Source: Haliotis cracherodii
Lineage: Eukaryota
NCBI RefSeq assembly: GCF_022045235.1
Contig: NW_027266280.1
Coordinates: 5,890,001 to 5,954,000 of the forward strand
Direction of reading: 5' to 3'
Length of the DNA stretch: 64,000 bases
Part shown: piece after piece, positions 1-64,000 of the stretch
Layout of the letters: each line of letters begins with the position of its first letter
Numbering within the stretch: position 1 is the first letter of the stretch
Made by a program: the position numbers and the translations under genes
Notes under the pieces: model-generated
Databases searched by the model: none
What the model was told of the DNA's origin: nothing
What the model saw: the letters and a program-made list of their open reading frames with translations, nothing else

Positions 1-547
1 TTGTGGTTGTTGTAGGGACATGCAAAGCACTCCCTCATCCATTGACTTTTCGTATTTCCATTGTATCTGGTTGTGATTGGGTTTTTTCATGATTAAACAG
101 TGATTGATTGAACTGACTCTTTGTATCTTGATTGATCTCAACTCCAATAGAGTGCCGAACCGAGGGTAGAGGTTGAGTTGAGATGTCGTTGACGTTGTCT
201 GTCCGTCTGTCTGTCTGTGCATCTGTCATGTCAGTGCACACCCAAGTGTAAAATTAAAATAAAAAATAGATAAAAGAGAAAGGCCATGCTTGAAAGATCA
301 GCTGCCTGGTGTCGGTCATTCCAGTACGCATCGATCCCCACACCCCCTCCCCGTGTACCATGTCATGTCATGGATCGTGTCACGAATCATGCCGTGTGTC
401 CGTCAACCCAAACACAGGATGACGTCACGTGATGAGGTGGAGGAGGTGGAAGCTAAGGTCATGACCTTCCGTGGAAGGGAGTAGGGTGGAGAGTTTCATA
501 AAAGCAGGCGAACCCTCAGACCTTCTTTCAGTGAAGTCACCATCATC

Positions 548-1060
548 ATGGAGCAAAGACGTTCTATGAATGCCATGTCATCCTCCCGTGATGTCGTCAC
601 CGATTCCGAGTGGGTGTCTGAAAAGGCGAGAGAACAAGAAGCGAGAAAACGTTCCCTCTTTAGGGACGACACGTGGCGACTCAGTGACATTCTGGAGGGA
701 TCTTTTCCTTCTTACACCCTGTGTCATCCTTCTCATCCTCACTATGATTCATTTCAAGAACGTCTGAGATCTTTTAAAACGTGGCCTCAACAGATGACCC
801 AGACCCCGTATGACATGGCCATGGCTGGCTATTTCTATCCAGGACAAGGTGATTGTGTGACCTGTTATTGCTGCGGTGTGGCACTCCGCCAATGGGAAGC
901 CACAGACCAACCCTGGAAAGAACATCTGAAGCACGCCAAAGTGCCCTGCGAATACTTGTGTGTGTTTTGTCCTGATGGAGAAGTGAACGAAAAATACAGA
1001 CGTTTGGTGTCCCAAGAAGCACGGAAGAGAAGAGTCGAGTGTCTTGTTCACCCCAAGTGA
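548..1060 (+). CDS. Single-BIR inhibitor-of-apoptosis (IAP)-like protein, no RING
   Basis: Intronless 170-aa ORF with the BIR signature RLRSFKTWP...MAMAGYFYPGQGDCVTCYCCG...W...D.PWKEHLKHAKVPC (CxxC...H...C zinc ligands). Confidence 0.92.
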   Translation: MEQRRSMNAMSSSRDVVTDSEWVSEKAREQEARKRSLFRDDTWRLSDILEGSFPSYTLCHPSHPHYDSFQERLRSFKTWPQQMTQTPYDMAMAGYFYPGQGDCVTCYCCGVALRQWEATDQPWKEHLKHAKVPCEYLCVFCPDGEVNEKYRRLVSQEARKRRVECLVHPK

Positions 1061-1113
1061 CAACGTTTCTTTTTTTTCAAAGTGTACAGACGTTCATACC
1101 CCCAGTGTTCACA

Positions 1114-1150
1114 AAAGTCACAGGGACGGCCCCCTCATCCTGTGACTTTT
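1114..1150 (+). terminator. Hairpin downstream of the IAP gene
   Basis: Perfect 12-bp inverted repeat AAAAGTCACAGG...CCTGTGACTTTT about 55 nt after the stop codon, followed by a T-rich tract. Confidence 0.4.
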
Positions 1151-1297
1151 TGTTTTGCGGTGTTGGTTCATGTGAGCGAGGGGATTAAATTTTTTTTAAA
1201 AACCCATAGTCGTGTTCTGTGGTCTGTAGGATGAAGAAAAACAAAACAGGATTGAAATGCACACCCCGATAAAAAAAAAAAAACCGGATCGAAATCG

Positions 1298-1542
1298 GAC
1301 CAATCCGAAGCCTGGGTTGTCGACCAATCAGAGACCGTGCTCGGGTCAAGCGGGACTCTGAATGGTCGAACCGGGGTTGTGCTTTCTCTCCCATGGTAAA
1401 ATCCATTTCCTATGGAAAAGAAACACAGGGGTCGGTCCGTTTTGGAAAACCGAGGTGCAGACCAGGCCCCGAAACGAACCAATCGGGGGCGCGGCCTGGG
1501 GAACCAATCAGGAAGGTGGGTGTCAGTACCTCTCCTATAAAA
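1298..1542 (+). promoter_or_regulatory. Pol II promoter: four CCAAT boxes plus TATA
   Basis: ACCAATC at about 1300, 1323, 1478 and 1503, and TATAAAA at 1536-1542, upstream of the zinc-knuckle ATG. Confidence 0.65.
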
Positions 1543-1590
1543 AACAAAACAAGAGCGAAGCCACTCACACACACACACACACTGCATTCT

Positions 1591-2193
1591 ATGAAACCCA
1601 TCATGCCAGCTCGATACAGTTGTATGAAGTGCCAGACCGACAGTCACAGTTACCTGTACTGCCCTGAAGTGACATGCCTCGAGTGTGGCACTCAAGGTCA
1701 CCGTCACTATGTCTGTCCGAAGATGAACAGTCAAGAGAAGCAGGAGAATCGGAACCTGGGTCCCTGTTACAACTGTGAAGCCATGGGTCATTTCGCTGCA
1801 GATTGCCCAGAACCCAGTCGAAAGAAGACTTCCCATCGCCTGGACCACTGTTACAACTGTCAAGCCCTGGGTCATTTCGCTGCAGATTGCCCAGAACCCA
1901 GTCGAAAGAAAACGTCAGCAACACCGTCCACGTCGACACCCGTGACACCCGTGGCACCCGTGACACCCGTGACACAAGTGGTTCATCTCATCGAAGACGT
2001 GCACGTCGATGTCCTCGACCTAAAAGAATGCCTCGCACAACTCCGGGCGGACATCACACCTCTTGTAGAGAAAAGAAAACGGGCCAGAAGCCTCTCAAGA
2101 AAGCACGCTTCAAAGCGCCGACGACACCTTCAGTCCGAGGATGAGATGGAAGTAGAGGATGAAGAAGAGAGATCATCTGAACAAAGTGACTAA
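1591..2193 (+). CDS. Four-CCHC zinc-knuckle nucleic-acid-binding protein with basic NLS and acidic tail
   Basis: Four Cx2Cx4Hx4C knuckles (CMKC, CLEC and two CYNC; the last two are an 81-bp direct duplication), a TPV repeat, KRKRARSLSRKHASKRRR and an E/D-rich C-terminus. The start was placed at ATG 1591 because TATAAAA lies at 1536, although the ORF is open from 1393. Confidence 0.8.
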   Translation: MKPIMPARYSCMKCQTDSHSYLYCPEVTCLECGTQGHRHYVCPKMNSQEKQENRNLGPCYNCEAMGHFAADCPEPSRKKTSHRLDHCYNCQALGHFAADCPEPSRKKTSATPSTSTPVTPVAPVTPVTQVVHLIEDVHVDVLDLKECLAQLRADITPLVEKRKRARSLSRKHASKRRRHLQSEDEMEVEDEEERSSEQSD

Positions 2194-2505
2194 CGCATGG
2201 GACCATGCTACCCCACTGTTTTTTACCAGTGTCCCATCGTTTGCAGTTTTTCCAGTGTTCCAGTGTTCCAGTGTTCCTGACGTTTCCTGTCGTTTCCAGT
2301 TTCCAGTTTCCAGTTTGTTTTCCAACGGCCCTTTTCAGGGCCACCCATCTCTCCCGAAAGACAACTTTCCTCCTTTGCTTTGACGACCCTCCCACCCACC
2401 CACCCACACCATGAACCCGTCTCCTCCTCCTTTCCTTCCTCCCTCCCTCCCTCCCTTCACCACCACCACCCTCCCTCCCTCCCTCCCTCCCTCCACCATC
2501 GCCAC

Positions 2506-2720
2506 CCCCTGGAGGCGCGCGCCACCGGACACGGAAGCGCCACCCTCTTGGAGGCGCGCGCCTCCGGACACGGAAGCGACGCCCTCTTGGAGGCGCGCGC
2601 CTCCGGACACGGAAGCGACGCCCTCTTGGAGGCGCACGCCACCGGACACGGAAGCGACGCCCTCTTGGAGGCGCACGCCACCGGAAACGGAAGCGACGCC
2701 ATCTTGGAGGCACACGCGCA
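2506..2720. repeat. 39-bp GC-rich subterminal tandem repeat (about 5.5 copies)
   Basis: Unit CTCTTGGAGGCGCGCGCCACCGGACACGGAAGCGACGCC; TGGAGG recurs at 2510, 2549, 2588, 2627, 2666 and 2705. Confidence 0.95.
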
Positions 2721-2743
2721 GAGTCCCATCATGCACTGCGCAG

Positions 2744-2852
2744 GTCACGTGACCGGAAGTGACGTCACAGAGGATGTGCCGCCATCTTGGTTCCATAATC
2801 CTGAGTGGTTCCATAATCCTGAGGTGGTTCCATACCGAGGTACTTAACTACT
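2744..2852. promoter_or_regulatory. Terminal motif cluster (E-box, ETS, CRE, YY1, three GGTTCCATA repeats); candidate origin/promoter
   Basis: GTCACGTGAC, CCGGAAGT, TGACGTCA and GCCGCCATCTTG, then GGTTCCATAATCCTGAG repeats immediately before the ACTACT end. Confidence 0.55.
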
Positions 2853-3762
2853 CACATTTTAGTCATTTACTCGTAAAGAGGTTCATTACGGTAGCCTTGT
2901 GGTTAAAGTGTTGTCTCATCATGCTGAAGACCCGGGTTTTCTGGAGTTCCCTGACTTGATATTGCTGGAATATAACTATAAGCGACGCAAACCATTCTCA
3001 CTCAAGGATATTTCATCCTTGCAAACGGGACAACAAAGGATGTCAGTGTATTGTCCTGATAGTACTGTCCAGTGACCTTTCCTTGCACAATATGGAGTGG
3101 AATTTGGTCAGGCACAGTGATACAACGCAACACCATTATCGATCCAACGCCGATCTCCCAAAAGGTCTCAGGTTGACCTTGTTTTGACGTTCGGCGTCGC
3201 CTACACGACCATGCCTATCAAGGAAGTGCAACGTGAAGGGAGACTCTAAAAACCCGACTCGACTACACACATTTTGGCTTTGTGTACAACCATTGACATA
3301 TGTGGGCAACATGACGATTTGTAGATTGTTGGTACCTGTTCCACAGTCTGTTTATCAAGGAATGTGAAACATTGAACATATTGGTCACTGCACGCTGACC
3401 TCTTGTCAGTTTCCAGCATCAGAGTAGCCTGTAGACGTTCTATGTGTCCTAGACGTTCTGTGTGTCGTAGACGCCACATTGCTAACTCATTCAGATACAA
3501 TAAATCTAATCAAGTAAATGAAAACTGTATGAGAAGCAGAGTCGTTAAGATTGACAGGGATTAATCGATTTTGAAAGTATCGACATAAGGAAAGACATCC
3601 CACACACGTGTACAGAATGTGTATTGGTGTTAAGTTCTACAAACATAAATATTCTTGCTCATCTCTGTGCCAGTGCGTGATTTTAAAATGTATATCTTTC
3701 ATCATCCCCTACTGTTTTTAAAGTGTTGGTACAACAAATATGTAAATTGTGATTTCCTTTAC

Positions 3763-3854
3763 CTGCCATCGAAAGTCAGCATATGAGGATCACACACAGC
3801 ATGGCATGCCTTCCCAACGTTGATATTTGTATAGCCGTCCTTTGTCACCTCCAC
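3763..3854 (-). CDS. Gene A exon beginning a von Willebrand factor D domain (KACHAVCDPHMLTFDGR)
   Basis: TTTACCAG acceptor (phase 0), GTAAAG donor and the C-x4-DPH-x2-TFDG VWD start motif. The gene must continue to the left. Confidence 0.88.
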
Positions 3855-4669
3855 CTGGTAAAGATAGTTTAAGTTGTGGCAGTATCACAAGAGGTATATG
3901 TGGTTTTGGAAGACCAATTCTACCCCGGATGGACAAGGGTCCCACATTCTAGAAATCATATTAAGTTTCATCAAATTCCAACTATGAATGCTCAAAATAT
4001 TAATAGATTTATTCATGAATATCATCCAAGCACATTCAAGAGCATTACTTGTTTCAAACATGTATCAAATGCGCAGTTCCAGAAAATACTTTCATAAATG
4101 AAGACATTCAGTGTCAATGTTTTGATATTTGACACAATCATGACATGGCATGAATTGAGTCGTTAATAGTTTATTGTTTTGGGAAATGCTCTGTCTTTAA
4201 TGATAAATCAGGTATTTCCTACATGTAGTAATGTTTTATAATTGATATTGTAATGTGTCAGTGTATTTGATTGTTGAACAATGATTGTAACTGTATTACA
4301 TTGTTTCTTTCGATTCGATAGAAGCTCATTCCATTGTATTTGGATGATTAGTTGTTGTGAATGTAGTACTATTTAATGTAAGCAGTAGTGAAGTAGTTAC
4401 TACAGTTTAATGCTAGTGTGATGTGTTAACTTCCGGAATACCTTGGACTGAGATAGAGCGTTATTGAAACATGTGGAATATTCTATGTTGTGATGGCACT
4501 GTGTGGAAATTTAAGTTTGGAATATTTGTTGATTTTTTTGTTGGTTTACACTAAATACCTTGACGTACAGATTTCTGGGTCAACGTATTGTTTGAATTTG
4601 GGAATCGACACGTAACAATATATATTGACCTCGACCTTATATGGAGGTCACTCAAAAGTGACCCATCCA

Positions 4670-4932
4670 TTCCGTGAAGATCTGGGGTAGGATAGATCTT
4701 CACCAACCCATGCTTGCCATAAAAGGCGACGATGCTTGTCGTAAGAGGTGACTAACGGGATCGGGTTGTAAGGCTCGCTGACTTTGTTGATGCATGTCAT
4801 CGATCCCAATTGCGTGGATCGATACTCATGATGTCAAGCACTGGAATGTCTGGTCCAGACTCGATTATTTACAGACCGCCGCCATATCGCTGGAATATTG
4901 ATAAATGCGGCGTTAAACAACAAACAAACAAA
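4670..4932 (+). mobile_element. SINE-like family B (no tRNA head); other copies at about 30042, 34644, 48184, 53855, 54626, 55780 (-), 58742 and 59783 (-)
   Basis: Begins CCGTGAAGATC, contains GTCGTAAGAGGCGACTAACGGG, and shares the CTGGAATATTG...GCGTTAAAC(AAAC)n tail. Confidence 0.85.
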
Positions 4933-5451
4933 CCTGAATGACCTTGAATATCATTGAATCCCTTTCTTGAAGCAATACTTCATATCATAGGTCGATGACC
5001 TTGTAATTTGGTACAACAATAGTACATGAGAATAATAGAGACAGTTATTTAGAGTCTGTAATATGATCGTAAAATTCTTTCAATTTCATGAAGTTATCTG
5101 AACTTGACACACGTAAATCACGTTGTCGCGCACACTAACATTTTCGACGGTTCAAACCCTTGTATTCATTGTTTTGAATCATCGGAGTTGTTTTATACTG
5201 ACACGACCTTTTCCCTTTCTTGCTTTATTGTACCTGAAGTGTTTGGAGTAATTCAAAGATTTGCCTTTTTCAAGTTTGGAAAATGTCAGGAAGGTGCTTA
5301 TTTTAAAGACTTCATGGTTTAGCGGAAGATTTCCAAACTGTGCTGAGGCGATATATGCCACATACAGGATCACATACAGGTTCACAGACACGTGCTTGGC
5401 AGCCCCAATCCGGTCGAGCCCAGTAAATTGCATTTGTATGGTAACATTATA

Positions 5452-6823
5452 TACTGAACAACAAAAGTTCCTATGATAATGAATGAGATTTAATGCAAAG
5501 TTACGTTTTTTACCAAATCTGAATTCAGAAAATGCGTGATTTCATAAAATTCATAAAAAAACATGAACATGCCAAAATGTCAAGTCAATAGCGTGTGTCA
5601 ACCACCACTGCAATGCAAGCAACACATCTTCGTCTCATGGAGTCCTGTGGGATATCGGTCCATATCTGCTGGAGCATGTTTCGAAGTTCCTGGAGTGTCT
5701 GTGAAACACGTGGTTAACGTCGAAGGCGCCAATCCATCTCATCCCACATGTGCTCGATTGGTGAGAGATCAGGGGAGCGAGCCGGCCAGGGGATGACATT
5801 CACATCGATTTGTTGAAGAGAATCCTGAACAGGTCGAGCAATATGATGCCGGGCGTTGTCATGTTGAAAGGTAATGCCTGGGCCATGACGACGCCAAAAC
5901 GGGCCGATGATCTCGTCGCGATAGCGCTGTCCATTGAGATTTCCCTCTAACACTATCAAACGGGTCCTCTGTCTTGCTGTAATCCCACCCCATACCATAA
6001 CGCTGCCGCCCACGAACCGATCTTCTTCCATGACACAATGATTGACGTAACGTTCACCACGACGTCGGTACACTCTTATCCGTCCATCGCTGTGGCTGAG
6101 ATGAAAAGGAGACTCGTCAGTGAATAGAACTTGTCGCCACTGCATGGCCATCCAGCGTAGACGCTGTCTGCACCACTGTAGACGTGCTTGACGGTGGTTT
6201 TCTTCTAGCGACAATCCCTGCACATCTGAGGCGTTGACGTACGGATTGTGAAGATATTCGTCGAAGGCCAGGGATGCTTCTTGCAGTCACTGTTACTGGC
6301 TGGAATCGATTTCGTAGGAGTGTTGTTCGAATCCATTTGTCTTGTGGATTATTGGTTACGCGTGGCCTGCCACTCTGAGGATGGTCTCTGAATGCATTCG
6401 TCTGTTGCCAACTTTGCCATTAATACCAAATGGTGTTTCTGTGGACGTTGAATTGTCTTGCAACATCACGTTGACTCGATCATGCTTCAAGCATACCAAT
6501 GGCTCGCAGACGCTCATTTTCGGACAGGCGTGGCATTAAGTATTGTTGAAAAATTGCGTAATTGTGTTGTTTTTCTGAGTGGTTGTTGTCAGCACAATGC
6601 TAAACGATGCATATGGAATCCCGTTAACGCACATGTTTTTATACCTGTTCTTAGGTAGTGAAATGCATGAGGCTTGCATAAAAGTCAACTGTTGCATGGA
6701 ATGCATGCTTTTCTGCAGCAGTTGTGTTTTTGTGACTTGATTCCATACATGTACTACAATATTGAAAACCAAACTTTACTTGTTTGAAAAATACACAAAA
6801 ATATTGGTGTTTGTTGTTGAGTA
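5452..6823 (-). mobile_element. Tc1 (DD34E) DNA transposon, degenerate
   Basis: FTDES...FQHDNA...WPARSPDLSPIEH with 34-residue D-E spacing; TACTGAACAACAAAAG TIR; frameshifted. Confidence 0.93.
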
Positions 6824-7725
6824 TTCGTTGTAGTGGGGTATCACTAGGGTTTTCTATTCGACAGGTTTTATAACACTATCCTCAGGCGACTGCTATAAGA
6901 CGAGGGCAAACTCCATGTGAATTTCGTATCTCTTCGAATTCTATTCTTCCGCTTGCAAATGTATTTCCTTCCCAGTCCGAATACGTAGTATTTTATCAGG
7001 ATCACGCGAAACAATCAGATCTCCACTTTCAGATAAAAATGGAATATCAGCTTAATGTGTAAGGAAAGAACGAAGTGATGCACTTTTGCGACTTTTGTGA
7101 AACCTCACCAGCATACGTATTGTGGTGACAAACCATTGAATGAACTCACGTTGAACAAATATGACCATTGAAATCAAGATGGAGAAGAATCAAGAAGGGA
7201 ATAAAATATTAGTACACGATTACACGAACTCGTGAAGATGAATTATGATAGAAATGGTCCACAGTAAGCTGTGCCTGTCGTGAGATGCAATTAATGGCTC
7301 TGTTGCTCAGGATCGGTGACTTGGTACGCACCCTGTTGCTCATAAATGTACATTACCAATGCAAGCGAATTACTAGTCTAGATTATCCACCGAAACAGAT
7401 TCCATTTGGTATTCAGGGCAAAATAGCTGTGAACATTTATGAAAGGAAATAAGTGATGATAACAGCTGTTCGCGAAAAGGGTAAGCATGTCCTGTCGTAG
7501 CACCCGCCATTCACACAATGTTCGTAAAAAAGTTAATATTTATTGCCTGTGGCCGAACAGCAGTACTGTTGCCATGCAACGGCAGCCTGTGAGCTAGCAA
7601 TACCAATCATGGGCAATACACACAGACATGCATACATACATACACATGCACATACTCTCTTTCATGGCAGTCATGAATTCATTGATTGATGATATAAGCA
7701 TAAGCACACAAGGCATACAAAACTA

Positions 7726-7899
7726 CAGTCAACTACGTTTATGACGAACATGCTTATAAGGAACTGACGAATATAACGAACTTATTTTTAGTCCCGGCCA
7801 TTGACTGTATATAAGCTGTATATATGCTTATAACGAACTTCGGTTGTAACGAACTATGATTAGTGGACCCTTTGTGTTCGTTATAACCGTATTTTTCTG
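7726..7899. mobile_element. Tc1/pogo-type MITE
   Basis: TA-CAGT...CTG-TA ends with internal TATAACGAAC repeats; same family as 39640-39814. Confidence 0.75.
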
Positions 7900-8226
7900 T
7901 AATTGATTGCATCAAACATTTACAGTTTTTTATATATAATCTGTAAAAGTGCATTAAATGTTATTTGTTTACTTATTTTGGAATATTTTCTGCCATATTG
8001 TTATGAGAGATATGGTAAGATATCATGGTCAACTGCATTTAAAGCTTTTTCTTCACACAAAACTGTTTTTGTAGAATTATTAGCTTTGGATTCAGATAAC
8101 AGTATTGCTCTTTCTTATTCAAAATCATTAAGATGCAAATATCGAAATGTTCACGCGATATTATTTAATATCATCATATTCTTAGTTTGACGCTGAATCT
8201 TACAATCTACAAGGACAATTACTCAC

Positions 8227-8565
8227 CGAAACTATCCCAACTTTATAATCCGAAAAGAACGGCATCTCGTTGGATATAGTTGTCAGCTTTAATTTTGTTA
8301 AGCCATTAAATTCGCCATTATCCACAATTATTTCTCCAAGGACAGTAATATTATATTCCACGTTGGCATATTGCAGGGGCACATTGCAGTCTGTCTGTAC
8401 AAATGCTTCTGGCTTACATTCTGTGTTGTCTTCGGATTTTGGAGCCGTTAGTTCCAGCCTGACTCTACATTCGTTAAACAATGTGCCACATTTGATTGGA
8501 ACTGTTGAAGTTACAGACAGAGATTTTGTTTGACCTTGTTTTACAGATATGGTCGGATTCACTAT
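8227..8565 (-). CDS. Gene A VWDE-like exon (IVNPTISVKQG...STVPIKC...VGIVS)
   Basis: TTTCAG acceptor, GTGAGT donor, 339 nt, phase 0-0, STVPI.C motif. Confidence 0.82.
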
Positions 8566-9529
8566 CTGAAATTGAAGGCAAATTATTGACATAAATACAA
8601 CATTCATGAAATATGACAAAAATAATACTGATATATTAATCAACAGTGTCATGGTACTACTAAATTGAAACACGTGTCATTAATGTTTAAGACGTCACAT
8701 CAACCTTAATCTTTGAAATAAGTGTTGTACAGAAACAGGCAAATATATCAAGGTGAAACTTTGTAGAGACTACATGGGTGCCTTATTTTACAAAGGCGAC
8801 ACAGTTGGATCGCTTGGTCTGATTGAATGTGTATGTCAACAGGCCCTGAACATGTCGCAGATTGCACAGGTTTTTAACCAGTCTTGGTTTTTGTATATTT
8901 TATACAAGATGTCTGATATGGCTGAAAGGTGGCTAACTGCAGTGATAAAATATGAAAACGTTTTGGGTGACCAAGCTTTTTGTCACGTGTTTCAAAAATA
9001 AAGCGTCAAAACCTTTTCCATAATCATAAGAAATTTCTGCTGAACGCTGAATACGATGCCAACTATATCATAAGCACGTATATGAAACACGTATGTATAC
9101 CAAATAGTAGTGACACCAGGTGTTTGCCAATATGTGAGCGTATCTTTTTCAAACGGCGGCACGAGCAAGAGTCGTATGATGCTCTTCAAAATGTCGATTG
9201 TAGCTCACAAGTTATTGAGTCAAGGTTACAACATTCAACATTGAAGGCCTTAGTAAAACTTTTAAAAATACTTGAAATACTTTCGAAACATGACGCATTA
9301 GTGACACATATGATGTCCGATGCAATTCCCTATCTTGACTTGTACTATATGTTTCCGTGTTTTTAGCTAAACAGTTGACTTGACTTTGCATGTGTTTGTT
9401 TTTGGTGCCACAGGTGTGGCAGTATACGCTCCCCTTTTCTTGAACACCTGATATCTTCACTACATTTATTTGATACCGATCGATAAACACATTGTCACTT
9501 ATATTTAAGAAATGAGCTTAATTGCTACT

Positions 9530-9697
9530 GGGCAGTCGGTAGCCTTGTGGTTAAAGAGTTCGCTCGTCACGCCGAAGACCCGGGTTCGATTCCCGACATG
9601 GGTACAATGTGTGAAGCCCATTTCTGGTGTCCCCCGCCGTGATATTGCTGGAATATTGCTAAAAGCGGCGTAAAACCATACCCTATCACTCACTCAG
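9530..9697 (+). mobile_element. tRNA-derived SINE family A (about 165 bp); other copies at about 2890, 11545 (-), 17683, 23266 (-), 30925 (-), 35595 (-), 40335, 50462 and 57738 (-)
   Basis: A box TAGCCTTGTGG, B box GGTTCGATTCC, CTGGAATATTGCT tail with (ACTC)n, and TSD TTAATTGCTACT. Confidence 0.9.
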
Positions 9698-9889
9698 TTA
9701 ATTGCTACTGTGTGTTGACTGGCATTGGAAATTATTCAGGATGTCCAAATACCTTTGAAACCTGATACAGACACTTAGGTATATACCTATGACAAACGTA
9801 ACTGTATTTCATTCATAGAGTTCCACCAAGAAGTAGGGTTGATTGATTATTAACAATTCTTCACCCGTTTGACACCGACCTTAAGAGAT

Positions 9890-10075
9890 ATGTACATCCA
9901 AAAATGGCATGGTTTCTTGTCCATTTCTGGAAAAGCAAATTACTACACGACATTTAAGACTACTTTTATACAAGAGCCTTATCTATTAGGTGTAAATTTA
10001 CATACATTAAGAACAGCTCTTTCTCGATTTCGTTGTAGCTCACGTGATATATTTATTGAAACAGGCAGATATTAA
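9890..10075 (+). mobile_element. Non-LTR retrotransposon ORF2 C-terminal fragment
   Basis: Y..FK..F..EPYL...RTALSRFRCSS...IETGRY motif. Confidence 0.65.
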
Positions 10076-10597
10076 TTAATAACATGTGTTCTCATATCCA
10101 TTAGTGTCCTATTACACCGTCATGTGGCTGAAACGTTCTTGAATGCGGCGTTACAGAATAAACAAGAAAACAAACAAACAGTTACAAACCTCAAATACTA
10201 ACTGAAATACTGTATTTCTGAAATACTGGTCACTCGCCCTGTATGAAAATGTGTATGCCTTTCTGATTTTTGAGGGACTGCTTACACAACAGTAATTAGT
10301 TTCATGCTCCTTAAGCAGTTGTTATTGGTCAATAGAAGAAACAAGGAGAAGGCAAAGGACCAAAAATGTGGTGAATCCCCTAAAGATATATTTGCAATAT
10401 ATCATGAACAACCCAACGATTTACTCAAGGGTTCAGAAACGCTGGGTCTGTAACTTCATTATACAGGGCATTATATATATAACTCACTCAAATAGCAAAC
10501 GTTATTTGATGCTAACGTTTTAGGTATAGACTATATAGATATATTTAATGATAGTTCGAGATAAACTCAGTGATAACACACATGATCCTCACTGTAC

Positions 10598-10684
10598 CTT
10601 TATTCCTGCAAACTGTGGCAAACTCGTTCGTGACGGTCCCGGGAAGCCATCAGCTGTGTCCCGCACTCTGACACTACACCGCAC
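10598..10684 (-). CDS. Gene A VWDE-like exon (VRCSVRVRDTADGFPGPSRTSLPQFAGIK)
   Basis: AG/GT bounded, 87 nt, phase 0-0, VRCSV...FAGIK motif. Confidence 0.82.
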
Positions 10685-11105
10685 CTACATGTACCAAAAC
10701 AAATATAGGATGACTACTCTATGGTCTTCTGCACAAATCAAAATATATATGTATGAGACACAGAATTAAAATAGCTAATCTACTAAATCTTTTTCAAATT
10801 TAGGTTCAGATGTCAATTCATTCTTGAGTGATAAAGCGAGAAATAGAATTCAAACATGGACAGATAGTAAAACAAAACATATTTCGCTTTTTCCTTCCTA
10901 CTTAGAAGTAGGTAGTGATGACAATAGTATGTTATTAACTCGTATTTAGATTAGTATTAGACCTGTCTGTCAATAATCTATTTGGAATGACAGTGGTTAT
11001 AGTTATCTTAATATTCTGGTTACTCTTTTGAGCAATAGAGTTAAAGCTTGAAAGCATGAGCTATGAGGTATTTTATTTTTTACACGTTTAGAGTCACCAA
11101 CTTAC

Positions 11106-11362
11106 ATCAAAACCAAACTTGGTGAACCCTGAACCTTTAAGATCATCTTCAGTCAACCGAGAACTGTTCACAAAGTTGTCAGTCCATGGGGCAACACTTT
11201 TGATGGAAACTGAAATGTCGTTGACAAACCAGTATGTTTGATACTGTAAAGTACTGATGCCCAGCCTGTCAAAGTTGCAGAGGAAAAATACAAAACCGCT
11301 ATACGGAGTCTCCCCTGTCTGTATCTCCACACTACAGTTGTCAATGGTGTGAGTTGATGGTC
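11106..11362 (-). CDS. Gene A VWDE-like exon (GPSTHTIDNC...FLCNFD...YQTYWFVND...FGFD)
   Basis: TTTTACAG acceptor (phase 1) and GTAAGT donor (phase 0); open frame with the F.C.F...Y..YWF.N pattern of invertebrate VWDE-like proteins. Confidence 0.8.
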
Positions 11363-12345
11363 CTGTAAAACAATCAATGCCTTGTAATCATTATCTGATA
11401 AGTATTTCAGGCTTTTGCAACATGTTGTCCTACAAAGGGGAAGGGTAGGACAAATTGTCTGCAAAGTCAAACACAACCGAACAATGCAGCGAAACGACTG
11501 GAAGCAGAAGTTGGCTGTAGCCAGAGCAGCATCTATGAAATTTGGTGTATCACGGCGATATCACGGCGATATCACGGCGAGGGACACCAGAAATGAGCTT
11601 CACACATTGTACCAATGTGGGGAATCGAACCCGGGTCTTTGGCGGGACGAGCAAACGCTTTAACAACTACGCTATCCGACCGCCCCAACAGCATTATAAG
11701 TCAGGTGACCAAAACCGTTTTACAGCGGTTGCGGGATGTAAAACCTACAGAAAACTATGTGATGTGTTGGATTGCAGTGAACTATTACATCAATCTGAAG
11801 CACAGACATTGCACAACAGGCAGAAACATTTTTTTAATGTTATATTTTACTTTCATTGTCGGCTGTTTCAATGAGGAATACGTTTTATAGTTCATATGGG
11901 GGTGGTAGATCGGGAGCCATTTTTTATGAATCGTTATGTAGCTTATCTATGTATTCATACGCACGTTATTTGTGAAAAGACTTAATATATTTGAAAGAGG
12001 TTTCCGTCGCAAAAAGGAAACCTTTTTCTAACCATTCAGAATCAAGTATTTATCTATGTCATGGCAGAATGTTGGATACACGAAATAATTTCCATGTAAT
12101 TTCTTTTCATTCAAGGGAAAATTAGCTTTACAACAACAAACTCAGTTCAGGTTATGCCAAGAAAACCCAGAAAGAGATTTGTCATGTCTCGCCCATGGTG
12201 CAAGGCAGGCAGTTAAAGGTTAAAAGTAATGTATCATAATTAATTAATGTTTTTGGTTCTGAACTCTCCTTATGCCAAGATTATTGCTGTAGTAAAATCA
12301 AGCAAATTATGTTATTAGTTACATACATACATACATGCATGTTAT

Positions 12346-12782
12346 GACCGCCTCCGTGGTCTAATGTTAGAGCGTCCGCCTGGAGAGCGGAAGGTCCGGA
12401 GTTCGATCCCCAGCCCCGTCATACAAAAAGACGTTAAAAGATGGTACTTGTTGTTACCCTGTCTGGCGCTCGGCATTAAGGGGCTAAAACAAGGATTGGT
12501 CGGCTCGGAGTCAGTATAATGTGTCTGAGTGGAGTATTCATGGTTAACTGCGGCATGGTATCTCACTGTGGTAGTGCTATAAATCGGCATNNNNNNNNNN
12601 NNNNNNNNNNNNNNNNNNNNNNNNNNNNNNNNNNNNNNNNNNNNNNNNNNNNNNNNNNNNNNNNNNNNNNNNNNNNNNNNNNNNNNNNNNNNNNNNNNNN
12701 NNNNNNNNNNNNNNNNNNNNCGTCTCTATATAAATGCAATAATCTTGGACGCGACGTTTAACCCCATTTCACCTCACCTCAC
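12346..12782 (+). mobile_element. tRNA-derived SINE family D spanning the gap; other copies at 56120-56432 (-) and 61038-61350 (+)
   Basis: GTGGTCTAATGTTAGAGCG A box, GTTCGATCCC B box, (CACCT)n tail and TSD ACATGCATGTTAT. Confidence 0.88.
12591..12720. other. Assembly gap (130 N)
   Basis: N run inside a SINE D copy; intact copies suggest that less than 130 nt is really missing. Confidence 1.
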
Positions 12783-13906
12783 ATGCATGTTATTAGTTAC
12801 ATACATGCATGCATGCATACATCCATCTATCTGGCCTGGTGTCCCTGACGTTATATTCCGGGAATATTGTACAGAACTGCGGTTTATACTTCCTCTCCTA
12901 TAGCAATATAAATTCACGAGATCACAATTATCCTCTTCACCTCTTATCAGAATTTCATTGCTTTCATCGTCTGTTTCTTGAAAGTTCACTGTGCTGTTAT
13001 ATCTTACGGATATACAATACGGATATTGTATCAAATATTATTGCCCTGAAGAATGTCACCTTTAGACATCATTGTGGTCATGAAAGACAAAACGTCGACC
13101 CACTCAACTTGCCAATGGAACAAAGGGTATCAGTGTGTTGTCTCGATGGGTACAGTCTAGTGACCTTTCCTTGCCAAATATGAAGAGGGTACAATCATGA
13201 ATGATGCCACCGGTTTGAATGTACTATACGAGCTACTTATAGCGTGGCGTCATTTAGATTGTCATGCCTCCGTGCTTGGGGTCAATGGGTGCAAAACGTC
13301 CCTGGGGCAGAACGCCCAATGTGCTTTCATCAAAGGTTGACATTGGTCAGATTCGACCAGGCACAACAAGGAAGTGCAAAGTGAATCAGGACTCAACTGA
13401 AAACATGGCACGTGACGACTATTACCCAAGTTTCGAAGGTGGGTAGACCGTGGACGTCTGTTCTTAATATGACAATTTGTAAGGGGAGGCACTTCGAGCA
13501 TGTAGACGATTTCAAATCGTCTGACCCGTCACTCGTACTCTAGTAGCCTGAAAGTTTACAGCAGTTTGATTCACCGTTTGAGCTTGATCTCGTAGTGCTT
13601 GGTTTCGGATCAATCGACCCTGTAGTTTTGCTGTTGACATTGGACGCCGTGAACGGGGTCAAAAGTCAACATTTTGGGTTTGTCTGCTAGCAAGCGATGG
13701 CATCAACACGAATTCTGACACAACCGACTTGAAAACAGAACTGTATGACAAAGCAGCCTCTTCTACATTATCTGTTGAAGAAGTATGTTTGGCAGATGTA
13801 TTGACAAGAAGCCAAAGTAAACTGAATGGGAAAAAGGATGGTTTGATTATGCAACGGACTGCAAAACGGATGCAATATATGGATACGGACATTCTAAAAG
13901 ATTTCA

Positions 13907-14190
13907 GGGAGCACGGGTGGCCAAGTCGTCTAAGGCGCTGCGATTCGCTGTGCAGAGTTGCGTCCCATGGGCACGCCAGAAACTTATGATTGTGGGTTCG
14001 AATCCCGGTTCGCCCCGATTATGTTTCGAGGTTTGTCAGCGACATACCCGTGCTCGTGGGTTTCACCGAAGTGGTTAACGTCGGAGACCTGCATCACTTC
14101 GAGCTTTCCTCCCCCATTAAGCTGACACGCCGTGAAGTAACTGGAATACTGTTAAAAGCGGCGTTAAATCTAACTCACTCACTCACTCAC
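13907..14190 (+). mobile_element. tRNA-derived SINE family C (about 280 bp); other copies at 28710, 33311, 37132, 48153, 62032 and 62913 (-)
   Basis: A box TGGCCAAGTCGTCTAAGGCG, distant B box GGTTCGAATCCC, (ACTC)n tail and TSD TCTAAAAG(A/T)TTTC. Confidence 0.9.
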
Positions 14191-15600
14191 TCTAAAAGTT
14201 TTCTCAAATCTGAACGGACAGGCAATTGAAAAATGCACCTCCAATCAGTACAGTACATTTGCAGCATCTGGACACACATTATATGCAAAGTCTGTTTATG
14301 TCTATATTCAAATGATGTTTAATCTGCCAGAAACGCACCCACATGTCAGCCAGGAATTTTAGCAGGGATACCATGTGGTGAGACGCAGCGACAGGTATTG
14401 GGCAGGGTTGTCAACAGATCTCATTATAGAGCAGGTGCTTATGCGAAGTATTAAGACAAGTGGTGGCCTTACAAGATGATAAGGAATGACGGAAACACAA
14501 CGCCTGGTGTGGATCCTGTCCATGCCAGCATGTGCAAACATTAACGATGCCATGCAGACGCTTAGTTGTGTCTCATATCAAACCAGTGACCAACACAAAG
14601 ACATATCACCAACAAGACAATCTTGAGATGTCAGTGACACCCTTGACCTTATCATTTATCTTGGACAGAGAGACCCATTCGTCAATAACAGTACACTGTT
14701 TAACATCGCAAATGGCATGACAGCTCAGGAAGGAGTCAATGTTGAAAGGCCAAAAGAGGTTGGAGAAAAGATTCTGTCGTCCATAGATGGGAAATCTGTA
14801 GAAGATTTTGACTTCCGGAAAGCTGATCAAGCAATCACACTCGGTACAAGATCAACTGTCAAGATCAAATGGGAATGCGTGGAGGTGGATCCACAGCTAA
14901 TATTCCAGAGGCTGATAACTGTTGGGAAATGTTGGGTAAATCTTCAAGAAATTGTTCAAGCATGAACTCTGTGGTCACCCTCCTGCATTGCTTGAATCAT
15001 CCTCTCTTCCACTGCAGACCAACAAGGCAACCCTTGGTGATGCTATCTCGAAATATATCCAAGTGAAGTAACGAGAACTGGAACATGGGGGGGGGATGCC
15101 ATGGTACAAGCTGTACCAATGCAGAGCTAACAGATTTCTCAGAGGAGGATGACAACCCTGTTGAGACTTTTCAGATGTTGTGACCCTGCAAATTCAGCTA
15201 CAGCATTCACCGAGACAACTTTGCCACTATTCTTCATGTATGAATCAGACAATCATCTAATTAGATGAGTATTGGATTAATCTTTTTTCAAATTTATATT
15301 CAAATATTTGTATTGTGTGGTTATATTGGATTTGTGCAAATCATTAAATATTCTGCATGCATCTTATGGCCCTGTTTAACCCAGTGTAGAAGTTAAAATC
15401 ATTCAAATATGTCATCAGAGACCAACAGTGTATTGATATTCCATGACTATCCATCAATCTCTTGGCTAATTTGCAATGAAACACAGGCTTTTTCATCAAT
15501 AGATCGAAGCTCTTTTGAAAAATGGAAGATTGTTTGATAATTGGTGGTCATTATGGATTATGCATATTTGCCACACTAGGATTGCTTGGGACTTTAAGTA

Positions 15601-17050
15601 TACTCAACAACAAAAGTTCCTGTGACACCAATATTTTAGTGTATTTTTCAAACAACTAAAGTTTGGTTTTCAGTATTGTGGTACATGTATGGAATCAAGT
15701 CACGAAAACGCAACTGCTACAGAAAAGCATGCATTCCATGCAAAAGTAGACTTTTATCCAAGTTCCATGCATTTCACTACCCAAGAATAGGTATTAAAAC
15801 ATGTGCGTTAACGGGATTCCATATGCATTGTTTAGCATCGTGCTGACAACAACCACTCAGAAAAACAACACAATTACGCAATTATTCAACATTACGAAAT
15901 GCCACGCCTGTCCGAAAATTAGCGTCTGCAAGCCATTGGTATGCTTGGAGCATGATCGAGTCAACGTGATGTTGCAAGACAATTTAACGTCCACAGAAAC
16001 ACCATGACAACAGACGAATGCAGTCAGGGACCATACTCGGAGTGGCAGGCAACGCGTAACCAATAATCGACAAGACAACTGGATTCGAAAAACACCTACG
16101 AAATCGATTCCAGCCAGCAACAGTGACTGCAAGAAGCATCCCTGGCCTTCGACGATATATCTTCACAAACCATACGTCGCCGCCTCAGATTTTGACAGAA
16201 AATCACTGTCAAGCACGTTTACAGTGGTGCAGACAGCGTCAACGCTGGACGGCCATGCAGTGGCGACAAGTTCTATTCACTGACGAGTCTCGTTTTCATC
16301 TCAGCCACAGCGATGGACGGATTCGAGTGTACCGACGTCGGCGTGAACGTTACGTCAATCATTGTGTCATGAAAGAAGATCGGTTCGGGGGCGGCAGCGT
16401 TATGTATGGGGTGAGATTACAGCAAGACAAAGGACCCGTTTGATAGTGGTAGAGGGAAATCTCAATGGACAGCGCTACCGCGACGAGATCATCGTCCCTT
16501 TTGTTCTACCGTTTTTGCGTCGTCATGGCCCAGGCATTACCTTTTAACATGACAACGCCCGGCCTCAATTGCTCGACTTGTTCAGGATTTTCTTCAACAA
16601 AACAAGGTGAATTTCATCCCCTGGCCGGCTCGCTCCCTTGATCTCTCACCAATCGAGCACATGTGTGATGAGATGGATCGTCGCCTTCGACGTCAACCAC
16701 GTGTTCCACAGACACTCCAGGAACTTCGAAATATGCTCCAGCAGATATGGACAAATATCCCACAGGACTTTTTGCGACGCCCGCTCCATTCCTTGAAACG
16801 AAGATGTGATGCTTGCATCGCAACCAGAGGTGGACACACACGCTATTGATTTGTAAATTGACATTTTGGCATGTTCATGGTTTTTTTATGACATCAGGCA
16901 TTTTCTGAAGTCATTATGGCAAATTAAACCATTTGAACACTTACAGGAATCTTTTTTTCTGTTGCAAACCGAAATTGTTTCAGATTTGGTAAGAAACATA
17001 ACTTTGCATTAAATCTTATTCAATGTCACAGGAACTTTTGTTGTTCAGTA
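15601..17050 (+). mobile_element. Tc1 transposon of the same family, with complete TIRs
   Basis: 27-bp TIRs TACTCAACAACAAAAGTTCCTGTGACA / TGTCACAGGAACTTTTGTTGTTCAGTA, TA TSDs, and a broken transposase ending GGHTRY. Confidence 0.95.
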
Positions 17051-18283
17051 TATGTTGTTCTTGGGACCTGGTAGAAATGCATTGTGGTAAAATAAGTTCT
17101 GTTGCAATTTGTTCCAAGTAGAAACCTTATTTTGCCTGGACTGTATGCAAGACCAGACTAGATTTTTTGCCGAAACGAATTCCACTTGGCGCAAAGGTCA
17201 AATAGCTGTGAAAGTTGTATGAATGGCCTACTCAAAAACAGTGATGACACCAGGTGTTTGCGAAAAGGGTAGGCATGTCCTGTCCTATCGGCAGCACCTG
17301 CCATTCATACATTTTGCATAAAAAAGTAAGTATTTATTGCCTGACGCAGCATAGCAGTACTCCTGCCACGTGACGTCAGCCTCTAAACAAACCTGGCAAT
17401 CAAGTGATCGATGGACCAGAAAATCCAGTCACCTGAGAGTACCATACTGAACACTATGCTAATTTTGAAGTAATGGCATAGAAAGGTTTGAAACAGAGTA
17501 AGAAAGAGTAATAACTGTACAATGTATCATAACTCGATAACCCACCTAGGTAGATACGAGTAGCAACACATAACTGTGATGTATGCTGTACCAGCCTGCA
17601 CAGTCGGGCTTTGCTGTCCTCAAAACACTTGCCGTGTTAGATGATGTACATGTAGTTCACCCGGTACTTTGTTTATAATGGTTGGGGCAATGGGGTAGCC
17701 TATTGGTTAAAGCGTTCGCTCGTCACGCCAAAGACCTAGGTTCGATTCACCACAAGGGTACAATGTGTGAAGCCTATTTCCGGTGTCCACCGCTATGATA
17801 TTGCTGGAATATTGCTAGAAGCGGCGTAAAACTTTACTCGCTTACTCATAATGGTAAAGTAGCTTTACAGTGTGGTCATTCAGTAATAGCTGTCTGCAAC
17901 TGACATAGACATGATGTCTGTAAGTAAGTTTAGTCATCATTTCTAGCTTTGACAACTACATCCTTAGCAATGAATATTGTATTCATTTGATTTCAATGTC
18001 ATTAAGGATGTACTGATGAAAGAGTCGTTTGTAAAAGGACAGTTACAATATATGTACTATGTATATATTTTCTAAATTGCTTCGTGATTCACCCCATAAG
18101 AAGTAGTGGTGGCACCAGTGAAACAAAGTTGTTGATTGCTCAGTGCAATTAGATCTGTGAAGGAGAAAGTTTTGTGCAAACGATCAAAGGTACGCCTAAG
18201 CCATATGATGGGATTAAATTGGTGGGATGGCTACACTGCTTGTGAAGGGAAACTTGTTGGATAAACGAGTTGAAGATACAATG

Positions 18284-18284
<1 letters not shown>

Positions 18285-18314
<30 letters not shown>
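18285..18314. repeat. (CAT)n microsatellite
   Basis: About 10 CAT units. Confidence 0.95.
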
Positions 18315-21300
18315 GACGAATACTGAAGTAGAAAGCTGGAAAACGTGTTCAAACATGGGGCATGAAGGTTAGAATCAGATTTCCAACACATGTACAAGAT
18401 GGAGTTGCAGGTGAGACATTATAAACCATGCTCGTTTGGAATGGCTGTTACTTCAGTATTGGAACAGAATTATGTCAAAGGTGACGTTAAACCTTTTACA
18501 GACAACAAAATAGAGCTGATGATTCAGGTGTCACTGCAGTGAATACCATCGAACTAAATGTTGTCTGTGGACACTGGAAAGAGCCTTGTCCTTCCGTGCG
18601 TCAAATGTTCTTTACGGAGCAAAATTCGAAGACTGTTCATTATTTCGTTGACCAAACTTTGAAGATATATCATTAAAGCCATGGACTGGTGCCTTTTGTC
18701 TTTCAGTAATCTTGTAATATATATGAGTTCCGGTTCCCATGACAACACATATAGGATGTATGTACAAATGACAGTTGGATTCGGTTCGGAGCATGACTCA
18801 AAGACTTAAATGTTTTTTGAACGAACTTTGACCAGATATCAGTCCAGACTGGCGCATTGTGCATTACCTATTTTCAGTTATACCTCGTCCCCTCAGCCTA
18901 AAGTGACAGGTAAGCCTAAAGTCTCAGGTGTGTTTCACTTTGGTGAAACCCATGACAAGGTGCACAGTATTTCAATTTATAATTTGCAGATCTAATGAAC
19001 ATTCAACAGTTACATGGATGTGATCCTACTCCATCTGGAAGGAAAACACAATTTACAGAATTATAATACCTGACTAGATAAATGTTTCTGAACATCTTTT
19101 AAAAAACTTAAATAGGCTATAATTGTATTACATTCAACAACCTCTCCCTAACCAGTCCAAATGTCTCAACAAAACACACCAGGCAACATTGTATTGGTAC
19201 AATTTGAATATCTACATGAGTTTTAGATTTTATCATCTGATAGAATATACACTGCCAGATGGAATGGAAATGGGGTAAGGTGCTTTTACTGCCATATGAA
19301 ATTCTGCAACAATCTCTGTAAATGAATTGCCCACCACAGCCATATGCAATGCATAAAGTTTTATGTTAAATTCACATCTCAAATTTGTTATAGAGTTATA
19401 TCAGATTCAGACTTTAAAAATGGATATGGGCAGATTTGTAAAGAAAACTGTATTTGGGCATTATCATCTGTGCTACATGTTCAAATTAGAAAAACAAAAA
19501 ACAACATTGGTTGGGTTATGCCCCCAGATATGAGTTTTAGTGTTATTACAATAAACTGATTCTGTGTTCTATTGTGTGGGTATTTCTACACATGCAATAC
19601 TATACTAATTAATGCTAATAATCACGTTTTCGTGATTTCAGAAAATCATCCAACAAATAAAGATTGAACTATCCCGGAACACAATAAGTGGGTAACCACT
19701 TTTGGACCTCAATTTCATGATAACCGCACAAAGGCATGCAGTCGTGGGCACGATGTGCACGAGTTGCTTAAAAAACTGTATTCTTCTGATTGCTGCAGGA
19801 AGTCATCACTGCCACCACACTCAGAAACAACCTGCGGAACGCCAGAAGGGTTAACGTTTCTACTTGGACAGTACGTAATCGAGTCCGTGAGTCACGCGCG
19901 TTTGAATTGGGCCACTACTGGAATCCAGTACCTTTCACTGATGAATCGAGATACTGTCTGGACTTCACGAATCAGCGTGGTCGAATGTGCAGTAGGCAAG
20001 GAGAAATACTTCAGGATTCCAACTTAGAGTTGGATCAGTAGAACTTGAAGAACTGATCTCCACGTCCTTCAGCGGGACACGAAGACACGTGTGTACTTGC
20101 ATTCTGCATGAGACAGCATGCTGGTGGAATTGGACCCGACTTCCTCCTAGCCTCACGGCGCATCTACAGTAACTCGGCAAAGCTCTTACAAAGAATGGAC
20201 CATTTTTCCCTTGGAAGCCATCCAGACTCTTATTGGGAGCATGAGACGAATGTGCCAGACTGTGGTCGCATCACCCCGATCACATACGCGCTACTGGGAT
20301 TTGATTTTTGTTGTACAATGAATTTGTTTTCGTGATATTTTGACGTTTCAGTATTGGTCAGATTTTGACGGACGATCTTACTGATTATTGCTCAAATGTC
20401 GTTTGTTGGCATAGTGTGGAATGTGACATCGGAATTTAATTCATTTGAACGTCTTCGCGCAATATTGTATTTGGCTATTTCAACAGATGCACCCAACTTG
20501 AGTTTAAAGTTGTGATCCTTAGCAAACTGTAAGTAACATATCACGTCATACAACTTTACCCATGAAGCATACCTAGAGAATCTGTTTCGTCTCCAAATGC
20601 ATATTTGATACCCCATGTGGGTAAAACCTGTCATTGTAGAAGCTATAAAGAGACCCAACAATAGTAGTTTTTGCACAAAAGCCGCCATTAGTCCCTTGAG
20701 CATAAAGAAGGCAACATGTTTAAATCTGTCAACTGGTTGCACAAACGTGGAAGCTCATTTCTAAAGAATCAAAACAGGACGTACGAATTACATCAATTGT
20801 TGATATCAGGTTATTCAGGTATTCAAAATAGTTTTGAATTACAACGTTAACTGTCACTAAACGATCTTTACTGCTTAACGGGAACATGTTTACACTAGAG
20901 GGTAGCAAATGTGAGAAGAAAGCCAACAGTTTTGCAGTAGATAACTATGGTTACCACTTTGGAATGTTAATGACAACCCACGGACAATAATCGACTAAGC
21001 TGATTTCACGCCCTCTTACGCGATGGCGCAGAACGTTGCTCGTGTGCTCGATACAGTCATGGTTTTATCCATGTATGAAGGACTATGCTGTATAGTTAGG
21101 AGATAAACCTACTGTGTTTTGAAATTTAGCTTACGGGTTTTCTCGCAACGCATTACAACACAGGGTACAAAGGTCCACAGATCCTAGAACATTCCGAAAA
21201 GTGGTCACAGGTAGCTATATATGCAACAAATATTACTAAATTTTCAAGATTAAAAATCCCATAGTCTTGAGTAGTTCAAAATAAGTGTTCAAAACACATA

Positions 21301-21852
21301 TTTTCTCAAAAAGAAGTTGACAAAATACCCCACAAACTTAGTCAAAAGATAGATGTTTTAATTTCATCGCAACCTTTTGTGCACTGTGTTGTGAAATGTA
21401 TGGGGCTTGCATAAAGGTCAACTTTTGCATAGAATGCATGCTTTTCTGTAGCAGCTGCGTTTTTATGACTTGGTTCCATACATGTACTACAATATTGAAA
21501 ACCAAACTTTACTTGTTTGAAAAATACACTAAAATATTGGTGTCAGAGGAACTTTTGTTGTTGAGTATATATGATGGACAAGGGGGAAATGCACGCATTT
21601 TTGCATGTGATTGGCGCATTATTGTGTATTTAAACAGTAATGGCCACGTATTGTCTTCAGATAACACCCGTTTTTGTGCAGGTGAATCGATCAAAATCAT
21701 GTGCACAGCACTAAAGTGGCAAAAGTGTTTTTTCACGTGCAACTGGTCACGTGGCCATAATACCGCACGTGTTTTCAGCAATACTTGTTAGCAGTCATTA
21801 AAAAAACAACAGCAAAAAACACAAGAAAACAAAAATCTTTACGGCCATTTGT

Positions 21853-22750
21853 CATGCCACGCCTTTCAAATGTGCAACGTGAACGTATCATACGGGAACG
21901 TCCGTAGCTGAAGTCCCAAGGACGATGGGTTGTAGTCGACGGACTGTTTATGATTTACAGACGCGTTTACAGCAAACGGGTACCACCGCTGATCGCCATC
22001 GGCCAGGTCGACCACGTATGACGTCACATGCAGAGGATCATCAGATTGTCTTACGTCACCTCCGTAACCGATTTATGACGGCTATATCAACCAGAAATGA
22101 ACTGTGCAGGGGTAGACTGAGTGCGCAAACTGTTCTAAACGGTCTGAGAACTACTCACCTTCAAGCACGACGGCCATACTGCGGGCCGATTCTGACTCAA
22201 TTACGCAGACGTCAACGCTGCTGCTTACCGCGACCAGGTACTGGCACCAGAACTTCTGCCCTTTTTGGCAGCACATGGACCCGGTTTGATCTTCCAACAC
22301 GACAATGCCAGACCCCACAAAGCAATTTTGACAAGGAATTTCCTTCAGAATGCGGTAGTCAACGTCATGGACTGGCCGTCAAGGTCTCCCGACCTCAATC
22401 CCATCGAACACGTCTGGGATTATCTTGGCAGAAGTCTGCGCACTCTCCAGAACCAACCACAGCATTTGTAAGATCTTGGCACCAATTTGCAGCAACAATG
22501 GCGTCGTCTTCCCAATCATGTGTTCACAAGCATCACAAGGTCCATGCGGAGGCGTTGTGTGGCAGTTGTCAACGCACATGGTGGCCATACACGCTACTGA
22601 ACTTGTGTGCTATCAGATTCTCGTGCTTGGGACTTAAGATCCTTCTTTGGACATGAATGATTAAAAATTACCTTCTCTGATAAATTTGTCCGTTGTATAT
22701 CATATATGGGATTACTTTTAAAAATGTGAAGTTTTTAAATTGACTCAGTA
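21853..22750 (+). mobile_element. Tc1 relic, second family, internally deleted
   Basis: MPRLS start, HTH region (GTTADRHRPGRPR), FQHDNARPH...WPSRSPDLNPIEHVW and GGHTRY. Confidence 0.85.
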
Positions 22751-24191
22751 TATATGATGAACAAGGGGGAAATACACGCAGTTTTGCATGAGAAACGTTA
22801 AACGAATCGATACGACTTCGTTGTGCTCAAACTGAATGATGTAAACAGTGAGCAGTGTTTTTGTAATGCTTTCCGTAACCTATGTTTACATTTCTTTTCA
22901 CAATTTATTATTTTGTGCATTTCACAAACAAATAACTTTTCTTTCCTTTATTAAGTATATGCTCTGATTCATTCAATAACGGTCAAATAGCCAAGTCCCC
23001 TCCACTGATTAACCCACCTGAACCAGACATAAAAGAGTCTGCCTCATCTGTTTCATGTTCCGATCAATGCATAAAGATTTAGACAGACAAAACCACTCTC
23101 TACAAATCTGAATGAGAAGAGGGATGACTTCAACCTTCAAATAGTCAACTTTCCAATGTCGAGCAATATTAGAGCAGGTACAGCGTTTAGTATCTCCATT
23201 TCAGAAATGTTGAGGTATATTCGAGCATGACCTTTCTACGAATATTTCAAATAGCGTCATGCGACATGAGTAAGTGAGTGAGTGAGTGAGTATGGCTTTA
23301 CGCTGCATTTAGCAATATTCCAGCAATATCACGGCGTGACGAGCGAACGCTTTAACCACTAGGCTACCCGACCGCCCCAATGCCACATGAAGTTGAATGA
23401 TAGACATGTGGAGGACATGTCCAACGTTGACGCATAGGTGGCTAAAGTTATGTCTGATGCTATTTCCTATTCTGACTTGTACCATATGTTACTGTGTTTT
23501 TCAGGTGAACGATTGACTTATCTTTGCATTTGTTTCTGACGGGTGCCATCAGTGGTGCAGGATACGCTCACATTTTCGCGAACACATGGTAACATCACTA
23601 TTTGATTAATGATTCATGGGCATATTCTTATGATATAATCGGAGTTGTACAAAGGATTCTTCATTCAGTAGATATTTCTTATGATTATGGAAATGTTTAG
23701 TCGTATTTACTATGATAATTAACAGAGTTTTATCGTATTATATTGAGATACAAGTTTTCAAGTTTTGCAGCTACGCACATTGAAGAATTACAATAAATAG
23801 AGTTTCACAAGCACCTACGTATGTTTCGCACATTCACAATGAGCGAAGGTAGTTCTGTATCCAGAAGTATTAGGCATAAAAACAGATGTGCATACTTGAG
23901 TGTTTGTTTCAATTATACTACAATTATTAGGCTGTACTCCTTTGCCATAAATGCAGCACTATCAAAAGGCGATGCACAGACAATATGAGATGTGTAAATC
24001 GATAAATCATTGCTGCTTCAGCAGATTGTATTCACTTTATGAACATCCTGGCCAGACAAGTGCTAGTATGTCAGTGTTTATAATAAGTAACTGTTCATCC
24101 CATGTGCACAGCTCTAGCAATAACGGAAAACGGTCACACAACCCATTATTCGTAAACGTGGGCCTTACAATGAATAATAAGGCATATGTAC

Positions 24192-27100
24192 CTGAATTTG
24201 TTGTCAAAGTTGGGCTCATCGATGTTTCAATGCCTGTGCCAGTGCTCCAGCCTGTTCCTGTGCCAGTGTTCGAGCCTGTGCTTGTGCCAGTGTTCGAGGC
24301 TGTGCTTGTGCCAGTGTTCCAGCCCGTGCTTCTGCCAGTGGTCGAGCCTGTGCTTGAGCTAGTGGTCGAGCCTGTGCTTGTGCCAGTGTTCGAGCCTGTG
24401 CTTGTGCCAGTGTTCCAGCCTCTGCTTGAGCTAGTGCTCGAGCCTGTGCTTGTACCAGTGTTCGAGCCTGTGCTTGTGCCAGTGTTTGATCCTGTGCTTG
24501 TGCCAGTGTTTGATCCTGTGCTTGTGCCAGTGTTCGAGTCTGTGCTTGTGCCATTGTTTGATCCTGTGCTTGTACCAGTGCTCGAGTCTGTGCTTGTGCC
24601 ATAGTTTGATCCTGTGCTTGTGCCAGTGTTCGAGTCTGTGCTTGTGCCAGTGTTTGATCCTGTGCTTGTACCAGTGCTCGAGTCTGTGCTTGTGCCATTG
24701 TTTGATCCTGTGCTTGCGCCAGTGTTCGAGCCTGTGCTTGTGCCAGTGTTTGATCCCGTGCTTGTGCCAGTGTTCCAGCCTGTGCTTGTGCCAGTGTTCG
24801 AGCCTGTGCTTGTGCCAATGTTTGATTCTCTGCTTGTGCCAGTGTTTGAGTCTGTGCTTGTACCAGTGTTCCAGCTCGTGCTTGTGCCAATGTTTGATTC
24901 TCTGCTTGTGCCAGTGTTTGATTCTGTGCTTGTGCCAGTGTTTGATTCTGTGCTTGTGCCAGTGTTCGAGCTTGTGCTTGTGCCAGTGTTCCAGCTTGTG
25001 CTTGTGCCAGTGGTCGAGCCTGTGCTTGTGCTAGTGTTCGAGCCTGTGCTTGTGCCAGTGTTTGATTCTGTGCTTGTGCCATTGTTTGATTCTGTGCGTG
25101 TGCCAGTGTTCGAGCTTGTGCTTGTGCCAGTGTTTGATTCTGTGCTTGTGCCAGTGTTCCAGCTTGTGCTTGTGCCAGTGTTCCAGCCTGTGCTTGTGCC
25201 AGTGTTCCAGCCTGTGCTTGTGCTAGTGTTCGAGCCTGTGCTTGTGCCAGTGTTTGATTCTGTGCTTGTGCCAGTGTTCCAGCCTCTGCTTGAGCTAATG
25301 CTTGAGTCTTTGCTTGTACCAGTGTTCGAGCCTGTGCTTGTGCCAGTGTTTGATCCTGTGCTTGTGCCAGTGTTCGAGTCTGTGCTTGTGCCAGTGTTTG
25401 ATCCTGTGCTTGTGCCAGTGTTCGAGCCTGTGCTTGTGCCAGTGTTCGAGCCTGTGCTTGTGCCAATGTTTGATTCTGTGCTTGTGCCAGTGTTTGAGTC
25501 TGTGCTTGTACCAGTGCTCCAGCTCGTGCTTGTGCCAATGTTTGATTCTCTGCTTGTGCCAGTGTTTGATTCTGTGCTTGTGCCAGTGTTTGATTCTGTG
25601 CTTGTGCCAGCGTTTGATTCTGTGCTTGTGCCAGTGTTTGATTCTGTGCTTGTGCCAGTGTTCGAGCTTGTGCTTGTGCCAGTGTTCCGGCTTGTGCTTG
25701 TGCCAGTGGTCAAAGCTGTGCTTGTGCTAGTGTTCGAGCCTGTGCTTGTGCCAGTATTTGATTCTGTGCTTGTGCCATTGTTTGATTCTGTGCTTGTGCC
25801 AGTGTTCGAGCTTGTGCTTGTGCCAGTGTTTGATTCTGTGCTTGCGCCAGTGTTCCAGCCTGTGCTTGTGCCAGTGTTTGATCCTGTGCTTGTGCCAGTG
25901 TTCGAGTCTGTGCTTGTGCCAGTGTTTGATCCTGTGCTTGTGCCAGTGTTCGAGCCTGTGCTTGTGCCAGTGTTCGAGCTTGTGCTTGTGCCAGTGTTTG
26001 ATTCTGTGCTTGTCCCAGTGTTCCAGCTTGTGCTTGTGCCAGTGTTCCAGCTTGTGCTTGTGCCAGTGGTCGAGCCTGTGCTTGTGCTAGTGTTCGAGCC
26101 TGTGCTTGTGCCAGTGTTTGATTCTGTGCTTGTGCCATTGTTTGATTCTGTGCTTGTGCCAGTGTTCGAGCTTGTGCTTGTGCCAGTGTTTGATTGTGTG
26201 CTTGCGCCAGTGTTTGATTCTGTGCTTGTGCCAGTGTTCCAGCTTGTGCTTGTGCCAGTGTTCCAGCTTGTGCTTGTGCCAGTGGTCGAGCCTGTGCTTG
26301 TGCTAGTCTTCGAGCCTGTGCTTGTGCCAGTGTTTGATTCTGTGCTTGTGCCAGTGTTCCAGCCTCTGCTTGAGCTAATGCTCGAGTCTGTGCTTGTACC
26401 AGTGTTCGAGCCTGTGCTTGTGCCAGTGTTTGATCTTGTGCTTGTGCCAGTGTTTGATCCTGTGCTTGTGCCAGTGTTCGAGTCTGTGCTTGTGCCAGTG
26501 TTTGATCCTGTGCTTGTACCAGTGCTCGAGTCTGTGCTTGTGCCATTGTTTGATCCTGTGCTTGTGCCAGTGTTCGAGTCTGTGCTTGTGCCAGTGTTTG
26601 ATCCTCTGCTTGTGCCAGTGTTCGAGCCTGTGCTTGTGCCATTGTTTGATCCCGTGCTTGTGCCAGTGTTCGAGCCTGTGCTTGTGCCAGTGTTCGAGCC
26701 TGTGCTTGTGCCAATGTTTGATTCTGTGCTTGTGCCATTGTTTGAGTCTGTGCTTGTACCAGTGCTCCAGCTCGTGCTTGTGCCAATGTTTGATTCTCTG
26801 CTTGTGCCAGTGTTTGATTCTGTGCTTGTGCCAGTGTTTGATTCTGTGCTTGTGCCAGCGTTTGATTCTGTGCTTGTGCCAGTGTTTGATTCTGTGCTTG
26901 TGCCAGTGTTCGAGCTTGTGCTTGTGCCAGTGTTCCAGCTTGTGCTTGTGCCAGTGGTCAAACCTGTGCTTGTGCTAGTGTTCGAGCCTGTGCTTGTGCC
27001 AGTATTTGATTCTGTACTTGTGCCATTGTTTGATTCTGTGCTTGTGCCAGTGTTCGAGCTTGTGCTTGTGCCAGTGTTTGATTCTGTGCTTGTGCCAGTG

Positions 27101-28376
27101 TTTGAGCCTGTGCTTGTGCCAGTGTTCAAGCCTGTGCTTGACCCAGTGGTGTAGCCTGTGCTTGTGCCAGTGTTCGAGCCTGTGCTTGTTCCAGTGTTCC
27201 AGCCTGTGCTTGTGCCAGTGGTCGAGCCTTTGCTTGTGCTAGTGTTCGAGCCTGTGCTTGTGCCAGTGTTTGATTCTGTGCTTGTGCCAGTGTTCGAGCT
27301 TGTGCTTGTGCCAGTGTTTGATTCTGTGCTTGCGCCAGTGTTTGATGCCGTGCTTGTGCCAGTGTTCAAGCTTGTGCTTGTGCCAGTGTTCGAGCCTGTG
27401 CTTGTTCCAGTGTTCGAGCCTGTGCTTGTGCCAGTGTTTGATTCTGTGCTTGTGCCAGTGTTTGATTCAGTGCTTGTGCCAGTGTTCGAGCTTGTGCTTG
27501 TGCCAGTGTTTGAGCCTGTGCTTGTGCCAGTGTTTGATTCTGTGCTTGTGCCAGTGTTTGATTCTGTGCTTGTGCCAGTGTTCGAGCCTGTGCTTGTGCC
27601 AGTGTTCCAGCTTGTGCTTGTGCCAGTGGTCGAGCCTGTGCTTGTGCTAGTGTTCGAGACTGTGCTTGTGCCAGTGTTTGATTTTATGCTTGTGCCATTG
27701 TTTGATTCTGTGCTTGTGCCAGTTTTCGAGCTTGTGCTTTTGCCAGTGTTTAAGCCTGTGCTTGTGCCAGTGTTTGATTCTGTGCTTGTGCCCATGTTTG
27801 ATTCTGTGCTTGTGCCAGTGTTCGAGCCTGTGCTTGTGCCAGTGTTTGAGCCTGTGCTTGTGCCATTGTTTGATTCTGTGCTTGTGCCAGTGTTCCAGCC
27901 TGTGCTTGTGCCAGTGTTTGATTCAGTGCTTGTGCCAGTGTTCGAGCTTGTGCTTGTGCCAGTGTTTGATTCTGTGCTTCTGCCCGTGTTTGATTCTGTG
28001 CTTGTGCCAGTGTTCCAGCCTGTGCTTGTGCCAGTGTTCGAGCTTGTGCTTGTGCCAGTGTTCCAGCTTGTGCTTGTGCCAGTGTTCCAGTCTGTGCTTG
28101 TGCCAGTGTTCCAGCCTGTGCTTGTGCCAGTGGTCGAGCCTGTGCTTGTGTCAGTGTTAGAGCCTGTGCTTGTGCCAGTGTTTGAGCCTGTGCTTGTGCC
28201 AGTGATCCAGCCTGTGCTTGTGCCAGTTTTCGAGCCTGTGCTTGTGCGAGTGTTTGGTCCTGTGCTTGTGCCAGTGTTCCAGCCTGTGCTTGCACCAGTG
28301 CTCGAACCCGTGCTTGTGCCAGTGTTCGAGCCTGTGCTTGTGCCAGTTTTTGATCCTGTTCCTGTGGTCAACGCTA
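24192..28376 (-). CDS. Gene A Thr/Gly/Ser repeat exon, long copy (1395 aa, about 172 octapeptides NTGTST[G/E/S/D][S/W])
   Basis: GCAG acceptor and GTACAT donor, 4185 nt, phase 1-1. This frame has no stop, whereas the other frames are interrupted. Confidence 0.78.
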
Positions 28377-31300
28377 CTGCCGATAACAAAATATTAGTCG
28401 GATTTTTAATCCCAAAGTAAGGATTCAAATTCTTAAGTGTGCATTTGTTACATTATCTCATGACACTAGTTAATTATTTGGAGTGTGTATAATTCATTTT
28501 GATTACTCCATTCATTCTCGTAAGAGTGGTCATTTTGGTGTTACAGCTACTGTGACATGCATTACAGAAGCAACGCACAACTTGTTGATTTGAAAATGTT
28601 CCAACTAATGGTAATTCAAGCTTATAGTTGTTCGAGTTTTATGAAACATCTTTCCAGGTCAGTTGCGTTCGATGCACTATGGTTAGTATGCAAATTATCA
28701 GAGTGAAATGGGGGACACGGGTGGCCCAGTCGTCTAAGGCGCTGCAATTCACTGTGCAGAGTTGCGTTCCTTGTGCACGCCAAAAACCTATGATTGTGGG
28801 TTCGCATCCCGCATCCGATTATGTTTCTAGGTTTGTCAGCACCATACCCGTGCTCGTGGGTTTCACCGAAGTGGTTAACATCAGAGACCTGCATCACTTC
28901 GGGCTTTCCTCCCACATTTAGCTGACACGCCGTGATATAACTGGAATAATGTCAAAAACGGCGTTAAACACAACTCACTCACTCAGAGTAAAATGTACGA
29001 ATAGTGGTTTAAAACATTAATACTCATGATCAATTTGCACAACAGGAGCCCTAACTCATGCTCCTGGCCCAAATTCATTAAACAAACATGTGAAAATTGA
29101 GAGACAAAAGGATAACAATTAGAAGCTTTAACCGTTTCCGCATAATATCGTTATTATCTTGAATGAGTTAGTAATTGCAAAATAATGGACATACGTCAGT
29201 TTAAAGACAAGCAAGAGAAAATCCGACCACCCATGCATCCAGTTCAGTCCATCAAAAGAAACAATAAACAATTGAAGCAAGTTATTCAAAGCATATGTTG
29301 TGTGCCTGCAAATTCGCCTCTTTCAAGTGTGTCAATCAAGCCGTTAATGGTTACACTGTTTACACCGACTTTCAGTTTGACACATGCCACTATATGGCCT
29401 TGACTAAGACTGGAAATGGGCTAAAGACCATGGATCATATGTGATACCGATAACTGATACAGAAATAATGTTCAAACCGCAAGCTTTCTATAGTTTCATG
29501 AATTTCATTTTTATTCGTAGAGTAGATCTGCTTCATTATGAAATCACAGAAAGGTAACGCCATGATTACAAGAAGGGGTCGTTTATAATATCACTGAAGG
29601 AAGACACGAACTTGCATTGGATTGTATTGGCATTAAATTTGATAAAAGCTTTCTTCCCTGAAGAAAGATTATTTTAATATTCAGCTCACGCTCAATAGTG
29701 TTAATGGAAGTTGTTAGAAATGAAAATGTAAAATATGAACAAGGATGAAAAAGTAAGATGTTTACCCAAACCATCTAAAATAGAAAAACAACAATATTAT
29801 ATGATATATATAATATAAGGGGTCCTCATCTCCCACATAATCACTGTATAATGTTATACAATTGATCTTTTTTGCACGGAGATGCAGCATTTGTACACTG
29901 ATATTGATGTTATGAAAGTACATTCAAATTGAAACAAGCCTATAATATTTTCCCGAATTCCATTTCTATTCATACGCATTGTGACATCAAAATTAGGTAA
30001 TTACAATGCGGCTGCATTTAGATTATCACCTAGGTAAGATCCCATGAAGATCCGCGTAAAGTTTGGTCTTCGGGAACTTATCTTAAGAGGTGCTATGCTT
30101 GGCGCAAGAGGTGACTATCGGGGTCGGGTGGTCAGGTTCGTTGACTTAGTCAATGCATGTCATCGTATCCCACTTGCGTAGATAAATGCACTGGATTGTC
30201 TGGTCCAGACTCGATTATTTACAGACCGCCGTCATACTACTAGATTATTTCTAGGTAACACATGAACCTGCATTGAATTAACTGTAATAAAGGATTTCTT
30301 TCTTGAAGATAAATTCTTTTTATCTTCATTTTACTCACAAATGTTAATGGACAAGGGGGAAATGCACACATTATTGCACATGATTGGCGCATGCATGTGA
30401 CTGGCTTATATATGATGGACGAGGGGGAAATGCACGCAGTTTTGCATGAGAAACGTTAAACGAATCGATACGATTGCGTTGTGCTCAAACTGAGTGATGT
30501 AAACAGTGAGCAGTGTTTTTGTAATGCTTTCCTTAACCTATGTTTACATTTCTTTTTACAATTTATTATTTTGTGCATTTCACAAACAAATAACTTTTCT
30601 TTCCTTTATTAAGTATATGCTCTGATTCATTCAATAACGGTCAAATAGCCAAGTCCCCTCCACTGATTAACCCACCTGAACCAGACATAAAAGAGTCCGC
30701 CTCATCTGTTTCATGTTCCGATCAATGCATAAAGATTTAGATAGACAAAACCACTCTCTACAAATCTGAATGAGAAGAGGGATGACTTCAACCTTCAAAT
30801 AGTCAACTTTCCAATGTCGAGCAATATTAGAGCAGGTACAGCGTTGAGTATCTCCATTTTAGACATTTTCAGGTATATTCGAGCATGATCTTTCTACGAA
30901 TATTTCAAATAGCGTCATGCGACATGAGTGGGTGAGTGAGTATGGCTTTACGCCGCTTTTAGCAATATTCCGGCAATATCACGGCGTGACGAGCGAACGC
31001 TTTAACCACTAGGCTACCCGACCGCCCCAATGCCACATGAAGTTGAATGATAGACATGTGGAAGACATGTCCAATGTTGACGCATAGGTGGCTAAAGTTA
31101 TATCTGATGCTATTCCCTATTCTGACTTGTACCATATGTTACTGTGTTTTTCAGGTGAACGATTGACTTATCTTTGCATGTGTTTCTGACGAGTGCCATC
31201 AGTGGTGCAGGATACGCTCACATCTTCGCGAACACATGGTATCATCACTATTTGATTAGTGATTCATAGGCATATTCTTATGATATAATCGGAGTTGTAC

Positions 31301-31841
31301 AAAGGACTCTTCATTCAGTAGATATTTCTTATGATTATGCAAATGTTTAGTCGTATTTACTATGATAATTAACAGAGTTTTATCGTATTATATTGAGATA
31401 CAAGTTTTCAAGTTTTGCTGCTATGCACATTGAAGAATTACAATAAATAGAGTTTCACAAGCACCTACGTATGTTTGGCACATTCACAATGAGCGAAGGT
31501 AGTTCTGTATCCAGAAGTATTAGGCATAAAAACAGATGTGCATACTTGAGTGTTTGTTTCAATTATACTACAATTATTAGGCTGTACTCCTATGCCATAA
31601 ATGCAGCACTATCAAAAGGCGATGCACAGACAATATGAGATGTGTAAATCGATAAATCATTACTGCTCCAGCAGATTGTGTTCACATTATGAAAATCCTG
31701 GCCAGAAAAGTGCTAGTATGTCAGTGTTTATAATAAGTAACTGTTCATCCTATGTGCACAGCTCTAGCAATAACGGAAAACAGTCACACAACCCATTATT
31801 CGTAAACGTGGGCCTTACAATGAATAATAATGCATATGTAC

Positions 31842-32978
31842 CTGAAGTTGTGGTCCAAGTTGGGCTCATCGATGTTTCAATGCCTGTGCCAGTGCTCCAG
31901 CCTGTTCCTGTGCCAGAGTTCGAGCCTGTGCCTGTGCCAGTGTTCGAGCCTGTGCTTGTGTCAGTGTTTGATCCTGTGCTTGTGCCAGTGTTCAAGCCTG
32001 TGCTTGTACCAGTGCTCCAGCCCGTGCTTGTGCCAGTGTTCGAGCCTGTGCTTGTGCCAGTGTTCCAGCCTGGGTTTGAGCCAGTGTTCGAGCCTGTGCT
32101 TGTGCCAGTGTTCGAGCCTGTGCTTGTGCCAGTGTTCCAGCCTGTGCTTGAGCCAGTGGTCGAGCCTGTGCTTGTGCCAGTGTTTGAGCCTGTGCTTGAG
32201 CCAGTGTTCGAGCCTGTGCTTGTCCCAGTGTTCGAGCCTGTGCTTGTGCCAGTGTTTGATCCTGTGCTTGTGCCAGTGATCCAGCCTGTGCTTGTGCCAG
32301 TTTTCGAGCCTGTGCTTGTGCGAGTGTTTGGTCCTGTGCTTGTGCCAGTGTTAGAGCCTGTGCTTGCACCAGTGCTCGAGCCCGTGCTTGTGCCAGTGTT
32401 CGAGCCTGTGCTTGTGCCAGTGTTTGATCCTGTGCTTGTGCCAGTGATCCAGCCTGTGCTTGTGCCAGTTTTCGAGCCTGTGCTTGTGCGAGTGTTTGAT
32501 CCTGTGCTTGTGCCAGTGATCCAGCCTGTGCTTGTGCCAGTTTTCGAGCCTGTGCTTGTGCGAGTGTTTGGTCCTGTGCTTGTGCCAGTGTTCGAGCCTG
32601 TGCTTGTACCAGTGCTCGAGCCTGTGCTTGTACCAGTGCTCGAGCCTGTTCTTGTGCCAGTGTTCCAGCCTGTGCTTGATCCAGTGTTCGAGCCTGTGCC
32701 AGTGCCAGTGTTCCAGCCTGTGCTTGTGTCAGTGTTCCAGCCTGTGCTTGTGTCAGTGTTCCAGCCTGTGCTTGAGCCAGTGTTCGAGCCTGTGCTTGTA
32801 CCAGTGTTTGATCCTGTGCTTGATCCAGTGTTCGAGCCTGTGCTTGTGCCAGTGTTCCAGCCTGTGCTTGTGTCAGTGTTCCAGCCTGTGCTTGTGCCAG
32901 TGTTCCAGCCTGTGCTTGTACCAGTGCTCGAGCCTGTGCTTGTGCCAGTTTTTGATCCTGTTCCTGTGGTCAACTCTA
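31842..32978 (-). CDS. Gene A Thr/Gly/Ser repeat exon, medium copy (379 aa, about 45 octapeptides)
   Basis: Same splice sites as the other copies, 1137 nt, phase 1-1, no stops. Confidence 0.75.
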
Positions 32979-34948
32979 CTGCAAATAACAAAATATTAGT
33001 CGGATTTTTAATCCCAAAGTAAGGATTCAAATTCTTAAGTGTGCATTTGTTACATTATCTCATGACACTAGTTAATTATTTGGAGTGTGTATAATTCATT
33101 TTGATTACTCCATTCATTCTCGTAAGAGTGGTCATTTTGGTGTTACAGCTACTGTGACATGCATTACAGCAACAACGTACAACTTGTTGATTTGAAAATG
33201 TTCCAACTAATGGTAATTCAAGCTTATAGTTGTTCGAGTCTTATGAAACATCTTTCCAGGTCAGTTGCGTTCGATGCACTATGGTTAGTATGCAAATTAT
33301 CAGAGTGAAATGGGGGCACGGGTGGCCCAGTCGTCTAAGGCGCTGCAATGCACTGTGCAGAGTTGCGTTCCTTGTGCACGCCAAAAACCTATGATTGTGG
33401 GTTCGCATCCCGCATCCGATTATGTTTCTAGGTTTGTCAGCACCATACCCGTGCTCGTGGGTTTCACCGAAGTGGTTAACATCAGAGACCTGCATCACTT
33501 CGGGCTTTCCTCCCACAATTAGCTGACACGCCGTGACATAACTGGAATAATGTCAAAAACGGCGTTAAACACAACTCACTCACTCAGAGTAAAATGTACG
33601 AATAGTGGTTTAAAACATTAATACTCATGATCAATTTGCACAACAGGAGCCCTAACTCATGCTCCTGACCCAAACTCATTAAACAAACATGTGAAAATTG
33701 AGAGACAAAAGGATAACAATTAGAAGCTTTAACCGTTTCCGCATAATATCGTTATTATCTTGAATGAGTTAGTAATTGCAAAGTATTGGACATACCTCAC
33801 TTTTAAGACAAGCAAGAGAAAATCTGACCACCCATGCATCCAGTTCAGTCCATCAAAAGAAACAATAAACAATTGAAGCAAGTTATTCTAAGCATACGTT
33901 GTGTGCCTGCAAATTCGCCTCTTTCAAGTGTGTCAATCAAGCCGTTAATGGTTACACTGTTTACACCGACTTTCAGTTTGACACATGCCACTATATGGCC
34001 TTGACTAAGACTGGAAATGGGCTAAAGACCATGGATCATATGTGATACCGATAACTGATACAGAAATAATGTTAAAACCGCAAGCTTTCTATCGTTTCAT
34101 GAATTTCATTTTTATTCGTAGAGTAGATCCGCGTCATTATGACATCACAGAAAGGTAACGCCATGATTACAAGAAGGGGTCGTTTATAATATCACCGAAG
34201 GAAGAGTACGAACTTGCATTGGATTATATTGGCATTACATTTGATAAAAGCTTTCTTCCCTGAAGATAGATTATTTTAATATTCAGCTCACGCTCAATAG
34301 TGTTAATGGAAGTTGTTAGAAATGAAAATGTAAAATATGAACAAGGATGAAATAGTAAGATGTTTACCCAAACCATCTAAAATAGAAAAACAACAATGTT
34401 ATATGATATATATAATATAAGGAGTCCTCATCTCCCACATAATCACTGTATAATGTTATACAATTGATCTTTTTTGCACGGAGATGCAGCATTTGTACAC
34501 TGATATTGATGTTATGAAAGTACATTCAAATTGAAACAAGCCTATAATATTTTCCCGAATTCCATTTCTATTCATACGCATTGTGACATCAAAATTAGGT
34601 AATTACAATGCGGCTGCATTTAGATTATCACCTAGGTAAGATCCCATGAAGATCCGCGTAAAGTTTGGTCTTCGGGAACTTATCTTAAGAGGTGCTATGC
34701 TTGGCGCAAGAGGTGACTATCGGGGTCGGGTGGTCAGGTTCGTTGACTTAGTCAATGCATGTCATCGTATCCCACTTGCGTAGATAAATGCACTGGATTG
34801 TCTGGTCCAGACTCGATTATTTACAGACCGCCGTCATACTACTAGATTATTTCTAGGTAACACATGAACCTGCATTGAATTAACTGTAATAAAGGATTTC
34901 TTTCTTGAAGATAAATTCTTTTTATCTTCATTTTACTCACAAATGTTA

Positions 34949-35120
34949 ATGGACAAGGGGGAAATGCACACATTATTGCACATGATTGGCGCATGCATGT
35001 GACTGGCTTATATATGATGGACGAGGGGGAAAAGCACGCATTTTTGCATGTGATTGGCGCATGCATATGACTGGCTTATATATGATGGACAAGGGGGAAA
35101 TGCACGCAGTTTTGCATGAG
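34949..35120. repeat. 68-bp minisatellite at the triplication junction (also at 30347, 21573 and 22757)
   Basis: ATGGACAAGGGGGAAATGCAC... recurs at 34949, 35017 and 35085. Confidence 0.9.
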
Positions 35121-36529
35121 AAACGTTAAACGAATCGATACGACTTCGTTGTGCTCAAACTGAGCGATGTAAACAGTGAGCAGTGTTTTTGTAATGCTTT
35201 CCTTAACCTATGTTTACATTTCTTTTCACAATTTATTATTTTGTGCATTTCACAAACAAATAACTTTTCTTTCCTTTATTAAGTATATGCTCTGATTCAT
35301 TCAATAACGGTCAAATAGCCAAGTCCCCTCCACTGATTAACCCACCTGAACCAGACATAAAAGAGTCCGCCTCATCTGTTTCATGTTCCGATCAATGCAT
35401 AAAGATTTAGATAGACAAAACCACTCTCTACAAATCTGAATGAGAAGAGGGATGACTTCAACCTTCAAATAGTCAACTTTCCAATGTCGAGCAATATTAG
35501 AGCAGGTACAGCGTTTAGTATCTCCATTTCAGAAATGTTGAGGTATATTCGAGCATGACCTTTCTACGAATATTTCAAATAGCGTCATGTGACATGAGTA
35601 AGTGAGTGAGTGAGTGAGTGAGTATGGCTTTACGCTGCATTTAGCAATATTCCGGCAATATCCCGGCGTGACGAGCGAACGCTTTAACCACTAGGCTACC
35701 CGACCGCCCCAATGCCACATGAAGTTGAATGATAGACATGTGGAGGACATTTCCAACGTTGACGCATAGGTGACTAAAGTTATGTCTGATGCTATTCCCT
35801 ATTCTGACTTGTACCATATGTTACTGTGTTTTTCAGGTGAACGATTGACTTATCTTTGCATGTGTTTCTGACGGGTGCCATTTGTGGTGCATTTTCGCGA
35901 ACACATGGTATCATCACTATTTGATTAATGATTCATGGGCATATTCTTATGATATAATCAGAGTTGTTGAAAGGACTCTTCATTCAGTAGATATTTCTTA
36001 TGATTATGGAAATGTTTAGTCGTATTTACTATGATAATTAACAGGGTTTTATCGTATTATATTGAGATACAAGTTTTCAAGAGGTTTGTATGAAGAATTG
36101 CTTTGCAGCTACGCACATTGAAGAATGACTATAAATAGTGTTTCACAAGCACCTACGTATGTTTCGCACATTCACAATGAGCGAAGGCAGTTCTGTATCC
36201 AGAAGTATTCGGCATAAAAACAGATGTGCATACTTGAGTGTTTGTTTCAATTATACTACAAATATTAGGCTGTACTCCTTTGCCATAAGTGCAGCACTAT
36301 CATAAGGCGATGCACAGACAATATGAGATGTGTAAATCGATAAATCATTACTGCTCCAGCAGATTGTGTTCACTTTATGAAAATCCTGGCCAGAAAAGTG
36401 CTAGTATGTCAGTGTTTATAATAAGTAACTGTTCATCCTATGTGCACAGCTCTAGCAATAACGGAAAACAGTCACACAATCCATTATTCGTAAACGTGGG
36501 CCTTACAATGAATAATAATGCATATGTAC

Positions 36530-36802
36530 CTGAAGTTGTGGTCCAAGTTGGGCTCATCGATGTTTCAATGCCTGTGCCAGTGCTCCAGCCTGTACTTGTG
36601 CCTGTGTTCGAGCCTGTGCTTGTGCCAGTGTTTAATCCTTTTCCTGTGCCAGTTCTCGAGCCTGTTCCTGTGCCAGTGCTCGAGCCTGTGCTTGTGTCAG
36701 TGTTCCAGCCTGTTCTTGTGCCAGTGCTCGAGACTGTTCCTGTGCCAGTGGTCGAGCCTGTGCTTGTGCCAGTGTTTGACCCTGTGCCTGTGGTCAACGC
36801 TA
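36530..36802 (-). CDS. Gene A Thr/Gly/Ser repeat exon, short copy (91 aa, about 9 octapeptides)
   Basis: TTATTTGCAG acceptor, CAG|GTACAT donor, 273 nt, phase 1-1, open frame. Confidence 0.75.
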
Positions 36803-39639
36803 CTGCAAATAACAAAATATTAGTCGGATTTTTAATCCCAAAGTAAGGATTCAATGTATTAAGGGTGCATTTGTTATATTATCTCATGGCACTAGTTAAT
36901 ATGTTGGAGTATAATTCATTTTGATTACTCCATTCATTCTCGTAAGAGTTGTCATGTTTGGTGTTACAGCTACTGTGACATGCATTACAGCAGCAACGCA
37001 CAACTTGTTGATTTGAAAATGTTCCAACTAATGGTAATTCAAGCTTATAGTTGTTCGAGTCTTATGAAACATCTTTCCAGGTCAGTTGCGTTCGATGCAC
37101 TATGGTTGGCATGCAAATTATCAGAGTGTAATGAGGGCACGGGTGGCCCAGTCGCTTCAGGCGCCGCGATTCGATGTGCAGAGTTGAGTCCCTTGGGCAC
37201 GCCAAAAACCTATGATTGTGGGTTCGCATCCGGGTTCGTTCCGATTATGTTTTTAGGTTTGTCAGCACCATACCCGTGCTCGTGGGTTTCACCGAAGTGG
37301 TTAACATCAGAGACCTGCATCACTTCGGGCTTTCCTCCCACATTTAGCTGACACGCCGTGATATGACTGGAATAATGTCAAAAACGGCGTTAAACACAAC
37401 TCACTCACTCACTCAGAGTGAAATGTACGAATAGTGGTTTAAAACATTAATACTCATGATCAATTTGCACAACAGGAGCCCTAACTCATGCTCCTGACCC
37501 AAACTCATTAAACAAACATGTGAAAATTGAGAGACAAAAGGATAACAATTAGAAGCTTTAACCGTTTCCGCATAATATCGTTATTATCTTGAATGAGTTA
37601 GTAATTGCAAAGTATTGGACATACCTCACTTTTAAGACAAGCAAGAGAAAATCTGACCACCCATGCATCCAGTTCAGTCCATCAAAAGAAACAATAAACA
37701 ATTGAAGCAAGTTATTCTAAGCATACGTTGTGTGCCTGCAAATTCGCCTCTTTCAAGTGTGTCAATCAAGCCGTTAATGGTTACACTGTTTACAATGACT
37801 TTCAGTTTGACATATGCCACTATATGGCCTTTACTAAGACTGGAAATGGGCTAAAGACCATGGATCATATGTGATACCGATAACTGATACAGAAATAATG
37901 TTCAAACCGCAAGCTTTCTATCGTTTCCTGAATTTCATTTATATTCGTAGAGTAGATCCGCTTCATTATGACATCACAGAAAGGTAACGCCATGATTACA
38001 AGAAGGGGTCGTTTATAATATCACTGAGGCAATATACGAACTTGTATTGAATTGTATTGGCATTAAAGTTGATAAAGGTTGTCTTAAATTATAAGTTTTA
38101 AATGTAAAGTTTACACGAAATACGGCTTTTCCATTGGACGAGAGGTCGATCACATGACCGCGAAACTGAAGTTTATACGTGTACGAACGACACACTCTGT
38201 TGTATATACGTTTTTCACGAGACTGTATTCTTGAAATGACTTACACACTGACGGTTTACTCGCACTTTCGTGGGGAAACCCCTGGGAATTCCCGAGCACG
38301 AATAAAAACAGGAGCATCGTTTCTCATCATTTAGGCCCTTTAATCCTGAACTTAGCGTTTTACCATACATTGGGAGAAGTTTCGAGGTGACGCAAGAGGT
38401 GACTATCGGGGTCGGGTGGTCAGGTTTGTTGATTTGCAATGCAAGTCAATGCATGTCATCGTATCCCACTTGCGTAGATCAATGCACTGGGATATTACTA
38501 GGTAGCACACAAACCTGCATTGAATTAAATGTAATAAAGGATTTCTTTCTTGAAGATAATTTATTTTTATCTTCATTTTACTCACAAATGTTAATGGAAT
38601 TTGATTGGAATGCAAATGTAGAGAACGATCAAGCATGATAAGTAAAATATTTCTTACCCGTAAAAGCTGGAAAAGAAAGTAGAAACGGGAAATGACAGCA
38701 ATAACATAAGGACATTACAGAATCCCTGCACAGTGTTAAACATTTTAGCTTTTTGCAGGATCAAGAAGCAGCATACGTACACTGATGATGTTATGGAATC
38801 AAACAACATTTCATTTCTGTTCATACAATAGAAATCACAATAAGTTAATACCGAACAGTAAGAGCTTGAACAGTATTTGCATGAAATGATATATGATACC
38901 TTTCTTGAAAATATATTCCTTTTGATCTTGATCTTTATCAATTTTAAATTAATGAAACGAGAATGCAAATGTAAAATATGAACAAGTAAGCATATATTAC
39001 CCCCCAAAAAAATGAAAATAGGAAAACTGATTTACAATGACACAAATGATAAATAATGTTTTTATTATTTACATACTCGCTTTATAGTTTTGTTCATACA
39101 ATTTATTATTTGTCATTGGGAAGAGATTAGATTAGTACATTTACACTTAAATGATTTTGACATATCTGCTGCGACTGAAACATAAATATGGTCATAGGTA
39201 TGTTTCCCCTACATGGTTGCATGGAGAGACTTTATCAATGCTATTTTAGCATGGAATGGCACTCTACTGACAGCCGTATAGTTTCACCAGGTTAGCTGTG
39301 TGTTGTAAACTCCGTTGTATTGCTTCATGAATCTTTGCATAAATATCAACCAGGTGGTACAGTGGCTCTTTGTTAGAATAGATAAGGACAGTTTGAATAT
39401 CTGTAATCCATGTGACTTATCAGATGGGAGGGCTTACCCACATTAAAAAGAAAGTGTAGTTTGACGTTAGCAACATGTCTAGCAAGACACCATTGTACAG
39501 CAATCAACCACATGAACTGAAACTTTTCACTGCTTTATGATCTTTTAATTTCATACTCTTTACATCGTCATATAAGTATGGAGGCACGTTGTGTCCAGGA
39601 TATTACCTTCAGAAGTGCATACATTATGTCCCATACATA

Positions 39640-39814
39640 CAGTAAACTACGGTTATAACGAACCCGCTTATAACGAACTGACGGATATAACGAACTTACT
39701 TTTTTGGTCCCGGCAATTTGCTGTAGTTATGCTGTATATATGCTTATAACGAACTACGGTTATAACGAGCTAAAATTATAGTCCCCTTGAGTTCGTTATA
39801 ACCGTAGTTTACTG
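39640..39814. mobile_element. Tc1/pogo-type MITE
   Basis: Perfect TIR CAGTAAACTACGGTTATAACGAAC / GTTCGTTATAACCGTAGTTTACTG with TA TSD. Confidence 0.9.
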
Positions 39815-39904
39815 TAATGTCTAATTTGAGGAGAAGCAAACGCTATCCAAATTAGTTTAAATAGTTCTGCCTTTCAGTGTGTGTGATATAAGATTCTTTT
39901 AATA

Positions 39905-40240
39905 TTGCCCTCGTAAAAAATGGTGGATGACACTCAAGACCTTAGTCCAAATCTATTTTTATTAGGCTTTCCTACATTGTTTTCACCATCCCCACCCTCT
40001 AGAGTACCAGATGGCCGGATTGATATTTCTATTTTGTTGATTTAGTTAACTTGCCTCTAAATGATATTGCACTCACAAAGAATGGTGGATATGTATCTAC
40101 TGATGACACTTGAGACCTCAGCCTATTTTTATTAGGCTCTCCTGCAATCAGTATTGTCACCATCCCCACCATCTAGAATACCAGATGGCCGGATTGATAT
40201 TTCTATTTTGTTGATTTAGCTAACTTGCCTCTTAATGATA
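39905..40240. repeat. About 175-bp local direct duplication
   Basis: ACCAGATGGCCGGATTGATATTTCTATTTTGTTGATTTAG occurs twice. Confidence 0.8.
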
Positions 40241-41220
40241 CCATAACAGTCGACATTGCTGTTAGTACATAAACAAGGTGTTCAGGCCCTCGTGCCTTAG
40301 CTATTATTATTTTGAATCTCGAGCCAGACTTAAGAAAACCCAGTGGTTAAGGAGTTCGTTCGTGACGCCGTACACCTGGGTTCTATTCCCCAATAGGAAC
40401 AATGTATTGGGCCCTATTCTAATCTCTCCCTCCGCGATATTGTTGGACTATTGCCAGACTCGGTATAAAACCATACCCACTCACTCGATCACTCACTAGA
40501 GCTACATATAGAACATTTCGTAGAACATCAAATGTTTGGTTAAAGCTACTTTGTTGGTTTGTTCGTCCATATATTTGTATACAACAATGAGTTATATGTA
40601 AACGTGTAGCGAGGAGGGCCTGATGGGCTTTTACCTCATTTTCAGTGTGATTGTGGTAGACAGGAAGGGTAGTTATCAGGAGCACGGCACGTGTCTCCCT
40701 GCAAGTGATCATACAATTATAACATCTTTCGGTAAATTCACACCACCTTATTTCGACCTTCGATCTATGTTTCTTTCAGACACTCTTTACCTCCGGCGTT
40801 TGATCATGGCCCGCCTTTTATTATTATTGTGTTATTTATGATTTACTCAGACCCATCTTCACTACTGTAGTTTAAAAGTTCTCTCAAATGCTTCTGTTTA
40901 GTAGGGACAATGTGTTACAATGTGTACACTAGTCACAATACAGTACGGTATTTCCAGTTATTATATTTTTTAGGTACCGCATACCCCGGCGTTTATTCGA
41001 GGCCTGGCGTCTATTCGAGATCGAGCTTGTAATCGAGGAAATACAGTATATCAAGAAGACCATGAAACAATAGTTTGAATGTACTTTATTTTCCCTACCT
41101 GCTAGAATGAAATACTCCTGACCCCGAAATTAGCTCTGAGGTTGTAAAACAAACTGAGGGACAGATAATTACGTGTATGTTCGTGAAACAAATACAACTG
41201 TAGATATTTTAATTACTTAC

Positions 41221-41284
41221 TGTCACAGGATATGATTTTACAGCTGAGAAGCAGTAAAAGAACGAGATAACGTCCAGTCGACAT
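41221..41284 (-). CDS. Gene A exon 1: signal peptide MSTGRYLVLLLLLSCKIISCD
   Basis: ATG with an in-frame upstream stop, a hydrophobic core and a GTAAGT donor in phase 1, matching the phase-1 acceptors of the repeat exons. Confidence 0.65.
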
Positions 41285-41839
41285 GTCTGATTAAAGTCTG
41301 ACAGCTATACAACTGTGCGTGACAGCAGTGCTTTTCAACTGCCAGATCACATTTACACACGTGACTACCTGAATATAGTGCATTCTATTCGCCAGCATTG
41401 AATCATCAGAACAAAGATTATTATGGGGTGGTGTGTTTGTGAGTGTACCAATGATTCGTAATATTAATGATTTGTCGGAGTTACGCCTCGTTGTAATCAG
41501 GTGCTATGGAGAAAGATACCCATATTTTCCAGTCCATGTAGGATGATGTTTCCATAATCAGACTCAGTCATTCACATGTATGTCATATTGTTACGTGCTG
41601 ATTCCTAATTGAAACAATATGTTAACCAAGAAATATGTACGTAAAAGTACTACCTGTGAAACCAACCAACAAACAACAAATGGTATCCAATCAACAATTG
41701 TATTACACAATTAACTAGGTTTACAAATCAAAGTACAATTTTCAATGGCACAATATATTATGTGCTATAATGGCAGTGGTCAGCTTCAAATACAAAATCA
41801 GTGACAATAATAACTTCATAAGTTCCTTTTCCACCTTTG

Positions 41840-44090
41840 CTTATACAGGCTGTGCCTGTGCGATGACCTTCAAAATTTACATGTGCCTGTGCAAATTCAC
41901 TTTTCACTAATCAATGGTCTCCGTGGCTTCAGTGAGTCCCTCGAAAAGTGCACGGATCCTGTTCAGGTGTTCGTCATACTCCATTGAATTGTTGATGATA
42001 TATCATCAACGCAGGCTTCGAAACCCACAGGATTGGCTGTAATGTCATTGATGAGACGCTGGACGGTGGCTTGAGCATTCTTGAGCCCAAATTACATTAC
42101 TTTGTAGTGAAAAAGTCCATCTGGAGTCACAAAAGCTGATACCAGCTTGGCATGCTCAGTCAGTGGAATCTGCCAATTCCCCTTCAACAGGTCAAACTTA
42201 TCTACCTATTTGGCTTGACCATTTCTGTCAATGGATCACCGATTCTTGGTCTTGTGTAAGATTCAGTTTTAGAAACAGCGTTCACACGTTACATGTCGGA
42301 ACAACATCTGTAACTACCATCAGGATTCGGCACAAGAATGATAGGTGAACTCCAGACATTTTGACATGGTTCAATAATGTCATTGTCCATTACATTACCT
42401 TCTTCGGAGCTTTAAGCTTGATTGGATCCATGCGGTAGAGATTTATAACACAGGGTCAGCATCATCTACATCTACACTATAGCTAAAATGGATAGAATTA
42501 TCTGAAACCGCCCGAATGTTATCAAATATGAGTGGGCCACTGTAACTTGATAATGCCCTCATACTGCTTGACGACGGGCCATTATCACGCCCGTTGTTAG
42601 GTGTCGTCATAGGATAGGAATAGGTGACGCCACGTTCAATAGTGACGTCATCTGGTTTGTTCTATGAGTCTTCCATTTTTGTAAAAGTGGATCAGTGACA
42701 TTATATTCGTGTTGATTGCAGTAGCTGTTTCAAAACCGATATTGTTGTTTCTTTTTATTTGATAACAAATTCCATCCATTTTAGGTTTAATAACGGTAAC
42801 GCTATTTTTCAGGGCATTATCATTTGCAGACGCCCTCGGTCTTCCGTCGGGCAGTTAATGGAAGACCTCGAGCTTCTGCAAATGATAATGCCCTGATAAA
42901 TAGCGTTACCCTTATATCATCATGACACACTAAGTCTGTACGGACAGGTACATCCGTTAACACGTTGTCAAACTCTTGAATTAACTCTGTCATTTGAGCC
43001 TTTTTGCTCAGATAACAAATGCCCAAACTTAGCATCCAAGTGAGTTAAAGCTTAAACTTCAGATTTGTTTAGCTTAGGACTTATCAGTATCACAATCTGA
43101 TACAATATCTACAGGAGAAACTGAGTAGGTACATTGTCATTTCTTTCGTGATACTTTCTAATCATGTTGACATGACAAAGATGTCGTTTTTACGATGGCC
43201 TGGTGATTGTACAACAAACTTTGTATCCTTGACTTTTTCTGTCAACAACATGAGGATTGTGGTACCTAGCATGTAATGGTTGACCAGGGATTGGTAGGAC
43301 TGAAATTTCTCTCTTGAGATTTTTTTGGCACAATGTACCATCATTTTTTTCCTGGGAATCCTTCAAGTTATCGCTAGCAACTTCACAACCTTTAGAATGC
43401 CCAGTCCGAAATGATGAGACATCGGCAAACAAACTCACTTCAGACCTATCATTAAGCCAATGGTCCTTTAAGTGCTTTTAAGTTCCATGAACAGTATTGG
43501 AAAAGACAAGGTCAAAAGGGCTAAAACCCAGGGACTCCTGAACTGACTCACTCACAGCAAACAGCAAGTGAATGCCTTCACCCCAGCCCTTCTCCGTCTG
43601 AAAACAGTAAGTCCTCATCATATCCTGAGAGTCTGATGAAACCTCTCTAAAGCACCTTGAAATCCAGTATGGTATGCACTATACTCAATCTGAGTTATGC
43701 CTAACTGGTACATAGGCTGTTGGAAAACACATGGCATGAAATGAGTCCTGATTTACAGAGTGTGGTTGACAAGTATATATACAGGTAGGAGGCAATGTTT
43801 ATACAGAAGAGTAGATATTAGATGTAGTTATCTACTCTACTGTATAACATTGCCTCCTACCTGTATACATACATGTCAACCACACTCTGTATATCACTTG
43901 CTTGAAACGTTGCTCTTAATTGTAATAAAGAAGTTGTTCATCCATAACTTCTGATCCTTACTTAGTATTCCACTTCTAAATGCCTATCAAAGAAGTTCTT
44001 GAAATAATAGCAAACTGGAACCTTGTCAGCTATAAGAGAGTGCCCCGTTGGTAAGAACGTTGAGTTCTGGGTCTTCCCCTCTGTAACATG
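41840..44090 (-). mobile_element. Gypsy LTR-retrotransposon relic with Gmr1-like domain order (integrase upstream of RT)
   Basis: Integrase SAYH..QGALERFHQTL...QESLGFSPFDLVF at 43750-43500 and LPIPGQPLHARY at about 43280 precede RT AFVTPDGLFHYKVM.FGLKNA...VDDI at 42140-41990. Confidence 0.85.
43756..43889. mobile_element. Fold-back MITE inserted in the Gypsy relic
   Basis: About 60-bp near-perfect arms CAGAGTGTGGTTGACA...TGTCAACCACACTCTG with TA flanks. Confidence 0.8.
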
Positions 44091-45403
44091 ACTAACTGTT
44101 CATTACCAAGAACTGTTTTTTTTCAAAAGCCAAAATTTAGACAGGTCAAGGTCAATTATGGACAGGTCCATATACTGGAATCATTCTCATCAGGCCCTCC
44201 TCGCTACACGTATACATATAGCTCGCTGTGGTATACAAATGTAGGGACGAACAAAACACCTCATGAAGGAACAAAACATGTGATGTATATTCTTTGCGCA
44301 CTTCTCTGATATAGGATTTGGTGATTCATTGTGACCGCTAATGATGTTTTCTATGTTTTTTTTAACTACGATGGTTTTCAAAAGGGATTGTCACGTGATC
44401 AGTGTGATTAATACCAGCTTGTATAGACATTTAAAATATGGAAACAATAAAGCACTGTAGGTAAACTGTTTTAGTGAAGAAAAGGTTTGCCTTAACCTCA
44501 GTGGGGGTTTGTATTTCAAACATCCAATAGAGATCCCACATATCTGCTCACATATCTCCTACATGGAATCAATGATTGATGCACCTTTCAGTTGTATTTG
44601 ATTGATCGTCTTCTCTTTATACACATCCAGGTAATGTTTATATCACACAACATGTCTGACCCTTTAGATTTTTATGGGTGAGTCATCTGTAATGCAATAC
44701 TACACATATGTCTCCCCGCGAGATATACATTTCACAGGCATCACAAATATGTACGCGCAGAGCCCAATGTAAACAATTCGATATAAAATCAAGAACGCAT
44801 CAGTCATTGAAGACATAACGACTGGTTATTGTGTTCCACATGAATCTATTGCTGTCCAGTGAACATTTATGCACTGGGTGACAGGTTTTCAATATTGTGC
44901 TCTTGGTGGCATGGAATCAATATGTTTTGTACATTAGAGTTGGGATTGAGTTTCACATCCAGACAATGTTATTCTCACTCAACATGTCTGACCATTTAAA
45001 TACAGGTCGATGGGTCATCTGTTATGCAATTCTTTTCCTGTCTCGAGGTAAGATATACCTCTCATTACAGATGTATGCACACAAAGCCCCGCGTAAGGAA
45101 ATAAGATAGATTCCAGCCAGATTAGCCATACGATGGCTGTTCCAAAACATTGGTCTTTTAACTAGTGAAGCAGTGATATAAAATTGCGACTATGCACGTT
45201 GCCCCACGTAAAGCTATTGCTGCCTGCGACAGGTAATCAATATGTCCCTTGCATGCAGACTGCAATTGTATTGTTCGCCATGTCTCGCATGGGTGGATAA
45301 GAGACAACAGTGTTAAGCGGCACACCACGGCAGGTTGCAGGTGCAACTGAGTCATTTTATACCTGTTTCAGTTGTTTGGACGGACATTTTCTGCCCAACT
45401 GCT

Positions 45404-47649
45404 ATGAGCATGTGGCCCCTGGGTTTCAGCCTCCTGTTACTGGCTGATGCTATAGGTGAGTGTTACCTCGGTGTGTATAAAGTAGTTATCTCAAGATAAA
45501 AGTGTGAAAACGATTGTTCCAGAAAAATGCATTCCATTATTAGATTCATCCATGTGTTAAGAATTCAGACTGGTAATTAAAATGTAAGTGAGTGATGTTA
45601 TGAACATTGATGATATGGCATATAATGTTACCTTGAAAAGTATGTTAGCATACATAAACATTAGCAACCTAAATTTGTAACGCAACGCAAAGAGTATTAC
45701 CAGACTCGATTATCCGGAACAGGTTAACTACACACATGTGTGAGCTGATCGATGCCATTGGTATTGCTAAGCTCTTTTACACAGTATACATAAAGGCAAT
45801 TATACTTGCATGGAGTCTATTTAATAATTCTGCACGAGCCTTCTTCCTATAGACGAGGCATTAATGGTGTTATCACTGATCCCTTCACATGTTTTCCCTT
45901 TAACACTAACTGGAATCTGTTTCGTCGGATTATCGAGACTGGCTGTCCTCTGGAGTTAATGTTTTATATTTACACTGAAATAAAACATGATCCTAACAGG
46001 AATTTACAGATGCCACTGATAAATATAGCAATGGCCAGTAAACCTGCCACTAAATCAAGGCCCTGATTTCCACTCCACTCAGCACCCGACCCCTTCACCG
46101 ACCACAAGTACATCTACGACAAGGGTGGTCGCAGTCCCAAATGTCCCTATCAGCCAGAGGAGTGTGACCGCTACATCAGCGAGAACTGGTACAAGGTGGT
46201 CAATTACTATGGAGCTCTGGAGCTGCCGTGGACATCAACAGCTGCGGCGCCAACTACCCAGGCTGGCTGAATGGTATGTTGTATGATTTAAGAAACATGA
46301 TTCTTCAGCACTGAAGTCTACAAAGCCTTTTTGATGAAGGTTGGAGGCAATGCATTTTCATAACCGAGCCCCATTGTCTCCCTTCTCTCTCATGCTTTAC
46401 TTTGTCCAGTCAACTGTCTGAATATAACCATCTCAAGAATGGATTATCCTTTGGCTTATTGTAAATCCTCATCACCATTGTAAAATGAAAAAATGGTATG
46501 AACGAAGTCTGATTGGTTGGTTTTTAGGTAGAGTACCTTTATACATATTTTAATTAAGAAAGACAAATGAAGCATATAACAGAAATACTAATATGTGACA
46601 CTTGTAGTTTACATTGATTGTTTTTTACACTTTATACTCAGGAACCCTTCCGTCCGACGCTGACTGTATTAGGAACATGCAGTTTGTGTCAGTTTCTACA
46701 ATGAACCCTGCAAAAAGCAAGTTACAATCCAGGTGAAAAACTGTGGCCATTTCTATGTATACTACCTAAAGAAGATGGACGGCTGTTCTGAGAGATACTG
46801 CTTTGGAAAGTTGAAATCATACAACGGCAAGGATACAACTTTTAGAACGTTTGGGAATACCCGTGCTTAACAAAGTTTCAACAAACGTCTCAACGTTCAC
46901 CAACATATGCTTATTCACTCACTATAACCACACCTGGTCTGAACATGAGAACGGGTTCCATGTACATCTAACTGCCGATATTAATAGTCGATACGACAAT
47001 GATCGTATTGTTGTTTGATTAATTTTACTTTTAAGTTGACGATTATGAATCAAAACTTTAACATAATCAACTTTTCAAAGTCAGATACATGATATGAACT
47101 AATACAACATATATATTTTCAGGTATTGTATTGATTATTTCCAATGAATGACATCATGTGTCGCAGGTACAGATGGCGATTGTCCAACTACCACAGTAGC
47201 ACCAACTACAGCAGCACCGACTACAGCAGCACCAACTACAGCAGCACCTACTACTGCCCAACCCACACTTACCCCTAGAACTGTCAATAATTATTGTGGT
47301 AATTACTAATGCATGAAAATTAAAAATATAATTGCTTAAATAATATTGTTCTGTCATAAATAAATATTGATACTTTATGTATAATGTCAGTTGTGTAGCA
47401 TATTATTTCATCAGTTTCGTTCCATCTTTACCTTTGTAAAAGGATTAAAGGACTATCATACCTTTTATGTGAACACGTTTCTAAACTGATAACAAAAGCC
47501 TCGTTATTAAACGTAAGAATTTCTCCTATATTAAATTTGACATATTTTTCTTTAAGAGTGCACCTCGGAGATCTACCGCACATTGACGATCTGTCTGGCA
47601 ACATTGGGGGCAGCAGCGGTGTTGTGTTTCCTATTAAAGCTATATTACA
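45404..47649 (+). pseudogene. Gene C: disabled D8C-domain type-I membrane paralogue
   Basis: Signal-peptide exon 45404-45455 (MSMWPLGFSLLLLADAI). D8C exon 46083-46273 has a 10-nt deletion and DPC>DPF. D8C exon 46642-46805 has a 1-nt deletion and a donor changed GT>GA. A (PTTAA)n stalk exon starts at 47167, and a TM exon lies at 47557-47649 (LTICLATLGAAAVLCFLL). Confidence 0.8.
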
Positions 47650-49369
47650 GTGAGTATTCTTAGATCAAACAATTGAGACATTGGTAATTTTACTTCTGTC
47701 TTTTAATAATGACACGCATACAAAGGTAATTGATACTGTTGAATTCAAGCAGCAATGCGTTGGAAGCAGCACGTTCAGATATTAAGCATGTGTTTGGAGT
47801 ATATATATTTTACAGATCCGAAAAAAGGTCAACATTGTTATTCAGTATTCATATATAAAATGTCTTCACAAAAAATGTCCACGCAGGTTGATAAACGTGT
47901 CTATGTACTTTTCTGACATTTAAAACAAACAAGAACAATTTTCATTCAGACTGTCAAAGAATCTCTCAAATCGTTGTAAGTGAGAGTAATTACTTTCGCG
48001 AAATACGAATAATATTTGGAGCTTAATAGTGTGTATCATAAATAGCTTATAAGGGGAATGGTATTATGATTATGTTTTTATTCGAAACACAAATTTTCAT
48101 GTAGTGCCATTCTTAAAACAATCAAAGTTAAAGACGCGTTTGCATTCACCAAAGGGAGCACGAGTGGCCCAGTCGTCTAAGGCCCCGTGAAGATTCCGGG
48201 ATAGAATAGGTCTTCAGCAACCCATGCTTGCCGTAAAAGGCGACTTTGCTTGTCGTAAAAGGCGACTAACGGGATCGGGTGGTCAGGCTTGCGGACTTGG
48301 TTGATACATGTCATCGATCCCAATTGCGTGGATCGATGCTCATGATGTCAATCACTGGATTGTCTGGTCCAGACTCGATTATTTACAGAGTGCCGTCATA
48401 TAGCTGGAATATTGCTGAGTGCGGCATAAAACAACAAACCAACCAACCAACCCAATCGGCTAAGGCGCCGCGATTCGCTGTGCAGAGTTGCGTCCCTTGG
48501 ACACGCCAGAAACCGGTTCGCCCCGATTATGTTTCTTGGTTTGTTCAGTTCCATACCCGTGCTCGAGGGTTTCACCGAAGTTTTAAACGTCTGAGACCTG
48601 CATCACTTCGAGCTTTCCTCCCACATTAAGATGACACGCCGTGATATACCTGGAATAAGGTTAAAAGCGGCGTTAAACCCAATTCACTCACTCACTCATT
48701 CACAAAAGGAAAAGTAACTCCTGAGTCAACCGACCATTATGTGATATAGCGCCAACTGATCTGCAGACATATTTGTTAACATGAGCACTCACACATCAAG
48801 AAACTACCTGGACGTTTTGAATCTTAGTACTCGTCACGCCGGTTTAGTGAGATTAATAAAAGGAGGTCTGGCTTGATATTAACATTTTCTTACTTATCGA
48901 TTGTATTACAAGGTATATAGGATCGCAGACACTCTCCATTATATGATAAATATAGTTGCATGCGTACTAGGTTGTATTTGATTCCGTTTAATAAACGTCA
49001 TTTGGAAGCAACAGATTGTATGTGGTTGTATTATTTGATCAGTCTATAAACTTTATCAATGCAAAACCAAATATTAAACTGTTGTTGGCATATGAACAAA
49101 AATCCACTTCTTTCATAACTTATACGAAGGTAGGTTGTATTCGGAACTAACATTTACAAATTTTCCAAACTTGTAAGAGATATTAGTTGCTATCAATCCA
49201 TGAACGCATTAAGTACATTACAACCAGTTGTGAAGTAGTAGATGTCATGACGATCTTGAAGGACGCTAGGGGTACGATGGGAAATTTCAAAGTTGACGTT
49301 TTTTTCATTAGTAGTGCGTAAAACCGCCGCGATTTGACAAACATTCTTTTACTTGACGACGGATACTGC

Positions 49370-50400
49370 GTATGACACTATGGTAGTTTGAGTTTGAGGG
49401 AGTCTGTCCCACCCCTCTTCTCCGCCTGGCCAAGTTCAGACAATGTGGTTTGCAGTCTATGACGTTGACGCATACGTCTCCCGAGAATTGACGATTCGTG
49501 CAAGATGAGCACGGGCGTTGTTAAACTGAAAGACAAAACGTCGACCAGTACACCTTGCAAACGAGACAACAACGGTGGCGGTATGCGCCGCCATAGTACT
49601 GTCCAGTGACTGTTGGGTTCGCTCAGTCACAGTGCTACAACCTCACACTATATTATCAGATCCCCCGCCAACTCTGTCATGAGGTGTCATGTTGACATTA
49701 GCTTGACGTTCATTTCGACGTTGCCAGAAACGACCACGCCTATCATGAAAGTGCAAATTGAATGGGGACTCATCTGAAAGCGACCAGCGACGATTAGCAG
49801 TCTCGACGTTGCGTACGCCATTGCGATCTATTCACAATATGACGATTTGTAAGGGGTCACAAAACACGTGGCCGTCGAGCATCGCTATAGGCGATTTCTA
49901 ATCGTCTGACCCGTAACTCTCACTATAGTACCTTGATTAAAGTTTTCCACAATTTGATTCGCCGTGTGAGCTCGAATTTGTAGATCGTAGTTTCGGATCA
50001 ATCAATCCTGCACTCTTGTCGTTGACCTGGGACACCCTGAACAGGGTCGATCATCAACATTTTTTAATTTGATTTGTTGGTACCTGTTCCAAAGTCCGCT
50101 AATCACACACTGTGAAACATTGAACGTATTGGACACTGCACCTTGACATCTGTCAGCTTTAAGCATGTCAATCGCAAGTAGACGATCCGCGCGTTGCAGA
50201 CGCCGCATCGCTCGTTCATTCGCAAAAAAAAGAAATTAACTCAAGTGAATCACAACTGTATGATACGCAGAATCAGTACAATTGAGAGAAATAATGGTCC
50301 ACAGAGACAAATCGACCTTCTTTGAAGGTGTCAAAATCAAGAAAGACACCCAACGCACCAGTGTAGCTCTACTGCTTGCGGAACGTGCACACGATAGGAT
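49370..50400 (-). mobile_element. Tc1 relic; related fragments at about 3040-3560 (-), 13090-13660 (-) and 19735-20340 (+)
   Basis: MRRL...VISGLWNRYQQ...VDDRPCSGCPRSTT transposase N-terminus and degenerate FSDES/GGG segments. Confidence 0.7.
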
Positions 50401-50461
50401 GTGTTTTGTTTTTAAGTGCTTCAGACATGAACGTTCTTTCACGGGATGTTTATCATCAACA

Positions 50462-50623
50462 GGGGCGATCGGGTAGCCTAGTGATTAAAGCGTCCGCTCG
50501 TCATGCCGAAGACCCGGGTTCGATTCCCGACATGGGTTCAATGTGTGAAGCCCATTTCTTGTGTTCCCCGCCGTGATATTGCTGGAATATTGCTAAAAGC
50601 GGCGTAAAACCATACTCACTCAC
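50462..50623 (+). mobile_element. SINE family A copy
   Basis: Full length with TSD TATCATCAACA. Confidence 0.9.
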
Positions 50624-52823
50624 TATCATCAACACTTGGCTTCTTTATAATAATTGGTATTGACATTTATATTTCATAATCTCCTAATTTTCATAAGAAT
50701 ATATAAATGTGGTAAAATTGTTATAATAACCTGATTTCTTTTGGTCTAGATTCGACGCGTCCTCGGGTCTCGGTCCACGATCTTTCAAAGCCGGCTGAAA
50801 AAACAGCATTTCCCCCCTAAAATATGCATCCTTAGTTGGTCGTTTGATTGTAGAAATCCATGTTCATACATGTGTAAGACATGATTGAGAACTTTATTGT
50901 GTAAATATCGAGACGGTTAAAGATAAACATATGTATTCTTTGAATATTTATAATTAAGAATTGACTTTCACTTAGAGTTCATCGGCGCATGAACCTTCAT
51001 AAAATGAGGGCCACACTGTATGAACGTCGGAGCTTGCGATGACGTTTATACAATGCTCGGCCCTCACTCTATGAAGGTTCATACACCAATAAACTCACAC
51101 AAAGTGAAAGTAAATATCATTTTTTATATCACTATTGTATATGTCGAGGGATTGATTCTTCTTGAACATCTTTGGTTACAACAAATGAATTCAAATAATA
51201 TTATTATTTATGATGAAAATGTCTCTTAAGAACAATCTCAATAAGTCAGTCACGGTGGCAGCGCGTCGTAAGACATTTACATCATATACAGAAAGTCAAA
51301 ATGGCCGACACGATAAACGTAACGGGAGAGATTTCCGAAGTTGTTCATGAACCTGTGGCGATTACAAAATATTAGTCTTCATTGATCAACAGGCCGATCA
51401 GTGAAAGGAGACTACATGTTTAAAGATGTGTCAAATAGATACTAGTACTGAGGTAAATTTTAAGTATGCTGTTTGCTGTTACTTGTCAGTCTGGACAGGA
51501 ATCGAGTCCATAGTTTTGATGTGATATTCTTCGTTTTGTTCCCTAGGATGGATCGTGGCGCGTGGGCATACAATTAAACTCTCTGAAATATCGCCATGTA
51601 TGGTAAAATGCTATGTTCAAAATTATAGAGTCTAAATTAGAAAGAACGCTATTGTATTTATTCATGCATTCATGCGAGGGAATTCCCAAGGGCTTCCTCA
51701 GGAACGTGGAGGCAGTCCGCCAGTAAACACGTTATTTGGAGAATACAGTCTCGTTAAATACGAATGAACGTCAAAATGTGTTGTAGATACACTTATGGAC
51801 GTCAGCTTCGCGTCAGGTGACCGATTATCGTCCAATGGAAAGCCGTATATCGTGTAAGCGTCACATTATAAAGTGACGTTAGATTTGTGTCGTTTTGCAA
51901 CTAATTCATATGATATATGTATTATCATGTTCAATGTGCTTGTATCCTGACATGATTTATCTCCCCTTGTATGTACATGTTGGAATGTCGTTTTCGTTAT
52001 TGTATTTTCATCTGTGTCTGGTTAGTATTGTGAAATTGTGACTGTAATTGATTAACAGTTTAATACATAAAATTCAAACTCTGTCTTTGCAGTTTCTTTC
52101 TTTCACCTGACTTCCGTTAGTAGATAAAGCAATTACATTGGGTAAATCTGCACTGAAATTTAACAATATCAAATTTCACAAATTACAACACCATAAAATG
52201 TTTCTGGAAATGCAAATTCTTTACATAGTAATTATTTAATACACATAACATTGAGGCAAATAATTATACTGAAACGTAAAGCTTTTGATTTTCTAGGTAG
52301 CCTCAACGAAATGTATGGGTAGACATTTGCCCCTCCGGCGCCTCCCATCACAAACACATACACAGGCAGGTCAATTGTTTACCTGATCAAAATACGTGAA
52401 CAAATGGTATAAGTCACTGAAGCGTCAAGTTTGGATATGTCCTCCACATGTTTACCATAAACCTGTCTGAAAGCTTTGCTTAGGCCTTGAATGTTGTAAT
52501 CTTGATCAACAACTTATAAGCATGAATCGTATGAAATCTTTGAAATCTTCAGCATGTAGTTCAAGTAGGTAAATCAAAGGATGAGAACTAGCCATTTAAC
52601 CGTTATTGAAGGACATCAGCTCATCGATATATCTGAAGTTTAAGTTATTGGACCGAATTCCCTTGTTTTGACTTTGCCATTCTGAGCAGATATTTCGATT
52701 CATAGGTATTCTAATATAAAAAAAAACAGATCAGCTAGGAGAGCACCACTAGTGCCCATGGGAATGCTTACTTCTTGTCTTATCCCCAAATGTCTGTGTC
52801 AGTGAGCTTGTCCGACTGTCTAC

Positions 52824-53792
52824 ATTTTCTCAACCGCAAAAGAAACTCAAGTCAATTTTTTGGTCGTGAAATGCACAAAATATTATTTTGTGAAAAGAAA
52901 AAGTATACAAACGCAAAGAGACGCGTTGAAGAAACCCTGTTCACTATTTACATCATTTTGAGCACGTCGAAGGAATGCTGTCGCATCGTCTCGTTTGACG
53001 CTTTTTGCACGTTTTTGCGCAAATCACATTGAAATATGCGTGCATTTTCCCCTTGTCCACTATATAAAAAACACTAAGCATCTTACACTCGACTTTGCAA
53101 AAGGACAGGAAACATGGTTCTTTTAACTGAACTCCAGAGAGGCGTTGCCATGGGGATACTACAGGCCAGATTAATGTCAACAGCAGTGGAGAGGCACTCT
53201 GGTTGTCATGTGTCTACCCTCACCAGATTGGTCGCAAGGCATCAACAGACAGGCAGTGTGCAAGACCGGCCTCGTTCTGGAAGGCTAAGGGTTTACTCCA
53301 GCGCATGACCGTTACATCCGGGGTTACACATCTGCGTGACCGACAGCTTCAGTTATCATCACAGGGCCTCGTGTTCCGTCAGCGTGAAACTGCTGTTGTG
53401 TACAGGGAATATGTTCTTCGTAATCACATCAGACTTCTCTTTATGGGTTCACCTCAACTCAAGGTCTTTCAGCATCTCAACGCTCGTCCCCATACAGCAC
53501 GGGTCTCTGTGGACTTCCTCAGAGTGAAAAACATTCCTGGGATGCCCTTTATTACCGAAAATGGCGCCATTTGAGCATGTCTTACACGAGATAGGGAGAT
53601 TGGTCTTCAGGCTGTAAGGCAGCCACATCCACTTCAGGAACTGGAAGCCATTTTCGTGTTGGCATGGAACGGGATTCCTCTGAGACGGCGATGTGCGGCC
53701 AGTAACGTTACTTTATGTTATCGACATATCTTTTATGGTCATAACGTTATCCGCATTTTATACAACTTGCGTTTCTTTTGCGGTTGAAAATA
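52824..53792 (+). mobile_element. Tc1 relic, third family
   Basis: TIR pair TCAACCGCAAAAGAAAC / GTTTCTTTTGCGGTTGA; QTGSVQDRPRSGR and FQH.NARPH remnants. Confidence 0.8.
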
Positions 53793-53854
53793 TATTGTTT
53801 TCTCGGTAAACTTTATATGACAGTTGCTCTCAGTTTTGTCATGAACTGTCACAT

Positions 53855-54310
53855 CCCCGTGAAGATCTGGGTTAGAAATGGTCTTCATCAACCTATGCTT
53901 GTCCCCCGTGGAGATCCGGGTTAGAATTGGCCTTCATCACCCCACGCTTGTCCACCGTGGAGATCCGGGTTAGAATTGGTCTTCATCAATCCATGTTTGT
54001 CCCCCGTGGAGATCCGGGTTAGAATTGGTCTTCATCAATCCATGTTTGTCCCCCGTGGAGATCCGGGATAGAATTGGTCTTCATCATCCCATGCTTGTCC
54101 CCCGTGGAGATCCGGGTTAGAATTGGTCTTCATCAATCAATATGTGTCCCCCCTGGTGATCCGGGTTAGAATTGGTCTTCATCAATCCATGTTTATCCCC
54201 GGTGGAGATACGGGTTAGAATTGTTCTTCATCAATCCATGTATGTCCCCCCATGGAGATCCGGGTTAGAATTTGTCTTCATCAGCCCATACTTGTCCCCC
54301 GTGAAGATCC
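53855..54310 (+). repeat. 49-bp minisatellite (about 9 units) derived from the SINE B 5' end
   Basis: Unit CCCCGTGGAGATCCGGGTTAGAATTGGTCTTCATCAATCCATGTTTGTC, followed by the rest of the SINE to about 54483. Confidence 0.93.
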
Positions 54311-55157
54311 CCGGTGACGGGATTGGGTGGTCGGGCTCGCTGGTTTGGTTGATGCACGTCATCGTATCATCATTGCTCAAGATGTCAACCACTTAGTTGT
54401 CTGGGCCAGACTCGAATGTTTACAGATCGCCGTCATATAGCTGGAATATTGCTGAGTGTGGCGTTAAACAACAACCAAACAAAGCGTGCCGCAATGTACA
54501 ACTGACACTGCGCGTGGTCTCCGGGGAATAAGCTCGTTTTATGGAAGAAATTAAGCAAAGGAATCAATGTTCAAGAGAATTTATTAGGCAACGTCACACA
54601 ATCCACCAATACATACAGAACATCACCCGTGAAGATCCGATGCTTGCCGTAAAAGGTGACTATGCATGTCGTAAGAGGCGACAAACGGGATCGGGTGGTC
54701 AGGCTCGCTGGCTTGGTTGATGCATGTCATCATATCCCCATTGCGTGGATCGATGCTCATGATTGTCTGGTCGAGACTCAATTATTTACATACCGCCGCT
54801 ATATGGTTGCAACATTGCTGTCTGCGGCGTTAAACAACAAAGAAACAAACACAGGAAATTCTGAAACCGTGCTCTGGCTCAAGGAAAAACTATCCCCTAG
54901 CTCATACATACATGAGCCTACTGGTCTTTCTTACTCAACCCGAAGTGTTCGTTCAACAGGTGTAAATTACAAACATTATGGTTTGAAATAAACCCAAAAT
55001 ACAAAAAAAGAACTTTTGTAATATCAAAACAAAAAAGTGCATGTTATCCACTGCTACAACCACCTTATCACAATATTAAGGACCGTAACACACAAAACAT
55101 TTTAGAATTAATGTTTCTACATATATGCACCGTTTAGAGTAGGAGACATGTTCTTTT

Positions 55158-55270
55158 TTATTTTACTGAATAAACTCGTGTTACAAATGTTGATGACAAA
55201 TATTTATATTTTCTAGCAGTCTTGGCTTCCGCTTTGACAAGTTTCCGTATTGGCCACGCTGACACCCCTT
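55158..55270 (-). CDS. Possible terminal exon of gene B
   Basis: TTCTTTAG acceptor compatible with phase 1, open to a TAA that overlaps AATAAA; no recognisable motif. Confidence 0.3.
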
Positions 55271-56645
55271 CTAAAGAATAACGTATCTTGCATTTAGTGA
55301 GTTTGTTTTTGGATTGTTGTTTAAAAAGTGAAAAGGATTTAAAATAGTATATCACTTTCAGATTGTTGTTTCCATCTGACGCAGTTATATATTTTAGTAT
55401 AAAAACAATACATCGGCTATCATCTCGCCGCGAGACATTTGTGTCTCGAAAGACTTAAGTTATTTACAGGAAGACAACAGTGTCTTTATAGATATTTAGT
55501 TATCAAAGAGAAAACTATGCAGTCACCAGTTACATATTGATGCATGTAAAAGACAATGTTAGATGTCAATCACTTGATTGTCTGATCCAGACTCGATTAA
55601 TTACAGACCGCCATCATGTAGCTGGAATATTGCTGACTGCAGCGTTAAACAACAAACAAACAATGTTAGAATGTTTACAACGATGAGATCAGTACTCTTA
55701 GGCACGACATCAAAACCGCAACAGTCCATGTATCACCTGTGAAAATTAAGCAAATTACAATATGAAAGATTGTACTCAGCACTCAGCAATATTTCTGCTC
55801 TATGACGGCGTTCTGTAAATAATCGAGTGATTGATAACATGAGTATTGATTCGGGCAACGGGATACGATGACATGCATCAACCAGGTAAGCGAACCTGAC
55901 CACCCGATCCAGTCAGTCGCCTCATACGGCAAGCATTGGTTGCTGAAGACCAATTCTAACCCTGACCACGGAGTGAGTATGGTTTTACGCCACTTTCAGC
56001 AATATTCCAGCCATGTCATGGTGATGGGGCATGCTTCACACATTGTACCAATTGCGTAATCTAACCTAGGTATTTGGCATGACACACCAGTACTTTATCC
56101 AAATGCACTATTGATCTAAGGTGAGGTGAGGTGAAGTTGGGTTTAACGTCGCGTCCAAGATTACTGCACTTATACAGCGACGTGCTTGCACGTGTGTGTG
56201 GCTGCTTGTACTAGCACACTGAGATACCATGCCACAGTTAAACATGAATACCCCACTTAGACACAGTATACTGACTCTGAGCCGACCATTCCTGTTTAGC
56301 CCCTTATGCCGAGCGCCAGGCAGGGTAACAACAAGTACCATTTTTTAACGTCTTTTGGTATGACGCGGCCGGGGATCGAACCCCGGACCTTCCGCTCTCC
56401 GGACGCTCTACCACTAGACCACGGAGGCGGTCCTATTGATTTAAGTGTTTACTTAAGCAACATTCCCAGTAGCTTGCCGTCAAAGTTATAACTGAAAAGA
56501 ACATACGAAATATGTTACTGCGAGGGGAGGGCGGGTTGTGGTGGTTCGCTTGTTAGTGTGTTCGTTGTTCGGGATGTATTTGTATTTGCATTTATATGTA
56601 CTAAGTGTGTATGTGTTCATACATATCTCTGTGTGTTTAATATAC

Positions 56646-56843
56646 CTTTTTCAAAGTTTGCGCTTGAAGGAATAGGTCCATCGTCATCCACGTCCACATT
56701 TGCCTTCCTCTTCTTTGTATCTGGCATGGGTGTCCCTCCTAGCTCTTTATCTAGCCAGGTTGTCTCCCCTTGCTCGTTATGTAGACAGGTTGTCTCCCCT
56801 TGCTCTCTTTCTGCTTCAGTCCGGGGACAGATGCCATCTATAC
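56646..56843 (-). CDS. Gene B exon 4 (GIDGICPRTEAEREQGETT...)
   Basis: CACAG acceptor, 198 nt open, phase 1-1. The start GIDGICP is homologous to GTDGDCP in the paralogue; contains an internal 30-bp duplication. Confidence 0.65.
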
Positions 56844-56977
56844 CTGTGAGCAGAGTGTTTTTGTTGGAAATGGTTCTGACAGAACGCCTCCCTCATAATT
56901 ACTGCATAATCTTAATCAACCTGTTTATGATGAATGTATTGTCTTTATCCCCAAGGCAAGCATGTTCAGACAACACA

Positions 56978-57230
56978 TGTACATCCACAAGACTACATGA
57001 TAAGAGGGATGACTTCAACTTTCCAATAGTCAACTTTCCCAATATGTCGAGCAATACTCCAGCAGCTCCAGCCCTTGGTGTCTACATTTCAAGGTCAAAT
57101 CGAGTATGCTCTTTCTACGAAGATTTCAAACAGCGTCGTATAACTCTGGCTACTAAGTTGTCTGATCAAGGTTACAACATTCAGTTCATCAGGAAAAGCT
57201 TTCAAAGGCATCAGTTGTGCTCTCCTAGGT
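56978..57230 (+). mobile_element. Penelope-like retroelement RT C-terminal fragment; related pieces at 9130-9465, 23085-23600, 30750-31250, 35420-35920 and 52400-52680 (-)
   Basis: STRLHDKRDDFNFPIVNFPNMSSNTPAAPALGVYIS...YEDF...L.DQGY motif. Confidence 0.75.
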
Positions 57231-58042
57231 AATCTGTTTTTTTAAATATATGAATTGAAATATCCGCTGAAAATAGTAAAGTCAAAACAAGGGAATTTGG
57301 TCAAACAGTTAAACTTAAGCTGATATCCTTCAATAATGGCCAAATAGCCAGTTCTCTTCCACTAATTTAACTACTTGAACTACATGCTGAAGATTACATT
57401 GATTTCATACGCTTAATGCCTAAAAGTTGTTGATTAAGGTTATGACATTCATTGCATCAGGAAAAGCTTTCAAAGTATTTTATGGTAGACATGTAGACAT
57501 ATACTTGCGAATTTGCGTGTCCTTGATAAACTTTAAAAAGACCATACATGATATGTTCCAGGAACGTAATACCTTTTCATACAGATAATAGGAAAGTTCT
57601 CTTTAATAAGGTTTATATATCTCACCTAACATTGTCGCAAATTTCACTTCGACATTTCTAGGTTTTATTCTGGGTTAAGATGTACATCGTGATTGATACG
57701 TGATTGTGTTATCGAACTTATCACACTTTCCTGGTGAGCTTTTAGCAATATTCCAGCAATATCCCGGCGGGGGACACCAGAAATGGGCTTCACACATTGT
57801 ACCCATATGGGGAATCGAGCCCGGGTCTTCGGCGTGACGAGCGGATGCTTTAACCACAAGGCTACACCACCGCCCCCACTTTCCTGGAGATGTTAGTAGA
57901 GTTCTTAATTTCCATAAAAAGGCTGTCGACCAACAAAGGTCGTGCCAACCTCCACGAATAGCTCTTTTAGGTATTTAGGAGAGGATGCATCGATGTTTAA
58001 AAAACTGCATGGGATCCTAACACTTTGAGTATTCCAACTTAC

Positions 58043-58207
58043 CAAAGCAGTATCTCTCCGAGCAACCGTCCATCTTCACAAGGTAGTACACATAGAAGTG
58101 TCCACAGTTCTTCACCTGGATTATCACACGCTTCATGCAAGAGTCGTCGTAGCCGCTGACGCACACGGATCTATGCACAACGCCGTCACGGACGGATGGG
58201 TGTGTCC
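58043..58207 (-). CDS. Gene B exon 3: D8C domain, C-half
   Basis: GTHPSVRDGVVHRSVC...C...IQVKNCGHFYVYYL...CSERYCFG; 165 nt, GTAAGT donor. Confidence 0.92.
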
Positions 58208-58741
58208 CTGTAACAGATGACTTGATACATGGTGGAGGCTTATTGTGTTATGAATAACACAACCTAATTTTACCTTATCGTTTCTTGTTTTACGTCGAGG
58301 CAGCAATGTACAAGCAGTATCGCATCAGTGTATCAATACCGGGTCCGGGACAGACAAGCCAGTGGTTGATAAGAACTTCCCAGAGGCGAGACGGATAACA
58401 TACAACCAGGAACGTCACATAACCTGATCTCATCTACATGCGTGAATCCCACGAAAAGTATAAGCTACTTGTGCCTACACAATAGGATAGCACGATATAT
58501 TATCGCGGTAGTTAATTTATAATGGATTTACATGCAACTCTGACATGCATAAGCAGCTTTGTAAAATTATTTTTTTCATTTTTCAATGGTGATGATAATT
58601 TACAATAAGCAAACATATAATCCATTTTTGAGATAATGATAATTGGACAGTTATCTGGACGAAGTGAAGCATCTGAGAGAAGAGATGCAATTGGTCTCGG
58701 TTATGACAATGCATTGCCTCAAACCTTCATCAAAGAGGCGA

Positions 58742-59005
58742 CCCGTGAAGATCCGGGGTAGAACAGGTCTTCAGCAACCCACGCTTGTCGTAAAAGGCGA
58801 CTATGCTTGTCATAAGAGGCGACTATCGGGTTCGGGTGGTCAGGCTCGCTGACTTGGTTGATGCAAGTCATCGTATCCCAATTGCGTGGATCGATGCTCA
58901 TGATGTCAATCACTTGATTGTCTGGTCCAGGCACGATTATTTACAGAGTGCCGTCATATAGCTGGAATATTGCTGAGTGCGGCGTTTAACAACAAATCAA
59001 ACCAA
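58742..59005 (+). mobile_element. SINE family B copy in gene B intron 2
   Basis: Absent from the homologous intron of gene C (empty site at about 46325); flanked by an imperfect duplication ATCAAAGAGGC / ATCAATAAGGC. Confidence 0.88.
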
Positions 59006-59069
59006 AAATCAATAAGGCTTTGTAGACTTCAGTGCTGAAGAATCATGTTTCATAAATCACACAACATAC

Positions 59070-59276
59070 CATTCAGCCAGCCGGGGTAGTTGGCGCCGCA
59101 GCTGTTGATGTCCACGTGCGATGTTGGCATCTTCAGAGCTCCATAATAGTTGACCACCTTGTACCAGTTCTCGGTGATGTAGCGGTCACACTCCACTGGC
59201 TGATAGGGACATTTGGGACTGCGACCTCCCTTGTCGTAGATGTACTTGTGGTCGGTGCAGGGGTCGGGAGTTGCAG
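59070..59276 (-). CDS. Gene B exon 2: UMOD/GP2/OIT3-like D8C domain, N-half
   Basis: DPC...CDRYITENWYK...MPT...CGANYPGWLNG; CAG acceptor and GTATGT donor, 207 nt, phase 1-1. Confidence 0.9.
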
Positions 59277-59449
59277 CTGATGGAAATGAATACATCTCAA
59301 TATCGTTCTGTTACATGGGCATTGCATGCATGGCTAGGGTCGGGTTGTGGTTAACGTTTCTTTATATCTGTCGGATTTAAGCGCAAACCACCTCCATTAG
59401 TTTGGCTGCATTGCCAAAAGTCGAGTACCGTTTCCTATTATTGTGTATT

Positions 59450-59717
59450 TGTGACATGTTTGTCTGGTATTTATTCTGTTTGGCAGGTATTGGTGACATG
59501 TTTGGCAGGTTTTGGTGACATGTTTGGCAGGTTTTGGTGACATGTTTGGCAGGTATTGTGACATGTTTGGCAGGTATTGGTGACATGTTTGGCAGGTATT
59601 GTGACATGTTTGGCAGGTATTGATGACGTGTTTCGCAGGTATTGGTGACATGTTTGGCAGGTATTGGTGACATGTTTGGCAGGTTTTGGTGACATGTTTG
59701 GCAGGTTTTGGTGACAT
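59450..59717. repeat. 21-22-bp minisatellite (about 11 units) in gene B intron 1
   Basis: Unit TGACATGTTTGGCAGGT(A/T)TTGG. Confidence 0.95.
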
Positions 59718-60133
59718 TATAGTTGGATATTAATGATGTTATTACACAACGAATCCATTTCAAGATGTAGATGACAAGTCATGTTTGTTTGCTGTTTAGC
59801 CGCTCTCAGCAATATTCCACGTATATGACGGAGGTCTGTAAATAATCTGGAACAGACAATCCAGTGATTGACCATCATGAGCATCGATCTACGAAGTTGG
59901 GATACGATGACATGCATCAAGCAAGTCACCGAGTCTGACCATTCGATCCCATTGGTCGGATTAAGCACCTTATACAAATTAGCCATGATTTGATCGTCAT
60001 TCATACGAGAGTGAGACTGGAGGTGGGAAGGTGTATAGAATGAACAAACTGATGGCGTTCACCTGTTAGTGTTGATATCAAAATAGAAGATAGCAAAAAT
60101 AGAAGACGGGTGGTAAAAACATAGTTTACTCAC

Positions 60134-60182
60134 ATGTGAGTGGCGTCATCGTGACGAGAGCGACAATGAGTTTTGTTGCCAT
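60134..60182 (-). CDS. Gene B exon 1: signal peptide MATKLIVALVTMTPLT
   Basis: CAACATGG context and a GTGAGT donor in phase 1, joining in frame to SATPDPC. Confidence 0.6.
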
Positions 60183-62912
60183 GTTGATTACAAAAGCGTA
60201 CCACCCCATCATGGCGGGATCTATATGACGCAAACACAACAACCCCCTTCACGTCGCACAGCACCAGATCACGACGCCCTGTCATGCTGGTTACTCTCAA
60301 CAAAGGTGTTTGGTAAACTGCCAGAGAAGACAGGTGTAATATTACACAGACAGACTATGCGTAACCAACCTATAACACGAGACATGTATGTTGACATGGT
60401 TGGCTGCAAAAAGGGAACTCGTATCAACATCTTACCTAGATAAGTCGTCGGGAAAATTGCTTAATCAAGTTTTTTGTTTTTTTATAGAATTCAGCATTAT
60501 TCACAGTTCCTTCGTAACAGCTTGAAGATATAACCATTATTTATCTGGTATCATGAACATTCTCTGTATATTTACGGACCGCCGTAATATAGCTGTAATA
60601 TTGCTGAGTACGGCGTTAAACAACAAACAAACAAACATTCTCTGTTACCAACACGACGCTAAACGGGATGTAGACGGAGTGGGTGTCCGACAAGATGGCG
60701 ATACAGATTCACCACAGTAACATTGGTGAAAGTATTTTTTTTTATTTTAAACATACTATTCACAATAGTAAAACGGTTATCTTGGTTACAAGATGTTCAA
60801 CTTAGAACACCATCTCCTTAATATTTATATCACACCATAAAAGTATTACGAATAGGCAGAGGTAGCGAAGCAGAATAGAATATATATTGTGAGACGTATA
60901 TAATTACAAGGTATGGTCTATTTGTGTTGGATAGAAAACAATTGACCAGCATTCGAGTTTTAGTCATACCATACAAAACTAATTTAATATCCAACGGAAG
61001 CTTGTCCACAACTATGTTATACAAACTTGTCAACAACGCGCCTGCCTCCGTGATCTTGTTGATAGAGCATCCGCCCGGAGAGCGGAAAGTCGTGGGGTCG
61101 AAACGGCCGCGTCATACCAAAAGACGTTGAAAGATGGTACTTGGTGTTACCCTGTCTGACGCTCGGCATTAGGGGCTAAAACAAGGACTGGTCGGCTCGG
61201 AGTCAGTTTACTGTATTTGAGTGATGTATTTATGTTAAACTGCGGCACGGTATCTCAGTAGGCTAGGACTATTAAATCGGCATTAGTCCGGACTAGTACA
61301 ATATATAAGTGCACTAATGTTGAACGTGACGTTAAACCCCAGTCCACCTCGTCTGTTGACAGATCATACTGTTGACATTAAAACAAAAACTCTTATCTCC
61401 AATTATGCACATTCTGTTTAAAGCATCATTTAACTGGCTGGTATCCTTAGCTTGGTATGAACTGTATTTAATTTTCTTTTACATAAAAAAACATTTTTAG
61501 GCGCATTCGAATTATCCTTTTTAAGTGTTGCTCAAGACTTTGATAAAGATGGAGAGCTTTTTTAATGTAAACTAAATTCAACATTTGAAATCTCGGTTCT
61601 AAATTCAATTTAGCGCAGTTGAATATACAGGATGTGTGTGCCTATTCTACTTTGAAATCCACACATTTGATACGTCAGTGACGTTAACACGTTGTCCATC
61701 AACCAGGAAGTGCAATTAGTGTTGATTAGCAACCAGATGTCGCGCTTTCCCCGCTTCCTGGTAACGTAAGATACCCATTGATTGGTCACTCGTCAAAATA
61801 TTAAATCAGATTTGCATCTCTTCCTCTTAGTGGACACGCGTTCACATTGAATCACAGACAACCTTGTCTTAATACGAACCGGGGACCATGGACCAACTCA
61901 AACGCAACTTCTCCAGTCCTTTCCTTCGTCGAACAAAAATCAGACAAAGTCGGAAGGTTCAAGCAGAACAAAAGGTATCAGTGTGAACATCAATGATCTT
62001 TTTACTTGTCAGTGTATGTACATGGCATTATAGGGGCATGTTTGGTCCGATCGTCGAAGGCGCCGCAATTCGCTGTGCAGACTTGCGTCCTTTCAGCACG
62101 CCAGAAACCTATGATTATGGGTTCGAATCCCTGTTCGACCCGATAATGTTTCTAGGTTTGTCAGCACCATGCCCGTGCTAGTGGGTTTCACCAAAGTGGT
62201 AAACGCCTTAGGCCTGCATCACTTAGCGCATTCTTCCTACATTAGCCTGACACGCCGCGATATAACTGGAATAATGTTACAAAGGACGTTAAACACAAAT
62301 CACTCACTCACTTTGTCTGGATACCTCTGAAACGTTCTTCCTGTTGATATCCGGCATAAAAGATATTTTTAAAATCCCCAAATCTTGACCTGTGTATCAG
62401 AAATGTCAATATTTCTAGTGTCAGTTAAATGGATTGACTGGATTTAGTCCTGAAAAAAAGTAGTAACAAAGTAACTAGCTTCATTAATAGAAGGACTCAT
62501 ATTCATTAACACCTCTGAGAAAGTCACGTCCCCTGTTACATTATTCAGACGTAAGGAAGGCCTCAAAGTGAAAATTTCTCTCATAAATCTTGTGACAGCG
62601 GGGTTCTGTCCACGCTATTGATTTGTCAATTCTGCTGTCTTCATAATTTTAATAGGGCCAAAATGGCACTGTTAATTTCAGAGAAGCTGAGACCTTACCA
62701 ACTAGGAAATCCAAGGCCTGTCTTAAAGAAGGCCAAAAGCTATCAAAATTCCATTTGTTGCAAAACAACATCCACATGTCCCATATTAATTGTTTGATGG
62801 GCATTACTTTGAAGTTGACACAATTTATGGATAACGACTTGTTTAATTATTGCAAAGACGACGTTTCAGTATACCGATGATTCTTATACCGTTGTCAAGC
62901 ATGACTGAATAA

Positions 62913-63195
62913 TGAGTGAGTGAGTGAGTTGGGGTTAACGCCGCTTTTAACAGTATTCCAGTTATATTGCGGTGTGTCAGCTTAATGTGGGAGGAAAGTC
63001 CGAAGTGATGCAGGTCTCAGACGTTTACCACTTCGGTGAAACCCACGAGCACGAGTATGGTGCGGACAAACCTAGAAACATAATCGGGGCGAACCGTGAT
63101 TCGAACTCACAATCATAGGTTTCTGGCGTGCCCAAGGGACGCAACTCTGCACAGCAAATCGCGGCGCCTTAGACGACTGGGCCACCCGTGTCCCC
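62913..63195 (-). mobile_element. SINE family C copy
   Basis: Full length; flanked by a CTGAATAATGA duplication. Confidence 0.9.
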
Positions 63196-63646
63196 GGCTG
63201 AATAATGAACATGGTACAGAATATATATAGTAGGTGGAGGGAGATTAACATGAGTAGGTCAAGTGATGAAAACAGAAGGATTATACTGTAGCAACATGAT
63301 GAACAGAGAACACATGATGAAGAAGCCAATACGACAGGAAGCCAATTCAACAGGATAAGTATACATTGGTGGGGTGATTATAACTTAATGAGTTATACAA
63401 TACACGGATACAATAATTACAGACGTCTTGTAAGATTCGCAAACTGGGTGATGCATTGCCTTAGCAACTCCAAGCGAAGGCGAAGGATTGATACCATTCA
63501 TAATTGAAAATTTGTTTATGTTGATGGTGTGAAATACATTTTGGTATCCATGACAACAGGATGGAAGTTATATATATCTTATCATATACGGAAAACGGCT
63601 AGGGGTCAATCTGATTACAAATACTGTATTGTAACTTGTTGTCAAG

Positions 63647-63811
63647 ATGTCTGGAGGATCTCTGGTGGACTATCCTGACGACAGGAGCTTGTCCCCCGAA
63701 TTCCTGGACGCTACATTATCTCTGGACCAACAATTGCCTCTCCATCCTGGTCTGAATGCCTCGCGGGATGTCCTGAGGATTGCTATACCTTGGAGACTGA
63801 ATTTTGCTATG
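63647..63811 (+). CDS. Possible first coding exon of a neighbouring gene
   Basis: CAAGATG start, an open stretch richer in GC and an ATG|GTAGGT donor; no recognisable domain. Confidence 0.25.
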
Positions 63812-64000
63812 GTAGGTTATCATACAATGTCATCAATCATAATGTAACATCGTGGGTAAATAATAAGGCAATTATTTCGCATGAAAACACATTTGTCGAC
63901 TCTGAAGTAAAGCTTGTAAACAAATATCAGAAAACTGAGGGTTTAACCCAAAGTTTACACTTGGATGAAGTTTGGAAATCTGCTATAAACTTGTAAACAG

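Follow-up and report, generated by a model that had tools for sequence, protein, structure and literature searches.

The window, a 64,000-bp stretch of the Haliotis cracherodii genome, opens within a Maverick/Polinton-family element, here called segment A, whose right-hand part and flank hold the following features.

1..2852, + strand: last 2.85 kb on the right of segment A, an 11,800-bp element at 5881053-5892852
257..318, + strand: ~60-bp stretch common to segments A and B (89-90%), in B just upstream of the ATPase gene
548..1060, + strand: BIR2, 170 aa, single BIR (PF00653, E 1.6e-20)
1260..1545, + strand: cassette resembling a promoter (four CCAAT boxes, TATAAA)
1591..2193, + strand: zinc-knuckle protein, 200 aa, four CCHC knuckles (PF00098, E 1.4e-12)
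2324..2852, - strand: right TIR, 529 bp, one mismatch to the left copy
2505..2717, + strand: array of a 39-bp GC-rich subterminal repeat within the TIR (six registered copies, 2466-2756)
2847..2852, + strand: ACTACT terminus (AGTAGT on the other strand)
2853..2858, + strand: 6-bp TSD CACATT, matched at the left end

An earlier note on this DNA had placed the end of a young, possibly mobile Polinton-type virus here, and the structure of the terminus agrees with it. ACTACT is followed directly by CACATT; the GC-rich subterminal repeats comprise the six 39-bp copies, of which four core copies are 89-100% alike, and an 18-bp repeat doubled at 2788-2823; and GC content breaks sharply at the element end (51.7% in 1-2852 vs 40.3% in 2853-8000). 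The left TIR predicted at that time exists as an inverted 529-bp copy starting AGTAGTTAAGTACC, with CACATT before it, 8,948 bases to the left of the window start. The 14-nt terminal pattern taken alone does not exceed chance, given 26 of 100 shuffles of the window, but the pairing of TIR and TSD does. The element had been expected to reach 15-25 kb leftward; its actual length is 11.8 kb, and segment A copies in general measure ~11-12 kb.

Left of the window start, segment A contains pPolB, BIR1, ORF160, ORF178 and the left TIR; altogether, its products are a protein-primed polymerase that is intact, two proteins with a single BIR each, and one zinc-knuckle protein. The pPolB is a 1416-aa ORF (PF03175, E 2.6e-35) with intact exonuclease and polymerase motifs, and its frame is open, with 1426-1433 aa without stops, at at least 21 loci. 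Of the Polinton core genes sought to the left, this one was found, but integrase, ATPase, protease and capsid genes are absent from the interval between the TIRs of the window's element, a span that rules out a complete 15-25-kb Polinton at the locus. Both BIR ORFs encode a BIR domain (E 1.1e-22 for BIR1) with intact zinc ligands, in BIR2 as C-X2-C-X16-H-X7-C, and neither has the RING domain that is present in baculoviral IAPs. BIR2 matches the BIRs of NAIP, XIAP and DIAP1 in the PDB, and the only close copy in a homolog search is one in Haliotis rufescens (90%). The zinc-knuckle protein has four CX2CX4HX4C motifs, a basic stretch, and an acidic tail. The earlier note was right that both ORFs are real, and they recur at the same position in A copies whatever the age of the copy, which rules out genes of a herpesvirus or single-copy host genes. 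The presence of an IAP as cargo is not the novelty it was taken for: IAP homologs have been reported in adintoviruses (PMC8502044), and the H. cracherodii genome has two monopartite Polinton families of the usual kind in which a BIR ORF is likewise present. For ORF178, there was no usable match in the protein atlas. The cassette at 1260..1545 is repeated (75-92%) ahead of other A genes and partly common to B, and we consider it a putative promoter.

The remaining core genes lie on a second element

The same TIR family is found at the ends of segment B and of palindromic elements that we call type C. Segment B (10.2-10.6 kb) encodes integrase, ATPase, capsids and protease, and a polymerase is absent from it. 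Its integrase has rve and chromo domains (PF00665, E 8.2e-12) and D-D-E motifs, and its ATPase matches Pox_A32 (E 2.4e-6). The predicted fold of the MCP (pLDDT 90) is a double jelly-roll that matches the Sputnik MCP (E 2.5e-17) and also the PBCV-1 MCP; a search of the viral contig collection gave no relative. The penton is predicted to be a single jelly-roll (pLDDT 86) and matches the Sputnik, mavirus and adenovirus pentons (E ~1e-8), while the protease has H/D/C motifs and a weak, below cut-off match to Peptidase_C5 (E 0.037). Type C elements are gene-less palindromes bounded by the A/B TIR; because they exist, elements with this TIR must have moved in trans.

In the one assembly surveyed, and with TIR pairs called at ≤1 mismatch by a pattern that misses variant ends, we found 34 pairs: 24 A (pPolB only), the type of the window's element; six B (capsid/integrase only); and four palindromes (neither). 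The view of a young, mobile element of this family in a mollusc is upheld, with many copies and with proteins from Haliotis as the closest named ones. All 34 elements measure 8.1-11.9 kb, and none (0/34) holds both modules or, as a single Polinton would, polymerase and integrase on one element of 15-40 kb. Other Polinton features are present, with pPolB on A, with integrase, ATPase/protease and capsids on B only, and with TIRs and a 6-bp TSD. A and B carry complementary genes on separate molecules with common ends, as the parts of a bipartite or multipartite virus would. Among the scored candidates (pPolB, 111 of 406; MCP, 95 of 374; INT, 99 of 2053), a same-family MCP or INT match lies within 25 kb of 3 of 107 pPolB loci, of which one is an A derivative with TIR and TSD boundaries of its own and two are decayed joined fossils. 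Both ends were retrieved for 30 elements; a script found a perfect 6-bp TSD in 28 of them, and the remaining two also show one; integrase-less A and polymerase-less B both have TSDs. Three B copies (L029, L031, L033) have one TSD in common and are not independent. The A and B layouts both persist across three age classes, with junctions unchanged with age.

Another explanation would be a complete Polinton of the usual kind that carries an IAP, as the earlier note proposed, or such an element broken artificially in assembly, and the terminus, TSD, pPolB and BIR are as foreseen under it. However, the TIR-to-TIR interval lacks integrase, ATPase, capsid and protease; the 24 A and 6 B copies are spread over many contigs with their own TSDs; and two other Polinton families of the same genome, which serve as a control, were assembled whole (16.5 and ~21.5 kb). 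We give this explanation hardly any credence.

TIR variants common to A and B, and selection on both

A tree of 43 TIR ends requires 12 changes of segment type vs 2 of age class. A single clade of A ends is rejected (p-AU 2e-5), as is a single clade of B ends (7e-8), and the three TIR types are each present in both A and B. TIR variants track age, not segment type. The movement of ~500-bp TIR variants between A and B over three age classes argues that repeated co-replication of the two was needed.

For variants present in at least three copies, dN/dS is 0.26 for pPolB, 0.19 for MCP, 0.22 for INT, 0.17 for ATPase and 0.26 for penton, and for private variants it is 0.56-0.82; PRO has too few changes for a dN/dS reading. 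Between old and young lineages, dN/dS is 0.31 for pPolB (pS 0.098) and 0.06-0.29 for the B genes (pS 0.04-0.12). These ratios indicate that the core genes of both A and B are under purifying selection. The accessory genes are weakly constrained (shared-variant dN/dS: BIR1, 0.49; BIR2, 0.41; zinc knuckle, 0.81). To the extent that an infectious cycle can be read from substitution patterns, its best hint is the purifying selection on the segment B capsid genes and not, as had been suggested, the IAP.

Alternatively, A and B could be independent satellites that each borrow the functions they lack from other, monopartite Polinton families and not from each other. The genome contains a sister family that is intact (pPolB 54%, MCP 49%) and a third one rich in young copies, their termini begin AGTAG, and with their own polymerase and integrase such families could be a helper source for A and B; moreover, selection on the A polymerase and the B capsids would also be expected if each element were self-serving. 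Yet their termini diverge from those of A and B beyond the first 5-6 bases, and a ~500-bp TIR is common to A and B, with variants moving between them. We find this alternative very unlikely.

Joined copies and the origin of the split

Four copies (L037/38, L039/40, L125/126 and L127) join pPolB with capsid-module genes. In these fossils, a region of the 257..318 type precedes the ATPase. All four are decayed, with pPolB 74-84% to the window's copy, and a search of this assembly with the joined-lineage pPolB found no young joined copy. We suggest that a monopartite ancestor likely split and that the joined copies are its relics or close kin. The joined-copy polymerase differs from old A at pS 0.16 and the joined B-type genes from old B at pS 0.03-0.05, and because these distances are unequal, a single clean fission is not established. 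The root of the pPolB tree is unstable: free trees disagree, and A monophyly is not rejected (p-AU 0.66). Thus, the joined copies could also be a re-fusion.

The joined copies show that a full-length form once existed, and A and B might be long-lived defectives fed by such a same-family helper, absent from or missed in the assembly. The type C elements, which moved in trans with this TIR, are in line with a helper, and candidates were scored in part only. Nevertheless, none of the 34 TIR pairs holds both modules, the joined copies found are all decayed, and junctions are identical across ages; selection across ages on the capsids, integrase and ATPase of B and the polymerase of A is something that a helper-fed defective would not need. 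We consider this possibility unlikely.

For 10 of the 13 polymerase proteins listed in H. asinina, an MCP on a contig of equal length lies within 4 accession numbers. A monopartite relative (MCP 74%, pPolB 47-52%) is no more than hinted at by this, because for a consecutive accession pair in H. cracherodii the 10-kb stretches around the MCP contain no polymerase. Matches also occur in 17 sequencing runs, which come from 8 studies and bear four organism labels; none of those listed is an RNA run, which says nothing either way about expression. An A copy is covered in all 30 of its bins by contigs under two other organism labels, in pieces too short to tell whether the element is split there; in a raw-read run, 955 of 974 matches to an A copy are partial.

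A probable bipartite Maverick/Polinton

Altogether, we think it probable that A and B are the polymerase half and the integrase/capsid half of a bipartite Maverick/Polinton and complement each other in trans. The protein-primed polymerase of A would copy any linear DNA with the common AGTAGT TIR if both were in the same cell, the integrase of B would insert such DNA, and the ATPase, capsids and protease of B would package it. TIRs were likely exchanged during co-replication, type C palindromes likely ride along as defective genomes, and the predicted role of the BIR proteins is to damp apoptosis of the host. Whether each segment is packaged and transmitted, as in an integrating bipartite dsDNA virus of the double jelly-roll lineage that displaced its monopartite ancestor, we regard as evenly balanced. 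Such a virus would divide its genes between the segments, with those for replication and control of the host on one and those for integration and the virion on the second. The signs of packaging are indirect: purifying selection on the capsid genes, and sizes of 10-12 kb for each segment.

Comparison with known systems

Repbase contains non-autonomous Polintons that lack core genes and are moved in trans. The polB-less insect Polinton elements, as the main text of 10.1101/2025.02.07.637071 presents them, likewise lack core genes and move in trans, and type C is alike. In contrast, A and B are exactly complementary and both under purifying selection, with no young full-length form found. According to the main text of PMC8502044, Mavericks/Polintons (alpha-class adintoviruses, Eupolintoviridae) have the same PF03175 pPolB, rve integrase, A32/FtsK-like ATPase, double jelly-roll MCP, penton, adenain-like protease and IAP-like accessory genes, as well as long TIRs, AGTAGT ends and a 6-bp TSD; however, in the members described the core genes are on one molecule, whereas in the abalone they are on two separately integrated elements with a common TIR.

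Bidnaviridae (Bombyx mori bidensovirus; PMC4061559) and Drosophila Vesanto virus (PMC8363768) are described in the main texts as likewise having a Polinton-derived pPolB and at least two segments with common terminal inverted repeats, which in bidnaviruses are packed separately (PMC4061559). Their genomes are ssDNA, their capsids are parvovirus-like and they lack an integrase (PMC4061559, PMC8363768), while the abalone element has a double jelly-roll module and an integrase, and each of its segments has copies integrated in the germline; this capsid and the integrase on segment B rule out membership in Bidnaviridae, a family that is also marked by a superfamily 3 helicase. The Acheta domesticus segmented densovirus (PMC10267136) likewise has replication and structural cassettes on separate segments and monopartite ancestors but is a non-integrating ssDNA parvovirus of another realm.

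Multipartite genomes in animals are known from ssDNA and RNA viruses (PMC5094692, PMC10267136). In the main texts covered, a set outside which Repbase, the original Polinton/Maverick descriptions and the vertebrate Maverick survey stand, we found no bipartite Polinton; as far as the literature found goes, the split arrangement is new for this virus group. Screens that demand polymerase and capsid on one contig would miss or mislabel such viruses. Our data also provide sequence evidence for trans action of a Polinton polymerase and integrase. If the fuller reading of a packaged and transmitted bipartite virus is true, the whole transition from a mono- to a bipartite genome is recorded, together with defective palindromic parasites, in one abalone genome. 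Because each segment integrates in the germline, both halves, joined relics and gene-less parasites are preserved here as a dated record; therefore, the model in which a monopartite parent is replaced by a pair of defectives that complement each other (PMC10223652) becomes testable on natural sequence.

A polymerase-bearing element with Polinton ends

The earlier note had read the start of the window as a Polinton end carrying an IAP and a zinc-knuckle gene as cargo; the feature is real, but this interpretation was right only in part. The ACTACT terminus, followed directly by CACATT, and the 39-bp GC-rich repeats are present, as are the BIR gene (a 170-aa ORF, BIR2), the zinc-knuckle gene (200 aa) and the compositional break (GC 51.7% to 40.3%). 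The matching inverted end that the note had called for was located by a search of the species' own genome at C17:5881053 (whole-contig numbering), with CACATT beside it. The complete element, segment A, is 11,800 bp long and has CACATT on either side and 529-bp TIRs with one mismatch. Among the expected Polinton core genes, its interior encodes an intact protein-primed polymerase (pPolB, 1416 aa, PF03175), while ORFs for integrase, ATPase, protease and capsid are all missing between the TIRs. In addition to BIR2 and the zinc-knuckle ORF, it carries a second single-BIR ORF (BIR1, 152 aa) and two ORFs (160 and 178 aa) for which Pfam gave no match at the cut-off. Both BIR proteins have a single domain, lack a RING and resemble the BIRs of NAIP, XIAP and DIAP1; they would plausibly dampen apoptosis.

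Features of segment A and its surroundings (L001, fetched stretch with the remainder of A)
Window 2847-2852: ACTACT terminus
Window 1260-1545; L001:1903-2232, 3571-3903 and 8270-8500: CCAAT/TATA cassette of roughly 330 bp, copies 75-92% identical, ahead of most segment A genes and partly in segment B
L001:8732-9813: ORF160 and ORF178, downstream of pPolB; CXXC pairs and a stretch resembling LxCxD occur in ORF178
L001:229-564: fragment of a Harbinger-type transposase (DDE_Tnp_4, E 7.6e-9), ~500 bp to the left of the A insertion
Window 12591-12720: run of 130 N, unconnected to the element

Four old A variants (L049, L052, L057 and L138) are without BIR2 and the zinc-knuckle gene and end in sequence like the left arm of A.

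A capsid- and integrase-bearing segment with the same ends

The first ten further TIR pairs examined comprised five A, two non-coding pairs and three with a different interior, segment B. This segment (10.2-10.6 kb) encodes an ATPase, two unknown ORFs, an rve-chromodomain integrase, a small hydrophobic ORF, a penton, a basic 127-aa ORF, an MCP and a protease, and no polymerase; in copy L017/L018, none of the six core ORFs checked is truncated. Predicted folds bore out the capsid assignments, with Sputnik MCP as the top match for the MCP (pLDDT 90, E 2.5e-17) and the Sputnik, mavirus and adenovirus pentons for the penton (pLDDT 86). The nearest named MCPs come from Haliotis cracherodii (99%) and H. 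rufescens (98%), and the nearest polymerases from the same two species (pPolB 98-99% and 92%); for BIR2 the nearest is from H. rufescens (90%).

The census relied on a 19-nt terminal pattern (at most one mismatch), which was built on ends known beforehand and overlooks variants. It matched 34 times in forward and 35 times in reverse orientation (controls, 8 and 9), forming 34 pairs and one orphan. By hit lists for pPolB, MCP and integrase, 24 pairs are A, six are B, four are neither and none is both; no pair is longer than 11.9 kb. The four are gene-less palindromes of 8.7-9.9 kb derived from the ATPase-side end of B, with tandem repeats; all are bounded by TIRs and a TSD and resemble snap-back defective genomes.

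Gene-less palindromes
L014, C6:36.13M
L019/L020, C7:14.79M
L101/L102, C9:0.38M
L103, C14:15.72M

Independently of the termini, 117 pPolB matches, minus seven split pieces and three from a sister family, left 107 loci; among the matches listed, the other module lies within 25 kb at 3 of these and at 3 of 73 B-gene loci, and in one such case the neighbor of an old B-type copy, 18 kb away, is a derivative of A bounded by TIRs and a TSD of its own. On direct inspection of 52 stretches with pPolB and 35 with B genes, four unite both modules, every one decayed (L037/38, L039/40, L125/126 and L127); a TIR lies upstream of the ATPase side in 20 of the 31 other B stretches. An unseen full-length helper could serve both A and B, but we consider this unlikely.

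Assembly behavior does not account for the split because two other Polinton families were assembled whole in the same genome. An intact, monopartite sister of 16.5 kb (L082:1016 to L083:7513; C4:10273016-10289513; TSD GTCGTC) has pPolB head-to-head with an ATPase-to-protease block and a BIR ORF near one end. A third family, also monopartite and about 21.5 kb long (L084-L086, L087-L089 and L096-L098), has many near-identical young copies; in addition to a BIR ORF, it carries a divergent pPolB that includes an endonuclease VII domain. That other Polinton families such as these supply the help to A and B is very unlikely in our estimate. A further element has integrase and ATPase in an inverted duplication (L094/L141, L143/L144, L147/L148, L145/L146 and L151), with copies lying inside an A copy (C1:41.92M) and adjoining a third-family copy; its fetched stretches showed neither polymerase nor capsid. 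In H. asinina, two 151-aa "caspase-2-like" proteins (P0264 and P0266) cluster with that species' Polinton polymerases, a hint of another apoptosis-related cargo gene.

Integration, selection and shared ends

A perfect 6-bp TSD flanks 28 of 30 elements by script, and the remaining two also show one on separate inspection. The TSDs on the integrase-less A and the gene-less palindromes therefore indicate that integration occurs in trans. Variants common to at least three copies, taken as arising while the lineage was active, gave a dN/dS of 0.26 for pPolB (155 synonymous and 140 non-synonymous) and of 0.19, 0.22, 0.17 and 0.26 for MCP, integrase, ATPase and penton, compared with 0.56-0.82 for private variants; these are simple counts with no transition correction, so that the neutral level lies below 1, and they took in four B-type copies grouping with the joined fossils. 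With those four excluded, oldest versus young B gave 0.06-0.29 at a synonymous divergence of 0.04-0.12, the protease giving no usable value, and old versus young A polymerase gave 0.31 at 0.098. Thus, both halves have been functioning. The accessory genes are under weaker constraint by shared variants (BIR1, 0.49; BIR2, 0.41; zinc knuckle, 0.81; 10-14 synonymous changes each).

Each of three TIR types is found in A as well as B; old A and old B have one type in common and middle-aged copies of both another. A tree of 43 of 53 ends (ten without the anchor motif, mostly from old copies, were dropped) has 12 changes of segment type versus two of age class, and a single clade was rejected for A ends (p-AU 2e-5) and B ends (p-AU 7e-8). 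In 23 of 30 elements, the two ends match perfectly across 50 nt, with 18 terminal variants among elements, as would be expected if linear, protein-primed replication of the adenovirus type homogenizes the ends. A probably would provide replication, and B integration and packaging, for any DNA carrying the shared TIR.

Origin of the split and comparison with known systems

The four joined fossils group with one further copy in a polymerase clade (support 99-100) that may be sister to all A (A monophyly is not rejected, p-AU 0.66) or nested among the oldest A, and a search with that polymerase found no young member. In the fossils, pPolB is followed by the ATPase-to-protease genes in the same orientation, with BIR1 upstream in one. 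They may be re-fusions of A and B modules. Their polymerase is more diverged from old A (pS 0.16) than their other genes are from old B (pS 0.03-0.05), which fits a stepwise path. We infer that A would have arisen first, as a capsid-less replicon, and B later through polymerase loss, and that the pair would have outlived its parent.

In the accessible portions of the sources, adintoviruses are already known with IAP cargo (PMC8502044), pPolB-bearing segmented relatives are ssDNA and non-integrating (PMC4061559, PMC8363768), a densovirus splits replication and structure (PMC10267136), polB-less Polintons occur in insects (10.1101/2025.02.07.637071), and the animal multipartite viruses of a 2016 review, which excludes polydnaviruses, are ssDNA and RNA only (PMC5094692). 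Those of PMC11071308, 10.1101/2023.08.22.554363 and PMC12567637 contain nothing on split Polintons, and we found no description of a bipartite Polinton in the literature, with supplements, Repbase and subscription papers outside the scope. A model in which a monopartite parent is displaced by complementary defectives is outlined in the accessible part of PMC10223652. Compared with Polintons, the A and B pair has every feature tested except location on one molecule.

What the first reader, a model, noticed from the sequence alone, without database searches (positions are those of the whole stretch)
24192..36802. Giant TxTxT octapeptide array: possible beta-solenoid ice- or mineral-templating domain rather than an ordinary mucin
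Seen: about 225 near-perfect 8-residue units N-T-G-T-S-T-x-x with very little proline, Thr alternating with small Gly/Ser, strict 24-nt register, and no stop in 4185 nt despite many TGG/TCA/TCG codons one step from a stop. Known: mucin PTS domains are Pro-rich and irregular, whereas TxT(xT) rows with inward small residues build the beta-solenoids of beetle antifreeze proteins and 8/16-residue bacterial ice nucleators. Inference: a secreted VWD-containing polymer with a very long regular Thr surface for ice, CaCO3 or adhesion. A heavily O-glycosylated rod remains the simpler alternative.
Basis: partly seen in the sequence, partly recalled or inferred. Interest (0 to 1): 0.75.

Follow-up and report, generated by a model that had tools for sequence, protein, structure and literature searches.

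The report
Giant threonine-rich linker in abalone VWDE-like gene
Three duplicated exons of an abalone gene related to VWDE encode about 1,865 residues of a proline-poor eight-residue threonine repeat, most likely a sugar-coated spacer; the software model of a folded antifreeze-like rod is untrustworthy for such repeats.

Summary
Three minus-strand exons (36802-36530, 32978-31842, 28376-24192) have canonical AG/GT sites. All are phase 1-1 and multiples of three. In one stop-free frame they encode 232 eight-residue units, consensus N-T-G-T-S-T-[G/E/S/D]-[S/W] (T 35%, S 25%, G 19%, N 10%, P 0.4%). The array occurs only at this locus in the 1.18-Gb genome.

The exons sit in frame between a two-exon D8C domain (59.3-58.0 kb) and collinear pre-VWD, VWD and EGF exons that run at least 30 kb past the window start. 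This is a VWDE-type gene of an abalone. The family is expanded in this genome, and two named relatives carry unrelated Thr/Ser/Pro repeats of their own.

RNA-type contigs from three related organisms cover the exons but not the introns, and one contig joins a cassette tail to a cassette head. The one such run laid for the window's own organism shows nothing.

AlphaFold2 gives a confident beta-solenoid (pLDDT 88.8; best match an antifreeze beta-helix, Z 16.6). Three papers describe this AF2 behaviour for Thr-rich or perfect repeats, mucin 22 among them.

Substitutions look neutral apart from the avoidance of stops. An O-glycosylated spacer is the best reading (about 0.58). A folded Thr-faced rod remains possible (about 0.15). 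Nothing here supports ice or mineral binding.

The parts
24192..28376 (-). Cassette exon A: 4185 nt, phase 1-1, 174 eight-residue units. Position 7 is G 79, E 45, S 27, D 15; position 8 is S 136, W 28.
   Evidence: The acceptor ...tatcggcag| and donor CAG|gtacat were read. Coordinates, unit table and 0 stops come. TRF gives 172.3 copies.
31842..32978 (-). Cassette exon B: 1137 nt, phase 1-1, 47 units (position 7 is G in 45 of 47; position 8 is W in 14 of 47).
   Evidence: RNA-type contigs of X10, X17 and X20 cover its head (bin 32900-33099, depth 85, 13.5 and 350) but barely the next intron bin (0, 0.11 and 0).
36530..36802 (-). Cassette exon C: 273 nt, phase 1-1, 11 more degenerate units.
   Evidence: RNA-type contigs of X10, X17 and X20 cover bins 36500-36899 (depth 72-747) with 0 in bins 36300-36499 and 36900-37099. 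One X20 contig joins 36530 to 32979, skipping 3550 nt.
22749..38076 (-). Tandem triplication of the whole exon-plus-flanking-intron unit that produced cassettes A, B and C.
   Evidence: Self-BLAST with the arrays masked: intron flanks are 96.3-98.2% identical between A and B and 94.0-94.9% between C and A or B.
59070..59307 (-). D8C/D10C domain, first exon. The donor AAT G|gtatg is phase 1. The acceptor is tentative, and the signal-peptide exon upstream was not found.
   Evidence: Pfam D8C_UMOD E 5.3e-4, profile positions 8-33. DNA read. It aligns to residues 46-106 of the relative P0025 (weak).
58043..58207 (-). D8C/D10C domain, second exon: 165 nt, phase 1-1. Its donor TTT G|gtaag fits the acceptor of C, B, A or the next domain exon.
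   Evidence: Pfam D8C_UMOD E 7.9e-9, 36 bits against a cut-off of 27, profile positions 30-87. Splice sites.
11106..11362 (-). First pre-VWD exon ('X'): 257 nt, acceptor phase 1, donor phase 0. It follows cassette A in frame.
   Evidence: tblastn to P0026 residues 4-73 (E 4e-7) and P0025 residues 2052-2147 (E 3e-5). Splice sites.
8227..8565 (-). Second pre-VWD exon ('Y'): 339 nt, phase 0-0.
   Evidence: tblastn to P0026 residues 88-220 (E 1e-9). A phmmer search of 1.84 billion representatives gave 3 hits, 2 of them VWD+EGF proteins. Ends read.
3763..3854 (-). First exon of the VWD domain (...CHAVCDPHMLTFDG): 92 nt, phase 0 to 2. The rest of the VWD and the EGF exons lie 14-30 kb beyond the window start, in loci L001 and L004.
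   Evidence: tblastn to the three VWD starts of P0025 (E 6e-5 to 9e-4). Downstream exon L001:3243-3491(-) scores Pfam VWD 24.8 bits against a cut-off of 22.9. Splice sites.

Best explanation
The array is a lineage-specific, very recently expanded mucin-like linker of a VWDE-family gene in an abalone (Haliotis) genome. One symmetric (phase 1-1) exon encoding an N-T-G-T-S-T-x-x repeat lies in the intron between the N-terminal D8C/D10C domain and the pre-VWD/VWD/EGF body. That exon and its flanking intron were triplicated, and the 24-nt unit expanded by unequal exchange to 11, 47 and 174 copies. If all three exons are spliced in, they add about 1,865 residues that are 60% Ser+Thr.

Inferred, not shown: in the secretory pathway these residues are densely O-glycosylated and form a stiff, hydrated, protease-resistant spacer. 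At about 0.25 nm per residue it would be several hundred nm long. It would hold the D8C domain far from the VWD-EGF part in a mucus or cell-surface coat. Because every junction is phase 1, any subset of the cassettes can be included without breaking the frame, so length could vary by splicing or by copy number.

Shown: the repeat, the open frame, the splice sites and phases, the domain neighbours, the uniqueness of the array in the genome, and exon-only coverage plus one exon-exon junction in RNA-type runs of related organisms.

Inferred: that one transcript carries all parts, secretion, glycosylation, and the spacer role.
For: Repeat, frame and splice sites.

In-frame fit. D8C exon 2 (58207-58043, donor phase 1) is followed by C, B and A (all phase 1-1) and then exon X (11362-11106, acceptor phase 1).

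Domains. D8C scores 36 bits against a cut-off of 27. VWD scores 24.8 against 22.9 on L001. Nine tblastn blocks on the minus strand are collinear with P0025 and P0026, from the pre-VWD to the EGF region.

Family. P0025 and P0026 carry VWD plus Teneurin-like EGF. [quoted passage not shown] An extended-data legend of PMC8930769 lists VWDE among the proteins with the D10C (extended D8C) domain (passages read).

Relatives carry their own, unrelated Thr/Ser/Pro tandem repeats: a 27-residue unit in P0025 and PTTSLPSPGQ in P0026. Fast-changing mucin-like stretches are thus seen in two named relatives.

The array is found only at this locus. All 100 listed of 117 pattern matches lie inside the window; the backwards-read control gave 0.

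Transcription in relatives. X10, X17 and X20 cover the exon bins (depth 13-747), with 0 in the unique intron bins next to exon C and at most 0.11 in the one next to exon B's head. One X20 contig joins 36530 to 32979, with a GT at the minus-strand donor side and 9 extra in-frame letters.

The frame is kept open: 0 stops against 3.3-3.6 expected, P about 0.03.

Replacement changes are otherwise unconstrained: 28 synonymous against 85 non-synonymous, where random expectation is 25.5% synonymous. That fits a constraint on composition only.

Mean hydropathy is 0.385, below the disorder boundary of 0.420.
Against: Proline is 0.4%, against the Pro-rich make-up usual for mucin domains. Asn (10%) and Trp (2.5%) are unusual for them.

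AlphaFold2 folds 20 units with high confidence. The opposite-strand frame of the same DNA, run the same way, gets pLDDT 54.4. So the prediction is specific to this sequence and is not given to just any repeat.

No RNA support in the window's own organism. X22 has depth 0 on the exon bins, and X22-X24 hold 0.00 of the sampled words.

No protein from this locus appears in the protein collections, so automated annotation may not call this gene.

The 5' signal-peptide exon and the 3' end were not found. Secretion is therefore inferred from the domain types alone. O-glycosylation could not be tested with these tools.
Confidence: 0.58

Rival explanations
1. The array folds. Two octapeptides make one 16-residue coil of a flat two-sheet beta-solenoid, with T-x-T-x-T ladders on both faces and G-S/W-N corners. 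All three exons together would give a rigid rod of about 56 nm. Its regular hydroxyl/methyl lattice would organise water, bind a crystal face (ice or carbonate), or self-associate into fibres for adhesion.
For: AF2 on 20 units with a 10-row alignment of array segments gave pLDDT 88.8 and pTM 0.80, with beta strand throughout. VIA-align's best match is the Ca-dependent antifreeze beta-helix 3p4g, at Z 16.6 and rmsd 1.7 A over all 160 residues. The next rows, other beta-solenoids, score Z 10-14.6. The same protocol on the opposite-strand frame gave pLDDT 54.4 and pTM 0.25. Variation is concentrated at positions 7 and 8, the predicted corners, while N1, G3, S5 and the three Thr are 84-97% constant in exon A. 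Tomita et al. argue that some Thr-rich hydrophilic repeats may truly fold: 23 of 50 were stable in molecular dynamics (PMC11936462, sections read).
Against: The five AF2 models disagree (88.8, 85.8, 70.9, 56.0, 38.7). Foldseek found no match at E <= 0.001 (best 0.17). [quoted passage not shown] In Tomita et al., 207 of 1600 artificial Thr-rich repeats got the same treatment. There is no two-unit periodicity: lag-2 identity is 0.848 against 0.847 at lag 1. The sequence has no Cys and almost no hydrophobic residues to fill a core. Thr codons show no purifying selection (6 synonymous, 27 non-synonymous). Pfam finds nothing, ice-nucleation and insect antifreeze families included. The closest named relatives are from temperate abalones, where ice is not an obvious selective agent (habitat from general knowledge). 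Dense O-glycosylation in the Golgi would probably compete with such a fold.
Confidence: 0.15
2. The array is a neutral, runaway minisatellite in a gene that is silent or decaying in this species. The open frame is a short-lived by-product of very recent amplification of a stop-free unit.
For: The ratio of synonymous to non-synonymous changes equals random expectation. Synonymous sites in the TGTST core are as invariant as the others, which points to homogenisation rather than selection. Introns of the three cassettes are 94-98% identical, so the expansion is young. RNA-type runs of the same organism hold none of it. No protein from the locus is in the collections. An 18-kb intron inside the VWD carries a large GC-rich insertion, noted earlier as Maverick-like.
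Against: All three cassettes keep AG/GT sites and lengths that are multiples of three. There are 0 stops against 3.3-3.6 expected (P about 0.03). The CpG codon TCG has gone to synonymous TCA in 78 units, but to TTG in only 5. All flanking domain exons examined are open and collinear. Related organisms have exon-only coverage and a spliced junction. Only one run of the same organism (X22) was laid, out of three listed, and its tissue is unknown.
Confidence: 0.2
3. The coding strand is the plus strand. The ATG-started ORFs 23951-24604, 31601-33022 and 36289-36846 would encode a hydrophobic P-V-L-V-P-V-F-E repeat protein.
For: That frame has 0, 0 and 2 stops across the three arrays, and each copy has an upstream ATG.
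Against: Two stops break it in the largest array. The minus-strand splice sites, the phase compatibility with the D8C and pre-VWD exons, and the GT end of the skipped segment in the X20 junction all fit the minus strand. AF2 gives only a low-confidence helix (pLDDT 54.4). An open antisense frame is expected from a repeat whose sense frame lacks the complements of stop codons.
Confidence: 0.02

Closest known systems
[quoted passage not shown]
   Same: An N-terminal D8C/D10C domain, a pre-VWD region, one VWD module and EGF-like repeats appear in the same order. Thr/Ser-rich tandem repeats occur somewhere in the relatives' chains.
   Different: The linker between D8C and the pre-VWD region is a few residues long in P0025. 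Here it is up to about 1,865 residues, in three cassette exons. The repeat unit is unrelated to the relatives' repeats and lacks proline. Identity in the domains is only 27-52%. One transcript spanning all parts has not been shown.
Mucin (PTS) domains, e.g. the 8-residue TTSTTSAP repeat of MUC5AC (unit recalled from memory)
   Same: A very long tandem array of a short unit, 60% Ser+Thr, encoded in large symmetric exons of a gene for an extracellular-type protein, evolving quickly by changes in unit number.
   Different: Proline is 0.4%, Gly 19%, Asn 10% and Trp 2.5%. The flanking architecture is VWDE-like, not D1-D2-D'D3 ... CTCK. Glycosylation is unproven.
Beta-solenoid ice binders: MpAFP region IV (PDB 3p4g), bacterial ice-nucleation proteins, insect TxT antifreeze proteins
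   Same: T-x-T rows. The AF2 model superposes on 3p4g at Z 16.6 and rmsd 1.7 A. Like ice nucleators, it is a very long array whose period is 8 or a multiple of 8.
   Different: 11% identity to 3p4g. No Pfam or PDB-sequence match. No Cys ladder, no hydrophobic inward residues and no 16-residue periodicity. The fold rests on a predictor known to over-call it.
Human mucin 22 as treated in PMC11795689
   Same: A natural near-perfect Ser/Thr-rich repeat that AF2 models as a confident beta-solenoid.
   Different: For mucin 22, ESMFold and RoseTTAFold-All-Atom predict disorder (section 3.2.8, read). Those predictors could not be run here.

Membership tests
VWDE-like proteins | N-terminal D8C/D10C domain | tested here: met
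   Pfam PF23283 scores 36 bits (cut-off 27) on 58020-58247(-), and E 5.3e-4 on 59053-59310(-). The two exons join in phase 1 to give ...GWLN-G-THPSVRDG....
VWDE-like proteins | A VWD domain downstream on the same strand | tested here: met
   Pfam PF00094 scores 24.8 bits (cut-off 22.9) on L001:3243-3491(-), profile positions 110-155. Four collinear tblastn blocks cover the VWD of P0025 and P0026. The six-frame genome scan with PF00094 missed it.
VWDE-like proteins | EGF-like repeats after the VWD | tested here: inconclusive
   Pfam gives only sub-threshold EGF_TEN (E 0.013) and EGF_Tenascin (E 0.098) on L004 ORFs. tblastn to the EGF region of P0025 and P0026 gives E 1e-7.
VWDE-like proteins | All parts on one transcript | not testable with these tools
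   The phases of all junctions are compatible. The only junction seen in reads is cassette tail to cassette head, in a related organism.
Gel-forming mucins / VWF-like polymers | Several VWD-C8-TIL assemblies at the N-terminus and a C-terminal cystine knot | tested here: not met
   Only one VWD was found. It lies downstream of the array, and no C8, TIL or CTCK appeared in the ORFs scanned. The 3' end of the gene was not found, so CTCK is not strictly excluded.
Mucin (PTS) domain | A long tandem repeat with a high Ser+Thr share | tested here: met
   232 units; S+T is 59.8%.
Mucin (PTS) domain | Proline-rich | tested here: not met
   P is 0.4%.
Mucin (PTS) domain | Dense O-GalNAc glycosylation | not testable with these tools
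   No glycosylation predictor or glycoproteome was available.
Bacterial ice-nucleation proteins | A 16-residue repeat (with 8- and 48-residue hierarchy) matching the Pfam ice-nucleation repeat | tested here: not met
   Pfam found 0 families at E <= 10 on two array pieces, and only a chance hit on the third. Unit identity at lag 2 equals that at lag 1.
Insect TxT beta-solenoid antifreeze proteins | T-x-T rows on coils braced by a Cys/disulfide ladder | tested here: not met
   T-x-T-x-T is present in 173 of 232 units, but there is no Cys in 1856 residues and no Pfam hit. The disulfide-ladder criterion is recalled from memory.
Ca-dependent beta-helix of MpAFP / RTX type | Same fold | tested here: inconclusive
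   The AF2 model matches 3p4g_A at Z 16.6, rmsd 1.7 A, 11% identity. The model itself is of doubtful reliability. Ca-binding motifs were not examined.

The most novel reading that the evidence does not exclude
An animal has evolved, within a very short time, a roughly 1,865-residue all-hydrophilic beta-solenoid with no cysteines and no hydrophobic core. Two N-T-G-T-S-T-x-x units make each turn, with threonine ladders on both faces. It would be the first natural example of the Thr-only 'sandwich' beta-helix so far seen only in silico. As a splice-tunable rigid rod in a VWDE-like protein, it would order water or crystal faces, or zip into fibres in abalone mucus or shell matrix.
Probability: 0.12. 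Interest if true: 0.85.

Novelty: new variant of a known kind. Interest (0 to 1): 0.42.

Why it matters
On the ordinary reading, this is one more case of a mollusc building a huge mucin-like spacer by exon duplication and minisatellite growth, here inside a VWDE-type gene. It is useful for annotation, because automated pipelines seem to miss the locus. It also shows how fast such linkers arise.

Its wider value is as a test case. It is a natural, proline-free, Thr/Gly/Ser/Asn octapeptide array that AlphaFold2 calls a confident antifreeze-like beta-helix. Expressing 10-20 units and measuring their fold would show whether purely hydrophilic Thr-rich repeats can fold in nature. If they cannot, the array becomes a clean natural counter-example for calibrating structure predictors on repeat proteins.

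Tried and rejected
A Pfam VWD scan of the whole genome in six frames gave 36 matches, none in the window. The VWD here is split into short exons and was found only through homologues.

The candidate first exon 38743-38657(-) has an ATG, a hydrophobic stretch and a GTAAGA donor. I rejected it because it ends in phase 2, which does not fit exon C, and its bins have depth 0 in all four runs.

The repeat finder on 20-42 kb returned only the 24-nt families and was no use for the segmental duplication. A masked self-BLAST did that job.

Two word-indexed homologue searches, with the ORFs over exons A and B, gave only weak low-complexity hits. The best were E 1.7e-13 at 34% identity over 11% of the query, and E 4.6e-14. 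They cover targets of 805-2560 and 234-745 residues only, so longer or shorter proteins were not searched.

ESM Atlas gave no lead (best score 0.81, 'hypothetical'). A PDB sequence search gave nothing below E 0.19. Foldseek against the PDB gave nothing at E <= 0.001.

tblastn of P0025 and P0026 on a further 30 kb downstream (L005-L007) found no more exons, and no Thr/Ser/Pro-rich ORF was seen there. The 3' end, and any membrane anchor, therefore remain unknown. The signal-peptide exon upstream of 59307 was not found either.

Literature searches turned up no paper describing this repeat or abalone VWDE-like genes. That is five keyword searches of the open library and not proof of absence.

The limpet adhesive-mucus paper (PMC7333891, passages read) shows VWD/EGF proteins in gastropod pedal mucus. 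I use it only as context.

Full report
WHAT IS THERE

Tandem Repeats Finder finds a 24-nt period without indels at three places: 24231-28366 (172.3 copies), 31881-32968 (45.3) and 36569-36792 (9.3). On the minus strand each array lies in an exon with a canonical acceptor (...ttgttat[c/t][g/t]gcag|TAG...) and donor (...TTCAG|gtacatatgc).

The exons are:
- C: 36802-36530, 273 nt
- B: 32978-31842, 1137 nt
- A: 28376-24192, 4185 nt

All three lengths are multiples of three, and all begin and end in phase 1. In that frame there are no stops in any of them. The other five frames of exon A hold 10, 17, 14, 80 and 2 stops.

Cut into octapeptides, the exons give 11 + 47 + 174 = 232 units, and 173 of them have Thr at positions 2, 4 and 6. 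The consensus is N-T-G-T-S-T-[G/E/S/D]-[S/W], from the DNA unit AACACTGGCACAAGCACAGGCTCG. Composition is T 35.1, S 24.7, G 18.8, N 10.4, E 2.6, W 2.5 and P 0.4%. 'Near-perfect' is generous: units are about 85% identical to one another at every lag from 1 to 89.

IS IT MORE THAN CHANCE, AND IS THE FRAME MAINTAINED?

A two-unit pattern allowing up to 3 mismatches has 117 matches in the 1.18-Gb assembly. All 100 listed matches fall inside this window (17 more are not listed), and the pattern read backwards gave none.

Variation among units shows no excess at third codon positions. A minimum spanning tree over the 92 distinct DNA variants of 220 core units needs at least 113 substitutions. Of those, 28 are synonymous and 85 are not, which is the random expectation (25.5% synonymous). 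For the three Thr codons the split is 6 to 27. So I detect no purifying selection on the residues.

Two signals point the other way. Random substitutions would have made 3.3-3.6 stop codons and none is seen (Poisson P about 0.03). The CpG codon TCG has decayed to synonymous TCA in 78 units but to TTG (Leu) in only 5. Because variant units are copied, these counts are not independent events, and I treat both signals as modest.

HOW THE THREE EXONS AROSE

With the arrays masked, self-BLAST shows that the whole unit of exon plus flanking introns (22749-38076) is a tandem triplication. Flanks of A and B are 96.3-98.2% identical. Flanks of C are 94.0-94.9% identical to the other two. The expansion is therefore young. 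Exon A has since acquired E, D and S at position 7, while B and C keep G there.

THE GENE AROUND IT

Upstream on the same strand, two exons encode a D8C (uromodulin-like) domain. The piece 58020-58247 scores 36 bits against Pfam's cut-off of 27, and 59053-59310 scores E 5.3e-4. D8C exon 2 is 58207-58043 (165 nt, phase 1-1), and its donor is TTT G|gtaag.

Downstream, an ORF at 8203-8676 was searched against 1.84 billion representative proteins and gave three hits. Two of them carry VWD and Teneurin-like EGF domains: P0025 (3003 aa) and P0026 (994 aa). Their sources name them as uncharacterised proteins of two Haliotis species. [quoted passage not shown]

tblastn of these two proteins onto the window plus 30 kb fetched from the same contig gives collinear minus-strand blocks:
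- pre-VWD 'X': 11300-10986
- pre-VWD 'Y': 8604-8221
- VWD start: 3854-3723
- VWD middle and end: 14.1-16.8 kb beyond the window start
- a post-VWD block: 23.9 kb beyond
- EGF-region blocks: 25.4 and 27.6 kb beyond

Pfam confirms the VWD end on L001:3243-3491(-), at 24.8 bits against a cut-off of 22.9.

Reading the splice sites gives X = 11362-11106 (phase 1 to 0), Y = 8565-8227 (phase 0-0) and VWD exon 1 = 3854-3763 (phase 0 to 2). Every junction from D8C through C, B and A to the VWD is in frame. The frame also holds if any or all of the cassettes are skipped. In P0025 the D8C-like region is followed almost directly by the X region. The array therefore occupies what is a short linker in a paralogue.

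An extended-data legend of PMC8930769 lists VWDE, together with uromodulin, GP2 and LZP, as a protein with this domain, there re-defined as D10C (passages read). The gene is thus VWDE-like and not a gel-forming mucin.

P0026 matches another contig of this genome at 71-97% identity. Weaker matches to its VWD and neighbouring regions lie at many other places on contigs C17 and C3, so the family is expanded here. The 5' signal-peptide exon and the 3' end were not found. No protein from this locus appeared in any protein search.

TRANSCRIPTION

The one run search, using exon A, found DNA runs of the window's organism holding 0.22-0.24 of the sampled words. Probable RNA runs of three related organisms held 0.05-0.09. 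Probable RNA runs of the same organism held 0.00.

I laid four probable RNA runs on 32900-38899. X10, X17 and X20 have contigs on the exon bins: 32900-33099 at depth 85, 13.5 and 350, and 36500-36899 at depth 72-747. They have depth 0 in the unique intron bins 36300-36499 and 36900-37099, and 0, 0.11 and 0 in 33100-33299. One X20 contig (depth 224, 52 letters on the shorter side) joins 36530 to 32979 and skips 3550 nt. The skipped part ends in the complement of GT on the donor side. Eight letters lie between the two sides, which together with the extra matched base makes nine additional in-frame bases relative to the junction predicted from the window.

X22, from the window's own organism, has depth 0 on the exons and on the unique introns. 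It is therefore not genomic DNA, and it shows no expression. These are contigs, and the 'RNA' label is the tool's guess. The exon-only pattern and the junction support that label. So the homologous cassettes are transcribed and spliced head to tail in relatives, while expression in this species is not shown. Only one of its three listed RNA-type runs was laid, and its tissue is unknown.

FOLD

AlphaFold2 on 20 units, with nine other in-register array segments as the alignment, gave mean pLDDT 88.8 and pTM 0.80, with strand from residue 13 to 159. The five models scored 88.8, 85.8, 70.9, 56.0 and 38.7.

Foldseek against the PDB found nothing at E <= 0.001. Its weak rows are beta-helices, adhesins and ice-binding proteins. 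The Foldseek-independent aligner ranked the Ca-dependent antifreeze beta-helix of Marinomonas (3p4g_A) first, at Z 16.6 and rmsd 1.7 A over all 160 residues with 11% identity. After it came curli CsgA, TibA, antigen 43, LpxD and many other beta-solenoids at Z 10-14.6.

As a control I ran the opposite-strand frame of the same arrays (P-V-L-V-P-V-F-E) through the same protocol. It gave pLDDT 54.4 and pTM 0.25, as a long helix. The confident solenoid is therefore specific to the Thr-rich frame.

Three papers show why this is weak evidence:
- Pratt et al. (PMC11795689; abstract and section 3.2.8 read) found that AF2, unlike other predictors, gives confident but implausible beta-solenoids for perfect repeats. 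They single out human mucin 22 as a likely natural victim.
- Tomita et al. (PMC11936462; results sections read) found that 207 of 1600 artificial hydrophilic Thr-rich repeats were confidently folded by AF2, mostly as beta-helices. Units of 8-10 residues gave a two-sheet 'sandwich', and 23 of the 50 best were stable in 100-ns simulations.
- A preprint on threonine ladders (10.1101/2025.03.18.644030; passages read) repeats the warning.

Independent indicators here do not favour a fold. There is no two-unit periodicity. There is no Cys and almost no hydrophobic residue. No selection is detectable on Thr. The Uversky hydropathy of 0.385 lies below the boundary of 0.420. Pfam returned nothing on two array pieces and only a chance hit (CFAP143, E 8.8) on the third. 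The PDB sequence search returned nothing below E 0.19.

On the other side, the strongly conserved Asn and Gly next to the variable positions 7 and 8 are what one would expect of solenoid corners. The absence of proline is unusual for a mucin.

MOST LIKELY MECHANISM

I commit to the glycosylated-spacer reading at about 0.58. A phase 1-1 exon encoding a Ser/Thr-rich linker between the D8C/D10C head and the VWD-EGF body was amplified at two levels, the 24-nt unit and the exon-intron cassette. In the secretory pathway the Thr/Ser clusters would be O-glycosylated into a stiff, hydrated rod. That rod would project the D8C domain, a glycan-presenting or binding 'decoy' module in uromodulin and GP2 according to PMC8930769, away from the cross-linking VWD/EGF part in an epithelial coat or mucus. 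VWD/EGF proteins are prominent in limpet pedal adhesive mucus (PMC7333891, passages read), which gives a plausible setting. I could not check tissue.

The shown steps are the sequence anatomy, the domain neighbours and splicing in relatives. The inferred steps are secretion, glycosylation, the spacer role and the tuning of length.

The rivals are a true Thr-faced beta-solenoid rod (0.15), a silent or decaying locus carrying a neutral minisatellite (0.20) and plus-strand coding (0.02). Ice binding has no support beyond the AF2 model, and the closest named relatives are temperate abalones (habitat from general knowledge). Carbonate templating is untested.

KNOWN OR NEW

The kind is known: a mucin-like tandem-repeat linker in a modular extracellular protein, grown by exon duplication. 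Other AI notes of this scan list several mucin-stalked genes in the same genome (I did not check them).

The variant is new in three ways. The unit is proline-free and made of Thr, Gly, Ser and Asn. It sits between D8C and VWD in a VWDE-type gene. It has no look-alike in the collections searched: searches cover targets of 234-745 and 805-2560 residues only, and searches also found nothing.

My searches confirm that anatomy, but splice-tuning itself remains untested.

Overall interest is moderate. On the likely reading it is ordinary, but it is a clean natural test of whether hydrophilic Thr repeats fold, and of AF2's behaviour on repeats.

Noticed in passing
window 1-2858 and about 10 kb further beyond the window start (L003): A GC-rich block with long non-abalone-like ORFs lies inside the 18-kb intron between VWD exon 1 (3763) and the next VWD exon (about 14.1 kb beyond the window start). 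I did not examine it beyond listing ORFs.
   Followed up: no
window 46673-46867 (+): A plus-strand open frame closely resembles the second D8C exon at 58043-58207(-), sharing ...VKNCGHFYVYYL.KMDGCSERYCFGK. Pfam D8C is only weak on it (E 0.029). It is probably an inverted partial duplicate or pseudo-exon inside the 21-kb intron between D8C and cassette C.
   Followed up: partly
G000: C17 3.46-3.69 Mb, 4.86-4.89 Mb, 7.76 Mb; C3 23.06-23.09 Mb and 38.1-38.9 Mb; C27 1.53-1.54 Mb: Many further matches to the VWD and neighbouring regions of P0026. VWDE-like genes form an expanded, partly clustered family in this genome. The C27 locus is 71-97% identical to P0026.
   Followed up: partly
window 33300-33700, 34700-34900, 35500-35900, 37100-37500, 38100-38500: Short stretches inside the cassette introns draw very high summed contig depth (up to about 3e5) in all four RNA-type runs. 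Loose ends there read like tRNA-derived SINE tails. The related peptide motif GAAIRCAELRP.GTPETYDCGF... recurs in many ORFs across the window.
   Followed up: no
window 5641-6810 and 15625-16769; 5717-6286 (-); 21925-22656 (+): An inverted pair of 1.18-kb repeats is 89% identical. Both carry Tc1/mariner-type transposase remnants. A 190-aa open transposase fragment lies at 5717-6286, and an HTH-bearing ORF lies at 21925-22656. All sit in the intron between cassette A and the VWD exon.
   Followed up: no
window 59380-59778 (-): A separate tandem repeat just upstream of D8C exon 1 is open in three minus-strand frames (for example ...KHVTKTCQTCHQYLPNMSP...). It is probably an intronic or promoter-region minisatellite. 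It is not the 5' exon I was looking for.
   Followed up: no
window 42292-42661 (-) and 43165-43678 (-): Open frames resemble retroelement pol fragments (for example ...WSSPIILVPNPDGSYRCC...) inside the D8C-to-cassette intron. Pfam gave no hit on the two pieces tested.
   Followed up: partly
window 12591-12720: A run of 130 N (assembly gap or masked) lies in the intron between cassette A and exon X. It was left untouched.
   Followed up: no
window 36530 / 32978 junction in run X20: The related organism's spliced contig carries 9 extra in-frame bases at the junction of cassette tail and head, compared with the window's predicted junction. Either its exon boundary differs by three codons or it uses another acceptor.
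   Followed up: no
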